In this document: positions 1 through 64,000 of the stretch, piece by piece
Layout: each line of letters begins with the position of its first letter
Numbering within the stretch: position 1 is the stretch's first letter
DNA from: a virus
Lineage: Duplodnaviria > Caudoviricetes
Reading direction: 5' to 3' (one strand)
DNA length: 64,000 bases
IMG/VR virus record: IMGVR_UViG_3300033067_002132
Coordinates: 96,001-160,000 of that record
Notes under the pieces: generated by a model
What the model was told of the DNA's origin: nothing
Database searches by the model: none
The model's input: the letters and a program-made list of their open reading frames with translations, nothing else
Made by a program: the position numbers and the translations under genes

Positions 1-270
1 GCTCACTTAATAATTTTAATAGAATCTAAATTAAGTTATGTTCTTAATTTTAATTATTCTAAATGGTTAAATAAATTTGTAAGAGCAAATCCTGATTTTA
101 TTTTTCACAGAGTAAGAGAATTATGTCAAAATTACCCTAATATTCAATTCGTTTTTGTTGATGGAGTAGATGAAGCATCTAAATTAACTAAATTAATATT
201 AACGAGTGATGGTCTTTGTAGAAAAATAGACGTGCAATACGCTATAGACGCAGGATTAATAAATTTTTAA
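1..270 (+). CDS. 3' end of a gene running in from the left edge; possible ERCC4/XPF-like nuclease C-terminus
   Basis: Frame 1 is open from base 1 to TAA at 268-270 (AHLIILIESK...PDFIFHRVRELCQNYPNIQFVFVDG...). It is absent from the ORF track because it has no start in the window. The family call rests on a remembered resemblance only. Confidence 0.4.
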   Translation, partial: AHLIILIESKLSYVLNFNYSKWLNKFVRANPDFIFHRVRELCQNYPNIQFVFVDGVDEASKLTKLILTSDGLCRKIDVQYAIDAGLINF

Positions 271-296
271 TATTTTTAATACTTTTAATAAAATTT

Positions 297-302
297 GTGT
301 AA
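297..302 (+). promoter_or_regulatory. GTGTAA candidate late-promoter motif (portal)
   Basis: Intergenic, 8 nt before the ATG at 311; the same hexamer precedes many structural genes. Confidence 0.6.
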
Positions 303-310
303 TATATTTT

Positions 311-2353
311 ATGAAAAAGTTTAGTTCTTGGGCAAAAGAAAATAATGTAAATTATCATACAGCCTATTATTGGTACAAAAATAATAAGCTTCCTGAGAAC
401 GTTATTGTTAAATCTAATCCAGGAGGATCTTTATATGTTTTAGATGCTACCACAAAAACAGAGGAAACAAAAGAATCTTTTTTAACAAAAGCATTAGAAG
501 AACCAGGTTTTATAGAACCAAAAATGACTGCTTTTGCTAGTGAAGACGGAAGTAGAAGAAATAGAGCGGCTACGATTATTAAAACCGATCAATACGCCAA
601 TATTGATAAAGGTATTTTACCATTTAATAGTAGAGGTAACTATAATAATCAAAATAATATTAATATAAATGATATTATTATATTATGTCAAAAAGCATAT
701 TATAATTTTGCAATTTTTCGAAATGTAATTGATTTAATGACAGAATTTACTGTTAGCGATTTATATTTCAAGGGTGGAAATGAGAAAGCAAGGGCATTTT
801 TTAAATCTTTATTTAGTAAAATCGATATGTTTGATTTACAAGATCGATTTTTTAGAGAATATTATAGATCAGGAAATGTTTTTGTTCATAGATTAGATTC
901 TTTATTACAGCCCTCCGATGTTAGGCAGATTACTACGATTTATGGAGCGGAAGCTTTAAAAGAAGAGGGTATAAGATTACCGGCAAATTATATTATTTTA
1001 AATCCTGCCGATATTCAATCTTTTGGAAGTGTCTCTTATATTAATAGTCAATATGTAAAAATATTGAATCCTTATGAAATAGAAAAATTAAAAAATCCCA
1101 AAACACAAGAAGAAATAGATTTTTTTAATGCTTTACCCACAGACGTACAATCTAAAATTAAAACATCTAGTTCTTTAGAAATAGCAATACCATTAGATAA
1201 AGAAAAAATTTCTGCTATTTTTTACAAAAAACAAGATTATGAACCTATGGCTGTTCCATTAGGTTATCCTGTATTAAGAGATATTAATTGGAAAGAAGAA
1301 TTAAAAAATATAGATTCGGCTATCTCTAGAACAATACAACAAGTAGTTTTATTAATTACTGTAGGACAAGAATTAAAAGATGGAACTGTTCATATTAATC
1401 AAAAACAAATAAATACAATTAATGAAATGTTCCAAAATGAATCTGTAGGAAGAGTTTTCGTTTCTGATTTTACTACAAAGGCTCAATTCGTAATTCCTCA
1501 AATTGGAGATATTTTAGATCCAAAAAAATATGAAGTAGTTAATGAAGATATTAGATTAGGATTAAATAATATTTTAGTTGGTGATGCTAAATTTGCGAAT
1601 CAACAAGTTGCTACAAAAGTTTTTATAGAAAGATTAAAACACGCCAGAAAAGCTTTTAAAAGTCAATTTTTATTACCTGAAATTAAAAGAATTTCTAAAT
1701 TATTAGGATTTAAAAATTTTCCTACTCCTTATTTTACTGGTTTCTCATTAGACGATAAAGTTGAATGGGCGCGTATTTATAATCGATTAGCAGAAGTAGG
1801 TATTTTAACCGCAGAAGAAACGGTTCGTGCAATAGAAGATGGACGTTTACCTAGTCCAGAAGAATCTGTTACCTCTCAAGAAGAATATAAAAAATATCGA
1901 GATAAAGAGCTTTATACTCCTCTTATTGGTGGTGGAAATAAAGATCAACAATCTATCGCAGGAAGACCTGCCGGTACAAAAAAACCAATTAAAAATAAAA
2001 AGGTAGGACCTGTAGGTGCTTCTGAAAAAGAAGAACAACAAACATATAGTGTTTCTAAACTTAAAGATTTAGTTATTCAAACTGCTAATCTAAATAATAA
2101 AATTATAGAAGAAGTAAAATCAAAATATAAATTAGAAAAATTAAATGATAAACAAATACAAATTTGTGAAGATATTACTAATGTAATTATTGCTAATGAA
2201 AAACCTTTAGATTGGTTTACAAAAACAAATTTATATATTGAAAATCCAGTTGATCATAATCCCGATCAAGTTATAGAAATTAATTCTTTAATGCAAGATC
2301 ATGGTCTTAATCAATATATGGCAACATTAATGTATCATAGTAAAAAGGACTAA
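311..2353 (+). CDS. Portal protein with N-terminal IS607/MerR-like HTH
   Basis: 680 aa with portal-like segments (CQKAYYNFAIFRNVIDLMTEF, FFREYYRSGNVF, PLGYPVL), then GILTAEE...GRP and a low-complexity basic linker. The first ~45 aa (FSSWAKENNVNYHTAYYWYKNNKLP) look like an HTH. Confidence 0.7.
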   Translation: MKKFSSWAKENNVNYHTAYYWYKNNKLPENVIVKSNPGGSLYVLDATTKTEETKESFLTKALEEPGFIEPKMTAFASEDGSRRNRAATIIKTDQYANIDKGILPFNSRGNYNNQNNININDIIILCQKAYYNFAIFRNVIDLMTEFTVSDLYFKGGNEKARAFFKSLFSKIDMFDLQDRFFREYYRSGNVFVHRLDSLLQPSDVRQITTIYGAEALKEEGIRLPANYIILNPADIQSFGSVSYINSQYVKILNPYEIEKLKNPKTQEEIDFFNALPTDVQSKIKTSSSLEIAIPLDKEKISAIFYKKQDYEPMAVPLGYPVLRDINWKEELKNIDSAISRTIQQVVLLITVGQELKDGTVHINQKQINTINEMFQNESVGRVFVSDFTTKAQFVIPQIGDILDPKKYEVVNEDIRLGLNNILVGDAKFANQQVATKVFIERLKHARKAFKSQFLLPEIKRISKLLGFKNFPTPYFTGFSLDDKVEWARIYNRLAEVGILTAEETVRAIEDGRLPSPEESVTSQEEYKKYRDKELYTPLIGGGNKDQQSIAGRPAGTKKPIKNKKVGPVGASEKEEQQTYSVSKLKDLVIQTANLNNKIIEEVKSKYKLEKLNDKQIQICEDITNVIIANEKPLDWFTKTNLYIENPVDHNPDQVIEINSLMQDHGLNQYMATLMYHSKKD

Positions 2354-3783
2354 TGTCAAGAAATAGGACAATTTATAATGTGGAGGCTTTGTATGTAGGT
2401 CCCGCGCCTGATACTGGATATCATTTTATTGATTATAGTGGATTTTTTAATAATGAATGTACTTTAAACAGTTATAGTGTTAATTTAATTAAACATTTAC
2501 CAAGAGTACAAAATGTTTCTTACAATATAGAAGCAGGAAGAGTAAACATATTAGAATTAGGAAAAAGATCGACAATTAAAAGACAAATTTTTGATCCTCC
2601 TGATATTAAATTAAATTTTGAATATATCCAAGTAGGAGTATTAAATGAATTAAGATTAGGATTTTATTGTAATTATCCAAGAAATTATTCTCCATATTTT
2701 GGTATTCCTTATTATGAAGATACATATAATGTTTGTTCTATAAATGGTTTTATTATTAGAACCGATGAAAAAGAACAAAATGAAATTCGTTGGCCATATT
2801 TATATAGAGATAAAAGAAATCTTTTTGTAGCGGTAAATCAAAATCAACTAGATTTAAAAACAGGAAATACTTATTATGAAATCGATTCGAACGCGAAAAA
2901 TTGGGGTGTTTATGCGTTTGGTGGATGTTATATTACTAATTATTCTACTTCGGCTTCTGTTGGAGATTTTCCTAGAGTTAATGTTTCATATACTGCGGAT
3001 AATTTAAAATTTTATTCTAGTGGAAGTGGCGTAGATATTCCCGCTGTTAATACAAAAACATATAGTGGAATATCTGGTGTAAAATTTGCATTGCCTAGTC
3101 CTGTAGATGGTACTTTATTACCATCATGTTTATTACCAGGAGATATTACTTTAGATATTTATTCTAAATCACAAAGAACAGGTATTCCTGCTTTACAAGG
3201 AGGATTATATTTAGACATAGAACCTAGTCAAGATTCTTTTATTAGTAATTTTGGATCAGATTTTTCTGATTTAAAAATTCAATCTTATACAATAGATTTA
3301 TCATTAGAAAGAAGATCGTTAAAATCTTTTGGATATAAATTATCTACTGATAAAATTATTACCTTTCCTTTATTTATTAATACTTCTTTTACTGCTTTAG
3401 TAGGAGATATAGGTACGGGATCAATTGAAAATTTAATTAAACAAGATAAAGATTATTTTATATCTATTAATTTAAAAAATCCATTAAATAAAGGAGAAGT
3501 TTCTAAAGGAATTGCGGTTAAATATGATTTTAAAAAATCAAAATTTGTTTCTATTAATTATGATGCAGGAATAGGTAGAAATAAATCTGTAACTTTTAAT
3601 TATGTTACTGAAATCGATCCTGATGATTTAAGTAAAGGATTTTTTATTAGTGGTCTTTTAAATACAGATATTACAGGAATTTCACAATTACCATATGATG
3701 AATGGGTTACAGAATTAGGAGAAAATGTTGTAACAGAAACTAGTGAAAATATAGTAGTTGGATCATATGTTGTATTTTATTAA
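2353..3783 (+). CDS. Tail tube protein paralogue (minor tail/tube-like)
   Basis: Colinear with 19915..21072: MSRNRTIYNVEALYVGPAP vs MPRNRTIYQCESVYAGPSP; PGDITL in both; FSDLKIQSY vs FSDIKIQSY; IGRNKSVT vs IGPNKSVT; GFFISG vs GLFMSG. Confidence 0.65.
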   Translation: MSRNRTIYNVEALYVGPAPDTGYHFIDYSGFFNNECTLNSYSVNLIKHLPRVQNVSYNIEAGRVNILELGKRSTIKRQIFDPPDIKLNFEYIQVGVLNELRLGFYCNYPRNYSPYFGIPYYEDTYNVCSINGFIIRTDEKEQNEIRWPYLYRDKRNLFVAVNQNQLDLKTGNTYYEIDSNAKNWGVYAFGGCYITNYSTSASVGDFPRVNVSYTADNLKFYSSGSGVDIPAVNTKTYSGISGVKFALPSPVDGTLLPSCLLPGDITLDIYSKSQRTGIPALQGGLYLDIEPSQDSFISNFGSDFSDLKIQSYTIDLSLERRSLKSFGYKLSTDKIITFPLFINTSFTALVGDIGTGSIENLIKQDKDYFISINLKNPLNKGEVSKGIAVKYDFKKSKFVSINYDAGIGRNKSVTFNYVTEIDPDDLSKGFFISGLLNTDITGISQLPYDEWVTELGENVVTETSENIVVGSYVVFY

Positions 3784-3789
3784 AGAAAT

Positions 3790-3795
3790 GTGTAA
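3790..3795 (+). promoter_or_regulatory. GTGTAA candidate late-promoter motif
   Basis: Intergenic, before AAGGT and the ATG at 3811. Confidence 0.6.
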
Positions 3796-3810
3796 TTATA
3801 TATAAGGTAT

Positions 3811-6525
3811 ATGGCAAAAAACATTAGTCAATTTATAACATGCTCTCTTTTAGCTACAGGAGATTTTTTAGCTTCATGGGTAAGCGGTCAAACTTGTAAA
3901 CCAACAACAGATGTTTTAGCTAAATGTTTAGATTTAAATTATTTTCGTACAGAAACTAATCCAGTTAGTTATTCAGGTGAATTAAATCTTCCATTTAGAA
4001 TGTTTAGAATATTTTTAGGAAATACTCTTATTTCGGGTGGAAATTTAGTTGTTAATTCAAATACTGGTTTATTTGTTAAACTTTTAGGTGGATATCAAGC
4101 AGGAAATCAAGCGTCAGGTTTATATTCTTCTGTTTTAGCAGGTACAGGAAACCAAGCGAATACTCCTAATTGTGTTATTGTCGGTGGATCTAATAATTTA
4201 ACAAGAGCTACAGGAAATTTTATAGGAAACGGATTCAGTAATAGTGCTTCTGGAATGTATTCTTCCGTATTAAATGGAGAAGGTAATATTGTAGAAGGAA
4301 GATCAGCAAGCGTTTTAGGTGGAAATTCTAATACCGTATATGCTAATTATACAGTTATTGGAGGGGGTAATAGTAATACAATCGGTTTAAATTCACAAAA
4401 ATCTGCTATTTTAGGAGGTTCTTTTAATACAGTCGCGGCTAGTTCTACTGATTCATGTATTGTCGGTGGTGATCAAAATAGAGTTTTTGGAACGGCATCT
4501 ATTATAATAGGTGGAGAATCTCATATTTTAAGTGGACAATTTAATATGATTGGTGCTGGACTTGATAATGAAATAGGTTGTAGTGGAAACGTTAATTATT
4601 CTTTTATTGGAGCGGGAAGTAGAAATACTATTAAATCAGGAAATCATAGTGTTATTTGTGGTGGATTTAGTAATAGTATTTTAAATCATTATGGTTTTAT
4701 AGGTGGAGGAACAGGAAATTTAATAGGAAAATTAAATGATCCAACTGGTGGATATTTTTCTGCTATTATTGCAGGATCTAATAATACTATTACTGGATTA
4801 AATTCTACTATTGCGGGTGGAAGTGGTAATTCTATTGGTAATTATAATTCTTTTATTGGTGGGGGTGTTAATAATATTATTACTAATAATGGAAATATTT
4901 TTAGTTTAACATCTTGTTTTATTGGTGGTGGTGATTATAATACGATAAATACGGATCAGTCCGCCTTTATTGGAATAGGAACATTACATGTTATTAGTGG
5001 TGGATATTCGGCAATTGTTTGTGGAGATCAAAATAAAATATATAGTTTTGCATCTTTTATTGGAGGTGGACAGGCGAATAAAATTTCTGGAGATTATGCT
5101 TCAATAGTAGGAGGTAGTAATAATAGAATAGCAACAGGAACAACGGTTAGTAATTCATTTATCGGTGGTGGAGAAGATAATTTAATTTTAGGTTTTGATT
5201 CAGCTATTGTTTGTGGTTCATCAAATTATGCAACAGGAAATTTTTCATTTATAGGTGGCGGACAAGGAAATTCCGTAGGATTAAATTCTTCTGTTATGGG
5301 CGGAACTTTAAATAATGCTCAGGGAGATTCAAATTTTATAGGTGGTGGATATAGTAATATTAGTAATGGAAGTTATGCTATTATTTTAGGTGGATATTTA
5401 AATACTTGTGTTGGATATACTAGTCTTATTGTTGGTGGGGAATCTAATAAAGTTTTAAATAATTATAGTATTATTAATGGAGGATCTTCTAATTTAATTA
5501 CAGGAACATTTTCGAATATTTTAGGCGGACAAAGTAATACAATTTTAAGTAGGTATAGTTTAATAGGTGGTGGTTATTCAAATAAAATAGGATTAGATAA
5601 TTCTTGTATTCTTGGAGGAGATACAAATTATATTACAGGAAAGTTTAATTCTACAGGAAAATATTCTTTTATTGGTGGTGGAAGTAATAATAGAATATAT
5701 GAAACAGAATCAGTTATTTTAGGAGGAAATAGTAATACTATTTTAACCGGACAATCTACTATATTAGGTGGATATAATAATACTTTATTTTCTAGATACG
5801 GGTTTATTGGAGGAGGATATAATAATGTTGTTAGTGGAAGAACAACTCTTTCTGAAGGAATGACAATTGTAGGTGGAAATGGAAATTCTATTACAGGTAT
5901 TAGTTATTATTCATTTATTGGGAATGGATTTAATAATAAAATATCTTCAAGTTCTCAGTCTTTTATAGGTTGTGGTTTTAATAATTTAATTACAGGTGGT
6001 ACATATAATTTAATTGTAGGTGGATATTTAAATAATATAAATTCAGGGCAAAATAGTCTTATTGTTGGTGGATCTCAAAATATTATTAGTAAATCAAATT
6101 ATAGTTCCGTTTTAGGTGGTAATAATAATAGTATTTATCAAGGATCTAATTTTTCTTTTATTTTAGGAGGTCAAGATTGTTCTATTTATTCCGGAAATTA
6201 TTCTATAGCAGGAGGACAAAATGCAACAGTTTCAGGAGATAATACTATAGCATTAGGTAGAAGTACAAATATTATACATGAAGGTGCTGTTATTATTGCA
6301 GATGGAACGCCTCTTGTCAAAACTAGCGTAAGAACGAATTCAATGTTATTATATTTTGCGGGTGGAGTTTTTATCACAGGGGGTCATTTATTTGTAGATT
6401 CTGGTGCGGCCCCCGCTACCACAGGTGCCGCAGGAAAAGTTGGAGAAATCGCCTTTGATGGTAATTATATGTACTATTGTGTTTCAGGAAATTCTTGGAA
6501 AAGAACTACTTTATCTACTTGGTAA
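3811..6525 (+). CDS. Tail fibre/adhesin with ~15-aa (S/F)-I-x-GG-x-x-N beta-solenoid repeats
   Basis: Dozens of SFIGGGxxN repeats resembling a trimeric-adhesin head. The C-terminus GKVGEIAFDGNYMYYCVSGNSWKRTTLSTW is a typical phage fibre module. Confidence 0.7.
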   Translation: MAKNISQFITCSLLATGDFLASWVSGQTCKPTTDVLAKCLDLNYFRTETNPVSYSGELNLPFRMFRIFLGNTLISGGNLVVNSNTGLFVKLLGGYQAGNQASGLYSSVLAGTGNQANTPNCVIVGGSNNLTRATGNFIGNGFSNSASGMYSSVLNGEGNIVEGRSASVLGGNSNTVYANYTVIGGGNSNTIGLNSQKSAILGGSFNTVAASSTDSCIVGGDQNRVFGTASIIIGGESHILSGQFNMIGAGLDNEIGCSGNVNYSFIGAGSRNTIKSGNHSVICGGFSNSILNHYGFIGGGTGNLIGKLNDPTGGYFSAIIAGSNNTITGLNSTIAGGSGNSIGNYNSFIGGGVNNIITNNGNIFSLTSCFIGGGDYNTINTDQSAFIGIGTLHVISGGYSAIVCGDQNKIYSFASFIGGGQANKISGDYASIVGGSNNRIATGTTVSNSFIGGGEDNLILGFDSAIVCGSSNYATGNFSFIGGGQGNSVGLNSSVMGGTLNNAQGDSNFIGGGYSNISNGSYAIILGGYLNTCVGYTSLIVGGESNKVLNNYSIINGGSSNLITGTFSNILGGQSNTILSRYSLIGGGYSNKIGLDNSCILGGDTNYITGKFNSTGKYSFIGGGSNNRIYETESVILGGNSNTILTGQSTILGGYNNTLFSRYGFIGGGYNNVVSGRTTLSEGMTIVGGNGNSITGISYYSFIGNGFNNKISSSSQSFIGCGFNNLITGGTYNLIVGGYLNNINSGQNSLIVGGSQNIISKSNYSSVLGGNNNSIYQGSNFSFILGGQDCSIYSGNYSIAGGQNATVSGDNTIALGRSTNIIHEGAVIIADGTPLVKTSVRTNSMLLYFAGGVFITGGHLFVDSGAAPATTGAAGKVGEIAFDGNYMYYCVSGNSWKRTTLSTW

Positions 6526-6531
6526 TATATT

Positions 6532-7431
6532 ATGTCTAAAATTATTAGTTACAAATGTTCTATATTAAAAGGAACAAAAAGAATTATTAGTGCCTCACAT
6601 GTAGATTGGTCTAAAATAAGACCAGCGAGTTATTTAAAAATAAAAGGAAATCCAATTACTTTTGATATTCAAAAAATTAGAGAAAATATTTTTCTTTTTG
6701 ATTTTGAAGTAATTCATCCTAAAAAAATACAATTAAAATCACCATTTGGAGAATATTTTATTAATGATGATTTATTAGAAATCTATTTTATTCAATATGA
6801 ATTAGCTGGATTAATTTCTATAATAGATGGAGGAAGTCATTATAAAGAAAATGATATTGTATATGTAGAAGGAGGAAGCGTATCAATAGATAAGAATTTA
6901 AATAAAGAGAATTATACTTCTTTTAGAGTTTTATCTGTAGATGAAAATGGAAAAATTTTAATGTTAGGATTAGAATCTAAAGGATTATATAATATTCCAC
7001 CATCTCAAACATCTAATTTAATTCAGGGAAATGGTAAAAATGCCGTTATATCTTTAAGATATATAGAAAAAGAAAATAAATCTTTTCTTGAGCAAAATAT
7101 TAAAATAGTAGAAAGAGTTAAATTAGAAAATAAATATAATGTTTATTTACATTTAGAATATCCTCTTCCATCTGGTTTAAAAACAGGAAGTATTTCTACA
7201 AGAAAATGGGAAATTTTATTATCTCAAGAATATACTGAAGAAGATTTATTTAATGTTGATTGTGAAATTATAAATGATTTTACCCCAAATTTTAGATTAC
7301 CTATTTTATTACAAAATAGTTTATCTAAAGAAACAGTAGTAAATAAAAGTTTTACTATTATTGATTACGAATTGGCGCTCCTTAAAGATAGAATACAAAA
7401 ATTAGAAGAAAAATTATCTAGCATTAGCTAA
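6532..7431 (+). CDS. Hypothetical virion-associated protein
   Basis: 299 aa with an IIDGGSHY...GLY..P...GNG motif seen in phage structural proteins and a C-terminal coiled coil. The 3' end overlaps the convergent TMP gene. Confidence 0.4.
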   Translation: MSKIISYKCSILKGTKRIISASHVDWSKIRPASYLKIKGNPITFDIQKIRENIFLFDFEVIHPKKIQLKSPFGEYFINDDLLEIYFIQYELAGLISIIDGGSHYKENDIVYVEGGSVSIDKNLNKENYTSFRVLSVDENGKILMLGLESKGLYNIPPSQTSNLIQGNGKNAVISLRYIEKENKSFLEQNIKIVERVKLENKYNVYLHLEYPLPSGLKTGSISTRKWEILLSQEYTEEDLFNVDCEIINDFTPNFRLPILLQNSLSKETVVNKSFTIIDYELALLKDRIQKLEEKLSSIS

Positions 7432-10400
7432 TAATCCACCATCTTTCTTTTGTGTATTAATTACTTTTAGAACTTCTATTTGTATTAATTCTGCAATACG
7501 TTTATTTTCTTCTACTTTTTTATTTCTATTTTCCTTGCTATTATCTTGTGAATCGGTATTAGATGAAACATTAGTATTAGATGATACATTTTTTCCTTCA
7601 TCAATATTTATTTCAATATTAATATAATTATTTGTACCACCTGTCGATGTACCATCTAATTTTACTTGATTATTCGTTTGTAATGATTGTAAAGTTGTGT
7701 TAATTGAATTAGCCGCTTCTACCATTTTATTTAATGAATCAGAAAAAGAGTCCGATCCACTAGATATTCCAAAATTAGGTACGTTAGATACAGGACCACC
7801 TTCCGCATATCTATTTAATGCGCCTACATTTAATTTTTGAAAGAAATTTGCGCCATATTTTCTTACAGCAGGAGCATTAATTACATATTCTCCACCCATT
7901 AACATAGCCGGAACAGTATCTCTATGATATCCTCCATTTGCATAATGCATAGGTTTTACATAAGTTCCTTTACTTGCATATAAAGCTTTAGGATTAGGAT
8001 TATCTAAAGAAGGAACTTTATTTGGAACGCTTCCATCTATTCCTTTTATACCTTTACTAGATTGATATTGCGAATATGCTCCACCAGCAGTATTAACAGC
8101 GGCACTTATAAAAGCACCTATCATTACTTGTTCTTTTCCTCTTTTATATAATTTAAAAGCTTCGGTTTTTTGTTTTTCGTAATCTTTTTTTCCTTTAATA
8201 TAATTAAGAATATCTTGTTCTTTTTGAAAACGTCTTTGTACTGCGGGACTATCTTCATCTGTTAAAGCAAAATTTGATAAATCAGGATCAAATACGATTT
8301 TTAAACCATCTGGAGAATTAGCATTTTTTCCTTCCGCGAAAACATCATTTAATAATCTAATGTTCGCGCCATTTTGTAATTGTTTTACGCTCGTAGAAGG
8401 AATTTCTTGTTGATTAAATTTTCTTAATAAATCTGGTCCTATTGCTTGTGTTGCTTCTTTATTAATAACCACTTCACCAGGAGATAATAATGTAGCGACA
8501 TCATCTTTTACTCCTGTTCCACCAACTACAGGTCCACCAGTAGAAAAACGTTGAATTCCTGAACTTGTTACTTTTCCACCTGACGCACCTTTAGAAATAC
8601 TTCCTATTGATGATGATTTACTAAATACACCACCTAAAGCACTTTTTCCAACATCTCCGATTGCACTAAAAATATAATTAACACCAATATCTGTAGCCAT
8701 ATCTAAAGCTTTATTTGCTACATTTAAAGCAAAATCTTTTAAAGCTTCATCGGCACTTTTTGTTCCATGAATAAATTCTTTAAAGGCATCTTTAAAAGAA
8801 TCTTTCATACCCTGACCGATTTCATAAACCATATCATTCGTATCTTTTTGAAAAGATGCGAGATTATATCTCCAAGTATCAAAGAATTGCGTGCTTAAAT
8901 CTTGAGGAGTTAATTTACCTAATCTTGCTGCTAAAGTATTAGCTTCTTTAGTTGCTTGAGCAATTTCATCACCAAAAGCTGTCGTTGATTTACGTAAAGC
9001 ATCTGCTTGAACTTTTGCTTCTCTAAACGATTGTTCAATATTTTCTTTACTAATTTTATTTAAAGCGTCTAATGCTTCTTCATATTCTTTATTTAATAAT
9101 CTATTACTTTTAATTTGATCTACTAAATTAACAGCAATAATAGTTTGTATCGCCGCTTGTTTTTCTGCAACTTCCTTTCGTTTTGTTTCTAATTCTAATA
9201 GATTTTTTTGAACATTTATAGCTTCTTGAGCTTTTTGTTCAATAATTTTTGTTCTTTGAGTTTTAGGTTCGGCTTCTGCGGCTTTTTGTAATTCTTGAAC
9301 AGGACTTAATTTGTTATTTTTATTTGTTCTTTGTGTTATTTGATTTTTTTCTTTTTCTATATCAGTAGTAAATTTTAATAAATCACCAAAACCAGTAAGT
9401 TCTTCTGAACCCTTTTTAATTTCTTCATTTAATGCTTCTATTTGTTTTTTAAGAGTAGCTATTTCTGTTTGTCCTTGTGTTATACCATCTAAATTAATTA
9501 CAGTAGTATCTATTATTGATGCAGGGTCTTTTTTGTCTAAATTTGCATCAGAAGAAAAACCACCCAATAAATAATCAGTAATTGATTTATCTCCCTCTTT
9601 ATTTGTCTTTTTAAATTTATCTAATAATCCTTGTGTATTTTTTATATCTTGTTCAGTTACAGAAGATTTTCCACTTTCTATTTCTGTAGATCTATCTAAA
9701 AGATTGTTTAATGTTTTATAATCTTCAGGAAATTTTTGATTAAATGGGGTATATTTTTTATTTTGTTTTTTACCTTCTATATCACTTTCTCCGATTGATA
9801 TTAAAATTTTATCAATAACAGATTTAAAATCTTCATTAAGAGTATTTTGTCTTAAATTAATTTGTTTTCCTGTTGTATCTCTGGTTACGGTTTTAGTAGC
9901 AACATCTTTAGCAATAGCTACTTTTTCTGAATCTATTTGTGCGGATAATATCTGCGCACTTATTTCTTTAATTGTTTGTAAATTTCCCGCAACTCCTGTT
10001 TGTTCTAATGCGCTTTTATAAGCATTTTCGTTTTCATTTAAATAAGTATTAGTAAAATCAAAAATTTGTGAATTTAAAATAGCTATTAAACTATTAATAC
10101 TTGCGACATTTTCAGGAACTCTATCAAATTGAGCTAAAGATTTAACTTGAATATCGGCAATATCAGGAGCAAGAGTTTTTAATTGATCTAATGCATCTAA
10201 CTGATCTTGTGAAAACGAACCAGATAATTTAGCGGCAATTTTAGTAAAATCAATATCTTGATTTATAGAAGCAACTCTTCCTGCGGTTGCTTTTTTAAAT
10301 AAATCTTTAGGAATGTTTTCACCACGAACACCTATGAAATCTGTTAATGTTTGAATTAATTTACCAGAAAAAATTCCTGTATCTTTTGTATTTCCACCAA

Positions 10401-13400
10401 ATTTTAATCCCGCTCCTTCTGTTATTAAAGATCTAAATTGATCTAAAGAAGATCTATCTAAAAATGCTTTAATTCCACCAAATTTAGATAATTTTTCTTG
10501 TTGATCTAAAAGTTGTTTTTCATAATCATTAGAAATTTTTTGTAATTCTAATGTTTGTGATTGTAATTGTTGTACTGCTCTAATTTCATTTGCAAAATCT
10601 TGAAAATTATTTAATAATTCAATATTCGTTTTTTGTGCTTGAATTGGACTTAATCCAAAAGATGTTAATTGTTGGGCACTAATATTTGGTACAGTTTCAG
10701 GATTATTTAAAATTTGACTAATTACATCATTTAATGAATTAGTAAATGTTTTTAAATCAATCTGTGCTAACGTCGCTTTTAATTTTTCAGAAGCATCAAC
10801 AGCAGAACGTTCACCTTTAATAGATGTTTCTTGTACTCTTGCACCGGCATCTGAAAGTTCTTTTGCAAAAATAGCACCGGCTCTTTCTTGTGCTTTTGCT
10901 ACTATTTCTTGTACTGATTTTAATCCTTCAAATTTAGTTTGTAATTCTTCTGTTGCTTTTGATAATCCTAATTGTGCTTTATTAGATAAAAATGGTTCGG
11001 TTAATTTTGTTTCACCTTGTAATTTAGTTAAATTTTTAGAAACACTAAAATTCTTTTGATCTGTTTCTAATTTATTATTTACTAAAGTATTTTTTAAAGA
11101 TTGTTCTGCTAATCCAGAAAGAGAAACGGTTAATGCATTAAGATTTCTTTGAATAGTATCTGATAATATTTGGAAATTTGAATTAACTCTAACCATCGAT
11201 TTTTGAGTTTCTTCAGCAATTTTTACATATTGAGATGTTAAAGAAAGATTTTTAATAGTTTTTTCTATAATTTGAGCAAAAGCTGCCGTATCTCCAACCG
11301 CTTGATTTCCTGCTATTGATCTAAATTGATCGGTGATTTCTTTAGGAACATTTAAATAATTTTCTAAAGCAGTAATTAATGCTTCTGCTCCTGATTTTGA
11401 TCCTACCTCTAATTGTTTTGCTAAATTAACAATGATATCAGTAACATTATTTTTACCAATTTTATCTTCTAGTTTTTTAGGATCAATAGATGTAGAAAGT
11501 ATGTTTTCTATATTTTTACTATTTTTCTTAAAAGATTTATCTTTAGGATCAAAAACCTGCTTATCTAAGAATGAAGTAGCGTTTTCGAATAATTGTCTTA
11601 AACTTAATGCAGCTTTACTTATTTTTTCTTCTTTTCCTAATGCTTCCCCAATTTCCGTCATTACGATTCCTAGTTCTTTTAAACTTCCACTAGCGGCAAT
11701 AATTTGACCACGAAATTCAGGCGGAACCTCTAATAATTTAGTTATAGTATCTTTTCGAAATCTTTCTATATCTCTACTAGAAACTGAACCAGATACATCT
11801 GTTAATGCCGTTTGATATTTTTCTATTGATTGAGCGTATTGACTAATACTACTATTAAATTTATCTAATTTTTCTGAGGCATCGTTAAATGTTTTTTCTA
11901 AATCAGGTAATTGTGTAGTAAATTCTTTATATGCTTGAGAACCACCAATACCTAAACCGAATAATCCTCCCACAGCAATACCTGGAAGCCCGAATGGCGC
12001 ACCAAAAGCTGCTGTAGAACCTACCGTTCCCGCTAAGTTAGATACGGCACTTACTTTTCTTCCTGTAGATGTCTCTGTTCCCACCGCTTCACTAATTGCA
12101 CTAGTAATTACAGGAATAGCAAAACTAGCTATAGTTCCCGCACCGACTAATTTACTAAATCTTTGATTTCTAGCTTGTTCTAATTGAGCATTTAAATTAG
12201 GATCTTCATTAGCTAATGCTTGTGCTTGTTTAGAAGCTAAACTTTTTGGTCGTCCAGAAACAATACCGGAACTTTTCTTAATAATATCAGATGTTTGTTG
12301 ATTATATTGAGCTAAATTTTGTTGATAGTTATTTACATCTTTTACAGCTTTATTTAATGTAGAATCTACTGATTTCCAAACTTTTTGACTTTGAGTAATA
12401 CCCTGTACTGTTTTCTTTAATTCTGTTCTCATTTGTTGAAAAACCGGACTTTGTTTCCAATTTTCACCAAATTTTTCTACATTTAAAATTACTTCTGTAA
12501 TTGCATGATTTATTTGTTCTATTTGTTCAGGTTTAATTCCGCCGCCTTGCCCTAATTGACCAAGATTATTTTGAAAAATAGGCGCGGGATTTGTTGTATC
12601 ATATAAAGATGTTTTAGGAAAACTAGGAGGAGTAGGAATTTGAATCGTTTCCCCATTTGATAATTTTACTGATTTTGTGGCGAAATTAGGAATAAAACCA
12701 TCGGATAATTTAGTTTTTCCACCCGCATATTTTTGAGGATTAAAACCTTGGTTTTTAACCCTATTTAATCCTTGATTTAATCCTAGAGGTTCATCAAAAG
12801 AATTATAAACACCTAAACCTGTTTTATTTTGAGGACTTACTAATTTAGGACTTTTGCCTACTTTAATTCTATTTTTAGGAATTCCCGCACTTGATTCTCT
12901 TTGTATCGCGGCATTTAATGCGCCTAATGGCGGATTAATATAAGCAAAATTAGGAATAAAACCTTCACTAAAAAAAGGATTTGTTAAGTCAGAATCTTCT
13001 ATTTTTTTTCGTTTTATTTTATTAATTCTATCTAATAAATCTCCTTTTATATTAATTCTTGTTAAAAATGGCGAACCATAATCAGCAAATTTATAATCAC
13101 CGCCAGTAAAATTAATATCTCTTAAATCTTTTACTTTATCTTTTTCTATAACTGTAGGACTTCCTGTTAAAAAGGCGGGACCTAAATCTAAACCATGTCC
13201 TATTGTTTTTTTAGGAAGAATACCATTTTCTTCATCTACAGGATTATATCTTTGTGTTTTACCAAATTTTAATAAGATTTTTTTGGTGATATTTTCTAAT
13301 TTTTTAGGAATCGGTTCATCAAAAGTTGCTTCTTCTCCATCAATTATAGAATTATCAAAATTAAAAGCGTCTTGAACAGAGTAACCTTTTTTTCTTTGTG

Positions 13401-16400
13401 CTAATTTAAAACGACCAATCAGATTTCCTAAAGGACTATCTAATGGCGCACTTATAATACTATTTCCAAATTTAGATTTTCTATTTTTTTCCTTTAAATT
13501 TGCTTCTAATGTAGAATTATATCCGAGAGTAGAATGGGGAGTTGTTATATTATTAATAAATTCTTCCGCAGTATTATTAATAGTTTTTACTCCGCCGATG
13601 CCAGAAAAATAACGCGCCGCCCCTAAAAATTTTTCTCCATTTGGATCTTTTTGTATATATTTTTTATATAGTCCAACAGTGCCCGCGCCTAAAGTACCCG
13701 CAATTCTTGTAGGTAATTTTTTTAGAGTATCTTTTGGAGTCTTAAATAAATCTTTAATACCAAATGGATTTGGGCGGAATTGATTATATCCTAAAGTATA
13801 TCTATTTCCAGGAGTAACGAAATTCGGCACAAAACCTTTATTAAAAAGTGTTGTAAAATCTATACCTTCATTAAATTTAGAATCTTGTAATCTTTTTAAT
13901 ATTAATGGAGCTTTTTTATCTAAATCTTCATTAAAAGATTTTCCACCTTCTAATTCTACAGAAGGAAAAGAACTCTCCATACCAAAAGAAACTTTACTTT
14001 TTGAACCGAATTTACCACGACTTAATTGAGGAAACTTTGCTTTTAATATATCGGTAGGATGATCAGATTTTGGTTTATTAAATTGATTTAATAAAAATCC
14101 TTTAACTCCTTTATAATTTCTATTTTTTAAATCTTCTATTAATTCTTTATAAACAATAGAAGACATTCCTTTTCCTTTAAATTTTTCTTTAACGAATATG
14201 TCATCTAAAGTAGGAATTTCTTTACCTAAATCTCCAACTGTCGCCCCACCTATATCATTTTTAAAATATAACGCTTTAAAACTATCTATTCCTGAAATAG
14301 TAGATTGGCCAAAATTAGGAATAAATCCATCTGAGTTTATATTAGCGACAGTTTGTTTCGCCGCTTTAAATAATCTATTACTTAATTTTCCGATTGTACG
14401 AACTTTACGTGGGAATAATTCATTTGGTTGACGTTCAAATCCTTTTACTCCTGAATTTGTTAAAACCTCTCCTAATGCTTTTTTATCATTTAATGTAGAT
14501 TGATTAAATTCTGCTAAAATTTCTTCTAAATAATCTCCTTTTTTATAATTAGATGCAAAAAGATTTTTATATTTTGGACTATTTAATATAGTTCTTTTAG
14601 AAAGATCCATTAATTTTTTAGGACCTTTAAAAATTTCATTAGATTTATTTTCTAATAAAGATGATAAATTTTGTCCGTTTGAATCTTTAGATAAATTAAT
14701 TGCTCTATGAGAACTTTCATGTGCTAATACTTGCGCCATAGTATTAGTATCTAAATCTTTTTGAATTTCTATTGTATTATTATTATTATAAACTCCCGAA
14801 ACAGGATATTTATATCGATATTTTTTTGAAATATTATCCGTTAAACTAAAATCTTTATTTTTAATTCCTTTTAATGCTTTTCGATAACCTGAAAGAATAT
14901 TAATAGGAAGAAAATTTGGAACGAAACCGTCGTTAATATAATTATTCGATTCTAATTTTTTATCTATTTTTTTATTTATTTCTGTAGTTATAGGTGATTT
15001 TTTAGATGCTTTTACTTTTCCTGCAAACGTAATCGGTTCGGTGATTTTACTTATTCCATATCTAACTAAACTAGATATTGGAGAATTAGAATAATTTATA
15101 TATTTGTCTTTTTCTTCTATTTTAGTAAAAGCATTAATAAAAGCTTCTAATCTATTTTTAATAGGAGTTCCTTTTGCTTCTTTAAAATTTGATTTACCCT
15201 GTTTAAATGCTTCTTTTAATTTGGGTAATAAATCTTTCTTTTCTTGATCATGTAAATTAAGATCAAAAATATCACGATATTTAATATCTCTAACTGGTAA
15301 ACCTTGGTCTCGTGGAGATAAATCTAATTCTGCATTATATCCCGCCATAATATTATGATTAGCAGGATTTATTAATAATTTATTTTTATTTTTATCTAAT
15401 ACAGAAGAATTAGTATTAAAATTAGATAATTTATTATTGATAGTATATGGAATATTTCTATATGATTCCGTTCCTTTTCTAAAAGCATAAATGTTTTTTC
15501 TAGCAATATTAGGAATTCCTTTTCCTTGTTGATAAATATATTTACTTGGATCTATTCTTTGTTCTAATCCAAACATTTTTCTAAAAGCAAAATCTCTTAT
15601 TGTATGTGTTTCTTTATCAATAGGGTCTTTAATTAATTTACTTATATATGGTGTAGGTGTATCTTTTACTATTGCTTTATAATAATCTTTAAATTTTAGT
15701 CCTTTTAATTCTTTTAATTTATCTGTAAAATTATAGGAATATGGAGTTACTAAATTAGTCATAGCGCGACCTACTAATTTACTTAATCCAGGAACTAAAG
15801 CAAAATTAGGAACATGACCGTCATAATCTAAATCTTTTTTACCAGGAATAAAGCCTTGATTAAAATTAGAAATATTATTATTAGTAATATTTTTACAATA
15901 AGGATCAAAACCTAATTTTTGTTTAAATTCTTTTTGATAATTTTTACCTGCTTTACTATTTTGTGGCGGAATAATAGCCGGTTGTTCCATTCCAGGAAAT
16001 TTTTTAACTTTTTCCGCGCTATTGTAAATTACATTACCAACTTTCGGTAATGACATTTGTTTTATAGATCCGGGTGTATATCCACCCGCGTAAGCACCTA
16101 TTTTTTCTATTTTACTATTATCAGAAAAATTAGGTATAAATCCTTGCGATTTAGTTTTTTTATTTAAAACAGAAAAATCTTGATTTCCAATAGGAATATT
16201 AGAAAATTGATATCCACTTGTTCTTAATGTCGTTGCTATTTTATTAATTAATCCTAATCTATTTTGTTCAAGAGCATTTGCTTCACGTAATTTATTAATT
16301 ACAATATCTTCTGCGCTAGCAATAGTTAACGTTCCATTTCTAATTCTATCTAAAGTACCTGTTTGTTGAGATAATATTTGATTAACTCTTAATGCTAATT

Positions 16401-17787
16401 CTCCTTGTAAATTTAATTCTTTACTTGCTTGAAAAATTTTAACAATAGATTTAGCGGCAAATTCTCCTAATCTTCCTAATAATTTACCAATTAAGACAGT
16501 ACCAACGAATAAACCAGGACCAGTTAAAAACTGTCCTAAACCTTGCATAAATACTTTACCGAAACTAAAACCACTATCTTGCGCTTGATCTTCATTAATA
16601 ATTTCTATACCACTATTAAAATTTTCAAGAACATTTTTTAAATTAGGGCTAATCGCTAAATTACCAAATTTAGATCCAAATTTAGCCAAATTATTTCCCG
16701 TTTGATTTAATAAAGAACTAAGAGTTTTATTTAGTGCAGCCACACGTATTTCTGCTTCGTTTGTAGAGTCTGCTGCGGTTTTTGTTGCTAAAGAAGTTAA
16801 ATTATATTGTTTACTTAAATCAGCTAATGCCGCCGAAACAATGTTAATTTGAAATACGCCACCAGCTAATTCTTTAATTGTACTTGCCGTTCCTCTATCT
16901 ACATTTTGTATAGCATCTGAAAGTGATTGTAGCTTTTGAATACCTGTCTGGCTGGCGTCTATTTGAACTCCAAGAGCTTTTAATTGTTCAATAGAGTCAG
17001 GACGGCTTAAACGAGTAAAGATGCTCTTAAAGGCGTTACCGATGACAGCGCCACCACGAGCCGTTGTTTGTTGTACAGCGGTTACTAAACCAATTAATTG
17101 ATCTATACTAACACCCGCATCTTCAGACGTACTACCTACGCGACTAATAGCTTCCGCTAAATCAGATGCGGAAACAGCGAATTTTGAATCGACATTAGCT
17201 AATTTACTAACTAATGTTAAATCATCTAAAGAAGCTTTATTAAATGAATTAATAGCAGCGGTAATAGTATCTACGCTTTTTGCTGCATCTAATCCTGAAA
17301 TTCTTGTTAATGTTAATGCGGCTTCTGTTCTTTTTAATGTAGCTTCTAAAGTTAAACCTTGACGAGCTAATTCAAGAGCAGCGGTTGCGGTTGTATCAAA
17401 ACTTTGACCTGTTTTATTTGCTACTTCAAATAATGAACCAGCAAATTTATTAAAATCTTTTTCACTCGCATTTAAAATAACGCGAATATCTGTTAATTTC
17501 TTTTCTACTTCAATAGTAGTAGAAACTAATTCACTAAAAGCTTTTTGAATACCATAAACTAATCCGGCAGAAGCACCGAAAGCAATAACACGAGCATTAG
17601 AAGCGGCTAATGATTTATCAAAATCACTAACATTTGCACTTAATTTACCAAGAGGTTGACTAAACGAGTTAGTTCGAATTCTTAAATCAATTGGTGTATT
17701 AGCAATTCTTTGCAATTTTCCTAGAGCCTTTTCCGCGGGCGTGGTAATTGCATTTACATCTACATATACTCTACCTATACTTGGCAT
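7414..17787 (-). CDS. Tail tape measure protein (3457 aa) with an internal multi-domain cargo cassette
   Basis: N-terminal TP901-type tape-measure core (LARQGL...DAAKSVDTITAAINSF...FKSIFTRL), Gly-rich hydrophobic segments, long coiled coils and two C-terminal GG..D.V..L..GE.VIN motifs. It lies downstream of the tail tube and chaperones. Confidence 0.92.
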   Translation of the reverse strand: MPSIGRVYVDVNAITTPAEKALGKLQRIANTPIDLRIRTNSFSQPLGKLSANVSDFDKSLAASNARVIAFGASAGLVYGIQKAFSELVSTTIEVEKKLTDIRVILNASEKDFNKFAGSLFEVANKTGQSFDTTATAALELARQGLTLEATLKRTEAALTLTRISGLDAAKSVDTITAAINSFNKASLDDLTLVSKLANVDSKFAVSASDLAEAISRVGSTSEDAGVSIDQLIGLVTAVQQTTARGGAVIGNAFKSIFTRLSRPDSIEQLKALGVQIDASQTGIQKLQSLSDAIQNVDRGTASTIKELAGGVFQINIVSAALADLSKQYNLTSLATKTAADSTNEAEIRVAALNKTLSSLLNQTGNNLAKFGSKFGNLAISPNLKNVLENFNSGIEIINEDQAQDSGFSFGKVFMQGLGQFLTGPGLFVGTVLIGKLLGRLGEFAAKSIVKIFQASKELNLQGELALRVNQILSQQTGTLDRIRNGTLTIASAEDIVINKLREANALEQNRLGLINKIATTLRTSGYQFSNIPIGNQDFSVLNKKTKSQGFIPNFSDNSKIEKIGAYAGGYTPGSIKQMSLPKVGNVIYNSAEKVKKFPGMEQPAIIPPQNSKAGKNYQKEFKQKLGFDPYCKNITNNNISNFNQGFIPGKKDLDYDGHVPNFALVPGLSKLVGRAMTNLVTPYSYNFTDKLKELKGLKFKDYYKAIVKDTPTPYISKLIKDPIDKETHTIRDFAFRKMFGLEQRIDPSKYIYQQGKGIPNIARKNIYAFRKGTESYRNIPYTINNKLSNFNTNSSVLDKNKNKLLINPANHNIMAGYNAELDLSPRDQGLPVRDIKYRDIFDLNLHDQEKKDLLPKLKEAFKQGKSNFKEAKGTPIKNRLEAFINAFTKIEEKDKYINYSNSPISSLVRYGISKITEPITFAGKVKASKKSPITTEINKKIDKKLESNNYINDGFVPNFLPINILSGYRKALKGIKNKDFSLTDNISKKYRYKYPVSGVYNNNNTIEIQKDLDTNTMAQVLAHESSHRAINLSKDSNGQNLSSLLENKSNEIFKGPKKLMDLSKRTILNSPKYKNLFASNYKKGDYLEEILAEFNQSTLNDKKALGEVLTNSGVKGFERQPNELFPRKVRTIGKLSNRLFKAAKQTVANINSDGFIPNFGQSTISGIDSFKALYFKNDIGGATVGDLGKEIPTLDDIFVKEKFKGKGMSSIVYKELIEDLKNRNYKGVKGFLLNQFNKPKSDHPTDILKAKFPQLSRGKFGSKSKVSFGMESSFPSVELEGGKSFNEDLDKKAPLILKRLQDSKFNEGIDFTTLFNKGFVPNFVTPGNRYTLGYNQFRPNPFGIKDLFKTPKDTLKKLPTRIAGTLGAGTVGLYKKYIQKDPNGEKFLGAARYFSGIGGVKTINNTAEEFINNITTPHSTLGYNSTLEANLKEKNRKSKFGNSIISAPLDSPLGNLIGRFKLAQRKKGYSVQDAFNFDNSIIDGEEATFDEPIPKKLENITKKILLKFGKTQRYNPVDEENGILPKKTIGHGLDLGPAFLTGSPTVIEKDKVKDLRDINFTGGDYKFADYGSPFLTRINIKGDLLDRINKIKRKKIEDSDLTNPFFSEGFIPNFAYINPPLGALNAAIQRESSAGIPKNRIKVGKSPKLVSPQNKTGLGVYNSFDEPLGLNQGLNRVKNQGFNPQKYAGGKTKLSDGFIPNFATKSVKLSNGETIQIPTPPSFPKTSLYDTTNPAPIFQNNLGQLGQGGGIKPEQIEQINHAITEVILNVEKFGENWKQSPVFQQMRTELKKTVQGITQSQKVWKSVDSTLNKAVKDVNNYQQNLAQYNQQTSDIIKKSSGIVSGRPKSLASKQAQALANEDPNLNAQLEQARNQRFSKLVGAGTIASFAIPVITSAISEAVGTETSTGRKVSAVSNLAGTVGSTAAFGAPFGLPGIAVGGLFGLGIGGSQAYKEFTTQLPDLEKTFNDASEKLDKFNSSISQYAQSIEKYQTALTDVSGSVSSRDIERFRKDTITKLLEVPPEFRGQIIAASGSLKELGIVMTEIGEALGKEEKISKAALSLRQLFENATSFLDKQVFDPKDKSFKKNSKNIENILSTSIDPKKLEDKIGKNNVTDIIVNLAKQLEVGSKSGAEALITALENYLNVPKEITDQFRSIAGNQAVGDTAAFAQIIEKTIKNLSLTSQYVKIAEETQKSMVRVNSNFQILSDTIQRNLNALTVSLSGLAEQSLKNTLVNNKLETDQKNFSVSKNLTKLQGETKLTEPFLSNKAQLGLSKATEELQTKFEGLKSVQEIVAKAQERAGAIFAKELSDAGARVQETSIKGERSAVDASEKLKATLAQIDLKTFTNSLNDVISQILNNPETVPNISAQQLTSFGLSPIQAQKTNIELLNNFQDFANEIRAVQQLQSQTLELQKISNDYEKQLLDQQEKLSKFGGIKAFLDRSSLDQFRSLITEGAGLKFGGNTKDTGIFSGKLIQTLTDFIGVRGENIPKDLFKKATAGRVASINQDIDFTKIAAKLSGSFSQDQLDALDQLKTLAPDIADIQVKSLAQFDRVPENVASINSLIAILNSQIFDFTNTYLNENENAYKSALEQTGVAGNLQTIKEISAQILSAQIDSEKVAIAKDVATKTVTRDTTGKQINLRQNTLNEDFKSVIDKILISIGESDIEGKKQNKKYTPFNQKFPEDYKTLNNLLDRSTEIESGKSSVTEQDIKNTQGLLDKFKKTNKEGDKSITDYLLGGFSSDANLDKKDPASIIDTTVINLDGITQGQTEIATLKKQIEALNEEIKKGSEELTGFGDLLKFTTDIEKEKNQITQRTNKNNKLSPVQELQKAAEAEPKTQRTKIIEQKAQEAINVQKNLLELETKRKEVAEKQAAIQTIIAVNLVDQIKSNRLLNKEYEEALDALNKISKENIEQSFREAKVQADALRKSTTAFGDEIAQATKEANTLAARLGKLTPQDLSTQFFDTWRYNLASFQKDTNDMVYEIGQGMKDSFKDAFKEFIHGTKSADEALKDFALNVANKALDMATDIGVNYIFSAIGDVGKSALGGVFSKSSSIGSISKGASGGKVTSSGIQRFSTGGPVVGGTGVKDDVATLLSPGEVVINKEATQAIGPDLLRKFNQQEIPSTSVKQLQNGANIRLLNDVFAEGKNANSPDGLKIVFDPDLSNFALTDEDSPAVQRRFQKEQDILNYIKGKKDYEKQKTEAFKLYKRGKEQVMIGAFISAAVNTAGGAYSQYQSSKGIKGIDGSVPNKVPSLDNPNPKALYASKGTYVKPMHYANGGYHRDTVPAMLMGGEYVINAPAVRKYGANFFQKLNVGALNRYAEGGPVSNVPNFGISSGSDSFSDSLNKMVEAANSINTTLQSLQTNNQVKLDGTSTGGTNNYINIEINIDEGKNVSSNTNVSSNTDSQDNSKENRNKKVEENKRIAELIQIEVLKVINTQKKDGGLLANAR
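12682..16143 (-). repeat. Eight dispersed G-F-(I/V)-P-N-F-type peptide repeats within the TMP
   Basis: 16126-16143 GFIPNF (aa549); 15841-15855 GFIPG (aa645); 15802-15819 GHVPNF (aa657); 14911-14928 GFVPNF (aa954); 14311-14328 GFIPNF (aa1154); 13819-13836 GFVPNF (aa1318); 12946-12963 GFIPNF (aa1609); 12682-12699 GFIPNF (aa1697). Confidence 0.9.
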
Positions 17788-17808
17788 AAACTTAAACCTT
17801 ATTAATAA

Positions 17809-17814
17809 TTACAC
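17809..17814 (-). promoter_or_regulatory. GTGTAA candidate late-promoter motif (TMP)
   Basis: ttacac on the + strand, in the short intergenic gap upstream of the TMP ATG at 17787. Confidence 0.6.
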
Positions 17815-17817
17815 AAA

Positions 17818-18828
17818 TTAAGCACCTTGGAGTCTAATCATATCATCTATACTTAAACTTCCGCCTTTTTTCTGAGCTTCTTTTATAATATTATTAGATA
17901 AATTAGCACCCGAACTATCCATACCCATAGCTTTTAGATCTTCTTTGGTTGCCCCCACCAAAGAAGACGCCACAAAATCTTTATCTTTTTTATTAGTTTT
18001 AGATAATAAATCTTCTGCTTGTTGACTTGAATCATACCATTCTAATAGTTTTTCAGGATCTTGCATTAAATCATCTGGTACTTTATTTTTCGAATTAATT
18101 AAAATATTCTTAAAAGTTTTAGCATATTCAAAAACCTGTGTTTGATAAAAAGTGAGATGAATTACCGCTTTTCCATAAAAAGTATATGGATTATCATCTG
18201 CTATTATAAAAAGATTCATATACGCGGGCGAGAGAGCAACACATTTTAAATTTTTAACAGAAAAATTTTCTATATATTTTTCATGCTCATTATATAATTT
18301 ATTTAATTGTTCGTCTTCTAATTCATCGTATTCTTCTTCATTATATAAAGAATTTATTAAATTAATATCTTTATATAACATATGTTTCATATAATGTTCA
18401 TTTATTTTTTTATTAGCATATGTTTCAGCGGTTAAACCGATTAAATCTGTTTTTTTACTATTTAAAATTTCGACATCATTAGTAACATCTTTAATTTGTT
18501 TATCTATAATATCTTTTTCTCTTTTTTTAAATATTTTTGAACGAGTAGTTTTTAATCTTATTAATAAATCGTTTGATTCGGATAATTTTTTTTCTTCATC
18601 TTTTGTCCATTGATTATTTTCTATTAAAAGTTTTTCTTTTGTTTCTTTGTTAGGTAATCCTTTACTAATAGCTTTTTCTAAATTTAATGTATATATTTCA
18701 TCTATAAAAGCCGAATCAAAAGGTCCAAAATGTTTGAAATATAAAATGCCAAAATCAGAAGACACAATTTTAGTGTATCCTCTGATTATATCAGCAAACA
18801 AATTTTTAATTTTTGAATTAGTCGTCAA
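17818..18828 (-). CDS. Putative tail assembly chaperone (pre-TMP)
   Basis: Charged helical 336-aa protein with a TTG start, directly upstream of the TMP; position-based call. Confidence 0.5.
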   Translation of the reverse strand: MTTNSKIKNLFADIIRGYTKIVSSDFGILYFKHFGPFDSAFIDEIYTLNLEKAISKGLPNKETKEKLLIENNQWTKDEEKKLSESNDLLIRLKTTRSKIFKKREKDIIDKQIKDVTNDVEILNSKKTDLIGLTAETYANKKINEHYMKHMLYKDINLINSLYNEEEYDELEDEQLNKLYNEHEKYIENFSVKNLKCVALSPAYMNLFIIADDNPYTFYGKAVIHLTFYQTQVFEYAKTFKNILINSKNKVPDDLMQDPEKLLEWYDSSQQAEDLLSKTNKKDKDFVASSLVGATKEDLKAMGMDSSGANLSNNIIKEAQKKGGSLSIDDMIRLQGA

Positions 18829-19558
18829 GATCGTTAGAAATGTTATCTATATTTTTAAAATCTTCTTCTGTAACAGCACGTCCCGTATACCAAAAACTAA
18901 CTAAAAAGAATAATTTTTTAATAACTAATTTAGTAAAATTATCATCAGATTCATCTAATTCATCATATTTTTTAATTTTATCTTCAAATGTTCCTTCACC
19001 AAAAAATAGAGATTCACTATTATCTGGATTAATTTTATATGAAAGATTTAATATATACCAAAGAATAGTTTTATTTCTTGCTATATTTTCGGCGGTTTGA
19101 CTAAATAAAGATTCTTGTTGTAATTCAAATTTTTGTAATTCATTTCTTATATCACCTAATTCATTTAAAATTGCGATTGCGCGTTCTTCTTGTTCTTTAT
19201 TTCTTTCTTTTTGCGCAAGTAATTGAAATTCTATTTGTAATTTATTAGAATCTTGTCTAAACTTTTCTAATTTTTCTTTTTCAGGTTTGCTTAAAATGCC
19301 CCCGTCATCAAGAAATCTTTTATATAATTGAGAAGATGTTAATAATCCTGCTTTAATACCATTCGCTACATTAACTGCGTGAAATAATTCCGCGTCATCT
19401 ATTAATGATCTATTTGGTTTTCTAATAAAAAAAGAAACAGGAACTTGAATTGTCGTCGGTTTTTCTATTTTAACCGTTTCGCCTTTTTCATTTTTTGATT
19501 CTTCTATTTCTATTTTTGTTTCTTCTTTATTAACACTAAATTGATATATTTTTTTCAT
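18818..19558 (-). CDS. Putative tail assembly chaperone
   Basis: Charged coiled-coil protein between the tail tube and TMP. The likely start is MKKIYQF at 19558 rather than 19585. Confidence 0.5.
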   Translation of the reverse strand: MKKIYQFSVNKEETKIEIEESKNEKGETVKIEKPTTIQVPVSFFIRKPNRSLIDDAELFHAVNVANGIKAGLLTSSQLYKRFLDDGGILSKPEKEKLEKFRQDSNKLQIEFQLLAQKERNKEQEERAIAILNELGDIRNELQKFELQQESLFSQTAENIARNKTILWYILNLSYKINPDNSESLFFGEGTFEDKIKKYDELDESDDNFTKLVIKKLFFLVSFWYTGRAVTEEDFKNIDNISNDLDD

Positions 19559-19565
19559 TTTATTC

Positions 19566-19805
19566 TTAATCCTTTTTATTATCAATTAATTTGATAAAAT
19601 TATCTAAAGTTTCTTCTAATTCTCTAATAGAATCATTTCCATTATCTAAGATTCTTTTTCTAATTATTTGATAATCTAAATCATTAATTTGACCTTTAAT
19701 TTTTAAATCTTCCGCAGAAGATAAAAAATTTTTATATAAATTTGTGATAGATCGACGAAATTGAAACTTTAAAAGTTCCATTAAAGATGCGTTATTAATC
19801 TCCAT
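19566..19805 (-). CDS. Hypothetical protein (79 aa)
   Basis: Preceded by GTGTAA and an AGGTAAAAGGAA ribosome-binding-like element. Confidence 0.6.
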   Translation of the reverse strand: MEINNASLMELLKFQFRRSITNLYKNFLSSAEDLKIKGQINDLDYQIIRKRILDNGNDSIRELEETLDNFIKLIDNKKD

Positions 19806-19834
19806 GCCAGGAATTTCCTTTTACCTATTAGTCA

Positions 19835-19840
19835 TTACAC
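19835..19840 (-). promoter_or_regulatory. GTGTAA candidate late-promoter motif
   Basis: Lies just after the tail-tube terminator, where transcription must restart for the chaperone genes. Confidence 0.65.
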
Positions 19841-19860
19841 CAAAAATCTATATAGAGAAT

Positions 19861-19887
19861 AAAAAACCCGTCTATAAAGACGGGTTT
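19861..19887 (-). terminator. Intrinsic terminator after the tail tube gene
   Basis: 10-bp stem aaacccgtct-ataa-agacgggttt ending in a T-run on the minus strand. Confidence 0.85.
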
Positions 19888-19914
19888 CGTATTGTTCTTT
19901 TTTATTAGGGGATA

Positions 19915-21072
19915 TTAATAAGCAATACCTGACATGAATAAACCTTGTCCAGTCGCTTGAGGTCCACCTAATTGTGTAGAGAATTGAAGAGTAACGCTCT
20001 TATTAGGTCCAATAGAAGAACTATTTTCCATAGAATCTAATTTAGCATTTCTTAATTGATAGTAAGCAGCTACAGTAGATGATCCGGGTTTAGTAATACT
20101 AATAGAAGGACTATAATTTGTAGTAGCATCATTATTAATAACATCTACTAAGTTACCTGAAGCAAGATCTCCTACGTCAGCAGTAACAGAAAGACTTACT
20201 GTAACAGGAAAACTAATTTCGCGAGAAAAGGCGTATTTAGAACCTAATTTTTGTAATGGCTCACGAGAAAGATCAAAGCTTAATGAATAACTTTGGATCT
20301 TAATATCAGAGAATTTAGGACCAAGACCTTCTGTTCCAAGTGTTAATGTAATATCGCCAGGGCGTAATGCACTAATAGAATAATCTGTAGTATTAATTGT
20401 AGAATTATCATGATTAGTACGTCCAGTAGGTAAACTATATAACCATCCGGTTAAAGCAGTTCCATCTGTAGGATTAACAGCAGGAACGGTTTGACCCGAT
20501 GCTGTAATATCAACTTTCATGTTTAATGCTTCAACATTAACGGTCGCAGTAGGAAAGTTTCCAACAGATCCTTCTGTAGTATAAGAACTAATAAATCCGT
20601 TTCCAATTCCGAAAACAGCTACACTTCCGGGAACAGGCCAAATATTGTATCCAGCCGCATCATTACCTTCAGGTACAGTTAAAATAAAATAATTACGTTC
20701 ATCGTTTGTTTTATTTAAAATACCAGAAATAGCAGAAATTAATCCACCCGCACCACTACTAATAGTAAATCCTAGAATTTTTTCATTAGTCATACCTTGT
20801 AAAATATAACTAAAATCCAAAGAAACCGTAGGTTGTTCTAGAATAATACGATCAATCGCCGCTAATTGATTGAATTGGTTAAGATCGGTACGACTAATAT
20901 TATAACTATAATTAGCACTTTGTACACGTAATAATTCTTTTACTAAATTTGTTCCTGTTATTTGATTAGGTCCACCATATAAACCCGTAAGAGTATCAAA
21001 ATGTTTTCCGGTAGCGGGTGATGGTCCGGCATAAACTGATTCGCATTGGTAAATTGTACGATTTCTTGGCAT
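19915..21072 (-). CDS. Major tail tube protein
   Basis: 385 aa, beta-rich with an internal duplication. It sits between the neck genes and chaperones/TMP and has its own terminator, as expected for a highly expressed gene. Confidence 0.75.
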   Translation of the reverse strand: MPRNRTIYQCESVYAGPSPATGKHFDTLTGLYGGPNQITGTNLVKELLRVQSANYSYNISRTDLNQFNQLAAIDRIILEQPTVSLDFSYILQGMTNEKILGFTISSGAGGLISAISGILNKTNDERNYFILTVPEGNDAAGYNIWPVPGSVAVFGIGNGFISSYTTEGSVGNFPTATVNVEALNMKVDITASGQTVPAVNPTDGTALTGWLYSLPTGRTNHDNSTINTTDYSISALRPGDITLTLGTEGLGPKFSDIKIQSYSLSFDLSREPLQKLGSKYAFSREISFPVTVSLSVTADVGDLASGNLVDVINNDATTNYSPSISITKPGSSTVAAYYQLRNAKLDSMENSSSIGPNKSVTLQFSTQLGGPQATGQGLFMSGIAY

Positions 21073-21137
21073 ATATATCCTTTATTTCTAAATCTAATAA
21101 TAATTACATTATACTAAGACTAAAGAGAATAAAAATA

Positions 21138-21995
21138 TTATAATCTAGGATATCTGTATGTCTCTATTTCTAAATCAATAATTGACCAATAAATTTGTGG
21201 ATTAATTCTACGAATATCTACATAACTTTGATTATATTTACTAATATAAACTTCTTTAATAAAAGCTGTATTACCATTTAAAATAATTGGCGCAACTAAA
21301 TCATTATAATTAAATGATCCAGTTCTTAAATCTCCAAAAATATTAAAAGGCATATTATTTTCATTTAAAAGAGGAATTAATCTATTATTTTGGTCTTTAA
21401 TTATAGAATTTATAGCATCTAAAGAATATTGACTATCTGTTAAGGTTAATATACGTATTGTAGAATGAGTTATATCCATACCGCCAAAAGAAAGTGGTTC
21501 ATTAAATCCCCCGTTACTTTTAATAAATAAAACGGGATAATTAGAAGTGCTTACATTTAATCCTGTAGCCTCTAATGTTGTTTTTGGTCTTAATGAATAT
21601 GCTGTTTCTAATAGAATTACTTCTTCTGGATCACTAGTTAATTTTAAATTAGCAAATTTTACCCCAAAATATCCTGTAATTATAGCGTTCGAAATTCCTG
21701 TTGTATATACTCTTCCATGATTATAATCTATTTGATATAATCCATTTTGTCCAGTTTGACTAAAATTACCATTAATATATACGCCACCAGGAATATTAAC
21801 GCCTGAAATAGAAGAATCGGCTATTAATTGACCAAATGGAGACGCATAACAATTAGTATTTGCAAAAGGACTAGAAATTTTGTAAAAATTAACGGCTACA
21901 TTATTAAAAGCTTCTCCTTTTGATAGAATAGTATGATCAAGCCATAATAACGTACTTGACATTAGAATATTTTCATGTTGTACTTTTGGGATCAT
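21138..21995 (-). CDS. Putative tail terminator/completion protein
   Basis: Immediately upstream of the tail tube; YPVLFI...GG..THSTIRIL resembles a gpU-like fold. Confidence 0.5.
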   Translation of the reverse strand: MIPKVQHENILMSSTLLWLDHTILSKGEAFNNVAVNFYKISSPFANTNCYASPFGQLIADSSISGVNIPGGVYINGNFSQTGQNGLYQIDYNHGRVYTTGISNAIITGYFGVKFANLKLTSDPEEVILLETAYSLRPKTTLEATGLNVSTSNYPVLFIKSNGGFNEPLSFGGMDITHSTIRILTLTDSQYSLDAINSIIKDQNNRLIPLLNENNMPFNIFGDLRTGSFNYNDLVAPIILNGNTAFIKEVYISKYNQSYVDIRRINPQIYWSIIDLEIETYRYPRL

Positions 21996-21996
21996 A

Positions 21997-22602
21997 TTAT
22001 ATACCGATCACTTTTTTATTAAAATTCTGTATAATAGGTGTTAAATATAAAGCTCTATTTAAAGATTTATTAACTTTATTTTTAATTTGTAAACCGTGTC
22101 CTGATCTACTCTCATCTGTTTCTTTAAATAGATAATGTGAAATACCAGAAATAGATTTTTCTATTCTAATTGCCCAACTTCCATTAGACCAAGATGGCAT
22201 AGGCGTTATTCTTTCTATTTCTTTTAAAGACGGTAATAATGTTTTAAATTCGTATCTAATTTTTAATTTTCCTGCATATTTAGCTTTTTGAATATAAATT
22301 ATAGTTGTTTCTTCTAATAAATCTCTAATAGGATCAGTAGGATCTAAACCCGCTTCAAAACCTATAAAACTAAATAAATTTCCATTTCCTTCTATTATTC
22401 CAGATGTATTTTGAGCATCTGGACCATTATCTATTTCTATTGTTATAGGATGATTTTCGAATTCTTGAATCATTTCCTCTTTTATAATTTTAAATTTATC
22501 GGCGACCAAATTATATGCATGTAAACTAATATCTTTATCTTCGCGAATAAATTGATTAATTTGATCACGAAACAAAGAAACATTTATATATCCTCTAGCC
22601 AT
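21997..22602 (-). CDS. Putative neck/tail-completion protein
   Basis: Position in the head-tail joining block; GNLFSFIGF motif. Confidence 0.4.
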   Translation of the reverse strand: MARGYINVSLFRDQINQFIREDKDISLHAYNLVADKFKIIKEEMIQEFENHPITIEIDNGPDAQNTSGIIEGNGNLFSFIGFEAGLDPTDPIRDLLEETTIIYIQKAKYAGKLKIRYEFKTLLPSLKEIERITPMPSWSNGSWAIRIEKSISGISHYLFKETDESRSGHGLQIKNKVNKSLNRALYLTPIIQNFNKKVIGI

Positions 22603-23046
22603 TTAATTTGTTGCCTCTAGATGATAAATATAAAAAATTAATCCTAAGTAATTTTGTGGATATTTTTCATTAGAAAAATTAAAACTCATTCCATCTATTA
22701 CTACTCTTTCATTTGGTCCATTTTCTATAAAATTTTTTGCATCTTCTCTTACTTTAACTCTTGCTTTTCCTTGTCCAATTAATGTGACTTTTGCTTCATC
22801 TAAAAAAATAATTGGTTGATCATTTTTTATCATTCTTATTGCAGGATATATTCCTGAATTAATAGTATATGTAATATTTGGATATTGAGCGGAATCACCA
22901 TAACCTACTAAATTTGACTCATTTGGTGTAATAGGATCTATCTGAGGTTTTTTAAAAATAATAATATCTCTAGAGAATGTATCAAAATGATCATTTAAAG
23001 CGCCAGTTAAATATAATTTTGCATCGGAATCAATTAAATTAGCCAT
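22603..23046 (-). CDS. Putative head-closure (stopper) protein
   Basis: Likely start MANLIDS at 23046, overlapping the upstream stop; small beta-rich protein in the neck block. Confidence 0.4.
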   Translation of the reverse strand: MANLIDSDAKLYLTGALNDHFDTFSRDIIIFKKPQIDPITPNESNLVGYGDSAQYPNITYTINSGIYPAIRMIKNDQPIIFLDEAKVTLIGQGKARVKVREDAKNFIENGPNERVVIDGMSFNFSNEKYPQNYLGLIFYIYHLEATN

Positions 23047-23527
23047 AATAATTTCTTCCATTATTTGTAGAAGATATAAATAATGTTTGTTCTTCGGTAT
23101 CATCTCCTACAGTTTGTTTAGGAATAATATTTCCTGGACTCTTATATGCATTAATTAATGTTTTTAAATCTAATGCTCTTTGTTTTTTTAATTGAATAAA
23201 TGTTTGCGCCGCTTGATTATTACTTATTTTTCTTACAGTAGCACCATCGGAAGTTACTTCTACAATTGCATCAAAAGCACCCGCTCCATAATTTTTCTTA
23301 ATTATAAATTCGTAATAAAAAACTTCATATAATAATTTATATATTGATTTTTCTTTTTCTCCTAATTCGGGAGATATTTCATAATTTATAATTTCATAAT
23401 CTAAACCCAATAAAGTATTAATATCTCCAATATGTTCTCTTAGCCAAAAACCTATACTTCCACGAGAAATAGAGTCAGGAGACCCTAAATCTCGATGAAT
23501 TTCTTCGGCTATTTCTATAATTTTCAT
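23039..23527 (-). CDS. Putative head-tail adaptor
   Basis: Helical 162-aa protein with a EVTSDGATVRK hairpin; first gene of the neck block. Confidence 0.45.
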   Translation of the reverse strand: MKIIEIAEEIHRDLGSPDSISRGSIGFWLREHIGDINTLLGLDYEIINYEISPELGEKEKSIYKLLYEVFYYEFIIKKNYGAGAFDAIVEVTSDGATVRKISNNQAAQTFIQLKKQRALDLKTLINAYKSPGNIIPKQTVGDDTEEQTLFISSTNNGRNYYG

Positions 23528-23536
23528 TATAGATAA

Positions 23537-23542
23537 TTACAC
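23537..23542 (-). promoter_or_regulatory. GTGTAA candidate late-promoter motif
   Basis: 9 nt before the ATG at 23527. Confidence 0.6.
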
Positions 23543-23549
23543 TAGAGGA

Positions 23550-23897
23550 TTATCTTCCTTCAGACAATATCTTTAATATTTTTTCGTTAGGAAGTTTACT
23601 ATCTTTTACTTTAGGAATAGATGGTTTAGTAAACTGTGCTAAATGTTTACGAAAACGATTTAAAAGAATATTTTCTAATCTTTCTCTATTATCTATAGGC
23701 ATAATACCTAATTCACTTGCGTGAGATTGTAAATCCGTTTTATTAAATGCTTTTAATGTTTTAAAATAATCATTTTCATTAGAAGTTTCATATACTCCAT
23801 TACCCCTATCTCCCCAAATTTGATCTAATGTTGTTGGTTCAAAAGTTTCTTCTTGTCTTCCATTCACCTGTTTTAATTTTTTAATTTTTTTTGCCAT
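23550..23897 (-). CDS. Hypothetical protein, possible HeH/Rho-N-like helical motif
   Basis: Likely start MAKKIKK at 23897 after GGAGAAAAGGT; contains KTDLQSHASELGI...RERLENILL. Confidence 0.5.
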   Translation of the reverse strand: MAKKIKKLKQVNGRQEETFEPTTLDQIWGDRGNGVYETSNENDYFKTLKAFNKTDLQSHASELGIMPIDNRERLENILLNRFRKHLAQFTKPSIPKVKDSKLPNEKILKILSEGR

Positions 23898-23918
23898 ATA
23901 CCTTTTCTCCAAAGGTTG

Positions 23919-23924
23919 TTACAC
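23919..23924 (-). promoter_or_regulatory. GTGTAA candidate late-promoter motif
   Basis: Intergenic, upstream of the ATG at 23897. Confidence 0.55.
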
Positions 23925-23948
23925 GTATATGACATAGATAGAGAATAA

Positions 23949-24275
23949 TTAATCGGGTAAATCTTCTATAATTTCAAACGTAATATATGAATCATTTGGT
24001 ACACTTAATTGTTTCCCATCAGAAAAAGTAATTCTCCATTCACCCCAATAAACACCGGCACTAGAAACGTCTCCGCTTGTCCAAGGATATTGAACTATTC
24101 CACTTGTCGCGCTTACAATAGTTCCAGTTCGTAAATTAACCGCACCTGTAGGTTTATATTTATAAACGAATTCTACTTCTGCTCCAGATAAATCAATCGG
24201 ACCATTACTATCTTCTAATTCGCATTGTAAAATAGGAAGCCTATTGGTTTTTTTAATAAAAAATTCTGCGCTCAT
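23949..24275 (-). CDS. BppU N-terminal-like (Ig-like) virion protein
   Basis: PIDLSGAEVEF...GIVQYPWTSGDVSSAGVYWGEWRITFSDGKQLSVP matches the typical BppU-N pattern. Confidence 0.65.
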   Translation of the reverse strand: MSAEFFIKKTNRLPILQCELEDSNGPIDLSGAEVEFVYKYKPTGAVNLRTGTIVSATSGIVQYPWTSGDVSSAGVYWGEWRITFSDGKQLSVPNDSYITFEIIEDLPD

Positions 24276-24281
24276 TATATA

Positions 24282-25724
24282 TCAAATTACACTGGTTTTT
24301 ATTAATTTTATTTTTACTTTTGTAATATTAGGAAGAATAGTAGTATTATAATTTTTCTTAAATTTAATAATAATAGGATTAATAATCTCATTTTGAGTAA
24401 AAATATATGCTTTTCCAAAAATATATTTATTAGTAGAATTATAAATATTAGATTTTCCTTCTATTGTATAAAAAGAAGATTTTACTATAAAACTCTTACC
24501 TAAAAGAAGATTATTATTAGTAATTTGTATTCTAGAAATCGCGTTTTGATTATAATTATTTTGTATTTGTAATCGAGATCTTCCTAAAATAATCTGATTA
24601 TTAGTATTTAATGCGGAAATTTGTGCTTTTCCTAATTGTATATTATTATTTAATTGTTGTATTCTAGATTTTCCTGAAATTAAAATATCAATATTTGCAC
24701 CGATTTTTGCTAAACCAGAAATAGTATTAGATATAACAGTATTAATTCTAGATTTACCTAAAATAATATTATTATTAATTATCTGGATTCTAGATTTTCC
24801 TAATTGATTATTTATATTAGAAATTTGAATTCTACTAATAGATAATTGTAAATTACTTGATATTTTTTGGATTCTAGAAAGACCTATAATAATTCTTGAT
24901 ACGTAATTTTTAATATTAGAAACACCGATTTGTATATTAATTTTAAAATTACCTACGAGAGCACGTCCTGTTTGGATTTGATTTATACTATTTTTTAAAT
25001 TAGATTTAGCTAATTGTATATTAGTATTACGAATTTGTATTCTACTTAATCCTAAACTTATGTTAGAATTTATTTTTTGGACTCTTGAAAGACCTAAAAT
25101 AATATTACTATTTATTTTTTGAATTCTACTTTTTCCTAATTGATTATTAGATAATATATTTTGTATTCTTAATTTACCTAATTGTATATTAGAAGAAATT
25201 ATTTGTAATCTAGATTTGCCTAAAATAACATTAGAAGAAACTGTTTGAAGTCGTGATTTTCCTAAAATAATATTAGAAGAAAAAGATTGGATTCTAGATT
25301 TTCCTATTTGAATATTTGAAGAAATAACCTGTATTCTTGATTTTCCTAATTGAATTATATTACTAATAATTTTAATTCTACTTAATCCAGATTGAATATT
25401 AGAATTAATTTTTTGGATACGACTTAATCCAGAAATATTATTACTAGAATTTATTTGTATTCTAGATTTACCTAAAATTATATTATTTATAACTATCTGG
25501 ATTCTAGATTTTCCCGATTGTAAATAATTAGAAGTATTTTGTATTCTTGCTTTCGCATTTTGTAAAGAAGAAGAAATAATTTGAATTCTAGATAATCCTA
25601 TCTGAATTTTATTATTAATTGTACTAACGTTAATGTTAGATTTTCCTGTTTGTATTTGTGAAACAACAGAATTAGCCGATGGAAGTTCCATTTCGGCCCA
25701 AGAAATATTAACATTAATTGCCAT
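24282..25724 (-). CDS. Basic 14-aa tandem-repeat protein (NIQLGKSRIQ repeats)
   Basis: More than 20 degenerate copies of S-N-I-x-x-G-(K/L)-S-R-I-Q at a 14-residue period. Confidence 0.7.
   Translation of the reverse strand: MAINVNISWAEMELPSANSVVSQIQTGKSNINVSTINNKIQIGLSRIQIISSSLQNAKARIQNTSNYLQSGKSRIQIVINNIILGKSRIQINSSNNISGLSRIQKINSNIQSGLSRIKIISNIIQLGKSRIQVISSNIQIGKSRIQSFSSNIILGKSRLQTVSSNVILGKSRLQIISSNIQLGKLRIQNILSNNQLGKSRIQKINSNIILGLSRVQKINSNISLGLSRIQIRNTNIQLAKSNLKNSINQIQTGRALVGNFKINIQIGVSNIKNYVSRIIIGLSRIQKISSNLQLSISRIQISNINNQLGKSRIQIINNNIILGKSRINTVISNTISGLAKIGANIDILISGKSRIQQLNNNIQLGKAQISALNTNNQIILGRSRLQIQNNYNQNAISRIQITNNNLLLGKSFIVKSSFYTIEGKSNIYNSTNKYIFGKAYIFTQNEIINPIIIKFKKNYNTTILPNITKVKIKLIKTSVI
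24287..24292 (-). promoter_or_regulatory. GTGTAA candidate late-promoter motif
   Basis: Within the last codons of the upstream gene, 11 nt before the ATG at 24275. Confidence 0.5.
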
Positions 25725-25769
25725 AGTATTGAATTACTTTATAAAATAGTATTGTATTACTATTATTTA

Positions 25770-25775
25770 TTACAC
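25770..25775 (-). promoter_or_regulatory. GTGTAA candidate late-promoter motif overlapping a stop codon
   Basis: GTG TAA forms the last codon and stop of the 886-aa gene, upstream of the ATG at 25724. Confidence 0.5.
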
Positions 25776-28430
25776 TCTATTTGCAATAAATTTTAATCTT
25801 AAATCAGTATAATCAGTAATCGTTGCTGCTTGTCCAGTTGTTAATATAAAAGATCCAATAGACCAAGAAGTATCTATTCCATTATGAATATTACTTGCTA
25901 TTAGTCCAGTTCCTTGATATAAACTAACAGTTAAATCTACTGTTTCAGGTACATTTGATTTTTGATATCTATATCTTATTTTATGATTATCATAAGATTG
26001 AGGATGTCCAGTAGGGGTTAATTTTATTTCACAAGTATCACTAGAAGGATTATCACTAGAATTAATATATGTAGAATCATCTGGAGAAATTTCATTTATT
26101 TTACTATATAAAGGAGAAATTCCCCATAATCCGGTAGAAATATCAGAATATGGACGAAGAACTACGTTTTGTATATTTAATTTTCCACTTATCGTTGTAA
26201 CAACTACGCTATTATATGATGCGCTATACATACCCGCCGCATCTGATGTAGAGGTTCTAGAAAATAATTCTATATCTACAGGTAATAATTGTTTTTTAAT
26301 AATATTTATAGCGGGCGAATCAGAATTTAATTTATAATTTCCTGTTCCTGATTGCATAATTTGACCAACCATTGAACCATCATCATAAAATTTAAAATAT
26401 CCTGTATCTGCTACATTTGTATTCATGATACTATGTAATCCAGGAAATATTAATGGAAAATTAGTTGCCGATCCTACACCTGAAATTTCTGCAAAAATAT
26501 TTCCTTCCCATCCAACACCGTGCATACATGTCCAATTTCCTGTTCTATTTCCATTCGCAGTTCCAAAAGTATCTGTTTTAATATTTAAATTAGAAAATAG
26601 ATTATTTTTTACTGATATATGATCTTTATAAACAGGTAATGTTCCCTGATCATTATAAAACATATTATTTTTACCTAGAAAATTATTATTCCAAAGTAAA
26701 GCATTATATGCTCTACCTGAATCTGATGCACTAGAAAAAATAGAAAGTGCTGTTAAATTACTAGGATTTATATTTTCATATAAATTAGAAATAATAGCCA
26801 TTCCTGAAATACCTGTTGTTAAATTATTAGCATTATATGTACTTACAAAATCCCAAGTATTACTATTTGATAAACTAGATCTATAATGTTTATTAAAAGC
26901 AAAAATCGGTATTACAGAAAATGGCGCGGTTTGTCCTGCTATATTATTTGTAATAGTAGTTCCTGTATAATAAATAGTATTTCCTATAAAATTATAAACA
27001 TAAATAATGCCACTTAAATCATTAATAATATTATTTCTAACAATTAAAGGAGAAGTAGCATTTACAGAAAAAGATCTAATTCCTTGTCTTAATAATCCTA
27101 TATTATTATTAGTTAAAAAAAGATTAGTTGTTCCACCTATAGTAGAAGTTCCTGTAACATAAAAATAACAATTATTAAACCATAAAGCGGTAATATTACT
27201 AAACCAAATATTAACCGATCCAACAGAACCACTAATAGAAACATCTTCTATTTTAATCCTATCAGTAATATCATTATTACCAGCACTATTAGTTATTCTT
27301 ACTGTATTTTTATTTTCTCCAGAAAAGGGTTTAATAGTAATATATGTATTAGGTGTTGTACCATATGTAGATGAAGCACCTACAAAGGAATGATCTCCAC
27401 TTTTTAAGTAAATTATTCCTGCACCCACATCGCCTCTAGCTCTATTCGTATTATTATAATTGAATATTGCTCTTGCGCCGGAACATATCGTTAAATATGC
27501 TCTTGGTGGATTTAATGGATTAAAACCTGTAATATCTATTGCTTGTCCTGTAACAAATCCATTAGTAGGATCTACAATTGCTATTGTTGTACCATAAGTT
27601 CCACTAAAATCATTAACATATATAATTGTACTAGGTACTGCATGAGGATAGGGTGTTCCTATGTTTTTTGAAGTATCTATAATAGAAGTTAAATCTCCAA
27701 CCCAAGGATAAGCTACAAAATTTCCACTAATTATAGATCCTTGTACTAAATTACCACTAGCTGTAAAAGTATGAATATACTCGGGAATTGTCGTATAAAA
27801 ATCTATATTATCTGTAGTTAATTGTGTTTGAATTCCAGATAAATAATTTCCACTCGTATCGTTTACAGTAAATTTTACTGCTTTTACTGGTCTTCCTGAT
27901 TCACCAAAATGTTGATAAGCTAAACAACGAATTTTAAATGTATTTCCTGTAATTAATTCATATCCTGGCCAACTCCAATTTGCTATAACAGATGGATATT
28001 GAAGAATAGAATTATTCGTAACAGAAATTCCTGTAATTTGATTGTTAGGAGTCGAAGAATAAGTATATAGACCACCTGAAATATCTGCTTTTATATTTAT
28101 ATCTTTTTGATAAATATAATCACTTAAAGATAAAGTACAATAAACATTAATACCCGAAATAAATTCTTGTTTTAAATTATTATTTGGATAAGGTTGTCTT
28201 ACACCTGTTGTTCCATAAACATATCTTGTTACTTGTATAGGATTCGTATTATCATCAAAACCAGAAGAAGTAATCGTGAATTTTAATTTAGGTAAAGCGG
28301 TTCCTGTTATACTATTATTAGATCCAAAACCCATTGCATAAGATCCGCCAGAAGCAAGGCCAGAAATTCCGATAGTTGTTGTCCATCCAGACCCATCTAT
28401 ACTAACGCTTAATATATCTCCTATTGCCAT
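25770..28430 (-). CDS. Large virion protein with a parallel beta-helix (pectin-lyase-like) region
   Basis: Asn/Thr/Ser-rich. IIYLKSGDH is followed by NN-ladder repeats and YKLNSDSPAIN...D..G, a typical beta-helix cap; there is a C-terminal beta-sandwich. Confidence 0.55.
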   Translation of the reverse strand: MAIGDILSVSIDGSGWTTTIGISGLASGGSYAMGFGSNNSITGTALPKLKFTITSSGFDDNTNPIQVTRYVYGTTGVRQPYPNNNLKQEFISGINVYCTLSLSDYIYQKDINIKADISGGLYTYSSTPNNQITGISVTNNSILQYPSVIANWSWPGYELITGNTFKIRCLAYQHFGESGRPVKAVKFTVNDTSGNYLSGIQTQLTTDNIDFYTTIPEYIHTFTASGNLVQGSIISGNFVAYPWVGDLTSIIDTSKNIGTPYPHAVPSTIIYVNDFSGTYGTTIAIVDPTNGFVTGQAIDITGFNPLNPPRAYLTICSGARAIFNYNNTNRARGDVGAGIIYLKSGDHSFVGASSTYGTTPNTYITIKPFSGENKNTVRITNSAGNNDITDRIKIEDVSISGSVGSVNIWFSNITALWFNNCYFYVTGTSTIGGTTNLFLTNNNIGLLRQGIRSFSVNATSPLIVRNNIINDLSGIIYVYNFIGNTIYYTGTTITNNIAGQTAPFSVIPIFAFNKHYRSSLSNSNTWDFVSTYNANNLTTGISGMAIISNLYENINPSNLTALSIFSSASDSGRAYNALLWNNNFLGKNNMFYNDQGTLPVYKDHISVKNNLFSNLNIKTDTFGTANGNRTGNWTCMHGVGWEGNIFAEISGVGSATNFPLIFPGLHSIMNTNVADTGYFKFYDDGSMVGQIMQSGTGNYKLNSDSPAINIIKKQLLPVDIELFSRTSTSDAAGMYSASYNSVVVTTISGKLNIQNVVLRPYSDISTGLWGISPLYSKINEISPDDSTYINSSDNPSSDTCEIKLTPTGHPQSYDNHKIRYRYQKSNVPETVDLTVSLYQGTGLIASNIHNGIDTSWSIGSFILTTGQAATITDYTDLRLKFIANRV

Positions 28431-28439
28431 TTTATTAGA

Positions 28440-28445
28440 TTACAC
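28440..28445 (-). promoter_or_regulatory. GTGTAA candidate late-promoter motif
   Basis: 9 nt before the ATG at 28430. Confidence 0.6.
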
Positions 28446-28870
28446 TAGGTATAAATTTCTATAGTTTTTTTAATATTATTTCCGAAAGAATCATTTGCTT
28501 GCCATCCCAAAATATAACAAACAATTCTTTCGTTTGTAACTTTACCTGTTTCTGTAGTAATAGTATAATTCACTAATAATTCTTTACGTCGAAAATATAT
28601 TAATCGAAAATTAGAAAGATTTTTATTTTCTTGTGGAAGTATAATTTTATTAGAATTATTAATTTCTATTTCTCCATTAGATAAAGAAACAGAATAAATT
28701 TCTTGCGGATTAAGTATATTTTTAAGTTCGAATCTAATTAATTTTTCATGATCTATATCAAAAAAAGCAGATCTTTTATCTGGTTCTATTTTTGATTTAT
28801 CATCTAATGGTTGAATAAAAGTTGTACCGTCATTATAATAAGCGGTAAACAAATATTTTAATAGATTCAT
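28445..28870 (-). CDS. Hypothetical protein (141 aa)
   Basis: Intact ORF with RLIYFRR...YILGWQ, a motif seen in small phage proteins. Confidence 0.55.
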   Translation of the reverse strand: MNLLKYLFTAYYNDGTTFIQPLDDKSKIEPDKRSAFFDIDHEKLIRFELKNILNPQEIYSVSLSNGEIEINNSNKIILPQENKNLSNFRLIYFRRKELLVNYTITTETGKVTNERIVCYILGWQANDSFGNNIKKTIEIYT

Positions 28871-28904
28871 ATATCTATTATACTATTAAAATTTAATTTA
28901 TAAA

Positions 28905-29429
28905 TTAATTTTCTTCGTATCTTAAAGTTAATCCTACTGTAGCAGTATCACCCGCGGAAGCAGCAATTGTAGTAATTAATTGTGTTGCAAGATAACAACT
29001 AAAAGCAGGGTTAGAAGTAGTAGAAGCGGATTTTCCTGCGGCTTCCGGACCAGTAGCGCCAAAAGTTACAGCTAATCCTGTACTAATATCACCTGTGGGC
29101 GTAAAATCAATCCATGTGCCACTTGCAAGAATACTAGGTGTTGAATAAAAGGTTCCTGTATATGTTCTTAATGTTAATCCTGCGCCTAACGTACCAGAAG
29201 TATGTTGCCATAATCCATTAGTGATTTGATTATAAGTACCACTAAAGACACCAAATTGAAATTTATGAAAAGATGCATTTCCTGCACTCACAGGAACAGA
29301 TGAATATGCAGTTGTTGAATCATCTATATTTTTCCAATTACATTCAGAACGGCTAGGTGTACGTGTTGTACCTTTTGGTGGTGAACCGGCTGCGGTTCCG
29401 TTGTCTTCGCCGAAATAAAATATTGACAT
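28905..29429 (-). CDS. Putative virion structural protein (S/T/G/A-rich beta-sandwich)
   Basis: 174 aa ending LTLRYEEN; composition matches the other structural proteins. Confidence 0.5.
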   Translation of the reverse strand: MSIFYFGEDNGTAAGSPPKGTTRTPSRSECNWKNIDDSTTAYSSVPVSAGNASFHKFQFGVFSGTYNQITNGLWQHTSGTLGAGLTLRTYTGTFYSTPSILASGTWIDFTPTGDISTGLAVTFGATGPEAAGKSASTTSNPAFSCYLATQLITTIAASAGDTATVGLTLRYEEN

Positions 29430-29432
29430 AAT

Positions 29433-30203
29433 TTAATTTTTCTCCTTAATTCTATTTAAAATTTTTTCTTTAAAAGTATCATTATTTACTTCTGTTTCTG
29501 TTACTCTTAATAAATTTATTCCGATAGCTTTTAAATATGCAGATTTAGATTTATCTCTTTTAATAGATTTTTCTAAACTATGCCAGTAATCGCCATCTAC
29601 TTCTATTATTAAATTACACATCGGTATATAAAAATCGAATAACATTCTACCTGATACTAAATATTGTTGTATAAATTCTATATTTTGTTCTTTTAAAAAA
29701 TTCGCTGTTTTAATTTCAATTTTAGTAGGTTTAAATAATCCTTGATTTATTCTAGATTTAATACTTGCTTGTCGTAATTTTTCTCTTTTTTCTTCTGTAA
29801 AATTTGATTTAGAGTTTATAGACATTTTTTCTTTTGTTTCTTTAGAATGTGGTTTATTTTTATGCCAATTATTTCCATAAAAATGTTGTTTTTTATCTTC
29901 AGAAAGAATCCAGGTTTTACCCAAACAAGGATGTTTATTATTTTTCATATAATTTAATAATATCAACCTTGATTTTTCTATTTCTTCTGGAGTTCTTATT
30001 CTTTTTTTAGCAGAAATACTAGATTTAATTTTAGTTTCTTTAGATCTAATAAATTTACCTCTTCCCTTTTTTAATTTTAAATGTTTTACTCTTGATTGAA
30101 TACAAGATAAACCTTTATTTATTAATTTTTCTTCTATAATTTGTTTTACCGTTTTATTTTGATAATTTTCTATTAATATTAAATCTTCTTGTTCGGTCCA
30201 CAT
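29433..30203 (-). CDS. Free-standing homing-type endonuclease (NUMOD3 repeats plus Vsr/DUF559 nuclease)
   Basis: N-terminal WTEQEDLIL, HSKETKEKMS-type NUMOD3 repeats, and C-terminal PTKIE...FDFYIP..NLIIEVDGDYWH....RDKSK. Confidence 0.8.
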   Translation of the reverse strand: MWTEQEDLILIENYQNKTVKQIIEEKLINKGLSCIQSRVKHLKLKKGRGKFIRSKETKIKSSISAKKRIRTPEEIEKSRLILLNYMKNNKHPCLGKTWILSEDKKQHFYGNNWHKNKPHSKETKEKMSINSKSNFTEEKREKLRQASIKSRINQGLFKPTKIEIKTANFLKEQNIEFIQQYLVSGRMLFDFYIPMCNLIIEVDGDYWHSLEKSIKRDKSKSAYLKAIGINLLRVTETEVNNDTFKEKILNRIKEKN

Positions 30204-30242
30204 AATAAACCTTTTCCTTAAGATAACGTTTTTTTTTATTCT

Positions 30243-30268
30243 AAAAAAGGCACTATTTCTAGTGCCTT
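30243..30268 (-). terminator. Intrinsic terminator after the major capsid gene
   Basis: Stem aaggcacta-tttc-tagtgcctt ending in a T-run on the minus strand. Confidence 0.8.
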
Positions 30269-30290
30269 CTTTATATTATTTAAATTAAGA

Positions 30291-31379
30291 TTAAACCTTA
30301 ATTCCAACAAGTACGCGACTATCAACACAAGCTCTACCTTCTTCAAGGAATCCCCAGTATCCAGCTTTGTCTTGACGTGCTACATATTGATCATCAACTT
30401 GTGCGGAGAACGTTCCACCGCTATCAGATTGACGAGCAACAGGGCGAATTAAACCTTCACGGCTTAAATCAATACCTACGATAAGTTCGTCAGCGGCAGG
30501 ATCAAAAGATAATGAAGTAAATGTATCGAAAAGAATATTATATTTAGCATTTACACCTAATTCTAATAATTCAGTAATACCTACTCCATAAATTTCTTGT
30601 AATCCAGCACCACGATAAATTTCTTCACGAACATTATCAGGTAATGCGATAGATGTTGCGCCAGAAGATGCTACCGCACCAGAACGAGTATTTACTGGTT
30701 GATAAGCAAATCCGCGAATTTGTTCTTTCATTTCGGGTGAAAGGAAAAGATCGGTTACACCTTTTGAATCAAAACCATTAGGAGTACCCTTATCCCATGC
30801 AGTATTAATTCTTCGTGCGCGTGTTAATAATTTATTTAAATCGTTAACTTGGAAAATATCAGAAGCGGTTGCATCAATAACATGACCTAAACCGTTTGTA
30901 CTTGCTTCAGCAAGAGCTTTTAATGCAACGGCCCAAGCATTACGTTCTTGTTTTACAAGAACTTCTTGAGACATTTTTTCAAGAGCTTTAGCCATAACAT
31001 CTAAGTTTGCTTTACGTGCATATTTTTTATAGAATGCTACAGAAGAATCCAAACGATAAGTATGGAATTTCATTTCAGCAGAACCTTCTACAACGCTTGT
31101 AGGTAATCCACCTGCTACTGTTTGATACCATACTTGAACGTAATTAACGTCTTCGTTGTACCAAAGTTCAATAGGGAAAGAAGGACTATCGTCTTCGTTA
31201 TAAGGAAGATCTCGATAAATTAATGAAGCGGTTCCTGCTTTAGAAAGAATTTTTTCTACAACAATATTAATTATCGCAGCAAACGCTTCTTGAGCTTCAC
31301 GGGCAACCGTTAGATTTTTAGAACCCATTTTTTGAATAAGTTCTCTATTTTGTGGTGTGTCTTTAAGTCTTAGTTTCAT
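30291..31379 (-). CDS. Major capsid protein (HK97-like fold inferred)
   Basis: 362 aa, after the protease/scaffold and decoration genes, with its own terminator. HK97-type landmarks include a long spine helix (DVMAKALEKMSQEVLVKQE), LFLSPE, EIYGV and a C-terminal GYWGFLEEG. Confidence 0.8.
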   Translation of the reverse strand: MKLRLKDTPQNRELIQKMGSKNLTVAREAQEAFAAIINIVVEKILSKAGTASLIYRDLPYNEDDSPSFPIELWYNEDVNYVQVWYQTVAGGLPTSVVEGSAEMKFHTYRLDSSVAFYKKYARKANLDVMAKALEKMSQEVLVKQERNAWAVALKALAEASTNGLGHVIDATASDIFQVNDLNKLLTRARRINTAWDKGTPNGFDSKGVTDLFLSPEMKEQIRGFAYQPVNTRSGAVASSGATSIALPDNVREEIYRGAGLQEIYGVGITELLELGVNAKYNILFDTFTSLSFDPAADELIVGIDLSREGLIRPVARQSDSGGTFSAQVDDQYVARQDKAGYWGFLEEGRACVDSRVLVGIKV

Positions 31380-31413
31380 ATATTTAAATTCCTTTATTTT
31401 TTAAATCACGGGA

Positions 31414-31941
31414 TTATAGGTCTAATTTAACTAAAACGAATCCTCTTGAATCTTTAGGTCCAAGAGCGGTTCCTACTAAATGCGATGCCGCGCCCGTGGT
31501 TGAAAGTGCTCCAGCGGTCCATGTATACAAAGGAGAATTCACTACAACGTTACCTTGAATTCCGCTATATAATACTAATCCGCGTTTTAAAATTGGGACA
31601 GCTTGACCACTAATTACCGCGCCAATAGCCGATGCTTTTGATGGGTTAAATTTAAGTGGTAATCCGTTTTCGTCCGTTTCTCTTACATCTTGTAAAAGTA
31701 AACCTAATGCTGCATCTCCTGAATCACAAGCAGTTACGAAAGAAGGAACCCCGAATCTTTCATTTACTGTATTAGGGTAAGACGCACCGACTGATCCCAT
31801 GAATCTAATTTCTCCTTCGGTTGTCCAACCCACTCCTACTTTAACAAAAGTACCTTTGTTAACTGGAAGTGTGCCGGAATAACCGAACAGATTAATAACA
31901 TCATGTTCACTGTAATCTCTAAATGGTTTTAATGTTGGCAT
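31414..31941 (-). CDS. Capsid decoration/cement protein
   Basis: 175 aa between scaffold and capsid genes; GQAVPILKRG...VGTALG..D..GFVLVKL resembles a beta-tulip. Confidence 0.65.
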   Translation of the reverse strand: MPTLKPFRDYSEHDVINLFGYSGTLPVNKGTFVKVGVGWTTEGEIRFMGSVGASYPNTVNERFGVPSFVTACDSGDAALGLLLQDVRETDENGLPLKFNPSKASAIGAVISGQAVPILKRGLVLYSGIQGNVVVNSPLYTWTAGALSTTGAASHLVGTALGPKDSRGFVLVKLDL

Positions 31942-31968
31942 ATTTTTCTCCTTATATAAATCTTCTTA

Positions 31969-33447
31969 TTATTTGTTATCTCCGAATTCTAATATTATTC
32001 CGTCTTCTAAACTAAATGCTTTCTTCATTTTTTCAGCAATAGTTTGCTCAACGCTTTGAGTATTAGGTATCGAAGATTTTTCTTTATTTCCATTATCTAT
32101 TACATTTCCTACTGTTTCTTGGGAAATTGTTTCAGATGCTTTTACTTTATTTTTTAAAAGTATAGTTAATTTATTTTCGTAATTTTTAAATCCTTCTTCA
32201 TCAAGTTCTTTAATATCTTTAGCAATTACTTCTCGTTCTTCTTTTTCGAATTTAAAAGAACTATCTAATTTAGACATTCTTGAACTAAATACTTCTAATT
32301 TCTCTTGATCTTTTTGTTTTTGATCAATTTCCGCTAGTTTAGTTGTTAAAATAGTTAATTTTTCACTAATTTCTGAATTCGTTTTCTTTAAAGTTTCATG
32401 TTCCGCTTTTAAAGTTTCATAATCTTTTGAAAGTTTTTCTGCTTTTTCTTTTTCCGCGGCTAAAGCTTCTTCTTTTACTTTAGATTCGGATTTTGTTTTT
32501 TCTTCTAAGCTCGAAAGATTTTCATCAATTTGATTTTTAATAAAGTCAGTCATTTCGTTAGCAGTTACTTGCTTCAAAACTTCATCATTTATATCTGATA
32601 GTTTTTTAAGGTTGACCTTCATAATATTATTTGATTCATTGAGATTTACATCTGTTTTAGTTAAATGGGAAGAATTAACTTCATTATCTACTAATTCTTC
32701 TTCTTTTTCTATTTTATTTACCGCTATTCCTTTAACATCAGCAGCGGGTTTTTCTGTTAATCCTATTCCTAAGGGTAAAACCTCTCCCTTCGCTAATCTA
32801 TAAATACGTGTTTTTTCATCAATTTTTCCTGATCCACCTAATCCTTTTAAATTCATTTCTATAGCTAACATTTCTTTAGGATCTTCAATTATTGTTTTTG
32901 CGTCTTCTAGATTTCTTGAATCTCCTTCTATTAATACGAGAGAATAATCCGAAAAACCAACTTCCCAACTTGCTGAAACTTTTTGATAAAAATCTGAAGT
33001 TTCGTCGTTTGTTTCTTCTATTATGTCTGTTATTTTTTCGTTTATTGTTCTCCATAAAATTCCACCTAAAGTTACATTAAATGGTTTTTTAATATCTTTT
33101 AAATCTTCTATATTTAAAGATTTATCTGTTCCATATTCAGAAAAATTGGCGGTTAATACAACTCCGATTATTGATTGTCTATTATGCTCTATATTAATTG
33201 GCTTATTAATAAATAAATTAGCCATATTAATGGCTGTTTCTGTATCTACCCCATCGCCATTTTTATTAAATTTATTAGCAACAAAAGCATTAAATACAAC
33301 AGGTAATAAATCAATATTTTTTTCTGTATCTATTTTAGGTAAATAATTTCTTAAAGTATCCAAAGATGCTAATGATAAATATTTATCTTTTTCAGAAGAT
33401 ACTATTGGCGTTATATGTGAACTAAATAATATTTTAAATTTAGACAT
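31969..33447 (-). CDS. Prohead protease fused to scaffolding coiled coil
   Basis: NKNGDG, KPINIEH, SASWEVGF and GIGLTEKPA are protease motifs; an E/K-rich coiled-coil C-terminal half follows. Confidence 0.8.
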   Translation of the reverse strand: MSKFKILFSSHITPIVSSEKDKYLSLASLDTLRNYLPKIDTEKNIDLLPVVFNAFVANKFNKNGDGVDTETAINMANLFINKPINIEHNRQSIIGVVLTANFSEYGTDKSLNIEDLKDIKKPFNVTLGGILWRTINEKITDIIEETNDETSDFYQKVSASWEVGFSDYSLVLIEGDSRNLEDAKTIIEDPKEMLAIEMNLKGLGGSGKIDEKTRIYRLAKGEVLPLGIGLTEKPAADVKGIAVNKIEKEEELVDNEVNSSHLTKTDVNLNESNNIMKVNLKKLSDINDEVLKQVTANEMTDFIKNQIDENLSSLEEKTKSESKVKEEALAAEKEKAEKLSKDYETLKAEHETLKKTNSEISEKLTILTTKLAEIDQKQKDQEKLEVFSSRMSKLDSSFKFEKEEREVIAKDIKELDEEGFKNYENKLTILLKNKVKASETISQETVGNVIDNGNKEKSSIPNTQSVEQTIAEKMKKAFSLEDGIILEFGDNK

Positions 33448-33453
33448 ATTTTA

Positions 33454-33840
33454 TTAAATATCCTCTCCATTTAAACTTGCATAAATAGTTCTTTTTTCTA
33501 CTTGATAATCACCATCTAAACCTAAAGTTTTTAAAGCTTTACTCATAGCAGACGCGCCTTCAATTGGGGGTAAATGACCTACAGAATGTTCCATTTCATA
33601 TTTATATAAAGAAGATTCTATATAAGATAAATAACTATACATATTTTGCATCATAGAATAAATATAATCTATTTGTCCTGCGTTTTCTTCGCAACAACAA
33701 TCACAACATGGCATTCCTTCGCTTTCTGGTTGAGCCATATCATCCGCTTTAATTGTGTGTTTATGCGCTTTTAAATAAGAAATAGCTGAATTACGAAGAT
33801 TTGCCTTTAATTCTTTAAGTTTTGTTAAATCTTGTTTCAT
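33454..33840 (-). CDS. Hypothetical protein with a Cys cluster (CCDCCC)
   Basis: First gene of the head operon, downstream of the GTGTAA-loop hairpin. Confidence 0.55.
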   Translation of the reverse strand: MKQDLTKLKELKANLRNSAISYLKAHKHTIKADDMAQPESEGMPCCDCCCEENAGQIDYIYSMMQNMYSYLSYIESSLYKYEMEHSVGHLPPIEGASAMSKALKTLGLDGDYQVEKRTIYASLNGEDI

Positions 33841-33851
33841 AAAAATAAAAA

Positions 33852-33882
33852 TTCTACCAATATTTACACAATATTGGTAGAA
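33852..33882 (-). promoter_or_regulatory. Perfect 13-bp inverted repeat with GTGTAA (33864-33869) at its loop; possible terminator and promoter
   Basis: ttctaccaatatt-tacac-aatattggtagaa, followed on the minus strand by TTTTTATTTTT and the ATG at 33840. Confidence 0.65.
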
Positions 33883-33906
33883 AATCGAACTTTATGTGTA
33901 TTAATT

Positions 33907-36051
33907 TTAAATTAACTTATTAATTTGTTCTATAACCATTTCGGGCGTAATTTCTTTTGTACATTCAAAATGTTTATCTGTTCCTTTATAAACCGGACAC
34001 CATTCCCAATCACCACGATCAAATTCAAATCTATTATCATTAAAACATCCATGACATACATTTTTATTAATTACTCTATATGGAGTTTGAAATTCACTAA
34101 AAGTATGAGAAAAACCACTAATTAAAATAGTAGATTTATTTAAAGCCCAAGATAACCACGATAAACCCGAACCTAATCCTATATTAAAATCCGCATCTTT
34201 AATATATTTAGCAATTTCTATTAATGATTCATTATGTATGTCTATAACACCATTAAATCCAGAAAGACTGTTTTCTTTAATAGCTAAAACTTTATATCCT
34301 TTATTATTTAAATAATTTATAATATTTTGCCATCCTTTATGTCTATTCCAATATTTTGCTTGTGCAGTAGATTCAGTAAAAAGACAAACATATTTATCTT
34401 TAATTTTCCTTTCATTATTAGGAATAAATATATTTGGTTTTAATTCAATAAAATCTAATCCAAGAATATCTGAAGCAATTTTTTGTAATGGAATTAATCT
34501 AGGATCATTTTTATGTATATTTTTATCTAAATAATTAAAAATACCTAAACGATAAGACGCATATAAATTATCAACAGTTGATCCAGGCTCAACAAATTCC
34601 ATATGACTATAAGTATTCTTAAAGAAATAATTATGAAAAGTAGAAACAACACAATGACAACTATGTTTTTTTCTAAATTCTTCTACATATGGAAACCAAG
34701 CCAATGTGTCGCCTAATGCACGACTTTCAAAAGCAAAGAAAACTCTTTTATTAAAACAAGAAAAAACATGTTCAAACAAAAAATTTTCTGATTCTGCTTT
34801 TATTTTATAGTTTGTAAAATCTTGTTTAGAAGATTTGGCCCAACTATTATTTCCTATTGTGGTTTGATATAAAATAGAATTAGAATCTTGATCAATAAAA
34901 GAAATTTTATTTAATCCCTCGTCTTTATTTTTTATTTCGATGAAAGCACCATCTATAAAATTAATAGATATTATTGGTTTAGAAGGTAATGGAGAGTTTT
35001 TTATTTCTTCTTTTTTTCTATAATCTGTATTATATATAAAATCTAATTTTCGTTCAAAAATATGTTGGCTATTTAAATAAAATTTTGAATTTCGAAATTT
35101 ATTATTAATATATTGATTATATAAATCTAAAGTTTTTTGTCCTGTTAATTTCCAATCATATTTCAAAGCGATTTCTCTTGCTTTAGATTGATACGATTGA
35201 TAATTACTTAAAATGATTTTAATTCCTTCGATAATTTCATTTTCATCTCTAGATGTTTTAATTATATCTTTTTCTCCTCCCCAATAACAACCAACAAAAG
35301 GAAGTCCGGTTGACATTGATTCGATCATTGTCAAATTAGGATGACCGGTTTCTATATTTGAAGGATGAAGAAAAATATGATGATCTTGATATAATTTAAT
35401 TAATTCTGATTCATTTTTGTCATATACAATATTTAATTTTGGATAATCTATAATGTTAACATCAAAAAAATCTTTATTACTATTGGTCGGTCCTGCGATT
35501 GTAATAAAATAATTTAATCTTTTTGCTACATTGATAGCAGGAAGAAAACCCTTTCGATCTTCTGTTTTATTTCTAAGAGTTCCATTATTAGCAACACATA
35601 ATAATTTAACATTATCGATAGGTGTTTTTCTTTCATAAAAAGAATATAGATTCGTATCTACTCCTAAAGGAAGAAAAACAGTATTTTCTCTAAAATCAAA
35701 ATAAGATAATAAAAATTCTCCAGGAAAAGTAGTAATAATAGATTTATCTATTGCCTCGCAATTATTTAAATAAACCTGAGATTCTTTTCCATATATACAA
35801 GCATGATGATCACACATCGAAAAGAAATATGGAATTCCTAAAGAAGCAAGTTCTCTAGCTTGATTTTCTATATAAACATGAACTATATCAAATTCTTTAT
35901 TTAAAAGTCTTTGATCGTGTAAATCAACAATGAAAAATTCATGACCTAAAGATTCGAAAAATAATTTATAATTCCAAATCATTTTTTCGATTGCTCCCCA
36001 ATTTTTAGGTGGGATTTCAATATTTCCTGTTAAAATATGCGCTATTTTCAT
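33907..36051 (-). CDS. GT4 glycosyltransferase fused to an Aah/TibC-family protein O-heptosyltransferase
   Basis: N-terminal GT-B (IPPKNWGAIE; HPSNIETGHPNLTMIESMSTGLP). The C-terminal half has RALGDTLAWFPYVEEF, TAQAKYWN..GW, FNIGLGSGLSWLSWA, LISGFS and the Cys motif VCHGCFN...WCP...FECTK typical of TibC/Aah. Confidence 0.85.
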   Translation of the reverse strand: MKIAHILTGNIEIPPKNWGAIEKMIWNYKLFFESLGHEFFIVDLHDQRLLNKEFDIVHVYIENQARELASLGIPYFFSMCDHHACIYGKESQVYLNNCEAIDKSIITTFPGEFLLSYFDFRENTVFLPLGVDTNLYSFYERKTPIDNVKLLCVANNGTLRNKTEDRKGFLPAINVAKRLNYFITIAGPTNSNKDFFDVNIIDYPKLNIVYDKNESELIKLYQDHHIFLHPSNIETGHPNLTMIESMSTGLPFVGCYWGGEKDIIKTSRDENEIIEGIKIILSNYQSYQSKAREIALKYDWKLTGQKTLDLYNQYINNKFRNSKFYLNSQHIFERKLDFIYNTDYRKKEEIKNSPLPSKPIISINFIDGAFIEIKNKDEGLNKISFIDQDSNSILYQTTIGNNSWAKSSKQDFTNYKIKAESENFLFEHVFSCFNKRVFFAFESRALGDTLAWFPYVEEFRKKHSCHCVVSTFHNYFFKNTYSHMEFVEPGSTVDNLYASYRLGIFNYLDKNIHKNDPRLIPLQKIASDILGLDFIELKPNIFIPNNERKIKDKYVCLFTESTAQAKYWNRHKGWQNIINYLNNKGYKVLAIKENSLSGFNGVIDIHNESLIEIAKYIKDADFNIGLGSGLSWLSWALNKSTILISGFSHTFSEFQTPYRVINKNVCHGCFNDNRFEFDRGDWEWCPVYKGTDKHFECTKEITPEMVIEQINKLI

Positions 36052-36317
36052 TGTAAATTATTTAAATATTCAGCGATAATATCTCCATGACAAATTTGAG
36101 GAGAACAAAAACAACCAAGTTTTTTATCTTTTAATTTTAATACAGCTTCTTTAAATATAGGATCTTTTTCTATTCTATGATTAAAATAACTACGATATTT
36201 TTCTATTACTTCTTTTCTTTTTCCATGCGTTCCTATTACATATGGATTTCCAAATAAACTTGGTCTTCCTATATAAACATCATATTTATCTAAATTTTTA
36301 TTTACTACGGTTGTCAT
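36048..36317 (-). CDS. DUF4326-family protein
   Basis: DVYIGRPSLFGNPY...LGCFCSPQICHGDII; coupled to both neighbours by ATGA overlaps. Confidence 0.8.
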   Translation of the reverse strand: MTTVVNKNLDKYDVYIGRPSLFGNPYVIGTHGKRKEVIEKYRSYFNHRIEKDPIFKEAVLKLKDKKLGCFCSPQICHGDIIAEYLNNLQ

Positions 36318-39004
36318 ACTTTTTTATGTCCTAACCAATTATTTAAACTTTCTTTTTTATCAAGTAAAGAAAATCCTTTTGCTTGCATAAATTGATAATT
36401 TTTAATTGTTCCTAATTTTTCTCCTTTTAAATAATCACTTACCCAAATATCAAAAACATCCCAAGGTGTTGTTTCTAATAATTCTTTGACTCTTTGATAA
36501 TTCGATTTTGTAATTAGATATGCATGCATTTCATAAATATTAGAACTTATATAATAAAGACCCATATCTTTAGTATCTTCATTATTATAAGCGGGACCGA
36601 AACTAAATAATCTAATTTTATATTTTTCAATATCATTATATAATCCATCTAATAATTCTATAAAAATATTTGGATCAGAAATTAAAACAGAATCACATTC
36701 AAAAATTAATAAACCATCTAATCCTTCTTCCCATTCATTTAAAATAGCATTTTTATGCGCTAAATAACATCCGTAATGACCAGGGGTTAATTTCATATGC
36801 CCAGGATCTAAACTAATATCATTTGGTCTAGAACAATTTTCTTTTGGGGGTAATAATGTATATGGATTATTTATATTTTGTTTATATTTTATTCCATATC
36901 TTTCTAATTGTTTAATCGATAGAATAGATTTCTTTTCTCTTTCAACTTCTGGTTGAGATAATAAATGGACACCTTTCAATTTAAATTTTGTTTTAATAGT
37001 ATTATTTTTTTTATTATGACAAATTAAAATAACATTTTCACAATTTGAATTAATAACATCGGTGATAACATCGCCAGCTTGACTATAAGATTCTATTTCA
37101 AAATTTAGTCTATTTAATTTATCTAATAGAATTTTTGTTTCTTCTTTTTTACTACTTAAATGGTGCAATTCTATTATTAATTCTTCTGTATTTATTAAAA
37201 CGTCATCATTTAAATATTCAATAACTTCATATTCTAATCCTTCTATATCTATTTTAATAAGATTAATAGGATAAGAAATTTTTTGTGTTTCAATAATATT
37301 TTCTATTGTATCAACATCTACAATTTCTAAGTCATAACCATCTTTATATTGAGGAATTTTATCTATTTGTTCTTTTAACATAGAACAAAGAGTAGTATTT
37401 TCTTTACAAAAATATAATACTTCTTGATTTGTTGTTTTCCCTATTGCTTTTTTAATAGGAATAACTCTTGAATCATTAGAAAAATTATTAACCAATGCAT
37501 TATATGCTCTTAGATTTGGTTCAATAGAATATATTTTTTTAGCGCCTTTAGATAAAGCAAACCGTGTAAAAACACCGCAATTAGCCCCTATATCAATTAC
37601 TGTATTATTAATTTTATCATTTAATGTAGTATATTTTTTTAAATAAAAGAATTCATAATAATTATACCATGTTGGATCTATATGATTAGAACCATTAAAT
37701 ATAAATGAATCATATGCTATCGCTTTATTATTAATAATTAATTCTTTTGATTCAATTAATTGATTATTTTGATCCCAAAATTCTATTAGAAAACCTTTAA
37801 AATTATTTAAATGACCAAAATTTAAATTTCCTACAGGGATAACCCAATATTCTAAATTTTCTATTATATCAGATTCATAACTATGAATAACGAGTTTAGT
37901 AAAAATATCTTTAATACTTATTCGAATATTATTTAAACTTTTTGATATAGAAAAATATATTTTATTTTCATCTTTAGAATAATAAAGATTATTAAAAGTT
38001 TCTTTTTTATTAAAAATAGAAAGATTATTTTTTTGTCTTATTTTCCATTGATTATAAAAGAAATTGATCTGATTTATACGATCTTCTTCATTTTCTGAAA
38101 GAAAGAAAACATTATCAGTATTATCATACATTCCATTATATACATCTAAATTATATAGTAAAATTGGTAAATTATAGCTTATTGCTTCTCTAATTACTAA
38201 AGGATTTGTTTCTTTATTATTAATATTTCCTTTTGAAGCAAAATAAAATAAATCCGCTGCATTATAAAAATTTTCTACATCTTTTCTTTCACCCCAAAGT
38301 TTACAATTTTTTGGTAAATTTTCTAATAATGGTTTCCAATAATATTCAAAATTTGGTGCAGTATTTCCTACAAAATGAAACATTATTTCTTTATCAAGAA
38401 AGAATTTTGCTATATTAATAATTTCTTTTTGATTTTTTCTTTCTGTAAATAAACCAATATTAATTATATGAAATTTATTATCATTTAATCCAAGATTTTT
38501 TAATCCCTGATTTTTATTTTTATTAATATGAATTAATGGATATTCTACTAATTCCATAGGAATATTTAAAGATTTAAATAAATCTATTTGATATTTACTT
38601 ACAAATACAAATTTATTAGGAAAGTATTTTTTATTATTTATATCAAAAGACGAATCATGAGATGTTTCATAAATTTGATATTTTCGATTTATTGTATAAA
38701 TATTATCTGCTAATTCTTTAGATAAAAAATATTCGGGCATTTCTTCTAAATGAATTATATCAGGATTAAAATCTTTAATTATATTAATTAATATATTTTT
38801 ATCTTGACCTAAACTAATAAATTGATCTTGATTTAATAATTCTATAATTTGATTTTTTTGAATCGTATATTCATCAGAAACATTATCATATTCTATAACT
38901 TTAACATCAAAGTTATTTATTAAATATTTTAATTTTGTTAAAAAATATTGAGGGCATCCACCAGTAGAAAGATGCGGAACTATACATAAAATTCGATTCG
39001 TCAT
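36314..39004 (-). CDS. Multidomain GT4 glycosyltransferase / FkbM methyltransferase / GT25-like protein
   Basis: HLSTGGCPQY, GLFTERKNQ and ETNPLVIREA (GT4); VIDIGANCGVF and IKIDIEGLE (FkbM); GHYGCYLAH...LIFECD (GT25-like). Confidence 0.8.
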   Translation of the reverse strand: MTNRILCIVPHLSTGGCPQYFLTKLKYLINNFDVKVIEYDNVSDEYTIQKNQIIELLNQDQFISLGQDKNILINIIKDFNPDIIHLEEMPEYFLSKELADNIYTINRKYQIYETSHDSSFDINNKKYFPNKFVFVSKYQIDLFKSLNIPMELVEYPLIHINKNKNQGLKNLGLNDNKFHIINIGLFTERKNQKEIINIAKFFLDKEIMFHFVGNTAPNFEYYWKPLLENLPKNCKLWGERKDVENFYNAADLFYFASKGNINNKETNPLVIREAISYNLPILLYNLDVYNGMYDNTDNVFFLSENEEDRINQINFFYNQWKIRQKNNLSIFNKKETFNNLYYSKDENKIYFSISKSLNNIRISIKDIFTKLVIHSYESDIIENLEYWVIPVGNLNFGHLNNFKGFLIEFWDQNNQLIESKELIINNKAIAYDSFIFNGSNHIDPTWYNYYEFFYLKKYTTLNDKINNTVIDIGANCGVFTRFALSKGAKKIYSIEPNLRAYNALVNNFSNDSRVIPIKKAIGKTTNQEVLYFCKENTTLCSMLKEQIDKIPQYKDGYDLEIVDVDTIENIIETQKISYPINLIKIDIEGLEYEVIEYLNDDVLINTEELIIELHHLSSKKEETKILLDKLNRLNFEIESYSQAGDVITDVINSNCENVILICHNKKNNTIKTKFKLKGVHLLSQPEVEREKKSILSIKQLERYGIKYKQNINNPYTLLPPKENCSRPNDISLDPGHMKLTPGHYGCYLAHKNAILNEWEEGLDGLLIFECDSVLISDPNIFIELLDGLYNDIEKYKIRLFSFGPAYNNEDTKDMGLYYISSNIYEMHAYLITKSNYQRVKELLETTPWDVFDIWVSDYLKGEKLGTIKNYQFMQAKGFSLLDKKESLNNWLGHKKV

Positions 39005-39022
39005 CGTAGATATTATAATCTA

Positions 39023-42000
39023 TTATTTCTTTTCTTCTAATATTTTAATTCTTCGTTTTAATTTTTCTATTTCTGCGCTTAATTCTTTTACAGAATTAAC
39101 TAATAAATAAGTAATAGGAGAATCATAAACATGATATATATCTGTTCTTTCCGTATCATTAGGATCAAGAAATACATTTTTCTTTACTATACAATAAGGA
39201 ATATTTTTAAGCTGATCTTGAGCTATAATACCTATACCTTTTAATCCTTCTTGTGTTTCTCCACGACCATTATATTCAAATTCAAAAGGATTAATTTTAT
39301 TTACTATATCTAATCCTTGTTTAAAAGATTTAATATTTCTTTTTGTTCTTGCATCTGAAACAGATCCAGAAGAACCATTTGCTCCTGATGATCCTGATGT
39401 TCCTGATGTTCCAGAAGAACCCGATGTTCCGGAAGATCCTCTAGTTCCTGAAGTTCCCGAAGAACCTCTAGTTCCTGAAGTTCCCGAAGAACCTCTAGTT
39501 CCTGAAGTTCCAGAGGTTCCTGCGGTTCCTGAAGTACCAGAAGATCCCGAAGGTCCACTTGATCCTGTAGCTCCATTTAAACCTGATGTACCGCTAGATC
39601 CACCCCCTCCTGCTCCAGAAGTTCCAGAAGACCCCGCAACGCCTGTAACACCTGATGTTCCTGCGGTTCCCGAAGAACCAACAGCACCATTAGCACCTGA
39701 TGTTCCTGCGGTTCCCGAAGAACCAACAGCACCATTAGCACCTGATGTTCCTGCGGTTCCCGAAGAACCTGATGCTCCATTTGCTCCAGAACTTCCTGAA
39801 GTACCACGAGTACCTGAAGTACCAGAAGATCCTGTTCCTCCATCTGCTCCGTTTGCTCCTGAAGAACCAGAAGAACCTGAAGAACCAGATGCTCCTGAAG
39901 TTTTTTGTTTAATAATTCCATTTTCTATAATTAGAAAATTAGAACTAGTTCCTGTATTAACTTTTTTAAGTTCTACTTCATTTGCTATAGAAAAAATATT
40001 ATCATGTGTCGTAAAAGGTCTATCTGAAATTTCAAAACCACCTACTACCGTTATTCCTGAATAACTAGAATAATTTGTAATAATTAATGGTTTAATATAT
40101 CTAGTAGAAGGTGCAAAAGAAGTATATGCGAAACCAGTATCTTGACCCGAAATTATTCCATAATACCATTTTCCTGTTACAGTAGGGGTTGTATCAGCCG
40201 CAATAAAATATTTTAATCCACCAGAATTTGTATTAATTAAATTAAAACCACTATCAAAACATAAAGCACCAGCATAAAACCGTCCAGAAGATGTATTTGC
40301 CCCACTTAAATGAGTTCTAGCTGCCCAAATTTTTCCATAATATAAAGTATCTGGATTAACCGCGATATATTGAGGAATAGCTAACCAATTTCCCGCAAAA
40401 GTTCCCTGATGTTTAATTTGATGTAATACTCCTCCTGGTACAGAATAACCTGTTAATTCAGGTAAAAGTTTAATTGTAGTATTACTCATGGGGACTGAAG
40501 AAATTCCTGATGTCCACATTCCTGTTGTATATCCCCATGTTTCGCTAGAAATAGGAATAAGATTGGCACCAGCTAATCCACCCATTTGTAATTTAATAAA
40601 TCCTGTTACTCTTAAACTATCATTAATTAATACATCAGGTTCATTTAAAGAATTAATTCCTGAAGTAAATAAATTTTGTATATATGCTTCTTGAAATCTA
40701 TAATTATCTGCTCCTAAATTATAGGATTTAGTTACAGCAGGTCCAATATCTCCATTAACTTGTAATAAAAAGGTATTTGTTTCAGGAGTAACACCGATAC
40801 CGAAAGCATTATTTTTAAAAGAATATATAAATTGATCACCAGCAAATTTTGCTAAAATATTATTTATTCCTGATCCTGTAGGTCCATCTGTTGTAACGGT
40901 AATAATTGTATTTTGACCATGAGCACCATCTAAAGTTCTTCCACCGGCATTAATTTTAAAAATATCATCACCACTATTTAAACCACTAGGAAGATTAATA
41001 CTTCCGTTCCAACGATCATAATGAATAATAAAACGATCATTAATAGCTCTATTTAATATAGAATGACCCCCACCTATTACAGTATTTGTATAAGTTCTAT
41101 ATCCCGCTCCATTAAAATTAATTTGATTTATACTTGTAGCATCAAGATCTCCACTTGTAGGAGTTTGAATATAATCTCCTAAAATATGTACTGTTGTTTG
41201 AGGATTGGTTGTACCAATACCAATATTAGAACTAATTTCATGAATAGGAGTTGTTGTATTTCCTATAGCAGTAGCAGAGGTAAATTTAACTATTCTATTT
41301 GTTGTTCCTGATACAGAAATACTACTACCAGATGTTCCCGAACTTCCTGAAGTTCCCGAACTACCTGATGTTCCTCTCGTTCCTGATGTCCCACTTGATC
41401 CAGAAGAACCATCCGCACCATTTATTCCACTTGTGCCTGAAGATCCTGTTAAACCAGAACTGCCAGACGTTCCTCTAGTACCCGAAGTTCCTGATGATCC
41501 TGTTACCCCTGAAGAACCAGAACTTCCTGAAGACCCATCGTTTCCTGATATTCCACTTGTTCCAGAAGAACCTGTAACCCCCGAACTACCTGAACTACCT
41601 CTTGTACCAGATGTTCCAGATGATCCGGTTAATCCAGAGGAACCAGAACTTCCTGAAGATCCAATTGCTCCGTCAAGGCCACTAGTTCCACTCGATCCTG
41701 TAACACCAGAACTTCCACTTGTTCCTCTAGTTCCTGAGGTTCCACTACTTCCTGAAGAACCACTAGAACCCGAACTACCTGAAGATCCGCTTGTTCCTGA
41801 AGACCCATTAATTCCACTAGAACCGGATGAACCACTAGATCCAGAACTACCTGATGATCCTGAACTTCCTGAATCTCCTGCTCTTGCAAATGTTAACACA
41901 ATAGAATCATCTGTATTAAAAAGACCAGATCCAGTTATGTATGAAACGTTAGCAGCTATATATCCAGGACTAAAAGTTGTATTAGAAGTAATATTAAAAA

Positions 42001-45000
42001 TAGAAAAAATAGAAGAATTATATTCGCCAAAAATTCTTAATGTTCCTTTTATATTATTCGTACTATAATCTAATCCGCTTAACCAATTAAAAATATTCGC
42101 ACCATCAGCATTAATATGATCGATATATAATTTATTGATACTTGCGTATGTCGTATTATTAAATTTTAAATATCCATTTCCTGGATCTACATTAGATGTT
42201 CCTGTATTAAATAAATATAATTGAGAGTCACCACCAAAAAGACCATTAGAACCAGATGTTCCTGAACTTCCTGTAAGTCCTGAAGATCCTGATGTTCCTC
42301 TTGTTCCACTAGTTCCAGAAGATCCAGAAGAACCACTAGATCCCGAACTTCCACTAGAACCATCATTTCCTGTTAACCCTGAAGTTCCACTAGATCCTGA
42401 TGTCCCGCGTGTGCCTGATGTACCTGAAGTACCACTTGATCCCGTTAACCCGCTTGAACCAGAAGAACCCGATGAACCATTAGCTCCATCAATACCTGAT
42501 GTTCCTGATGATCCAGATGTACCTCGTGTTCCTGATGTTCCTGATGATCCAGTTAAACCGCTTGAACCAGAAGATCCAGAAGATCCGCTACTTCCTGAAG
42601 AACCATCATTACCATTAATTCCACTTGTTCCACTAGATCCAGACGTTCCTCTAGTTCCCGATGTTCCACTTGACCCTGTTAAACCACTAGATCCTGAAGA
42701 ACCAGAACTACCCGCGACACCATCTATACCTGATGTTCCACTTGAACCTGACGTTCCTCTAGTACCAGAAGTTCCTGAAGAACCAGTAACTCCTGATGAT
42801 CCGGAACTACCAGAAGATCCAGTTAATCCACTTGTACCCGAACTTCCTACTACTCCATCTATACCAGAAGTACCTGATGTACCTCTGGTTCCTGATGTAC
42901 CAGAAGATCCATTAATACCTGATGAACCCGAACTTCCTGAAGAACCAGTAGCACCCGAAGTTCCCGATGATCCTGATATACCTGAACTACCTGAAGAACC
43001 GCTTGAACCAGATGTACCCGCTGTTCCAGAAGAACCACTAGTACCTCTAGTACCTGAAGTCCCTGAAGAACCAGAAGAACCAGAATTTCCCGCTCTACTA
43101 AAAGTTAAAATAATATTATCATTTAAAGCAAATAATCCTGTACCTAATACATATTCTACATTTATAGCGGCATAACCAGAATTATAAATATTATTTCCTG
43201 TAATATCAAATTGATGAAAAATAGAACTATTATATTCTTGAAAAATTCTTAATGTTCCTTTTATATTATTATTACTTAAATCTAATCCGCTAATCCAGGG
43301 TAATATATTTATATTATTTTTATTTAAATTATCAATATAAATTTGATTAGCTCCAGAATATCCTGAAAAATTAAATCCTAAATATCCCGTTCCAGGATCT
43401 ATATTTAATATTCCTGTATTAAATAAAAATGGTATAGAATCGCCACCAAAAAGACCATTAGAGCCTGAGCTTCCCGATGTGCCTCTTGTACCAGAAGTAC
43501 CAGAACTACCTGTAATTCCTGAAGATCCTGAGCTTCCTGAAGATCCAGAATTACCGTCTATACCTGATGATCCTGATGTTCCTCTTGTGCCTGATGTTCC
43601 TGAACTTCCGGTTATACCAGATGAACCAGAACTACCAGCAGATCCAGCGGAACCAGGATTACCATCTAATCCTGAAGTTCCTGACGTTCCCGAAGATCCA
43701 TTTATACCAGAACTACCTGAAGTTCCTCTAGTACCAGACGTACCAGAACTTCCTGAAGATCCACTATTTCCTGAAGTTCCTGAAGAACCTGATAAACCAG
43801 AAGATCCAGGTGTTCCAGGCGCCCCGTCTATTCCTGATGTACCACTAGAACCTGTTAATCCACTTGATCCTGAAGTTCCGCGAGTACCAGAAGTACCGGA
43901 TGATCCATTAATTCCGGAAGATCCAGAACTACCACTAGAACCAGAAGTCCCGCTGCTTCCTGTTAAACCGCTTGATCCTGATGAACCATCTATACCTGAA
44001 ATTCCTGAAGTACCACTAGATCCTGAGGTTCCTCTTGTTCCAGATGTCCCCGAACTACCACTACTACCAGAACTTCCTGAAGAACCAGAACTGCCAGATG
44101 TTCCGCTAGATCCTGAATTACCATCGATACCCGAAGATCCACTAGAACCTGAAGTACCTCTAGTACCCGATGTACCTGAACTTCCTGTTAATCCTGAAGA
44201 TCCCGAACTACCAGAAATTCCTGAAGATCCAGGTGTTCCCGGTATACCATCTAAACCAGAAGTTCCAGAACTACCACTAGATCCAGAAAGACCAGAACTT
44301 CCGCTAGTTCCTCTAGTACCAGATGTTCCAGAACTTCCTGTTATTCCACTACTACCTGAAGAACCAGACGTTCCACTAGTTCCTGAACTTCCATCTATAC
44401 CAGACGTTCCAGATGTTCCTCTTGTACCAGAAGTACCTGATGTACCAGAAGAACCCGCGGGACCACTTGAACCGGTTGCACCATCTAACCCAGACGAACC
44501 AGATGAACCACTACTTCCTGAAGATCCTGAACTACCACTTGTACCAGAAGTTCCTCTAGTTCCAGAAGTTCCAGAGGAACCACTTGTTCCAGAACTTCCA
44601 TTATTACCAAACATAGTAAATGAAATTACTAAATTATCATTTAAATTAAAAAGACCACTTCCTATAATATAATTAACAAAAATTTGAGCATATCCAGAAT
44701 TATAAATATTATTACCGGTTATATTAAAAGATGTAAAATTAGAAGAATTATATTCTTTAAAAATTCTTAAATTTCCTTTAGGATTACTATTAGAAATATC
44801 AAAACCAGAAATCCAAGAAACAATATTTAATAAATCTTTATTATAGTAATCTATACATATTTGATTAACACCAGAATAACCTGAATAACCCGAATAGATT
44901 CCAGAATGATTAAAAGAAAAATAACCACTACCAGGATCAACATTTAAAATACCTGTATTAAAAATATATAATTGAGAATTTCCACCAAATAAACCACTAC

Positions 45001-46477
45001 TTCCTGATGTTCCACGGGTCCCAGAGGTTCCAGAAGAACCAGAAGCACCCGTATTTCCGTCTATTCCTGAAGTTCCCGAGGTTCCTCTTGTACCAGACGT
45101 TCCTGAAGATCCTGTTTGTCCTGAACTTCCACTTGAACCAGAAGATCCTGTTTGTCCAGAGCTACCCGAAGTTCCACTTGAACCGTTATTTCCATCTATA
45201 CCCGAAGTACCAGAAGTTCCTCTTGTACCAGAGGTTCCTGAACTACCAGTTATTCCACTACTTCCCGATGATCCAGAAGTACCTGATGTTCCAGAACTTC
45301 CTGAAAATCCAGAGGTGCCTGAAGATCCAGATATTCCACTGGAACCTGAAGAACCACTAGAACCGTTTATTCCTGATGTACCTGATGATCCTGTTATACC
45401 TGAAGATCCTGCGCTTCCACTACTTCCTGAAGATCCTGAATTACCAGATGTTCCACTACTTCCCGTAAGTCCAGAGGAACCACTACTTCCTGTAATTCCT
45501 GATGAACCACTACTACCAGAAGATCCATTAATACCAGATGAACCAGAAGTTCCACTAGATCCTGTTTGTCCAGAACTACCTGAAGACCCACTACTTCCTG
45601 TTACTCCGCTTGATCCAGAAGTTCCACTTGAACCATTTAAACCAGATGAACCACTACTACCAGAAATTCCACTAGAACCACTAGTTCCTGAACTTCCTGT
45701 TAATCCAGAAGATCCTGCGCTACCACTAGATCCGCTTGATCCAGAGGTTCCAGATGAACCTGAACTTCCTGATGTTCCCGAAGTACCAGAAGATCCAGAT
45801 GTACCTCGTGTTCCAGACGTTCCTGAAGATCCATTAGCTCCAGAACTACCTGAAGAACCATTATTTCCTGATGTTCCACTACTTCCTGTTAATCCAGATG
45901 TTCCAGAACTTCCTATATTACCTGCACGAGCAAAAGAAATAACAATTCTATCATTTAAATCAAAATTATTATTAGAAATTAGTCCACTAACACCTAATTT
46001 TGTATAAAGTCCAGAAGGAATGTTATTTCCTGTTATTAAATAATCTGCAAAATAAGAACTATCGTATTCTTTAAATATTCTAATAGTTCCTTTTATATCA
46101 TTATTGCTATCGTCTAAACTATTTATCCAACCACTAATATTAACAAAATTAGCATTATTATGATTAATAAAAATTTTATTTACCGCGGAATATGTACTAC
46201 TATTAAAAGAAAGATATCCACTTCCAGGATTTGTATCAACAATACTTGTATTAAATTTATATAAATGAGAATCTCCACCAAATAATCCTGAACCAGAAGC
46301 ATTAAATGATCCACCGCCACCCCCCGCACCTGTTATTAATACCCAAACACCACTTTCTTTAATATATTGTTTATAAGTGGTAAATTCATGATAAATTGCA
46401 CCATCTAATACTCCTGATGGTTTTGTATCAGATGGTAAACCTACAAATCTATCTCCAGCATATTTTCTAAGTGCCAT
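39023..46477 (-). CDS. Giant collagen-like (Gly-Ser-Ser/Gly-Thr-Ser) tail fibre with four repeated globular knobs and a C-terminal intramolecular chaperone (peptidase S74-like)
   Basis: Long G-X-Y tracts, four GLFGG(D/N)S..FNT..DPG.GY domains, a NIGIGTTNP fibre motif, and SDARTKRNIK...GIIAQD followed by a coiled coil. Confidence 0.85.
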   Translation of the reverse strand: MALRKYAGDRFVGLPSDTKPSGVLDGAIYHEFTTYKQYIKESGVWVLITGAGGGGGSFNASGSGLFGGDSHLYKFNTSIVDTNPGSGYLSFNSSTYSAVNKIFINHNNANFVNISGWINSLDDSNNDIKGTIRIFKEYDSSYFADYLITGNNIPSGLYTKLGVSGLISNNNFDLNDRIVISFARAGNIGSSGTSGLTGSSGTSGNNGSSGSSGANGSSGTSGTRGTSGSSGTSGTSGSSGSSGTSGSSGSSGSAGSSGLTGSSGTSGSSGISGSSGSSGLNGSSGTSGSSGVTGSSGSSGSSGQTGSSGTSGSSGINGSSGSSGSSGITGSSGSSGLTGSSGTSGNSGSSGSSGSAGSSGITGSSGTSGINGSSGSSGSSGISGSSGTSGFSGSSGTSGTSGSSGSSGITGSSGTSGTRGTSGTSGIDGNNGSSGTSGSSGQTGSSGSSGSSGQTGSSGTSGTRGTSGTSGIDGNTGASGSSGTSGTRGTSGSSGLFGGNSQLYIFNTGILNVDPGSGYFSFNHSGIYSGYSGYSGVNQICIDYYNKDLLNIVSWISGFDISNSNPKGNLRIFKEYNSSNFTSFNITGNNIYNSGYAQIFVNYIIGSGLFNLNDNLVISFTMFGNNGSSGTSGSSGTSGTRGTSGTSGSSGSSGSSGSSGSSGLDGATGSSGPAGSSGTSGTSGTRGTSGTSGIDGSSGTSGTSGSSGSSGITGSSGTSGTRGTSGSSGLSGSSGSSGTSGLDGIPGTPGSSGISGSSGSSGLTGSSGTSGTRGTSGSSGSSGIDGNSGSSGTSGSSGSSGSSGSSGSSGTSGTRGTSGSSGTSGISGIDGSSGSSGLTGSSGTSGSSGSSGSSGINGSSGTSGTRGTSGSSGLTGSSGTSGIDGAPGTPGSSGLSGSSGTSGNSGSSGSSGTSGTRGTSGSSGINGSSGTSGTSGLDGNPGSAGSAGSSGSSGITGSSGTSGTRGTSGSSGIDGNSGSSGSSGSSGITGSSGTSGTRGTSGSSGSNGLFGGDSIPFLFNTGILNIDPGTGYLGFNFSGYSGANQIYIDNLNKNNINILPWISGLDLSNNNIKGTLRIFQEYNSSIFHQFDITGNNIYNSGYAAINVEYVLGTGLFALNDNIILTFSRAGNSGSSGSSGTSGTRGTSGSSGTAGTSGSSGSSGSSGISGSSGTSGATGSSGSSGSSGINGSSGTSGTRGTSGTSGIDGVVGSSGTSGLTGSSGSSGSSGVTGSSGTSGTRGTSGSSGTSGIDGVAGSSGSSGSSGLTGSSGTSGTRGTSGSSGTSGINGNDGSSGSSGSSGSSGSSGLTGSSGTSGTRGTSGSSGTSGIDGANGSSGSSGSSGLTGSSGTSGTSGTRGTSGSSGTSGLTGNDGSSGSSGSSGSSGSSGTSGTRGTSGSSGLTGSSGTSGSNGLFGGDSQLYLFNTGTSNVDPGNGYLKFNNTTYASINKLYIDHINADGANIFNWLSGLDYSTNNIKGTLRIFGEYNSSIFSIFNITSNTTFSPGYIAANVSYITGSGLFNTDDSIVLTFARAGDSGSSGSSGSSGSSGSSGSSGINGSSGTSGSSGSSGSSGSSGSSGTSGTRGTSGSSGVTGSSGTSGLDGAIGSSGSSGSSGLTGSSGTSGTRGSSGSSGVTGSSGTSGISGNDGSSGSSGSSGVTGSSGTSGTRGTSGSSGLTGSSGTSGINGADGSSGSSGTSGTRGTSGSSGTSGSSGTSGSSISVSGTTNRIVKFTSATAIGNTTTPIHEISSNIGIGTTNPQTTVHILGDYIQTPTSGDLDATSINQINFNGAGYRTYTNTVIGGGHSILNRAINDRFIIHYDRWNGSINLPSGLNSGDDIFKINAGGRTLDGAHGQNTIITVTTDGPTGSGINNILAKFAGDQFIYSFKNNAFGIGVTPETNTFLLQVNGDIGPAVTKSYNLGADNYRFQEAYIQNLFTSGINSLNEPDVLINDSLRVTGFIKLQMGGLAGANLIPISSETWGYTTGMWTSGISSVPMSNTTIKLLPELTGYSVPGGVLHQIKHQGTFAGNWLAIPQYIAVNPDTLYYGKIWAARTHLSGANTSSGRFYAGALCFDSGFNLINTNSGGLKYFIAADTTPTVTGKWYYGIISGQDTGFAYTSFAPSTRYIKPLIITNYSSYSGITVVGGFEISDRPFTTHDNIFSIANEVELKKVNTGTSSNFLIIENGIIKQKTSGASGSSGSSGSSGANGADGGTGSSGTSGTRGTSGSSGANGASGSSGTAGTSGANGAVGSSGTAGTSGANGAVGSSGTAGTSGVTGVAGSSGTSGAGGGGSSGTSGLNGATGSSGPSGSSGTSGTAGTSGTSGTRGSSGTSGTRGSSGTSGTRGSSGTSGSSGTSGTSGSSGANGSSGSVSDARTKRNIKSFKQGLDIVNKINPFEFEYNGRGETQEGLKGIGIIAQDQLKNIPYCIVKKNVFLDPNDTERTDIYHVYDSPITYLLVNSVKELSAEIEKLKRRIKILEEKK

Positions 46478-46500
46478 TTCCTTTTACCTTTATAGAATAA

Positions 46501-46506
46501 TTACAC
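46501..46506 (-). promoter_or_regulatory. GTGTAA candidate late-promoter motif (giant fibre)
   Basis: Directly after the J stop codon; followed by AAGGTAAAAGGAA and the ATG at 46477. Confidence 0.65.
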
Positions 46507-49500
46507 TTATGTTTGCGAACTTATTATAACAGATTCAGAATCATCACCGAAACTATTAGTTAAAGTTCTTCTTCCATCAATTTGTGCTGTTGATAATTTC
46601 CAAATATTATTATTATCGTTAAAATTAGTAAAAATTAATTGTTGACCTATTTTCATAGTATTTGTGACTCCACTAAAGTTAATACTTGTTATATTACTTA
46701 ATGGAAATCCAGTTCTTAACATACTATTATAATTATTAATTATCTCCATGTCAAAAGAATCTATTACAGAAAAACAAATATATCCAGTTGGAGAAAAATA
46801 TCGATCTTCATAAGGAATAGGAGTTTGAAAAGATTTAGTATAAGAATTATAATTAGAATAACCTGTATAAATATTAAATTGACTAGGAATAGGATTATTT
46901 CCTGTTATATTTTCTCCTGAAAAAAGACCTGTACTAAAATAAATATAACCACCAATAATATCTTTTGGCATAGTTCCTGAAACATATGTAATATTAATAT
47001 TTAAACCACAATCAATAAAATGTCTAGTTATATATCCACTTACTATTTTATTAATACCTGTAGATAATGCTAATCCAGTAATTCTTTCATTATTTATATA
47101 TAATAAATCATATCCATAAGGATTTGTCCAAGGTTCATGATATCCAGTAGATAAATCTAAATAATTTCCAGCAGAAGTTCTTCCAAAATTATCAACCGCT
47201 TCAACTACAACATCATATTTTCTAAATGGCCCACCACTTGCTAATACATTATCTTTAAAATCAAAACTTTTAGATATTTCATTAGAATAAATAGGTATTC
47301 CTGTATATTCAAAATAAATAGTTGAAGAAGGAGTATTTGTATAAGAAGGTTCTCTTATAGATAATCTAAAATTAAAATTTGTTGGCAATTGTTCTCCTGT
47401 TGAACCCATTTGCCATGTAAAAACTGGACTTAATTCATAAAATCTATCAATATTTGTTTTAGATGCTCCAACTATACCATCATATAACCCTGTTGGATAA
47501 AATTGACCAGTATTAATGTTTAAACTACTAATAACAACATCTAAAATAGGAAAAATTTGAGGAATATTAAAAAATCCTGTTATACTATCATTTGAATATG
47601 TATTATTTATATAATTATATCCCCATAAACTATAAATAAAATCTCCTGTATTTTCAAAAGAATAATCATAATTAGAAATCTCAGGTGATAAAAATCCAAC
47701 CAAATATTTATTATCAGGTACAAAATTATGATCTATTTTATCACCCGAAGGACTAATAAAAATAGCAGTATGAGTGTTATTTACAGAATTATTATCTTTT
47801 GTCCAATTTAAAGATACCTTTTTAGAACTAATACTTACATTATCTACTGTTGTATATCCATATGTGGGTTTAGAAGGAATTGTTTGTGGTAATAATGAAT
47901 TTCTATCAAAATTAATTCCTGATTCTATTTCTATATATTTTTGTGCATTATATTGTAAACCAATAACGTTCAATTCATTTTCTTTTTCTTCTATATTAAT
48001 AATTCTATATTGATCTTGATATGGATCTAGAAATTTACTTGTTGCATCATAAGTTCTATCTCCCGAATTCATATGAATAGACCAAACAGTATTTTTTGTT
48101 ATTTCATAATTTTCTATATCAAATGGATTAGGATTAAATTCAAGTTGTAAATAAGAGTCTTTATTTATACAATTAGTTGGTGTAGCATTAAAAATTCCAC
48201 TTTGAATTAATCCTCTTCTTATATTAGAAATTTCACTACTATTCATATCAGAAATAGCAGTCGCATTATAATTATATGTAGGAGTAATTAAATTTAATAC
48301 ATAATTAACACCCGTATTAATAATTGGTATAGAATCTAATTTAATTATTGCTTTATTAGAAATAGATTCTAATTCAAAATCTTTAATTCTTCCCGCGTAT
48401 CGATATAATTTTTTATTATTATCTATTACATTTATTACGTCTCCGGGTTTTAAATAACTTGCTTCTAATCCCGCATTAAAACTAATCGTTTCTGTTTCTA
48501 AATTTTCTGTTAATAAAACCGCTCTACCAAATCTTAATGCTTGTCCACGACTAGTACATCCAATAGCATCAATTTCTATTTCCCTTATTCCATATTTTCT
48601 AATCCCATCTACATCTTCTACATATTCAATCGCAGGTTTATAAAAATTTCTTTTATCATTATATCTTACTATGGCTACGGTATGTCTTACTCTTCTACTA
48701 CTACTAGCATAACCAAAATTACCATCTTTAATATTTGAATTTGTAAATGTTGTAATGGGATCTTTTGGAGAATCTTGTGTCGCAGAAATTACTCCATTTC
48801 CAAAATAAACTAAACCTCTAAAAATCGAAGCCATATTATTAATAACTTTATAAGCTTCTTCTTTATTATTTAAAATAATATTACAAGCAAATCTTGGTTC
48901 CCATCCACCATATCCATCAGGAACTAAAACATCACAATATTTACTTATTTCATATAACGACCATTTATCTACATATGTACTATCAATATATTTTCCTAAT
49001 CCGTAATTTTCATTAGTAATAATATCATAAAAGCACCAAGCCGGATTATCTGTCCAATATTTGTTTTCTTTAAAAGAACCATCCCAAGGAGTAGATTCAT
49101 TATATCTTTTTAAAATAGGATCATAATTAGATGGAATTTTTACTTTTATTAATCTTGTATCAAAAAATCTATTAGGAATTTGACTAAAATATTCCGAATT
49201 AAAACGAGAACGAACTATAGCAGAATTTGGATTAGTATGTATATCTTCATAAATTTCTGTAATACTATCTACATAAATAGTATTTCTTTCTAATGAAGTT
49301 AAAGAATCAGGACTTCTTCTTGCTATTTTAATTTCCCATCCTAGAAAATCTCTATTATTTACTGTAGGATCTTTGCCATAAAAAGAAATTTTATCTGTTT
49401 TAATAAATCCATATTGAATTTTACCAGTAAATTGAACCTTTTTAGCTAATGTAAAATTTTTTGGATTATTTAATGCATTAGAATAAATAGGGCGAAAATA

Positions 49501-51720
49501 AATATAATAAGTCATTAACGCATCAATTAAATCACCGTTTTCCGCCGATACTGTTTTTTGTAAAGTTTGTATTCTTATATTAATAAAAGCCGCTGTACAT
49601 TCAGGATTTAATATTCTATATGTTTTTACATGATCAGCTTCTAAAATAGGTAATCCTAATTCATTAAATTGTGTCGCTCGTAATCTTTCTCCTATAGTTC
49701 TACTAATTGTTGCTTTAGGATTTATATAATTTAAAATCGCACCATTTGGTAATCCAGGCGTAAAAGAAACATCTATACTTTGATAATTATATTTATTATC
49801 TGAACTTACTAATGGAACTTCATTCCAATAAATAGATCTAAACCAATTTATATTTGTTTTTGGAGCATTTTGATAAGGAATAAAGGTCGCTTTTGTATAT
49901 CCAATTTCATAAGGATTTCCTTCAAAAATATATTCTCCATTTACTAATCCTTCTATTTCGCCTTCTGATAATAAATCTAATACTTCGATTGAAGTAGTAG
50001 AAAGAGCACGTTTAACTTTTTTACCGAATTGATCTTCTACATCAACAACCCCTTCTGGAACTTCATCAAAAGTTTTTTCTGAATCTGTACTTGCAGTAGA
50101 CGTTGAACCCTCTTGTATGGGTTTACTTATTGCAGCATATTTATATTCATATTCAAAACTTTCTGTACTTTTATAAGTTCTATCATTTATTAATCGAACT
50201 AAATAATAATTATAAGAATTTTTTCCATAAGTTGTAAAAGCCCCACCAACAAAAATTTTTGAATCTCCATCTCTCATAGTTGGTTGATTGGTTGTACCAT
50301 TTGTTATTAAAAAATCAAAAATTTTAACATAATTAACAGGTCCATTAAAACCAATCCCATCTTGAACTTTTCCAAAAGGATCTCCATATCCATTGCTTGA
50401 AAAAGATAAATCTAATGTTCCATCAGAAATTGAAACGCGACAAAAATTATTAACGTTTGGAACTTTTTGTCCAGCATTTGTAAATTTTCCACCTAATAAA
50501 ATATAATCCCATGTTGATTGATTATATTCTTCTATACAATTAACAGATGTCTCCGTATCATCATCATAAATAGGTCTATAATTTTCTACCACCTGAAATT
50601 TTCCTAAATTTATTCCTGTTTCTTGTCTAATAAATTTTACTACTTTAGTAATAGTTGTTGCACCTAAACTAGTAAATTTACCACCAACCATTAAAATTTT
50701 ATTATTAAAATCATTATGATATCTTAATAATTTAATACAATTAACTCTATCATTAAGATCAATATCTAATCCAGTAGTTAATTCCATTATTTTTAATGTT
50801 CCGGTAGCATTTTTTATACGAGTAATATAATTATTATTAGGAGATCCTATAACAGTAAAATCCCCACCAATATAAATATCAATATTATCATCGTCTTTTA
50901 CAGAAACGGTTGGATTTGTCGTCCAATCTATTTCTATTGTTCTGACCGCGCCATTTAAAAAAGAAGGGTTAAATGAAGTAATTTCTTTTCCATCGGGTGT
51001 TATTTTTTTTAAAAAACCAGAAAAACTACCACCTATTAAAATAGATCCATCATCTTTATCAAAAAATTTTCTATTTATTTGATCGTATCCTTTCATTACT
51101 AAAGCACCTGAATCTAAAGAAACTCCTCCATTACTCGGAGATCTAAAACTCTGTATAATAAAACCATCATAATCGACACAAAGAATATTTTCATATGAAT
51201 CAGTAATATAATTATCATCATAATCAATAACTCCTAATTGATTTTGATCGGGTGGTAAATTTCCTAAAATATCATATTTAAAATCACCAGAAATATAAAC
51301 TCTTTTAGATTTTTCATGAATTAAAATAGATGTAATACTATTACTTCTAGAAACAACAACAGGTTTACCATCTTTTGTAGTATTTCTAGGAATTGTTATG
51401 GTAAAATTATCTTTTCCATAAAGAGCATTTCCATAAGGATCAACAATAATAACAGTAAAAATTCCTATATTACTTAATTCATTTTTTTTCTGTACTAATA
51501 AATGTAATAAAGTATTTGGTAATGTTTTAATAGCACAATATAAATTTTCCATATATGGGGAAAATTTAGCAGTACCTTGTTCTAAAGTTGATCTTCTTAA
51601 ATCACAAACAAAAGGTTCATACATTTGTGAAACATGTAATATATTAAATGGAAAATTTAAACTAGGAAAAACATCCCATTTAATAGTTGGTGCTTGAGAT
51701 TTTGTATTATAAACGGTCAT
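46507..51720 (-). CDS. Tip attachment / central tail protein J-like, with an N-terminal delta-60-type beta-propeller
   Basis: DLLSEGEIEGL, WTDNPAWCFYD, DKWSLYEISKYCD, EPRFACN and GCTSRGQALR are lambda gpJ-like motifs. The N-terminal third has I.IGG.FT repeats. Confidence 0.9.
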   Translation of the reverse strand: MTVYNTKSQAPTIKWDVFPSLNFPFNILHVSQMYEPFVCDLRRSTLEQGTAKFSPYMENLYCAIKTLPNTLLHLLVQKKNELSNIGIFTVIIVDPYGNALYGKDNFTITIPRNTTKDGKPVVVSRSNSITSILIHEKSKRVYISGDFKYDILGNLPPDQNQLGVIDYDDNYITDSYENILCVDYDGFIIQSFRSPSNGGVSLDSGALVMKGYDQINRKFFDKDDGSILIGGSFSGFLKKITPDGKEITSFNPSFLNGAVRTIEIDWTTNPTVSVKDDDNIDIYIGGDFTVIGSPNNNYITRIKNATGTLKIMELTTGLDIDLNDRVNCIKLLRYHNDFNNKILMVGGKFTSLGATTITKVVKFIRQETGINLGKFQVVENYRPIYDDDTETSVNCIEEYNQSTWDYILLGGKFTNAGQKVPNVNNFCRVSISDGTLDLSFSSNGYGDPFGKVQDGIGFNGPVNYVKIFDFLITNGTTNQPTMRDGDSKIFVGGAFTTYGKNSYNYYLVRLINDRTYKSTESFEYEYKYAAISKPIQEGSTSTASTDSEKTFDEVPEGVVDVEDQFGKKVKRALSTTSIEVLDLLSEGEIEGLVNGEYIFEGNPYEIGYTKATFIPYQNAPKTNINWFRSIYWNEVPLVSSDNKYNYQSIDVSFTPGLPNGAILNYINPKATISRTIGERLRATQFNELGLPILEADHVKTYRILNPECTAAFINIRIQTLQKTVSAENGDLIDALMTYYIYFRPIYSNALNNPKNFTLAKKVQFTGKIQYGFIKTDKISFYGKDPTVNNRDFLGWEIKIARRSPDSLTSLERNTIYVDSITEIYEDIHTNPNSAIVRSRFNSEYFSQIPNRFFDTRLIKVKIPSNYDPILKRYNESTPWDGSFKENKYWTDNPAWCFYDIITNENYGLGKYIDSTYVDKWSLYEISKYCDVLVPDGYGGWEPRFACNIILNNKEEAYKVINNMASIFRGLVYFGNGVISATQDSPKDPITTFTNSNIKDGNFGYASSSRRVRHTVAIVRYNDKRNFYKPAIEYVEDVDGIRKYGIREIEIDAIGCTSRGQALRFGRAVLLTENLETETISFNAGLEASYLKPGDVINVIDNNKKLYRYAGRIKDFELESISNKAIIKLDSIPIINTGVNYVLNLITPTYNYNATAISDMNSSEISNIRRGLIQSGIFNATPTNCINKDSYLQLEFNPNPFDIENYEITKNTVWSIHMNSGDRTYDATSKFLDPYQDQYRIINIEEKENELNVIGLQYNAQKYIEIESGINFDRNSLLPQTIPSKPTYGYTTVDNVSISSKKVSLNWTKDNNSVNNTHTAIFISPSGDKIDHNFVPDNKYLVGFLSPEISNYDYSFENTGDFIYSLWGYNYINNTYSNDSITGFFNIPQIFPILDVVISSLNINTGQFYPTGLYDGIVGASKTNIDRFYELSPVFTWQMGSTGEQLPTNFNFRLSIREPSYTNTPSSTIYFEYTGIPIYSNEISKSFDFKDNVLASGGPFRKYDVVVEAVDNFGRTSAGNYLDLSTGYHEPWTNPYGYDLLYINNERITGLALSTGINKIVSGYITRHFIDCGLNINITYVSGTMPKDIIGGYIYFSTGLFSGENITGNNPIPSQFNIYTGYSNYNSYTKSFQTPIPYEDRYFSPTGYICFSVIDSFDMEIINNYNSMLRTGFPLSNITSINFSGVTNTMKIGQQLIFTNFNDNNNIWKLSTAQIDGRRTLTNSFGDDSESVIISSQT

Positions 51721-51721
51721 A

Positions 51722-52486
51722 TTAAATTAATGTTGCTGTATTAGCGGTAGAATTTTCACTATTTGATTTAACAATATATGTATAAGAAAGAATAGTAATC
51801 GATCCTGATCCGAATTCTACATCTAAATCTCCTCCTGTATATCTATAAAGTAAACTATTTTCAGAAGATTGAGTATAATAAATATCATATGTAGAAGAAA
51901 TTGTTTGACTTCCGACAATTAAACGACCATATCCAACCGGAACAGGCCCACCTTCTTCTGTTGTATTATATGGACCATTAAATAAATAAGAAGCTTTAGA
52001 TTTTTGTATATCTTTATAATTATCAAATTTTGGTGGACTTGTTAAAAGAGAAATCACACCTCCAGCTAACAAAGCTATACCTGCTACGATTAAATATGGT
52101 TGACCAAATAATCCTATAACAATTAAAATAACTCCTAAAATAATACCTAAAATTCCTAAAAAATTACTTCCTGATCCTTCTAATATAGGTATAATATCAA
52201 TAGTTTTTAATGAATCTTCTTTAAATGTAATCATTAATTCAGAATTTTTTATAGTATCAATTTCTTCTATATTTACTGGTTTTTCTGAAATAAAATCTCT
52301 TCCATTGATTAAAACTCTATATTTAATTCCTTGTTTATCTTTTTCTAAAAGATATTTATAAAGTTTTCTTTTACTTAAAACTTCTATAGCACGCATAGCT
52401 TCCCCAACAGAATTAACACATAAACTCCATTGTTTACCTATATTTTCTCCTAAATCTCCATGTAAAGTTATATTTGTTTTATGCAT
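51722..52486 (-). CDS. Tail assembly protein I-like
   Basis: ITLHGDLG...V.SVGEAMRAI, IDIIPILEGSG, a hydrophobic segment, and SYLFNGPYNT..EGGPVPVGYGRLIVGS. Confidence 0.85.
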   Translation of the reverse strand: MHKTNITLHGDLGENIGKQWSLCVNSVGEAMRAIEVLSKRKLYKYLLEKDKQGIKYRVLINGRDFISEKPVNIEEIDTIKNSELMITFKEDSLKTIDIIPILEGSGSNFLGILGIILGVILIVIGLFGQPYLIVAGIALLAGGVISLLTSPPKFDNYKDIQKSKASYLFNGPYNTTEEGGPVPVGYGRLIVGSQTISSTYDIYYTQSSENSLLYRYTGGDLDVEFGSGSITILSYTYIVKSNSENSTANTATLI

Positions 52487-53213
52487 ATGGTGTCAAAAAT
52501 AAAAAGGTTCTTTTAGTATAAAAATCATTAAATAATTCTATAGTAGAATTTTTATCTTGTGGATGATGTAAAAATTCTTTATTATTTAAATAAATTCCAA
52601 AATGATTTGGTTCATAATTTTCTATATATTTAAAAATAATAATATCTCCATATTTTGGTAATTCTGTTTGTTTTAATATTTTATTTAAAATTCTATTAAT
52701 TTGTGTTTGTATTATATATGGATCTTCTTTATACCAATTTTTATTAATTTTAAAATTTGGAAGATTTATATTAAATTGATCTTTATAAAATTTTTGAATT
52801 AATGTATAACAATTTTGATTTTCTATGTTAAAATTTTTTCCTATAAAATCAATTAATTCATAAGAACCAATTTTTGGATCGAATTCATCAAAAATATCAT
52901 GATTAATATTATAACTTATATAATTAATATTATGATTAATAGCGTTTAATCTATCAAAATTTGTTAATTTTTTTTCATCATTTATATGAGAGTGATAACA
53001 ACCAACAATTTTTCCATTATCCGAAGCTTCTAAATAATCAAAACAATCTATAGTAAAATTTTTATTTTTTTCTTGACTTATATTTCTACATTTTAAAGCA
53101 ATAAAATTATTATCTTTATTTATTATTAATCCACACACCTCTTCAATAGGATTAGATAAAGCATGTTTTTTAATATGTTCAATAATATTTTTATTCTTAA
53201 TTAAAAAATTCAT
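52479..53213 (-). CDS. Tail tip assembly protein K-like (JAB/MPN + NlpC/P60)
   Basis: EEVCGLI...YHSH (JAB) and NCYTLI...HFGIY....FLHH (NlpC/P60). Likely start MNFLIK at 53213. Confidence 0.85.
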   Translation of the reverse strand: MNFLIKNKNIIEHIKKHALSNPIEEVCGLIINKDNNFIALKCRNISQEKNKNFTIDCFDYLEASDNGKIVGCYHSHINDEKKLTNFDRLNAINHNINYISYNINHDIFDEFDPKIGSYELIDFIGKNFNIENQNCYTLIQKFYKDQFNINLPNFKINKNWYKEDPYIIQTQINRILNKILKQTELPKYGDIIIFKYIENYEPNHFGIYLNNKEFLHHPQDKNSTIELFNDFYTKRTFLFLTPYA

Positions 53214-54328
53214 TATCTTGCCTTTCCTACTGTTGGAAAACCCATAAATGGAAGTGTATTTAAACCTATTCCGTTCCATCTGCATTTACATCCGATTACA
53301 TCTTTTGCGCATTGATCTGCAATCCAATATTTTAAATTAGGTGGAGGAAATAATGGATTATTTTCTTTACAAACAAAATAATATTTAATTCCATTTTTTT
53401 CTACAAAAACATAATCCCCTTTATTATAAATAATATTCGTAGACCATCTTCCACGATCTATTAAATCTATATTTGGTAATAATACAGATATTTTTTCATT
53501 TTTATTATTAGCAACTGGCGGTGCTATTGTTGGCAAAACAGATTTTTTTCCATGAACAGCTTCTACTCTTCTACTATTAAATTCATATAAACATCCCCAT
53601 CCTCGATATTGTACAGGACATCTATTTGTCACAACAGGTCTTAATGGTAAAGAAACTCCTTCCACATCTAATAAAGAACCTAATTCTAGCTCTATTCCAA
53701 ATTTATTTTCTCCAGATTTTCTATCAACCCAAAAAATATCTCTTGGAAATTCTTGAAATGGGTCAGGGTTAAAGTCTTTTGGTTTTTGTTTTCCATAAAA
53801 ATTTATTTCATCTAAATTTTTAACAAATGTTCTTATTCTAGTAACTTTTGCACCAACTAAACCCCCTAATAAAGCGATTTGTTGTTTTAATAATGATATA
53901 ACTCCTAAATCTTGAGTATTTTCTGAATCTATACTTATACTTATTTTAGGCGTAGGTAAAACACCTTTTGTACTTAATTCGTATCCTTCTGCATTAATTG
54001 GAGCAGCGACGTATTTTTTACCTTGCCAAAAGATATGAGATCTTGTTAAATTTATAGAATTATGAAATCTAAAAATAGTTGTATCTTCATTTGTTTGTTC
54101 TAAAGTATTTTCTTCAATTTTTACTATTACACTTTGTCCACTTTCACCACGACTCCCGGCATCATTAATAATTTCTTCTCTAGTTTTTTGAGTATAACTT
54201 ATTAGTCCATGTTCAAAAGCGATATCAGTAATATCTATTTCAAACATAGTAATAATAGCAGAAGGATTTAATGAAAATAATTCACTATTAAAATTTTGAC
54301 TTGAAACTTTTGCTTCAGATAAATTCAT
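53213..54328 (-). CDS. Minor tail protein L-like
   Basis: GAKVTRIRTFVKNLD..NF, CPVQYRGWGCLY and DQCAKDVIGCKCR...LPFMGFP (conserved gpL cysteines). Confidence 0.9.
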   Translation of the reverse strand: MNLSEAKVSSQNFNSELFSLNPSAIITMFEIDITDIAFEHGLISYTQKTREEIINDAGSRGESGQSVIVKIEENTLEQTNEDTTIFRFHNSINLTRSHIFWQGKKYVAAPINAEGYELSTKGVLPTPKISISIDSENTQDLGVISLLKQQIALLGGLVGAKVTRIRTFVKNLDEINFYGKQKPKDFNPDPFQEFPRDIFWVDRKSGENKFGIELELGSLLDVEGVSLPLRPVVTNRCPVQYRGWGCLYEFNSRRVEAVHGKKSVLPTIAPPVANNKNEKISVLLPNIDLIDRGRWSTNIIYNKGDYVFVEKNGIKYYFVCKENNPLFPPPNLKYWIADQCAKDVIGCKCRWNGIGLNTLPFMGFPTVGKAR

Positions 54329-54332
54329 AATT

Positions 54333-54857
54333 TTAAATTGAAACTTCTTCTATTTTTATAGAAATTGTTTGTCTATTATAAGTAATATAATTTGTTTCCC
54401 AACTTCTACATAAAAATCTTTTAAGAACATCAAAAGGTTTAGATGGAATATATAAAAATGATTCAACGCCTGCTCTTGTTTTTAAAAAATGATTTATTGC
54501 TAAACATTCTAAATCATCTCTATTTTCAAAATTTAAAGTTGTTTCTATTAAAATATTATTAATACCATCTGGTCTTCTTTGTTCATATCCATCTCCATAT
54601 TTAGAAGATATAATTCTAGGCGTAGTAGTAACATTAGTTCCATAAGAAGGACGCCAAAAGAAAAAAGGTACTGAATCTCCATTTACATCAATTTTAATTC
54701 CATCCCATAATCCTTTTAATATATCCGATTGTAAATTTGCACTAGAAGTATGATCTGACGTAGCATAATAAAAATCTCCATTATTATATACAAAATTATT
54801 TTTTTTATAATCTGTACTAATTTGCCATATATCTTGACTATTAATATTTTGGTCCAT
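54333..54857 (-). CDS. Minor tail protein M-like
   Basis: FFWRPSYG...KYGDGYEQR..DGIN...FL..RAG.ESF, plus a short N-terminal W....Y..N..V...G..Y module. Confidence 0.85.
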   Translation of the reverse strand: MDQNINSQDIWQISTDYKKNNFVYNNGDFYYATSDHTSSANLQSDILKGLWDGIKIDVNGDSVPFFFWRPSYGTNVTTTPRIISSKYGDGYEQRRPDGINNILIETTLNFENRDDLECLAINHFLKTRAGVESFLYIPSKPFDVLKRFLCRSWETNYITYNRQTISIKIEEVSI

Positions 54858-54881
54858 TCCTTTTACCTTATATTAATTATA

Positions 54882-54910
54882 TTACACTTTTATTCAAAAA
54901 AATTGTGTAA
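54882..54910. promoter_or_regulatory. Back-to-back divergent GTGTAA motifs (54882-54887 minus; 54905-54910 plus)
   Basis: Each motif points toward its own gene (ATG at 54857 minus; ATG at 54918 plus) in a 60-nt divergent gap. Confidence 0.7.
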
Positions 54911-54917
54911 TTTTAAT

Positions 54918-55814
54918 ATGATGGGAACATTTGTTCCATTTTTATCAAAGACAAGGGAAACGGAAAGGTTTTTATTGGACGGAAAGGAAATTCCGGGAGT
55001 TCAAAACGTTCAATTAGGATATAGCCTTAACGCTTCTCCGCTTCTATATTTAGGTAATCAAAATATCAATTTTATACCTAGAGGAACACAAAATGGTCGG
55101 GTTTCTATTAATAATTGGATTATTAGTAACGATTATTTTATTCCATTTACGGGAAATTCTGGTTGTAATGGATATTTAATTAATTCTAGACCACCTACAG
55201 GAACTATAAGAAAAGAAGTAAGAAAATTTTATGATTTAAATATCGTAGGATTTATATCAGGATATTTAAGTTCTTATAATCAAAGTTGTGTTATAGGTGA
55301 GGTTCCTAGAACTCAAGTAGATTTTACTGTTTTTGGAGATATTGGAGAATTAGATAGTATAAATCATCCAATAGTAGAAACTGATTGGAGAACGAAAGTT
55401 ATGACTGATCAATTAAATAGTAGATATACTATTTCAAATGGTTATAATATTGATTTAAATATAGATGAAATTAATGCTAGTCGAATTATTTCTTATGATT
55501 TTACAATTAACGTTAATAGAGATCCTAAATATATTCCGGGATTAAAAATGCCTGTTTATATTCAAACAAAATCTCCAAAAGAAGTTACATTTAATTTTCA
55601 AATAGAAATAGATTCGTATAAAATGGATTATTTAACTAGTTATCCAAATATACAAAATAAACAAAATATTTCATTAACATTAAAAGATTTTGAAACGGAT
55701 ACTACTATTATTAATTATTCTTTTGATAATATGTTATTAATTTCTACAGAAAGAATATCTAATGTGGATAATCTTGTGACAGCAAATCTTACATATAAAG
55801 GATATTATATTTAA
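54918..55814 (+). CDS. Tail-tube-like/baseplate hub protein
   Basis: Likely start MMGTFV at 54918. GVQNVQLGY, GYLSSYNQSCVIGEVP and IISYDFTINVNRDP echo the tail tube repeats. Confidence 0.55.
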   Translation: MMGTFVPFLSKTRETERFLLDGKEIPGVQNVQLGYSLNASPLLYLGNQNINFIPRGTQNGRVSINNWIISNDYFIPFTGNSGCNGYLINSRPPTGTIRKEVRKFYDLNIVGFISGYLSSYNQSCVIGEVPRTQVDFTVFGDIGELDSINHPIVETDWRTKVMTDQLNSRYTISNGYNIDLNIDEINASRIISYDFTINVNRDPKYIPGLKMPVYIQTKSPKEVTFNFQIEIDSYKMDYLTSYPNIQNKQNISLTLKDFETDTTIINYSFDNMLLISTERISNVDNLVTANLTYKGYYI

Positions 55815-56503
55815 TGTTAATTAATTTTAAAGATATTCAAGTTTCTGTAAGTGGTATTCCTATAATGGTAGAAAATGCCTCTTTTAGTTATGATTCTAAT
55901 TTATTACCTGTTCATTCTATAGGTTATAAAAATTGTGTTGGATATGTAAATTCAGGACCAAATAACTATAAATTATCATTATCTTATATAATGGAAGTAA
56001 ATAAAGATCCAAATTTTACAGGATTTTTTAATTATATTCAAAATAGAAATATATTTGGAGAAACAGCTATTCCTATTGTTATAGGAAATATAAGTGGTAT
56101 GTATTATCCCGTATCTTTTAATATAGAAACAAATACTCCTTCTGATATTATCATAGGCAAAATAGAATATGTTTCTTTTTCACCTGTTTCTGGAAATTTA
56201 TCAGAATCTAATCCTTTAAATTATAATGTTTCTAATAATAATGATATAGCACATTTATGGAATACTAAAATGCTTTTAGATAATAATCATGCATATGGAA
56301 AATCTATTTTAGATTTTAGTTATTCAGCTAATATTAACTGGGAACCACAATACACTATTGGTAGTATTTATCCAACAAAAGTATTATTATTAGATGGAAA
56401 TGAAAATATAAATCTTTCCACAACTATTTATAATAGTATTCCATATTCAGGACAATTATTTTCTGATTATTTTAATTGTAATGAAGCATTAATAAGTATT
56501 TGA
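55814..56503 (+). CDS. Tail-tube-like protein; frame continues past TGA to 56647
   Basis: Paralogous to its neighbours (ILDFSYSANINWEPQYTIGSIYP); an in-frame 47-codon extension follows the TGA. Confidence 0.55.
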   Translation: MLINFKDIQVSVSGIPIMVENASFSYDSNLLPVHSIGYKNCVGYVNSGPNNYKLSLSYIMEVNKDPNFTGFFNYIQNRNIFGETAIPIVIGNISGMYYPVSFNIETNTPSDIIIGKIEYVSFSPVSGNLSESNPLNYNVSNNNDIAHLWNTKMLLDNNHAYGKSILDFSYSANINWEPQYTIGSIYPTKVLLLDGNENINLSTTIYNSIPYSGQLFSDYFNCNEALISI

Positions 56504-56648
56504 TCTATGTCTTCTTTAAATAATATTAATGATATATCTAGATTAATTATAAGTGGTATAGAAAAATTCTATATTTCTTCTTCTAATATAGATTTTAATT
56601 CAGAGGGATTATCTAAACCTACAATAACAATAAGTAGAACTTTTTAAT

Positions 56649-58751
56649 ATGAGATATTCTTATAAAGATCTTAAAATAAGATTAAATAATATAGATATAT
56701 TAGTAAACAATGCTAATTTAAATATTGTTTATCCTACTGAATATTATAAAGAAATAGGTGATAAATATTCAAATAAAACTTTTAATAATACCCCAAATAT
56801 AGCATCAACATTAAGTTTATCATATTATTTACAAAGAAATGATTTTTTAAAATATTATATATCTAATGATAATCTGATTAATTGTTATTTCGCAGGTATT
56901 AATTTATATAGTGGTTATTTAAAATCTTATAATTTATCTTTAGAAGAAAATTCTCCTATATTAATAGATGCAACACTTTTATTTTGGTCTAAACCAGAAG
57001 GATTTATTACGGGAATTGAATCTTCTATTTTAAATAATTTATCTTTTTTACAATCTTCAGATATAGTTATTAATTCAATATCGGAAGAATGGTTGCCTTA
57101 TAATGTAGATATAAAAAAATTATCTTATAATTATGAGGCGGATATAATACCACAAAATTTAATTAAATCATTCGATAATATAAATAATGGTGGGCAAAAT
57201 CCAGATGAAATTATTTTTAGAGATAAAAATGTTAATATAGAAATAGAAGGATCTTTTTGGGCAACAACAGGTTCTTTTAATCTTTTAGGGAATAAAATTA
57301 TAGGTAAAATTAATTTTGTTGATACTCAATCTCCAATTTTTACAGATAGTTTATTAATTAATGGAAATATTATTAATTTTTCAAATGAAATACAATCAAA
57401 AAATTCAGCAAGCTCTAAAATTTCTGTACAACAAAATATTTTTCAAAATCCTCCTATAATTTATGGATCTAGTTCACAGCCATTTAATACTAATAATTTA
57501 GTATATGTACAATGTACAAATTTAACAAAAGTATTAGAAGTAAAATTAAATAATAAAAATATAGAATATTCTATTTTAGGCGACAATTTATTTTTTGAAA
57601 CTCCTGCTGATTCAGTTTCAGGAAAATTATTTATTAAAACGGAAGGTGGAGAAATATCTTCTGGTGTTAATATCTTACCTAAAAATATGACAATAGAAAG
57701 AATAATTCCATATACAGGATATTCTGGACAAAATATTTTAATTACAGGATCAAATTTTTATGATATTTCTAATATTTATTTTGGAAGTAAAGACTGTAAT
57801 AAATTTGAAGTAGTATCAAATAATTTAATATATGCAGAAGTACCATTTAATGCTTCTTATAATTATATACAGATATCATCTATTTTTAGAGGAAAAACTG
57901 CTTCTTCACCAGAAAAATTTGTATCTTTACCTATTATTACGAATTTTAATCCTCAATATGTAGATAACGGAGATCTTATTACTATTTCTGGAAGAAATTT
58001 TAATTCAGTAACAGGTGTATATATTAATAAAATTAATTCTGCTTTTACTTTAGTGAATGATTATAAAATTACTGCAACCGTACCTAATGGTTTAATTTAT
58101 GGAGGAATTTCTTTATATGCTCAAAGTGGATTAGTATCAAATAGTTCTTTTTTCTTAAAACCAAATGTAAAAATTACTGGATTTTCGCCAAATATTGTAC
58201 AAGAAGGTGATACATTAATAATTTCAGGAAAAAATTTCGATGTTAGTTATATGTATGAATATTCTGAAGAAAATAAATATGCTGTATTATTTCAAAAAAA
58301 TAAATTAGGAAAATTCTCTATTATAAATTCTACAACACTTCAAGGATTTGTTCCTACAGATATGATCGCAGGAGGAGTATATATTTTAGATCAAGATGGA
58401 GCTTCTATATATCCAAGTGGTAAAAATATTAGTAAAAAAATTACTGTTCCGGTGATAGAAAGTTTAAATAATACTATAGCTTATAGTGGTTTACCATTCT
58501 ATACAACAATAGTAGGAGAAAATTTAGAATTTGTAAGTGGAATTTGGTTAAATTCAGTTAATTTAGCTACTCCCGTTAAATTTATAATAAGTGGAACTAA
58601 TTTCTATAAAGATTTAGATGGATTTAAAATTGATTTAGTTAATTATATTCCACTAGGATTAAATATTACAGGAGCATATGATTTATCTGTTGTCTCTACG
58701 GGAAATATTTATGGTGTTGCTCCTGTAAATTATAGAATTAAATTAAAATAA
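56649..58751 (+). CDS. Tail-tube-like N-domain plus IPT/TIG (Ig-like) repeats
   Basis: GYLKSYNLSLEENSP, then repeated PIITNFNP...GDLITISGRNF / ITGFSP...GDTLIISGKNF. Confidence 0.7.
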   Translation: MRYSYKDLKIRLNNIDILVNNANLNIVYPTEYYKEIGDKYSNKTFNNTPNIASTLSLSYYLQRNDFLKYYISNDNLINCYFAGINLYSGYLKSYNLSLEENSPILIDATLLFWSKPEGFITGIESSILNNLSFLQSSDIVINSISEEWLPYNVDIKKLSYNYEADIIPQNLIKSFDNINNGGQNPDEIIFRDKNVNIEIEGSFWATTGSFNLLGNKIIGKINFVDTQSPIFTDSLLINGNIINFSNEIQSKNSASSKISVQQNIFQNPPIIYGSSSQPFNTNNLVYVQCTNLTKVLEVKLNNKNIEYSILGDNLFFETPADSVSGKLFIKTEGGEISSGVNILPKNMTIERIIPYTGYSGQNILITGSNFYDISNIYFGSKDCNKFEVVSNNLIYAEVPFNASYNYIQISSIFRGKTASSPEKFVSLPIITNFNPQYVDNGDLITISGRNFNSVTGVYINKINSAFTLVNDYKITATVPNGLIYGGISLYAQSGLVSNSSFFLKPNVKITGFSPNIVQEGDTLIISGKNFDVSYMYEYSEENKYAVLFQKNKLGKFSIINSTTLQGFVPTDMIAGGVYILDQDGASIYPSGKNISKKITVPVIESLNNTIAYSGLPFYTTIVGENLEFVSGIWLNSVNLATPVKFIISGTNFYKDLDGFKIDLVNYIPLGLNITGAYDLSVVSTGNIYGVAPVNYRIKLK

Positions 58752-59492
58752 TTATTTTTTTTCTTTCTTTTTTAATCTTAAAATTAAATCTAATAGAACA
58801 GAAGTAGGAATATCATTTACTGTTAAAAAGGCATCGGCCCCTTGAACTGCTTCTAAAACTAATTTATTTTTAATATCATCAAAAACTAATTTTCTATTTC
58901 TCATCAATTTTTCTAGAGAAATAATTGCTTGTGATCTTGTATCTGTTATTTTTTCCTCTACTGTAGTAGAATCAGTAGGGCTTTGATCTATTTCTCCTAA
59001 TTCTTTATCTGAAACAATATTAATTTTTAAGAAATTTCTAACCGCTCTCGCAAAAGCACGATTTTCTGCCATTTCAATAAGATATCTTCTGGCAAAATCT
59101 CTTACATTATTAAGACTAGCTCCTGCTAAAGATTCAAAAATAATTGTTTCTCCTAAAGTTTCATAATTAGGTATCCAAGTAATACGACATCTTGTAGAAG
59201 CATATTCTTCACTTGCATTAATAACTTCATAAGAAACGTTAGAAAACCCTCTTAATTGAGCTAAATATTTAATTCCACCTAGTAATATTATTAATTCGTC
59301 TTCGTTTAATTTTGTTATATCTGTTTCTTTTGTTTTAGATTTATTAGGAATTAAAAATTCCTTAGGAATCATTTTTCTCCAATCAATAGTACCATCTTCT
59401 TCTTTAAAGAAATAATCAATATGTGTATATAACCCCCATTGATTTCTTTGTAAAAGAGTCGGAGGTACGCATGTTATAATTTTATTTTCCAT
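58752..59492 (-). CDS. Putative single-strand annealing/recombination protein (Rad52/RecT-like)
   Basis: LGGIKYLAQLRG...EMAENRAFARAVRNFLKI...EL resembles an annealase core; lies in the replication-side operon. Confidence 0.4.
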   Translation of the reverse strand: MENKIITCVPPTLLQRNQWGLYTHIDYFFKEEDGTIDWRKMIPKEFLIPNKSKTKETDITKLNEDELIILLGGIKYLAQLRGFSNVSYEVINASEEYASTRCRITWIPNYETLGETIIFESLAGASLNNVRDFARRYLIEMAENRAFARAVRNFLKINIVSDKELGEIDQSPTDSTTVEEKITDTRSQAIISLEKLMRNRKLVFDDIKNKLVLEAVQGADAFLTVNDIPTSVLLDLILRLKKKEKK

Positions 59493-59493
59493 A

Positions 59494-60675
59494 TTATTTT
59501 TTAACTAAAATATTAAAATATTCTAGATCTTTCCAAAATAAATTATCTTTAATATAATCTTTCATTGGAATAGGATCATATGAAAATCCAGATACTATAT
59601 CTTTATTATTTTTATAGCTACAATGACTTGGGAACATTTTTCCTTGACTTAAAGTATATTTACTTGATTTAAAATATAATAAACTTGGATCTATATTATT
59701 AATAATTTCTGGTATTATTGTAGTCTTTTCAAAAATTAAACCATAATCCATATAATTAATTTTATATTTAGATAATATATCTTTATTTAAATATGATATT
59801 AAAACATATTTTATATTAGATTTTTGTAAATATTTAATAAATTTTGGATCATTATCTTCTTCAATAATATAAATTATTTCTTGTATATTTTGTTTAAAAG
59901 ATTCTATTATTCTTGAATTTATAGATTTATTTGTAATAATAATACATTTATTTAAATTTAATTGTTCTTGAAGATTTATTTCATTAAATTCTAAATCCAT
60001 TCTAACAATAATATTATCTATACCAAAATCTTTTACATTTATTACTTGATTTGGTATCGTTTCTAAAATTTGATTTTTATAAGAATCTCCAAGAAGAAGT
60101 GTTTTAAATTTATAAGAAAAATCAATATTTAATAAAGTACAAACAGAAGATGCGATTAATTCTGGACTTATAGTATTAATTGTTTTAGGATTTTCATTAT
60201 TAGAAAATGATGGTTTTATACCATATCCTCTTTTTGGTTCTAATAAAATTTGATTATCTTTATTACCCCAATAAGGACCACAACTTTCAATAAAATTTGT
60301 AGAATATAATGCAACAATTGGTTTATCAAAAAAACTTGCTACATGTACAGGAAAAGAATCAACTCCTAAATGAAGTAAACTATTTTTAATTATATATGCG
60401 ACATTATTTATATTTGTTTGACCCAAAGTAATATAACAACCATTTAATTTCTGATCATTAGCTGTTCCTATTTGAACTAAACTAATATTTAATTTAGATA
60501 AATATGGATGTAAAATATTTACCACCTCTTGAGCATGATCATAACTTTTAGCATCTTTACTATTAAAATGAACAGTTATATACTTATCAACGCTCATTGG
60601 AAAATATTTGGGTAAAATAAATGGTTTATTTATTTTTGATCCCATTGATAACGCATATGTTTCTAATAAGTGCAT
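59494..60675 (-). CDS. GT9 (heptosyltransferase-like) nucleotide-sugar-binding half plus an unknown domain
   Basis: YITVH...LVQIG...LHLGVDSFPVHVASFFDKPIVALY. Confidence 0.7.
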   Translation of the reverse strand: MHLLETYALSMGSKINKPFILPKYFPMSVDKYITVHFNSKDAKSYDHAQEVVNILHPYLSKLNISLVQIGTANDQKLNGCYITLGQTNINNVAYIIKNSLLHLGVDSFPVHVASFFDKPIVALYSTNFIESCGPYWGNKDNQILLEPKRGYGIKPSFSNNENPKTINTISPELIASSVCTLLNIDFSYKFKTLLLGDSYKNQILETIPNQVINVKDFGIDNIIVRMDLEFNEINLQEQLNLNKCIIITNKSINSRIIESFKQNIQEIIYIIEEDNDPKFIKYLQKSNIKYVLISYLNKDILSKYKINYMDYGLIFEKTTIIPEIINNIDPSLLYFKSSKYTLSQGKMFPSHCSYKNNKDIVSGFSYDPIPMKDYIKDNLFWKDLEYFNILVKK

Positions 60676-60677
60676 AA

Positions 60678-62606
60678 TTAATCTTGTAATTTAAGAGCTA
60701 AATTTGTCTTACCATTATTTAAATAATTTAAATTTCTTTGAGTATTAAAATAAGGATGAAAAGATAATTCAAAAAAACCTTTATGACTTCCAATACCTTC
60801 AAGCCATACTTGACTATCCATTTGTGGAATATATTGAATTAATTTATGTATATGTGGATTACCTATTAATACATCAAAAAATTCAGGTTTTGTCGCAACA
60901 TATAAATTTGCCCAAGGATATTGTTTTTTTAAACTTTCAAAAGTTGCAGTAATTATAAAAATATCCCCAATAGCTTCAGGCATTACTAAAATAATTCTTT
61001 TGCCTTCATCATCTTTATCTAAAGTATCACTAAATTGTATTTGAGTGTTTTTATTATTTTCTTGATTAGCTGTTTGTCTAAAAAAATCTTCTATTTGTTT
61101 TCTCGGCATTTGTTTAGAAATTTGAGCTATCCAATGTTGATATCCCGAATCTTTTTCATCAACATTCATATTTAAAATATTTTTATATAAAGATTTTATC
61201 CATTCTCCATTATCTTTTATTTCTTCTATTTTGGCGTTTGGATTTTTTATATCTAATTTTGGTATATAATCATATTGAACAGGAGATAAATTATCAAGAA
61301 AATCTTCTATTTGTTTACCAACAGATTCTATAGCGTAATTTTTAATCGTCCAATCTCTACCAGTTTTTCCTATTTTTTCTCTTTGTGGTAAATCCATTTC
61401 ATATATTTTTTGCAACTGTTTTGCAATAGAACTAGGATAAGTAGAAGCTTTTCTAAATTCAGTTCCTTGTTCTCTATATTCTGCCCATTCTAATGGGAAT
61501 GATCCTGATCCAGATTCACATAATTCTTCACCACAACTATAATTTGTAACCAATGTTATTAATTGTACTAATTTAGCTTCTTGTATAGGAATTTCTTGTC
61601 CACCTGAAGTAAAAGGATGAACATATACATCCATTAAATTATAAATTTCATTTAATTGATTTTCATCTACACCACAAGCGACATTAGTAGTTATACAAGA
61701 TTTTTCAGTTTTACAATCGGGACAATTTTGATCCTGACCTACAAAAGATTTAACATGATAATGTTTACATGCGCGACATACGTATGTAGTAAGAATTTCA
61801 TTTTTATCCAAATTATATTCATCGGCTAATTTATGAATATTCCATCCTTCACTAAAATTTGTATGTAATAATAAGTTTGATTTAATTTTAGGATTATGTT
61901 TTTTAAATATTTTATATCCTTCTAATAAATTAGGAACTGATTTCCTTAATTGATTTCTAAAAACAAAACCTATTACAAAAGAATTATCATCTATATTAAA
62001 TTTGCGTCTTAAATCTAATCTTTTATGATTATCTATTTTATAAAAATTTTTAGAATCTACTGCTCCATGTATTGTTTTAACATGTTTATTATTTAATCGA
62101 TGCATTTCTTTAGTAGCAAAATCACTCCAAATCCAATAATTATTAATTTTAGGTGCTTTTTCTACTGCGCTAGGAAGTAAAGGTAAAGAATCTAACGTCG
62201 TCCAAATAACAGAATGAATATTAGGAAACCAAAATCTATCAATAGCATAATCTACTCCCCAAATATCTTGTACTCCTATATAAACATCTGGTTTTTCTTG
62301 CATTATAATTTGATCTAAATAATATGCACCATAACTAATCCCTCTTGCTTGAAATTCTCTTTGTTCTGCGGGAAATTGATTTAAAATATTATTAAATTCA
62401 AATTGATTATCAGGCATTGTACCATAAGATTTCCAAGGTGTTCTTTTTAAATCAGGAGCATTTAATGGAAGACCACAACTATAAGATACAATTTCATACT
62501 TATTCGTATTAAATAAGTACGAAAGAATATTTTTAGTATTTTTACCGAATCCAGTATTTGCTAATGCAAAATCTGAATGAAATAATATTTTTAGTTTTTT
62601 AGACAT
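60678..62606 (-). CDS. GT4 glycosyltransferase with Zn-ribbon insertion and C-terminal GT9 N-half
   Basis: TGFGKN, FRNQLRK, CRAC...CPDC, GGQEIPIQEAK; C-terminal ILVMPEAIGDIF...NPHIHKLI. Likely start MSKKLK at 62606. Confidence 0.75.
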   Translation of the reverse strand: MSKKLKILFHSDFALANTGFGKNTKNILSYLFNTNKYEIVSYSCGLPLNAPDLKRTPWKSYGTMPDNQFEFNNILNQFPAEQREFQARGISYGAYYLDQIIMQEKPDVYIGVQDIWGVDYAIDRFWFPNIHSVIWTTLDSLPLLPSAVEKAPKINNYWIWSDFATKEMHRLNNKHVKTIHGAVDSKNFYKIDNHKRLDLRRKFNIDDNSFVIGFVFRNQLRKSVPNLLEGYKIFKKHNPKIKSNLLLHTNFSEGWNIHKLADEYNLDKNEILTTYVCRACKHYHVKSFVGQDQNCPDCKTEKSCITTNVACGVDENQLNEIYNLMDVYVHPFTSGGQEIPIQEAKLVQLITLVTNYSCGEELCESGSGSFPLEWAEYREQGTEFRKASTYPSSIAKQLQKIYEMDLPQREKIGKTGRDWTIKNYAIESVGKQIEDFLDNLSPVQYDYIPKLDIKNPNAKIEEIKDNGEWIKSLYKNILNMNVDEKDSGYQHWIAQISKQMPRKQIEDFFRQTANQENNKNTQIQFSDTLDKDDEGKRIILVMPEAIGDIFIITATFESLKKQYPWANLYVATKPEFFDVLIGNPHIHKLIQYIPQMDSQVWLEGIGSHKGFFELSFHPYFNTQRNLNYLNNGKTNLALKLQD

Positions 62607-62607
62607 A

Positions 62608-63108
62608 TCAAAATGGCGCCGATTCAATAGGATTTACATTTTCCGATTGTTCTTTATGTTTAGATTCGAATTCTTTTTTATCCGCCGCATAAATAGCATT
62701 AAACATTCTATCAAAACAAAATTCTAAATATAATTTTATTGTTAAATGTTCTCCTGAGGGTAATAATGCTTTATAGATATTATTATCCTTTTCTAAAATA
62801 AATCCTCTTTTTTCTCCTTGTGATTTATCAATTAGAAATCTTAATCTTGATTTATTATTATCAAAAATATGGGTTTTGTCTAAAATTCCTTGATCTATAT
62901 TCAAAATATTATATAATTCTGCCATTTCTGATCTATTTAAAAAGAAACCCGTTGATAAACCTCCTTTAAATATTCCCATTTGATCTTGATCATTCCAATC
63001 TGTTTGTTTAGTAAAACCAACAAATAATTTGGCGTCTTTACTATTAAATGTTAATCTTAATATTGATCCCTCTTTTTTAGCATTCGGACAAAAAAATGTT
63101 AATGGCAT
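62608..63108 (-). CDS. Hypothetical protein, possible ssDNA-binding protein
   Basis: Beta-rich core with an acidic tail ending in PF (ESAPF), like SSB C-termini; next to the polymerase gene. Confidence 0.35.
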   Translation of the reverse strand: MPLTFFCPNAKKEGSILRLTFNSKDAKLFVGFTKQTDWNDQDQMGIFKGGLSTGFFLNRSEMAELYNILNIDQGILDKTHIFDNNKSRLRFLIDKSQGEKRGFILEKDNNIYKALLPSGEHLTIKLYLEFCFDRMFNAIYAADKKEFESKHKEQSENVNPIESAPF

Positions 63109-63111
63109 ACT

Positions 63112-64000
63112 TTATTCCTCTTGTTCGTCTTTTAAATCACTTAATTTCATATAAATTTGCCAATCTTGAATAATGGCATTTTTTACAAAAATAGTATTCG
63201 TATCCTTCTTTTTACCACCTATGATTACTATATTACCTTCTTTTGGTTCGTTTCCTCTATTTTTTTCTATACATTCTTGAATATTATCATTAAAAATATA
63301 GTTATGAAGAGTATTACCTACTTCATCAGAAATAACCATTTTAATATAATCATTATTATTTTTAGATTTTTGTTTAACAACCTTTTCAATAATACCAACA
63401 AAAGTTACCGTCGATCTTTCTGGTTTATCTACCACTTCTGCTAAAGTATTTAATCCATAAATACCATTATCTCCAGGATTTTTTGCACAAAAGATTTCAT
63501 GAAGAGTATATTTATATGAATATCCTAAAAGAGTTCTTTCATAAAACCAATTCGCAAAGATTTCGTTTGTACTATTTTTATCATAGATCTCTTTATACGG
63601 AGTATATTTAGAACGCAATGTTTCTAATCTAGTTTCTTTAATTATAGGTTTTCCTTTTTCATCCATCGTTTTAGATAAATGTTTAATAATATTAAATAAA
63701 TCATATTCAAATTGTTCACCAATTTTTAAAGCATATTCTTTTTCTTTTTTAGTTAAACATCTCCAAATTTGTACTTCTAATACTAATTTACTTCTAGAAT
63801 TTTTATAACCTTCTAGTGCTCCTGATTGAATTAAGGCGGATAATGTACCAACAGATAATCCGGCTTGTTCCGCCGCAACAAAGACTTGAAATTTATTAGC
63901 AAATTCATTACTAAAATTTCTAACTTTAATAATCGTTTTATCAGAAACCCCTTTAATAGAAGATAAACCAAACCTGATATTGTTTCCCTCAATCTTAAAA
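63112..64000 (-). CDS. dnaE: DNA polymerase III alpha subunit (DnaE-like), C-terminal part, truncated by the window edge
   Basis: The frame is open from 63999: FKIEGNNIRFGLSSIKGVS (HhH), ALIQSGAL, ERTLLGYS and an OB fold (FVGII...SKNNNDYIKMVISDE). It is in frame with the 184-aa ORF-track call. Confidence 0.88.
   Translation of the reverse strand, partial: FKIEGNNIRFGLSSIKGVSDKTIIKVRNFSNEFANKFQVFVAAEQAGLSVGTLSALIQSGALEGYKNSRSKLVLEVQIWRCLTKKEKEYALKIGEQFEYDLFNIIKHLSKTMDEKGKPIIKETRLETLRSKYTPYKEIYDKNSTNEIFANWFYERTLLGYSYKYTLHEIFCAKNPGDNGIYGLNTLAEVVDKPERSTVTFVGIIEKVVKQKSKNNNDYIKMVISDEVGNTLHNYIFNDNIQECIEKNRGNEPKEGNIVIIGGKKKDTNTIFVKNAIIQDWQIYMKLSDLKDEQEE

Follow-up and report, generated by a model that had tools for sequence, protein, structure and literature searches.

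Closest described systems

Enzyme motifs embedded in tape measure proteins (TMPs) are known from mycobacteriophages of the TM4 type (Rpf and peptidase motifs) and from phage T5 (the metallopeptidase of pb2). In polymorphic toxins, a conserved demarcation motif (VENN in CdiA and PxxxxDPxGL in Rhs) precedes the variable toxin domains, the Rhs motif being a cleavage site as well. The internal proteins of phage T4 and the inner-body proteins of phage phiKZ are basic, virion-carried proteins that are cleaved at a short consensus motif and injected at an early stage. Polyvalent proteins combine 2 – 15 unrelated domains, among which GNAT and zincin-like ones, in one virion-associated polypeptide of mosaic, fast-changing domain content; they are predicted to enter the host together with the DNA and to be processed into units, and are tied to head/portal (MuF) modules or conjugation systems (Iyer, Burroughs, Anand, de Souza and Aravind, 2017; PMC5512222). 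As to TMPs, several harbor a peptidoglycan hydrolase (PMC12617516). Further, pb2 of T5 is cut into pb2* and pb2C after R1127, between a hydrophobic stretch and the metallopeptidase domain (PMC10038345), and gpH of phage lambda is converted into gpH* and gpHC by maturation cleavage (PMC12617516).

The uncultured aquatic phage considered here, with a 194-kb genome (193,745 bp), possesses a TMP that carries six unrelated modules in its N-terminal half, each bounded by the same short peptide. Coordinates refer to the window, a stretch of 64,000 nucleotides of this genome. A literature search did not retrieve a paper describing such a motif-jointed modular TMP. As in polyvalent proteins, one polypeptide strings together unrelated, mosaic domains of fast turnover; unlike in polyvalent proteins, the carrier is a TMP and one invariant peptide occurs at every junction. 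Indeed, the words 'tape' and 'linker' are absent from the description of polyvalent proteins, and no reference to a conserved peptide at the junctions was found in it (PMC5512222). The Pfam domains of polyvalent proteins (MPTase and LPDs) were not detected by HMM searches of the present protein, an LPD23 feature lead for one module (M2, below) set apart. With the TM4-type and T5 proteins, this TMP shares the presence of extra functional domains, placed within a TMP or at its end, which in those phages act on the host at infection. However, those motifs number one to three, are directed to the cell wall and lack a delimiting peptide and combinatorial shuffling; no muralytic family was detected among the present modules. 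Similarly, a short conserved peptide marks the recombinational exchange point of variable domains in polymorphic toxins, but these bacterial weapons possess one variable C-terminal domain and an immunity gene, whereas up to 13 joints occur here in a phage structural carrier and no immunity-like genes were seen. Finally, the T4 and phiKZ head proteins also combine a basic character with a short consensus motif, to which cutting and injection may be linked here too; those proteins are encoded by separate genes and processed within the capsid by the prohead protease, whereas the present modules are joined in a tail protein.

Identity of the tape measure protein and its junction motif

The single ORF of 3457 amino acids (aa) on the minus strand (7414 – 17787), as are all its features below, is by its sequence a TMP, as the initial annotation had it. 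It contained a PhageMin_Tail domain (PF10145; E-value of 1.5e-22; aa 123 – 303, 16879 – 17421) and matched 12 PHROG TMP families, and its N-terminal 540 aa shared 25 – 28% identity with TMPs annotated in cultured Bacillus and Enterococcus phages. Six exact copies of G-F-[IV]-P-N-F and two variants had been reported between aa 549 and aa 1702, which was confirmed, the region 12682 – 16143 having the last and the first copy as its exact ends. The exact copies were GFIPNF at the cassette start (aa 549 – 554; 16126 – 16143), GFVPNF (aa 954 – 959; 14911 – 14928), GFIPNF (aa 1154 – 1159; 14311 – 14328), GFVPNF (aa 1318 – 1323; 13819 – 13836), GFIPNF (aa 1609 – 1614; 12946 – 12963), and GFIPNF at the cassette end (aa 1697 – 1702; 12682 – 12699). 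The variants constituted a split motif (aa 645 – 662; 15802 – 15855), composed of GFIPGK (aa 645; 15838 – 15855), a spacer of 6 aa, and GHVPNF (aa 657; 15802 – 15819). According to a 17-sequence alignment of module M0, it is a motif with a 12-residue insertion inside it, relatives having a single intact motif at the same place, and it may be a recombination scar. A lone core motif was matched near the C-terminus (GGPVSNVPNFG; about aa 3334 – 3341; 7765 – 7788); only 11 of 238 relatives had a core motif within their last 400 residues. Based on composition, about 2e-4 copies of G-F-[IV]-P-N-F are expected in this protein, and a search of all six frames of the complete genome (193,745 bp) retrieved the full motif in the TMP ORF only, which excludes chance as its origin; the core [IV]PN[FY] had eight occurrences in this ORF and a single one in the rest of the genome.

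Among related phages, 613 motif copies were found in 151 metagenomic TMPs, with up to 13 copies per TMP and with [AS]-x-G-[FLYH]-[IV]-P-N-[FY]-[AS] as consensus, the information content of which dropped to about zero 3 – 5 residues out on both sides. Comparison of the copies within the present TMP agreed with the earlier observation that their codons differ and that the peptide rather than the DNA is conserved. Moreover, all six codon positions varied synonymously across 140 distinct motif copies, indicating that selection acts on the peptide, and the motif amino acids were invariant even among TMPs otherwise less than 50% identical. Both observations argue against the motif being kept solely as a DNA recombination signal (microhomology) with a peptide devoid of any role, as does the poor suitability for recombination of an 18-base stretch whose third positions vary; hence, although module swaps break inside the motif (see below) and its proline codon is CCT in 67% of the cases, compared with 36% in the rest of these genes, this explanation is highly improbable. 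Sequence comparison thus supports a peptide-level signal instead of a DNA repeat, kept in hundreds of TMPs from uncultured aquatic phages. As for its setting, AlphaFold modelling of M0 showed that the peptide sits in a linker predicted to be unstructured, both flanking motif copies (including the one at the cassette start) having a pLDDT below 50, compared with 81 – 90 for the adjoining M0 core.

Modules of the cassette

As noted initially, Lys-rich sequence replaces Ala-rich sequence in the cassette, with 11 – 18 Lys per 100 residues inside versus 5 – 13 in most other parts and less Ala inside. The inter-motif lengths (90, 291, 194, 158, 285, and 82 aa) were as claimed and the modules were mutually unrelated (best BLAST E-value of 0.08). 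They had also been expected to fold independently, and the two modules modelled (M0 and M3) were both predicted by AlphaFold as confident domains.

The end modules recur among relatives. Module M0 (aa 555 – 644; 15856 – 16125; family C0), the first one in most relatives, had 81 family members among 151 TMPs and a mean column identity of 55% in its alignment; its model consisted of a helix, four strands, and a helix, for which searches of PDB and Atlas folds returned no match. Module M5 (aa 1615 – 1696; 12700 – 12945; family C1), the last one in most relatives, had 70 family members, and a 21-sequence alignment displayed invariant R-E, N, G, N, D-E-P, and G residues; a PDB sequence search was without match. 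At the sequence level, M0 and M5 are thus shown to form a conserved frame, the modules between them being a variable load. Module M1 (aa 663 – 953; 14929 – 15801; family C10) had eight matches in seven other TMPs, the homology beginning at the first post-motif residue in the five TMPs with a recognizable motif just upstream; its family is distantly related to family C18 (hhalign probability of 97%). Homologues of module M4 (aa 1324 – 1608; 12964 – 13818; family C11) were present in other TMPs (P0002, P0005, P0052, P0018, and P0016), and a four-sequence alignment contained 52 invariant columns, including Q-D, D-N-S, and YGSPFL-R. Searches of Pfam, PHROG, and NCBIfam yielded no match for M0, M1, M4, and M5, nor did PDB searches for M1 and M4.

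Module M2 (aa 960 – 1153; 14329 – 14910) is a candidate zincin. The HExxH reported for it is present (HESSH; aa 1023 – 1027; 14707 – 14721) and is, together with a downstream YLEE, kept in its only homologue (P0002); a zincin family match was not obtained at a significant level (Peptidase_M78, E-value of 0.18; PHROG metallo-protease, E-value of 0.006), and a PDB profile search was without match. Its language-model features were nearest to those of clusters of hypothetical proteins of about 200 aa, one of which carries PF18838 (LPD23) in 18% of its members, which is a lead only. In the case of module M3 (aa 1160 – 1317; 13837 – 14310), the GNAT motif noticed earlier corresponds to a divergent GNAT (acetyl-CoA-type acyltransferase) domain, an assignment made at fold level on its AlphaFold model (mean pLDDT of 87; pTM of 0.81). 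Indeed, all matches listed among the best 50 of Foldseek in the PDB were acetyltransferases or GNAT-superfamily proteins (best E-value of 5.5e-4; probability of 1.0) and all VIA-align matches were GNAT proteins (Z of 8.0; rmsd of 3.3 Å over 99 residues), the structural scores being moderate (TM of 0.42 – 0.45; Z of 8). In addition, seven of seven profile matches in the PDB were GNAT or GNAT-like (best E-value of 0.05), Pfam scores were under the curated cut-offs (15.6 versus 20.7 bits), and a G-x-G/A loop preceded a long helix in seven of the eight homologues.

Stand-alone homologues of M2 and M3 were not detected, and these modules are therefore not obviously borrowed free-living enzymes. Pfam searches found PF10145 alone in five diverse TMPs (up to 13 motif copies) and almost nothing beyond it in 120 homologues. 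The proposal that the modules are separate enzymes is doubtful for most of them, which matched no known enzyme family. The cassettes of 14 of the 222 TMPs (about 6%) contained 18 occurrences of the HExxH signature, compared with 0.2 expected.

Module exchange among relatives

In total, 765 inter-motif modules fell into 164 families and 238 TMPs into 93 architectures. Of the families with at least three members, 25 out of 28 occupied more than one rank; hhalign revealed three cross-family relationships only. Alignment of homologues, set beforehand as a test, gave the predicted picture of conserved flanks and motif combined with a variable number and identity of modules. TMPs P0112 and P0203 (flanks 99.4% and 97.2% identical) differed by one module of 163 aa and one motif, the break being located inside the motif. 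Between P0196 and P0207 (flanks 96.6% and 95.3% identical), identity fell from about 100% to about 15% in the segment delimited precisely by motifs 2 and 3 and recovered to about 100% beyond it, and P0248 and P0250 differed by replacement of the last module. As TMPs with near-identical flanks differ by whole modules breaking at the motif, these sequences show directly that the latter is the exact point of whole-module insertion, deletion, and replacement, which bears out the suggestion of a module-swapping junction.

Such insertions and replacements in near-identical TMPs, the singleton state of 113 of the 164 module families, and the rare resemblance to known functional families could also be expected if the modules were selfish or near-neutral, domain-sized passengers, spread by recombination at the motif in a permissive TMP region and of no benefit to the phage. 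However, the modules stay intact open frames over hundreds of residues in every relative, the families of M0, M3, M4, and M5 retain many invariant polar residues, and both modelled modules fold confidently. Their charge is uniform as well (median pI of 9.6; pI above 9 for 86% of the modules) and no mobility gene accompanies them, making this explanation improbable.

Proposed role of the module array

A hydrophobic segment (H1; aa 420 – 438; 16474 – 16530; Kyte-Doolittle, window of 19, maximum of 1.51) precedes the cassette and two Gly-rich hydrophobic segments (H2, aa 1877 – 1904, and H3, aa 1927 – 1948; 11944 – 12159; Kyte-Doolittle) follow it. An H1-like segment was found in 202 of the 214 relatives, at a median of 95 aa before the first motif, and a downstream one in 174 of the 214, at a median of 148 aa past the last motif; only 10 of the 214 had one inside the cassette, which is thus flanked by hydrophobic segments in most relatives.

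Tentatively, with a probability of about 0.45, the TMP carries an exchangeable cargo array, the modules of which are delivered to the host and the joint peptide of which is read, and likely cut, by a common partner. Six basic modules, probably folding independently, would be strung between two membrane-type hydrophobic segments. Since at infection the TMP is the first to leave the tail, its modules would reach the host envelope or cytoplasm before the DNA, and their net positive charge would favor movement to the negative-inside cytoplasm. The tail-tube lumen offers little room for folded domains of about 30 kDa, so the modules would have to be unfolded during transit or be located elsewhere. 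The joint peptide would serve as recognition site for one partner, most likely a host-encoded or tail-borne protease that would cleave the protein into separate units.

Cleavage at the motif is proposed by analogy with T5, where one cut in the TMP frees an enzyme domain. The only support for it is a partial resemblance of three residues, as the T5 site (NSFVPR/AEGG, the slash marking the cut) has F-V-P in common with the motif, ending one residue before the cut; pb2 (1219 aa) contains two [FLYHM][IV]P tripeptides only. The T5 cut adjoins a hydrophobic stretch, and hydrophobic segments flank the cassette here. The C-terminal parts of lambda gpH and the present TMP both contain [FY]-A-x-G-G motifs. 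The literature gives neither the catalyst of these TMP cuts nor the exact lambda site (PMC12617516). T5 and lambda TMPs undergo one cut near the C-terminus and are devoid of module exchange, whereas exchange characterizes the present family, the seven or eight joints, at which cutting may occur, being located in the N-terminal half. A candidate protease was not identified in the phage. The ORF at 31969 – 33447, annotated initially as a prohead protease, had no Pfam or PHROG match; as a head maturation protease works inside proheads and tails of this kind assemble separately, its product is unlikely to process the TMP. An embedded zincin cannot be a general means of self-processing either, since an HExxH module occurs in about 6% of the relatives only.

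Alternatively, the TMP may stay uncut as a multi-domain protein, the peptide being an assembly or structural joint and the modules acting in cis in the envelope. The peptide could then be a docking site for tail assembly chaperones or the tube lumen, a register contact between TMP copies, or a transit-tolerant linker; for example, modules could bind inner-membrane or periplasmic DNA-entry factors of the host and be exchanged to keep up with host variation or evade superinfection exclusion. Indeed, DNA entry with the HK97 and lambda TMPs depends on host inner-membrane proteins, and the hydrophobic segments on either side of the cassette would be membrane-embedded. The hydrophobic, aromatic character of the motif resembles that of a groove-docking peptide, and most modules lack an enzyme signature. 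Motif flavors were also more uniform within a protein (0.76 versus 0.63 when shuffled, sequence kinship being uncontrolled), which fits one partner of any kind, and the literature knows only the T5 and lambda TMPs as cut, once each (PMC12617516). Yet, the GNAT fold of M3 and the HExxH enrichment point to catalytic, enzyme-type cargo, a GNAT depending on a cofactor from the cytoplasm; the long helical TMP parts, which need chaperoning and measuring as well, are free of the motif; and an invariant Pro-Asn is unnecessary in a passive linker. An uncut TMP is considered rather unlikely.

Under the cargo-array reading, the modules would act early on the host, for takeover or counter-defence, and an arms race may be behind their fast turnover. 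As relatives gain, lose, and replace modules exactly at the joint peptide, the phage tail is probably also a vehicle for a changeable protein set, which would be brought into the host.

Identification of the tape measure protein and its genomic context

The window covers bases 96001-160000 of one contig of 193,745 bp, the G+C content of which is 29%. The largest ORF of the window (7414..17787, minus strand) encodes a protein of 3457 amino acids (aa) that is assigned, on the basis of its sequence, to the tape measure proteins (TMPs) of the PF10145 / TP901 type. Indeed, a PhageMin_Tail domain (PF10145) was retrieved at aa 123-303 (80.9 bits, cut-off 33.2), 12 PHROG families of TMPs matched the protein, and its N-terminal 540 aa displayed 25-28% identity with proteins annotated as TMPs in cultured phages of Bacillus and Enterococcus. 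Apart from the TMP, this phage is very divergent; no PHROG family was found for nine of the ten proteins neighbouring the TMP, and the Pfam hits there were weak. Labels such as tube protein or chaperone are positional for these neighbours, because they are without family hits. The gene order around the TMP recurs in DNA loci of relatives (L033, L035, L037, L038, L040, and L041). Directly upstream, two minus-strand ORFs of 336 and 255 aa (17818-18828 and 18818-19585; 11-base overlap) occupy the place expected for tail assembly chaperones with a programmed frameshift; a family match was found for neither. Likewise, a gene of approximately 310-340 aa precedes the TMP in L035, L037, L038, L040, L041, L043, and L044. 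A 299-aa gene without family match (6532-7431, plus strand) is convergent with the 3' end of the TMP gene, and a gene of 285-304 aa occupies this place in the same orientation in L033, L035, L036, L037, L038, L040, L041, and L043. It appears that the distal tail genes are encoded on the strand opposite to the TMP. In a 904-aa protein (3811-6525, plus strand), which is probably a fibre, an antifreeze-type beta-roll was detected (PF21300, E 2.6e-15), along with a weak YadA-head repeat hit. Finally, an ORF of 2484 aa (39023-46477, minus strand) matched collagen-like tail-fibre repeats many times, with as many as 15 stretches for a single PHROG family, the G+C content being locally 36-40% versus about 27%.

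A conserved hexapeptide in the tape measure protein

The initial annotation described a hexapeptide, G-F-[IV]-P-N-F, that divides part of the TMP (aa 549-1702, the cassette) into six modules (here named M0 to M5). All exact copies (aa 549, 954, 1154, 1318, 1609, and 1697) and the two variant copies (GFIPGK, aa 645; GHVPNF, aa 657) were recovered; the chance expectation from the composition is 2e-4 copies in the TMP. When the whole genome was searched in six frames, the full motif was confined to the TMP ORF; of the four-residue core [IV]PN[FY], eight occurrences lay in this ORF and one lay outside it. With aa 540-1710 as the query, an exhaustive HMMER search returned 634 representative proteins (E <= 0.001), nearly all of 2000-5300 aa. 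Among the best 150 relatives, 143 contained G-[FYHLM]-[IVLM]-P-N-[FY], with 1-13 copies each, and four of the seven motif-less ones carried the core, for example as K-K-I-P-N-F-A or Y-E-I-P-N-F-A. The consensus over 613 copies was [AS]-x-G-[FLYH]-[IV]-P-N-[FY]-[AS], the information content being close to zero 3-5 residues to either side. In an AlphaFold model of M0 with its flanking motifs, the core consisted of a helix, four strands, and a helix (pLDDT 81-90) and both motifs had a pLDDT below 50; the motif is therefore situated in a linker, outside the fold. As was noted initially, the codons vary among the copies. Indeed, 140 distinct copies from DNA loci showed synonymous variation at every codon position, roughly as in the rest of the genes, indicating that selection acts on the peptide. 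The motif is thus best described as a short linear peptide that is conserved family-wide. Sortase-like (LPNTA), outer-membrane beta-signal-like (G-Phi-Phi-Y-Q-F), and FtsZ-tail-like (I-P-x-F) motifs are, we presume, a poor fit to the invariant Pro-Asn. A literature search returned no relevant paper on the hexapeptides in this context.

The proline of the motif was encoded by CCT in 67% of the 140 distinct copies (L001-L044 and the window) versus 36% in the rest of the genes, the other codon positions following the background; this excess may mean that the copies have a common origin or that CCT is preferred at the DNA level. Near the C-terminus of the TMP, a Gly-rich part contained FSTGG, YANGG, and YAEGG, of the [FY]-A-x-G-G type. 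These three [FY]-x-x-G-G motifs lie at aa ~3090-3340, the third being followed by a lone V-P-N-F (7765-7788, minus strand). Similar motifs occur in lambda gpH (FATGG and YATGG), and in T5 pb2 the residues immediately following the cut are AEGG. The joint of the cassette may have been derived from this common TMP motif. In one relative (P0014; L034:1-5674), the TMP was called as two overlapping ORFs, one of 697 aa with PF10145 and one of 1557 aa, split 47 residues before a motif copy; the gene may truly be divided, or the split may stem from a frameshift or from an error in the assembly.

Exchange of modules at the motif

Modules M0 to M5 measured 90, 291, 194, 158, 285, and 82 aa, as had been stated, and their content of Lys, Pro, and aromatic residues exceeded that of the remaining TMP sequence. 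They were mutually unrelated as far as detectable, in line with the initial annotation. For M0 and M5, similarity as domains was not supported (BLAST E 0.08; hhalign probability 0.5%); both contain the loose pattern G-x-P-x-x-I ... G-x-V-Y-N-[ST]-x-E. A complex prediction addressing whether these conserved end modules clasp scored 0.00, which is uninformative either way.

Among relatives, the inter-motif segments of the first 151 proteins fell into 146 families, and 238 full-length TMPs yielded 164 module families (113 singletons) in 93 architectures. More than one rank was occupied by 25 of the 28 families that have three or more members, and profile-profile comparison linked only three sets of families. 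The commonest layout was motif-C0-motif-middle module-motif-C1-motif, and families C0 and C1, represented here by M0 and M5, constitute a conserved frame as judged from sequence comparison. Several observations concern the joint itself. Firstly, the homology of M1 in five other TMPs starts at residue 1 after their motif. Secondly, the TMPs P0112 and P0203, which are 99.4% identical in their first 500 aa and 97.2% in their last 800 aa, differ by one 163-aa module and one motif copy, with a break inside the motif (...N-G-G-L/I-P-N-F-A..., the slash marking the break). Similarly, the identity between P0196 and P0207 (flanks 96.6% and 95.3% identical) drops from ~100% to ~15% at motif 2 and returns to ~100% at motif 3, and between P0248 and P0250 the last module alone is replaced. 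Thirdly, the nearest relative found (P0002; 59% identity over aa 1-648) has M0, M2, M4, and M5 in common with the TMP of the window, is without M1, and carries two different modules where M3 stands. Lastly, where 16 relatives have one intact motif copy behind M0, the copy in the window is interrupted by 12 residues (GFIP-GKKDLDYD-GHVP-NF; 15802-15855, minus strand), apparently the trace of a module that was lost or gained imprecisely. The near-identical pairs, differing by whole modules at the motif, thus show in their alignments that exchange takes place at the joint and involves entire modules, which bears out the module-swapping junction proposed initially. A purely DNA-level recombination signal would also be compatible with breaks inside the motif; next to the selection acting on the peptide, it is a very improbable explanation.

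Module M3, a divergent GNAT-fold domain

The initial annotation pointed to a GNAT motif in one module, and this assignment held at the level of the fold. An AlphaFold model of M3, based on an eight-sequence alignment, had a pLDDT of 87 and a pTM of 0.81. The top 50 matches listed by Foldseek against the PDB were all acetyltransferases or members of the GNAT superfamily (best E 5.5e-4, probability up to 1.0, TM 0.42-0.45), VIA-align found GNATs exclusively (Z 8.0, rmsd 3.3 A over 99 residues), and the BFVD viral models matching M3 were mostly GNATs. At the sequence level, the M3 profile matched GNAT or GNAT-like PDB chains alone and weakly (best E 0.05), and four Pfam GNAT families were sub-threshold (best Acetyltransf_1, 15.6 bits versus a cut-off of 20.7, E 0.02); no match above the curated Pfam thresholds was found. 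The structural alignment begins at approximately GNAT residue 40, so the N-terminal arm is missing or divergent in M3. The loop before the long helix reads K-G-K-G-M-S, where the GNAT pyrophosphate loop has Q/R-x-x-G-x-G/A; G-x-G or G-x-A is present at this place in seven of eight homologues, and the first position is variable. Hence, M3 is a divergent GNAT-fold domain with putative enzyme activity. Among the BFVD matches, GNAT-like parts also occur in 1200-1400-aa chunks of very long uncultured-phage proteins, one of which is named RadC-like JAB. Another such part belongs to a 'structural protein' of Tenacibaculum phage Gundel_1; this phage is in culture and could be a system for studying a structural protein that bears an enzyme.

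Module M2 and the remaining modules

For M2, the HExxH reported initially is present (HESSH) and conserved in a single homologue, together with a conserved YLEE 60 residues downstream, but no zincin family was matched significantly in Pfam, PHROG, or PDB searches, the Pfam/PHROG signal being a HExxH-driven hit only. A language-model search placed M2 near hypothetical proteins of ~200 aa, among which one cluster had LPD23 in 18% of its members; kinship with this polyvalent-protein domain is a lead. Family-wide, HExxH occurred 18 times in the cassettes of 14 out of 222 TMPs, versus 0.2 expected; zincin-like modules are therefore probably real but rare.

The profiles of M0, M1, M2, M4, and M5 gave no meaningful match against PDB sequences. 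Also, matches for M0, M1, M4, and M5 were absent in Pfam, PHROGs, NCBIfam, and PDB sequences, and the M0 model had no match above TM 0.39 or Z 2.3 in the PDB (Foldseek, VIA-wide) and the Atlas. Scanning all six modules with Pfam, PHROG, and NCBIfam produced only the sub-threshold GNAT signal of M3 and the HExxH-driven hit of M2. Pfam domains beyond PF10145 were not found in five diverse relatives (up to 13 motif copies) and were almost absent from 120 homologues. Furthermore, pattern scans of IMG/VR retrieved no relatives of M2 or M3, a search requiring shared 5-residue words found no stand-alone homologues of either, and a tblastn comparison of the cassette with 50,697 phage records (cultured isolates included) gave no match. 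Structure models refer to single modules (M0 and M3); whole-cassette MAFFT alignments were discarded, as fragments piled on M0 or were motif-anchored. Conserved polar residues were found in M0, M1, M4, and M5. Modules that are selfish or neutral inserts would be in keeping with the many singletons and less so with such conserved residues, and this explanation is improbable. The commonest middle module of the family (C2, with its relatives C15 and C6), which does not occur in the window, has the consensus spacing G-x-[IV]-F-E ... F-D-F ... D-x-K, reminiscent of PD-(D/E)xK nucleases. This suggests, as an idea, a PD-(D/E)xK relationship for C2; the Glu matching this spacing is not kept in M4.

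Possible delivery and processing of the modules

The cassette is flanked by hydrophobic segments (aa 420-438 before; aa 1877-1904 and 1927-1948 after). Across the family, such a segment precedes the first motif in 202 of 214 TMPs (median distance 95 aa) and follows the last motif in 174 (median 148 aa), and only 10 have one inside the cassette. Modules M0 to M5 are basic (pI 9.4-10.1), as are the modules throughout the family (median pI 9.6, 86% above 9). Concerning the host, five M0 relatives were found on binned contigs (L047-L051), three of them in Flavobacteriales or Flavobacteriaceae bins and one in a 'Proteobacteria' bin; these bins, as the only host hint, are weak evidence for a host in the Flavobacteriales/Flavobacteriaceae.

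TMPs exit the tail ahead of the DNA and form a trans-envelope conduit (PMC12617516; PMC10038345), and the modules would therefore, by established phage biology, arrive in the host before the DNA. Their net positive charge may favour travel to the negative-inside cytoplasm, to which the acetyl-CoA requirement of GNATs also points. The occurrence of the same peptide at every joint is explained best by recognition by a single partner, and a protease that would cut the array into units is the likeliest candidate. The TMP of T5, pb2, is cut after R1127, between a hydrophobic stretch and a metallopeptidase domain (PMC10038345). According to its sequence record, this site reads N-S-F-V-P-R/A-E-G-G (the slash marking the cut), compared with G-F-[IV]-P-N-F-A for the joint; the common F-V-P ends one residue before the cut and the overlap is three residues only. 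Such [FLYHM][IV]P tripeptides occur only twice in the 1219 aa of pb2. By analogy, the T5 site is a suggestive precedent for cleavage at the joint. TMPs known to be cut are those of T5 and lambda only, the catalyst not being known and the lambda site being unmapped (2025 paper, PMC12617516).

The most far-reaching reading, with a probability of roughly three in ten, is that the joint is a processing site, cut beside the invariant Pro-Asn either by a protease of the host, by a component of the tail, or through Asn-dependent self-cleavage, and that the TMPs of a large group of uncultured aquatic phages are polyproteins freeing up to ~12 exchangeable effectors into the cytoplasm before the genome. 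As to the enzyme, the ORF proposed initially as a prohead protease (31969..33447) had no family match, and prohead proteases act in heads, not in tails. An embedded zincin was rejected as the general processing enzyme, HExxH occurring in just the 14 of 222 cassettes. Likewise, a conserved C-terminal motif copy was rejected as a general maturation site, as such a copy lies in the last 400 residues of just 11 among 238 relatives. No candidate protease for the joint emerged in the analysis. Alternatively, the TMP may be left uncut, the joint being an assembly or docking peptide and the modules acting in cis, for instance as host-factor adaptors; this is a possible but not the favoured explanation.

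Comparison with known systems

Known precedents, from T5, lambda, and mycobacteriophages, are TMPs that bear a single enzyme domain, either embedded or terminal, and TMPs that are cut once during maturation. In polymorphic toxins, a demarcation motif (VENN, DPxGL) precedes exchangeable domains, a logic that the joint and exchangeable modules of the TMP recall. The nearest concept is that of the polyvalent proteins, which combine many disparate domains, GNAT and zincin domains included, and for which injection and processing have been predicted (Iyer et al. 2017, PMC5512222). Polyvalent proteins are tied to heads or conjugation systems, whereas the carrier here is a TMP; that study never mentions tape measure proteins, and a description of a junction peptide was not found in it (PMC5512222). 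In addition, MPTase-PolyVal, LPD1-40, and MuF/portal fusions were not found by Pfam in the TMP or in five diverse relatives. The multi-copy invariant joint, combined with combinatorial module exchange, sets the present system apart from both TMP-embedded domains and polyvalent proteins.

TMPs are textbook rulers and DNA conduits. The TMP described here is also a rack of exchangeable modules with a precise, conserved joint, a layout that recurs in distinct TMPs, several hundred at the least, of lake and ocean origin. A joint that tolerates arbitrary inserts could serve to load proteins into phage tails. Moreover, the seven-residue rule derived from 613 copies could be a handle on the questions of the catalyst of TMP cleavage and of the exact site in lambda and, if the cleavage reading is true, would be the first sequence rule for it. 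If the modules are delivered, they would provide a second route, beside head-packaged proteins, for bringing ready-made proteins into the host before phage gene expression, and the 164 module families, almost none of them annotated, would be a catalogue of host-takeover or counter-defence activities with rapid turnover. Cleavage at the joint would imply a tail-borne, combinatorial delivery of effectors that differs both from internal proteins packaged in the head and from polyvalent proteins.

Follow-up and report, generated by a model that had tools for sequence, protein, structure and literature searches.

The 194-kb genome of an uncultured phage, of which we analysed a 64-kb stretch (here, the window), carries a giant fibre gene followed by genes for four sugar-transferase domains, one of which is related to TibC, a bacterial enzyme that glycosylates adhesins. 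The four ORFs that a sequence-only reading had placed in one operon are all present on the minus strand at the positions proposed (Table 1). The fibre gene is separated by 18 nt from the gene for an 896-aa protein, and the next two junctions are 4-nt overlaps, giving one packed unit that is closed by a terminator-like hairpin. Upstream, just 29 nt lie between the fibre gene and a gene for a lambda J-like protein, and the tail L and tail K (NlpC/P60+JAB) genes are found farther upstream of the latter. Because the J-like gene is directly upstream of the fibre gene, the module is placed in the tail-tip operon.

Table 1. Features of the fibre and glycosyltransferase module and its borders (window coordinates)
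Feature	Position	Strand	Details
Intrinsic-terminator-like hairpin	33852-33882	-	13 pairs + T-run; directly 3' of last stop
GT4 + TibC/Aah fusion ORF	33907-36051	-	714 aa
TibC/Aah-type protein O-glycosyltransferase domain	33913..34968	-	residues 362-713 of 714-aa protein
N-terminal GT-B (GT4-like) domain GT4a, 714-aa protein	35032..36051	-	22-homologue profile
DUF4326 ORF	36048-36317	-	89 aa
GT4+FkbM+GT25-like ORF	36314-39004	-	896 aa
GT25-like GT-A domain, 896-aa protein	36317..36994	-	alignment and AF2/Foldseek
FkbM-family methyltransferase domain, 896-aa protein	37097..37603	-	TIGR01444, 79.9 bits (cut-off 37.7)
GT4-type (GT-B) domain GT4b, 896-aa protein	37985..39004	-	Glycos_transf_1, 44.1 bits (cut-off 26.4)
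Fibre ORF	39023-46477	-	2484 aa
Peptidase_S74 intramolecular chaperone / autoproteolysis domain	39215..39358	-	PF13884, fibre residues 2374-2421
Distal collagen-like segments	39359..39895	-	fibre residues 2195-2373, after 475-aa globular region
Four collagen-like segments	41321..45922	-	fibre residues 186-500, 624-1013, 1130-1417, 1534-1719
Lambda J-like central tail fibre / host-specificity protein	46507..51720	-	phrog_31 'central tail fiber J', E 7e-138
Sigma-70-type promoter match	46726..46754	-	TTGACA-17-TATAAT, perfect; within 3' end of J-like gene

The GTGTAA motif, from which the operon had been proposed to start, lies 29 nt 5' of the fibre ATG and is genuinely associated with gene starts, with 28 of its 55 copies in the genome falling in the intergenic 11%. 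A consensus match to a sigma-70 promoter inside the J-like gene is a possible start of a transcript for the fibre and the glycosyltransferases; promoter-like sites in total are as numerous as expected from shuffles. Two further GT-like genes are located 13 kb upstream. A second GT9-like gene (59494-60675) was considered as a relative of the TibC-type gene and ruled out (E 0.1 to the TibC-type domain, PDB E 0.59). Among the eight downstream ORFs scanned against PHROG, no family was assigned except for one homing endonuclease. When 13 kb of the region were compared by megablast with 50,697 phage records, no match was obtained, i.e. the phage has no close cultured relative in that set.

The fibre had been described as a giant Ser/Thr-rich protein with GSS and GTS triplets, and this was borne out by the Pfam Collagen model and by triplet counts. 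Pfam Collagen (PF01391) matched with 580 bits in 16 stretches, and a Gly-X-Y register extends over 1356 residues, i.e. 452 triplets in 6 segments, with GSS (191), GTS (108) and GTR (28) as the commonest triplets. At the 904 X and Y positions, there are 693 Ser or Thr residues (77%) and 7 Pro. The fibre lacks the usual Pro/Hyp or charged stabilisers of bacterial collagens at these positions, and the sole frequent stabiliser is the Arg at Y of the GTR triplets. The four long collagen-like segments alternate with repeated globular modules of ~115-125 aa that have 55-73 identical positions over 113-120 aligned. A C-terminal Peptidase_S74 domain, which is a sequence mark of a trimeric phage fibre, was detected with 33.8 bits (cut-off 22) and has the motif SDARTK, and it would provide trimerisation or registration. 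No other Gly-X-Y ORF exists in the 194-kb genome, and among its large proteins the fibre is the richest in Ser/Thr; several other ORFs of the structural region contain 20-28% Ser+Thr. We propose the fibre as the glycan acceptor.

The C-terminal part of the 714-aa protein, which had been read as a TibC/Aah-like domain with intact Cys ligands, truly belongs to the TibC/Aah sequence family and retains both the catalytic and the iron-finger residues. The domain matched TIGR04414 with 319.6 and 321.5 bits (cut-off 200) over profile positions 13-374 of 374, and TibC in the PDB (4rap/4rb4) with an E-value of 5e-61 over TibC residues 25-386 of 406. The catalytic base Asp110 of TibC corresponds to D448, the beta-phosphate ligands Thr226 and Lys230 correspond to T562 and K566, and Trp305, which contacts the heptose O4, corresponds to W632. 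Moreover, C666, C669, C685 and C697 align with C339, C342, C358 and C370 of TibC, i.e. the ligands of the four-Cys 1Fe-0S iron finger are kept and iron binding is predicted. Mutagenesis of TibC has shown a need for D110, K230, W305 and all four Cys of the iron finger, and the roles of these residues and of T226, as well as the binding of the protein substrate by the iron finger, have been described (PMC4358343). In 70 viral homologues, the Asp, the Trp and the four Cys are invariant, the Lys is present in 68, and the Thr position is occupied by Thr or Ser.

At other positions, the phage enzyme departs from TibC. In TibC, Arg286 touches the adenine N1, a contact that was proposed as the basis of ADP-sugar specificity (PMC4358343) and that was described as weak in a structure at 3.9 Å (PMC4358343). 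The corresponding residue here is I613; Arg is found at this position in 32 and a different residue in 38 of the 70 viral homologues, and in a genome scan all nine of the autotransporter-linked bacterial enzymes had Arg. Similarly, P300 of TibC, the position of stereoselectivity between D,D and L,D, is replaced by G627. The beta-hairpin "thumb" of the dodecamer comprises 14 residues here and 13-19 residues in all viral homologues checked, as opposed to 23 residues with the conserved pattern G.G..WN.IP.G.EDFTG in the bacterial enzymes. In a quick tree, the autotransporter-linked bacterial enzymes formed a separate, well supported clade. No autotransporter that could serve as acceptor is encoded beside the phage gene; its neighbour is the collagen-like fibre with the S74 chaperone.

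Of the companion domains, GT4a scored below the Pfam cut-off (21.8 against 27), and a profile built from 22 homologues matched GT-B glycosyltransferases in the PDB (E 6e-8). For the 896-aa protein, a GT4+FkbM+GT25-like architecture had been proposed; the GT4 and FkbM parts were recovered by profile, the latter also with Pfam Methyltransf_21 (PF05050; E 4e-11, 43.7 bits against 22.7), and the GT25 part is weak by sequence and clear by predicted structure. The GT25-like domain itself scored 17.5 bits with PF01755 (cut-off 24), and 12 of 17 homologues matched this family at E<=1 (best 1.4e-4). In its AF2 model (pLDDT 87.6), the domain had COLGALT1 (human) as the top eight Foldseek hits (E 2e-8 to 1.6e-7, TM 0.56-0.63), and an FExD motif of the DxD type is invariant in the alignment. 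Thus, in the model, the C-terminal domain of the 896-aa protein is clearly a GT-A fold closest to GT25. Membrane segments are absent from the enzymes (maximal 19-residue hydropathy 1.27).

The DUF4326 ORF matched its Pfam model with 91.8 bits. This domain is predicted elsewhere to be a phosphatase of ADP-ribose derivatives (PMC9503650). Its assignment to the glycosylation system did not hold: a homologue was found in none of 80 related loci and, thus, the gene lies outside the conserved module and is probably a passenger.

We searched the phage genome for the pathway to the donor sugar and detected no GmhA- or HldE-type genes. Among 14 TibC-bearing phage records, GmhA was detected in two (208 and 179 bits), consistent with the family using heptose. 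Arg at position 286 did not correlate with phage-encoded GmhA, since one of the GmhA phages has Arg and the other Val. With Ile in place of Arg286 and no ADP-heptose pathway encoded by the phage, host ADP-heptose, which the sequence-only reading had taken as the donor and as a sign of a Gram-negative host, is no more than a candidate. Away from the module, the phage carries a sugar cluster encoding a GDP-mannose 4,6-dehydratase, a C-methyltransferase, an epimerase and a reductase. As for the host, the J-like protein matches phages of Proteobacteria (27-33%), which only weakly suggests a Gram-negative host, and the best relatives of the DnaB-like helicase are Bacillus phage proteins with only ~25% identity. 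No tRNA was found in the 64-kb window, and a Terminase_6C match, sought for host inference, was not obtained.

If the transferases and the fibre belong together, TibC-like genes and Ser/Thr-rich collagen-like fibres were expected to co-occur across phages, and they did so in diverse phages and in several gene orders. A Gly-X-Y ORF was present in 35 of 80 TibC-anchored viral loci; in nearly all Gly-X-Y ORFs of those 35 loci, 60-96% of the X and Y positions are Ser or Thr, and the distance to the transferase cassette is usually 4-700 bp. After dereplication at 60% identity, the pairing was kept in 12 of 17 clusters; the linkage is judged by adjacency, dereplication and the variety of arrangements rather than against a rate in generic tail-tip neighbourhoods. 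Relative to the cassette, the collagen-like ORF takes three positions: on the same strand, either upstream or downstream, or on the opposite strand, downstream. GT4a was fused or adjacent to TibC in 46 of the 80 loci, and GT4b homologues were present in 57. Two further carriers of the pairing are the 735-kb phage LR756501 and a cultured phage, Microcystis phage Mel-JY01 (PP395634), whose collagen-like protein is encoded where the record begins. In a phage clade that has no collagen-like ORFs, the cassette directly follows a giant Ser/Thr/Gly-rich ORF of >2000 aa, and in bacteria the genes for autotransporter heptosyltransferases (BAHT) adjoin those for their Gly/Ser/Thr-rich substrates of 800-2300 aa. 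A literature search combining TibC or O-heptosyltransferase with phage returned no relevant paper and none that describes the pairing. As the same enzyme and fibre are paired in many phages, the phage probably sugar-coats its own fibre.

In the reverse test, TibC was found within 10 kb in 14 of 78 collagen-anchored loci, which adds to the linkage. Two counts speak against the fibre as acceptor. Where both flanks extended for 3 kb or more, a collagen-like ORF was present in only 16 of 30 loci, and 64 of the 78 loci for Ser/Thr-rich collagen-like fibres had no nearby TibC gene. The loci had been recruited by similarity to the phage's own proteins and, therefore, form a biased sample of related members.

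The phage module resembles several described systems. With TibC-TibA and Aah-AIDA-I of E. coli, it shares the BAHT sequence family with an N-terminal barrel, a GT-B core and a four-Cys iron finger, the catalytic Asp, the phosphate-binding Thr and Lys and the heptose-contacting Trp, and the gene logic of a soluble enzyme beside a very large, repetitive Gly/Ser/Thr-rich surface protein. In these systems, the enzyme hyper-glycosylates its neighbour in the cytoplasm, which we propose from sequence for the phage counterpart. By contrast, the phage neighbour is a Gly-X-Y fibre rather than an autotransporter beta-helix, and the phage enzyme, beyond its shortened thumb, its Ile in place of Arg286 and its Gly at the stereoselectivity position, carries a fused GT4-type domain and is encoded together with additional GTs and a methyltransferase.

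A collagen-like surface filament encoded next to its transferase is also found in BclA and in BclA3-SgtA, in which O-glycans on the hydroxy amino acids of the Gly-X-Thr repeats have been shown, as we propose for the phage. In C. difficile, the GPT repeats of BclA3 are O-GlcNAcylated at Thr by the adjacent SgtA (PMC7157674), and glycosylation of BclA in Bacillus anthracis/cereus is thought to aid the hydration network of the triple helix (PMC8968730). The carrier in these cases is a spore whereas here it is the virion. Moreover, the BclA3 repeats are rich in proline while the phage GSS and GTS repeats have almost none, and the priming enzyme SgtA is a GT-A/TPR O-GlcNAc transferase using UDP-GlcNAc while the proposed one of the phage is a BAHT. 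Glycosylation of a virus's own collagen-like proteins is documented by Mimivirus (PMC8968730), which has the collagen-modifying enzyme L230. The GT25-like domain has COLGALT1/GLT25D1 as its best structural match, and a collagen-type repeat context is common to both; however, its GT25 sequence similarity is under the Pfam cut-off, and COLGALT1 and L230 use hydroxylysine whereas the phage fibre repeats are almost without Lys and no lysyl hydroxylase was seen. In mycobacteriophages, phage-encoded GTs reportedly O-glycosylate the phages' own capsid and tail tube, with experimental proof. The principle of phage GTs acting on the phage's own structural proteins is the one proposed here from genes alone; the enzyme families differ, the mycobacteriophage acceptors are short C-terminal Ser/Thr tracts, and the hosts are Actinobacteria.

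What we observed directly is which domains are encoded, that catalytic residues are conserved, how the operon is organised and that enzyme and fibre are linked across phages; from this we infer an acceptor, a donor, an order of steps and a benefit. The best reading, which we consider probable, is that the module is a phage-encoded O-glycosylation system for the phage's own side tail fibre. The trimeric, proline-free fibre would be produced late, alongside lambda-type tail-tip proteins, with the soluble enzymes encoded just behind it. In the cytoplasm, the TibC/Aah-type domain would put the first sugar, probably heptose from the host nucleotide-heptose pool, on the hydroxyls of Ser and perhaps also of Thr. 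The two GT4-type domains and the GT25-like domain would then lengthen the glycan, with likely donors including a methylated 6-deoxyhexose that the sugar cluster of the phage would derive from GDP-mannose, and the FkbM domain would methylate it; the extension and methylation put forward in the sequence-only reading thus appear plausible, with three further GT domains, an FkbM domain and a GDP-mannose-based sugar cluster at hand. Besides hydrating and stabilising the proline-free triple helix, the dense glycan would serve to shield or tune the surface of the fibre. That the enzymes have no membrane segments and are encoded in a J-fibre transcription unit ending in a terminator supports that the fibre is modified, as does the standing of the fibre as the sole collagen-like and most Ser/Thr-rich large protein. 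Weighing against it, the known acceptor of TibC is a beta-helix and not a collagen-like chain, and the viral enzymes are without the thumb that builds the substrate-threading dodecamer of TibC.

The transferases could instead alter the host envelope (LPS core, O-chain or capsule) during infection, e.g. against superinfection, and be close to the fibre gene because both reside in a shared hypervariable host-recognition island. GTs in the host-recognition clusters of aquatic phages are read in this way as a standard, and tail-fibre regions are recombination hot spots in which glycosyltransferases gather for other reasons too (PMC7029224); in addition, GT9, GT4 and GT25 are classic LPS families, and the two GT-like genes 13 kb upstream fit this picture. 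However, the TibC-type domain scores above the cut-off of an equivalog model that describes a protein O-glycosyltransferase, it has the iron finger with which TibC binds its protein substrate, the enzymes lack membrane segments, and the pairing holds over three gene orders and very different phage types, which co-residence in an island does not predict. We therefore regard an action on the envelope as unlikely. Slightly less credit still goes to the idea that the main targets of the module are elsewhere in the virion, i.e. the capsid, the tail tube or further structural proteins rich in Ser/Thr. The mycobacteriophages provide the precedent, several ORFs of the structural region are at 20-28% Ser+Thr, and some TibC phages have only other giant proteins and no collagen-like ORF nearby, but only the collagen-like or giant fibre gene is adjacent to the cassette in this way (4-700 bp), and the 693 Ser/Thr of the fibre repeats far exceed those of any other protein of the genome. 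To our knowledge, no member of the TibC, GT4 or GT25 families acts on DNA, and the genes lie in a late tail operon away from the replication genes and are linked to a fibre gene. Thus, a modification of phage DNA against host restriction, although a role often given to phage glycosyltransferases (PMC10202952), is highly improbable.

A reading that overlaps with fibre O-glycosylation and differs in the donor alone is a good deal more credible, if still short of an even chance: the TibC-like domain would glycosylate the fibre using a GDP- or UDP-hexose or a phage GDP-deoxy-sugar in place of heptose. The Ile at the position of R286, which is non-Arg in 38 of 70 viral and Arg in 9 of 9 autotransporter-linked bacterial enzymes, the Gly at position 300, the lack of GmhA/HldE-type genes here and of GmhA in 12 of 14 TibC-bearing records, and the phage's GDP-mannose 4,6-dehydratase and tailoring enzymes all favour it. 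Conversely, W305, T226 and K230 are retained, GmhA is present in two related phages, and the R286 contact is weak and comes from a 3.9 Å structure.

Extending fibre O-glycosylation to the family, we suggest, as a conjecture that we think somewhat unlikely, that TibC-type enzymes without the thumb make up a large branch of the BAHT family, mostly in viruses, with proline-free, collagen-like Gly-Ser/Thr-Ser phage fibres as natural acceptors. Dense O-glycans would stabilise the triple helix in the role of hydroxyproline, and folding of the host-recognition fibre would depend on phage transferases and on a nucleotide-sugar from the host's pool of envelope precursors.

When aquatic phages encode GTs beside a tail-fibre gene, the usual reading is that host LPS or phage DNA is altered. 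If the interpretation of the module as a fibre O-glycosylation system is true, virion glycosylation would be widespread, well beyond mycobacteriophages, and the TibC/Aah family would have a second natural class of acceptors, possibly the main one. The idea can be tested directly, since a cultured phage, Microcystis phage Mel-JY01, carries the module. Fibre glycosylation would also explain how proline-free Ser/Thr "collagens" can form stable triple helices; moreover, host range and recognition by antibodies or receptors would hinge on a glycan layer that is hidden from genome annotation.

ORF calls bore out a unit of four co-directional genes after J, the gene for the lambda J-like central tail fibre (table). 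The unit lies downstream of the lambda-type tail-tip block; the window spans bases 96001-160000 of a single IMG/VR virus record of 193,745 bp (29.4% G+C, rated complete by CheckV). No close cultured relative of the phage was found by megablast of 13 kb against 50,697 phage records or by searches with the DnaB-like helicase and the J-like protein. The sequence-only reading let the operon start at a GTGTAA motif, and such a motif lies 29 nt ahead of the fibre ATG. Because 28 of the 55 copies in the whole genome are intergenic, with intergenic DNA accounting for 11% of the genome, and because a same-strand copy precedes 28 of 254 gene starts by 5-60 nt (often 14-17 nt), we conclude that GTGTAA is a real motif in this genome; as a transcription start it is a candidate only, and it could be a phage-specific promoter or a translation signal. 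Moreover, a perfect TTGACA-17-TATAAT is present ~250 nt upstream of GTGTAA and the fibre start, within the 3' end of J, and the unit is possibly transcribed by read-through from J.

Features of the fibre unit, its signals and its setting (window positions unless marked genome)
Feature	Position	Strand	Remarks
ORF, 3457 aa	7414-17787	-	On the strand of the tail-tip, fibre and transferase genes and downstream of them
HNH/homing-endonuclease-like ORF	29433-30203	-	Neighbouring downstream genes otherwise without assignment
13-bp hairpin and T-run	33852-33882		Closes the fibre unit
GTGTAA copy	33859-33864		Constitutes the loop of the terminator hairpin behind the TibC-like gene
GT-B and TibC/Aah ORF, 714 aa	33907-36051	-	4-nt overlap with DUF4326 ORF
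DUF4326 ORF, 89 aa	36048-36317	-	4-nt overlap with 896-aa ORF
GT4, FkbM and GT25-like ORF, 896 aa	36314-39004	-	18-nt gap after fibre ORF
Fibre ORF, 2484 aa	39023-46477	-	29-nt gap after J
GTGTAA ahead of fibre	46496-46501
J-like central fibre, 1737 aa	46507-51720	-	phrog_31, E 7e-138
Tail protein K, NlpC/P60 and JAB domains	52479-53285		Tail-tip block
Tail protein L	53213-54328		Tail-tip block
Three-gene island	54822-58751	+	Breaks into the minus-strand tail genes; product of the final gene is 700 aa long and has IPT/TIG domains
GT-like gene, 393 aa	59494-60675	-	Upstream of tail-tip block; GT9 fold at the N-terminus, its C-terminal half only
GT-like gene, 649 aa	60678-62627	-	Upstream of tail-tip block; weak GT4 match and DUF4214
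Sugar-nucleotide cluster	genome 169166-177570		Outside the window
GDP-mannose 4,6-dehydratase			Sugar cluster; 328 bits
Sugar C-methyltransferase			Sugar cluster; Methyltransf_13/14
3,5-epimerase-like cupin			Sugar cluster
NAD-dependent epimerase/reductase			Sugar cluster
Two further methyltransferases			Sugar cluster; Methyltransf_24, FkbM
Four unassigned ORFs			Sugar cluster

The first protein of the unit is, as had been proposed, a fibre with hundreds of Ser/Thr in GSS and GTS triplets: its six Gly-X-Y segments (452 triplets, 1356 residues; Pfam Collagen 580 bits in 16 stretches) contain 693 Ser/Thr vs 7 Pro, and the commonest triplets are GSS (191), GTS (108) and GTR (28). A globular module of ~115-125 aa, present four times, alternates with the first collagen-like segments, and is followed distally by a globular region of 475 aa, further triplets and an S74 chaperone (motif SDARTK; Peptidase_S74 match at residues 2374-2421). 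The S74 domain and the position after J mark the protein as a side tail fibre that forms trimers. No other Gly-X-Y ORF exists in the genome, and, with 36% Ser/Thr vs a median of 11%, the fibre is by a wide margin the large protein richest in these residues. Host-guest peptide studies rank Arg at Y above all other non-imino residues as a stabiliser of the triple helix; the GTR triplets would thus be in keeping with selection for genuine triple-helix formation.

The last protein of the unit had been read as a GT4 domain fused to a TibC/Aah-like domain with intact Cys ligands. Its N-terminal domain has sub-threshold Pfam hits only, and a profile of 22 homologues matches GT-B enzymes in the PDB (E 6e-8). 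Residues 362-713 match PDB 4rap/4rb4 (E 5e-61, spanning TibC residues 25-386) and the NCBIfam equivalog TIGR04414 of the bacterial autotransporter heptosyltransferases (BAHT; 319.6 bits, cut-off 200), the family closest to this enzyme. In TibC, Asp110 is the catalytic base, Thr226 and Lys230 contact the beta-phosphate, Trp305 contacts heptose O4, Arg286 contacts adenine N1, Cys339/342/358/370 bind iron, the D,D/L,D selector is Pro300 (Ser294 in Aah), and a beta-hairpin thumb (tip Phe265/Val266) joins dimers into a dodecamer (PMC4358343). The phage enzyme keeps D448, T562, K566, W632 and C666/669/685/697; in a set of 70 non-identical viral homologues, the Asp, the Trp and all four Cys never vary. 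At position 300 the phage enzyme has Gly, which it shares with 56 of the 70. By contrast, nine of nine autotransporter-linked bacterial enzymes from a genome scan have Arg286 and a patterned thumb of 23 residues, whereas the phage enzyme has Ile613 (Arg in only 32/70 viral sequences) and a thumb region of 14 residues (13-19 in every viral homologue). In a quick, unrooted maximum-likelihood tree, these nine enzymes form one fully supported clade and the phage domain is placed, with weak support, beside a viral contig and the Microcystis phage Mel-JY01; as the tree has no root, we claim no direction of transfer. From the kept residues, the shortened thumb and the clade split, we infer that the phage enzyme is a BAHT family member in a distinct branch without the thumb, which may differ in quaternary structure and in the nucleotide that it prefers. 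Tandem TibC-like domains occur in three viral contigs (L030, L050 and L072), and the second copies fall into one highly divergent clade with full support.

In the 896-aa protein, the GT4-type (Glycos_transf_1, 44 bits) and FkbM (TIGR01444, 79.9 bits) domains are above cut-offs. Its C-terminal 226 residues, kept in 27 related loci, fall below the Pfam GT25 cut-off (17.5 vs 24), with weak GT25 matches in 12 of 17 homologues. The AlphaFold model of this domain (pLDDT 87.6) best matches human collagen hydroxylysine galactosyltransferase COLGALT1 (E 2e-8, TM 0.57-0.63) and the FExD motif is invariant; the proposed label GT25-like is therefore fair at the level of the modelled fold. The 89-aa ORF is DUF4326 (91.8 bits), a family for which a role in virus-host conflict, processing the phosphates of ADP-ribose derivatives, has been predicted (PMC9503650); 0/80 TibC-anchored loci had a homologue, and we treat the gene as a passenger. 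No cassette enzyme has a membrane segment.

A search with the TibC-domain protein returned 4598 homologues (E≤1e-10), fusions to FkbM or GT4 domains being frequent among them, and an IMG/VR scan with six TibC-domain peptides gave 142 confirmed stretches, from which 80 loci were retained. A Gly-X-Y ORF, with 60-96% Ser/Thr at X/Y in nearly all cases, is present in 35 of the 80, and in 16 of the 30 with ≥3 kb on both flanks; many loci are truncated. The order fibre, GT4(-FkbM/-GT25-like), GT4, TibC recurs, the last two fused or adjacent, with the collagen-like ORF usually 4-700 bp from the cassette. With TibC domains clustered at 60% identity, the co-occurrence expected from the sequence-only reading was found in 12/17 clusters and in three arrangements, with the collagen-like ORF on the transferase strand either upstream (7) or downstream (3), or on the other strand and downstream (2). 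All compared loci were recovered by similarity to this phage's own proteins, and the J-like protein, used as a control anchor, yielded no loci. With the collagen-like segment as anchor, a TibC gene lay within 10 kb in 14/78 loci; thus, Ser/Thr collagen-like fibres are commoner than the TibC-like enzyme.

The TibC domain occurs in only four of 50,697 deposited phage genomes: the cultured phage Mel-JY01 and three huge uncultured phages. In Mel-JY01 (PP395634.1), a GT4-TibC fusion of 1226 aa, which the record labels methyltransferase FkbM, comes after a "structural protein", itself preceded by an unannotated plus-strand ORF (2-3049, >1016 aa, from the record's first bases) with 606 Gly-X-Y residues and 40% Ser+Thr. 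The deposited annotation has two minus-strand hypothetical CDSs there (1-651 and 739-2298), probably shadow ORFs. In a 735-kb phage, a two-gene cassette adjoins an ORF with 105 Gly-X-Y residues. Bacterial BAHT genes adjoin 800-2300-aa Gly/Ser/Thr-rich ORFs without Gly-X-Y repeats. In one phage clade with a T4-type terminase (L018, L015, L033, L034, L039, L045, L046, L053 and L062), no collagen-like ORF was found near the cassette, which immediately follows a giant ORF of >2000 aa that is rich in Ser/Thr/Gly and has a CBM_5_12 match. There, the giant ORF, which also has an intein-like segment, is followed by GT4-GT25-like and TibC genes, and then by a gene whose 1141-aa product has a cytidylyltransferase-like domain at its N-terminus.

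The literature's default reading is that such transferases modify the host envelope (PMC7029224); this main rival leaves unexplained why the pairing is specifically with Ser/Thr collagen-like genes and withstands rearrangement. That the pairing survives rearrangement argues for a linkage that reflects function rather than inherited synteny. We regard O-glycosylation of the phage's own collagen-like fibre as the best explanation, and as moderately probable: the TibC-type domain would prime the fibre with an O-linked sugar, and the remaining transferase and methyltransferase domains would elaborate the glycan. Phage virion glycosylation is known from mycobacteriophages. A literature search found no published description of the TibC/fibre pairing; in function, the nearest precedent is BclA3-SgtA of C. 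difficile, in which an adjacent transferase adds GlcNAc to Thr of collagen-like repeats (PMC7157674).

A whole-genome search found no GmhA-type isomerase, cytidylyltransferase-like domain or rfaE domain II in the phage. GmhA sedoheptulose-7-phosphate isomerases are encoded in 2 of 14 TibC-bearing phage records tested (208 and 179 bits, near-threshold scores against a cut-off of 209), namely at loci L175 (contig G005, 254288-254746) and L176 (contig G002, 88560-89015) on contigs of 330 kb and 220 kb; GmhA was not found in the complete TibC-bearing genomes, including Mel-JY01 and the 735-kb phage. Heptose is therefore plausible as the sugar of the family, but host ADP-heptose is an assumption for this phage. 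Because Arg286 is changed to Ile, a nucleotide other than ADP in the donor is possible. A Gram-negative host, also proposed earlier, would follow only from the ADP-heptose assumption together with weak J-protein similarities. One of L175 and L176 also encodes a 208-aa cytidylyltransferase-like protein. To judge from its gene content, the sugar-nucleotide cluster could supply a methylated 6-deoxyhexose to the transferases that extend the glycan.

Collagen peptides with glycosylated Thr support stabilisation of the triple helix by sugars. The BclA literature likewise supports a role for sugars in triple-helix stability (PMC8968730). By analogy, the sugars would stabilise the proline-free triple helix of the phage fibre.
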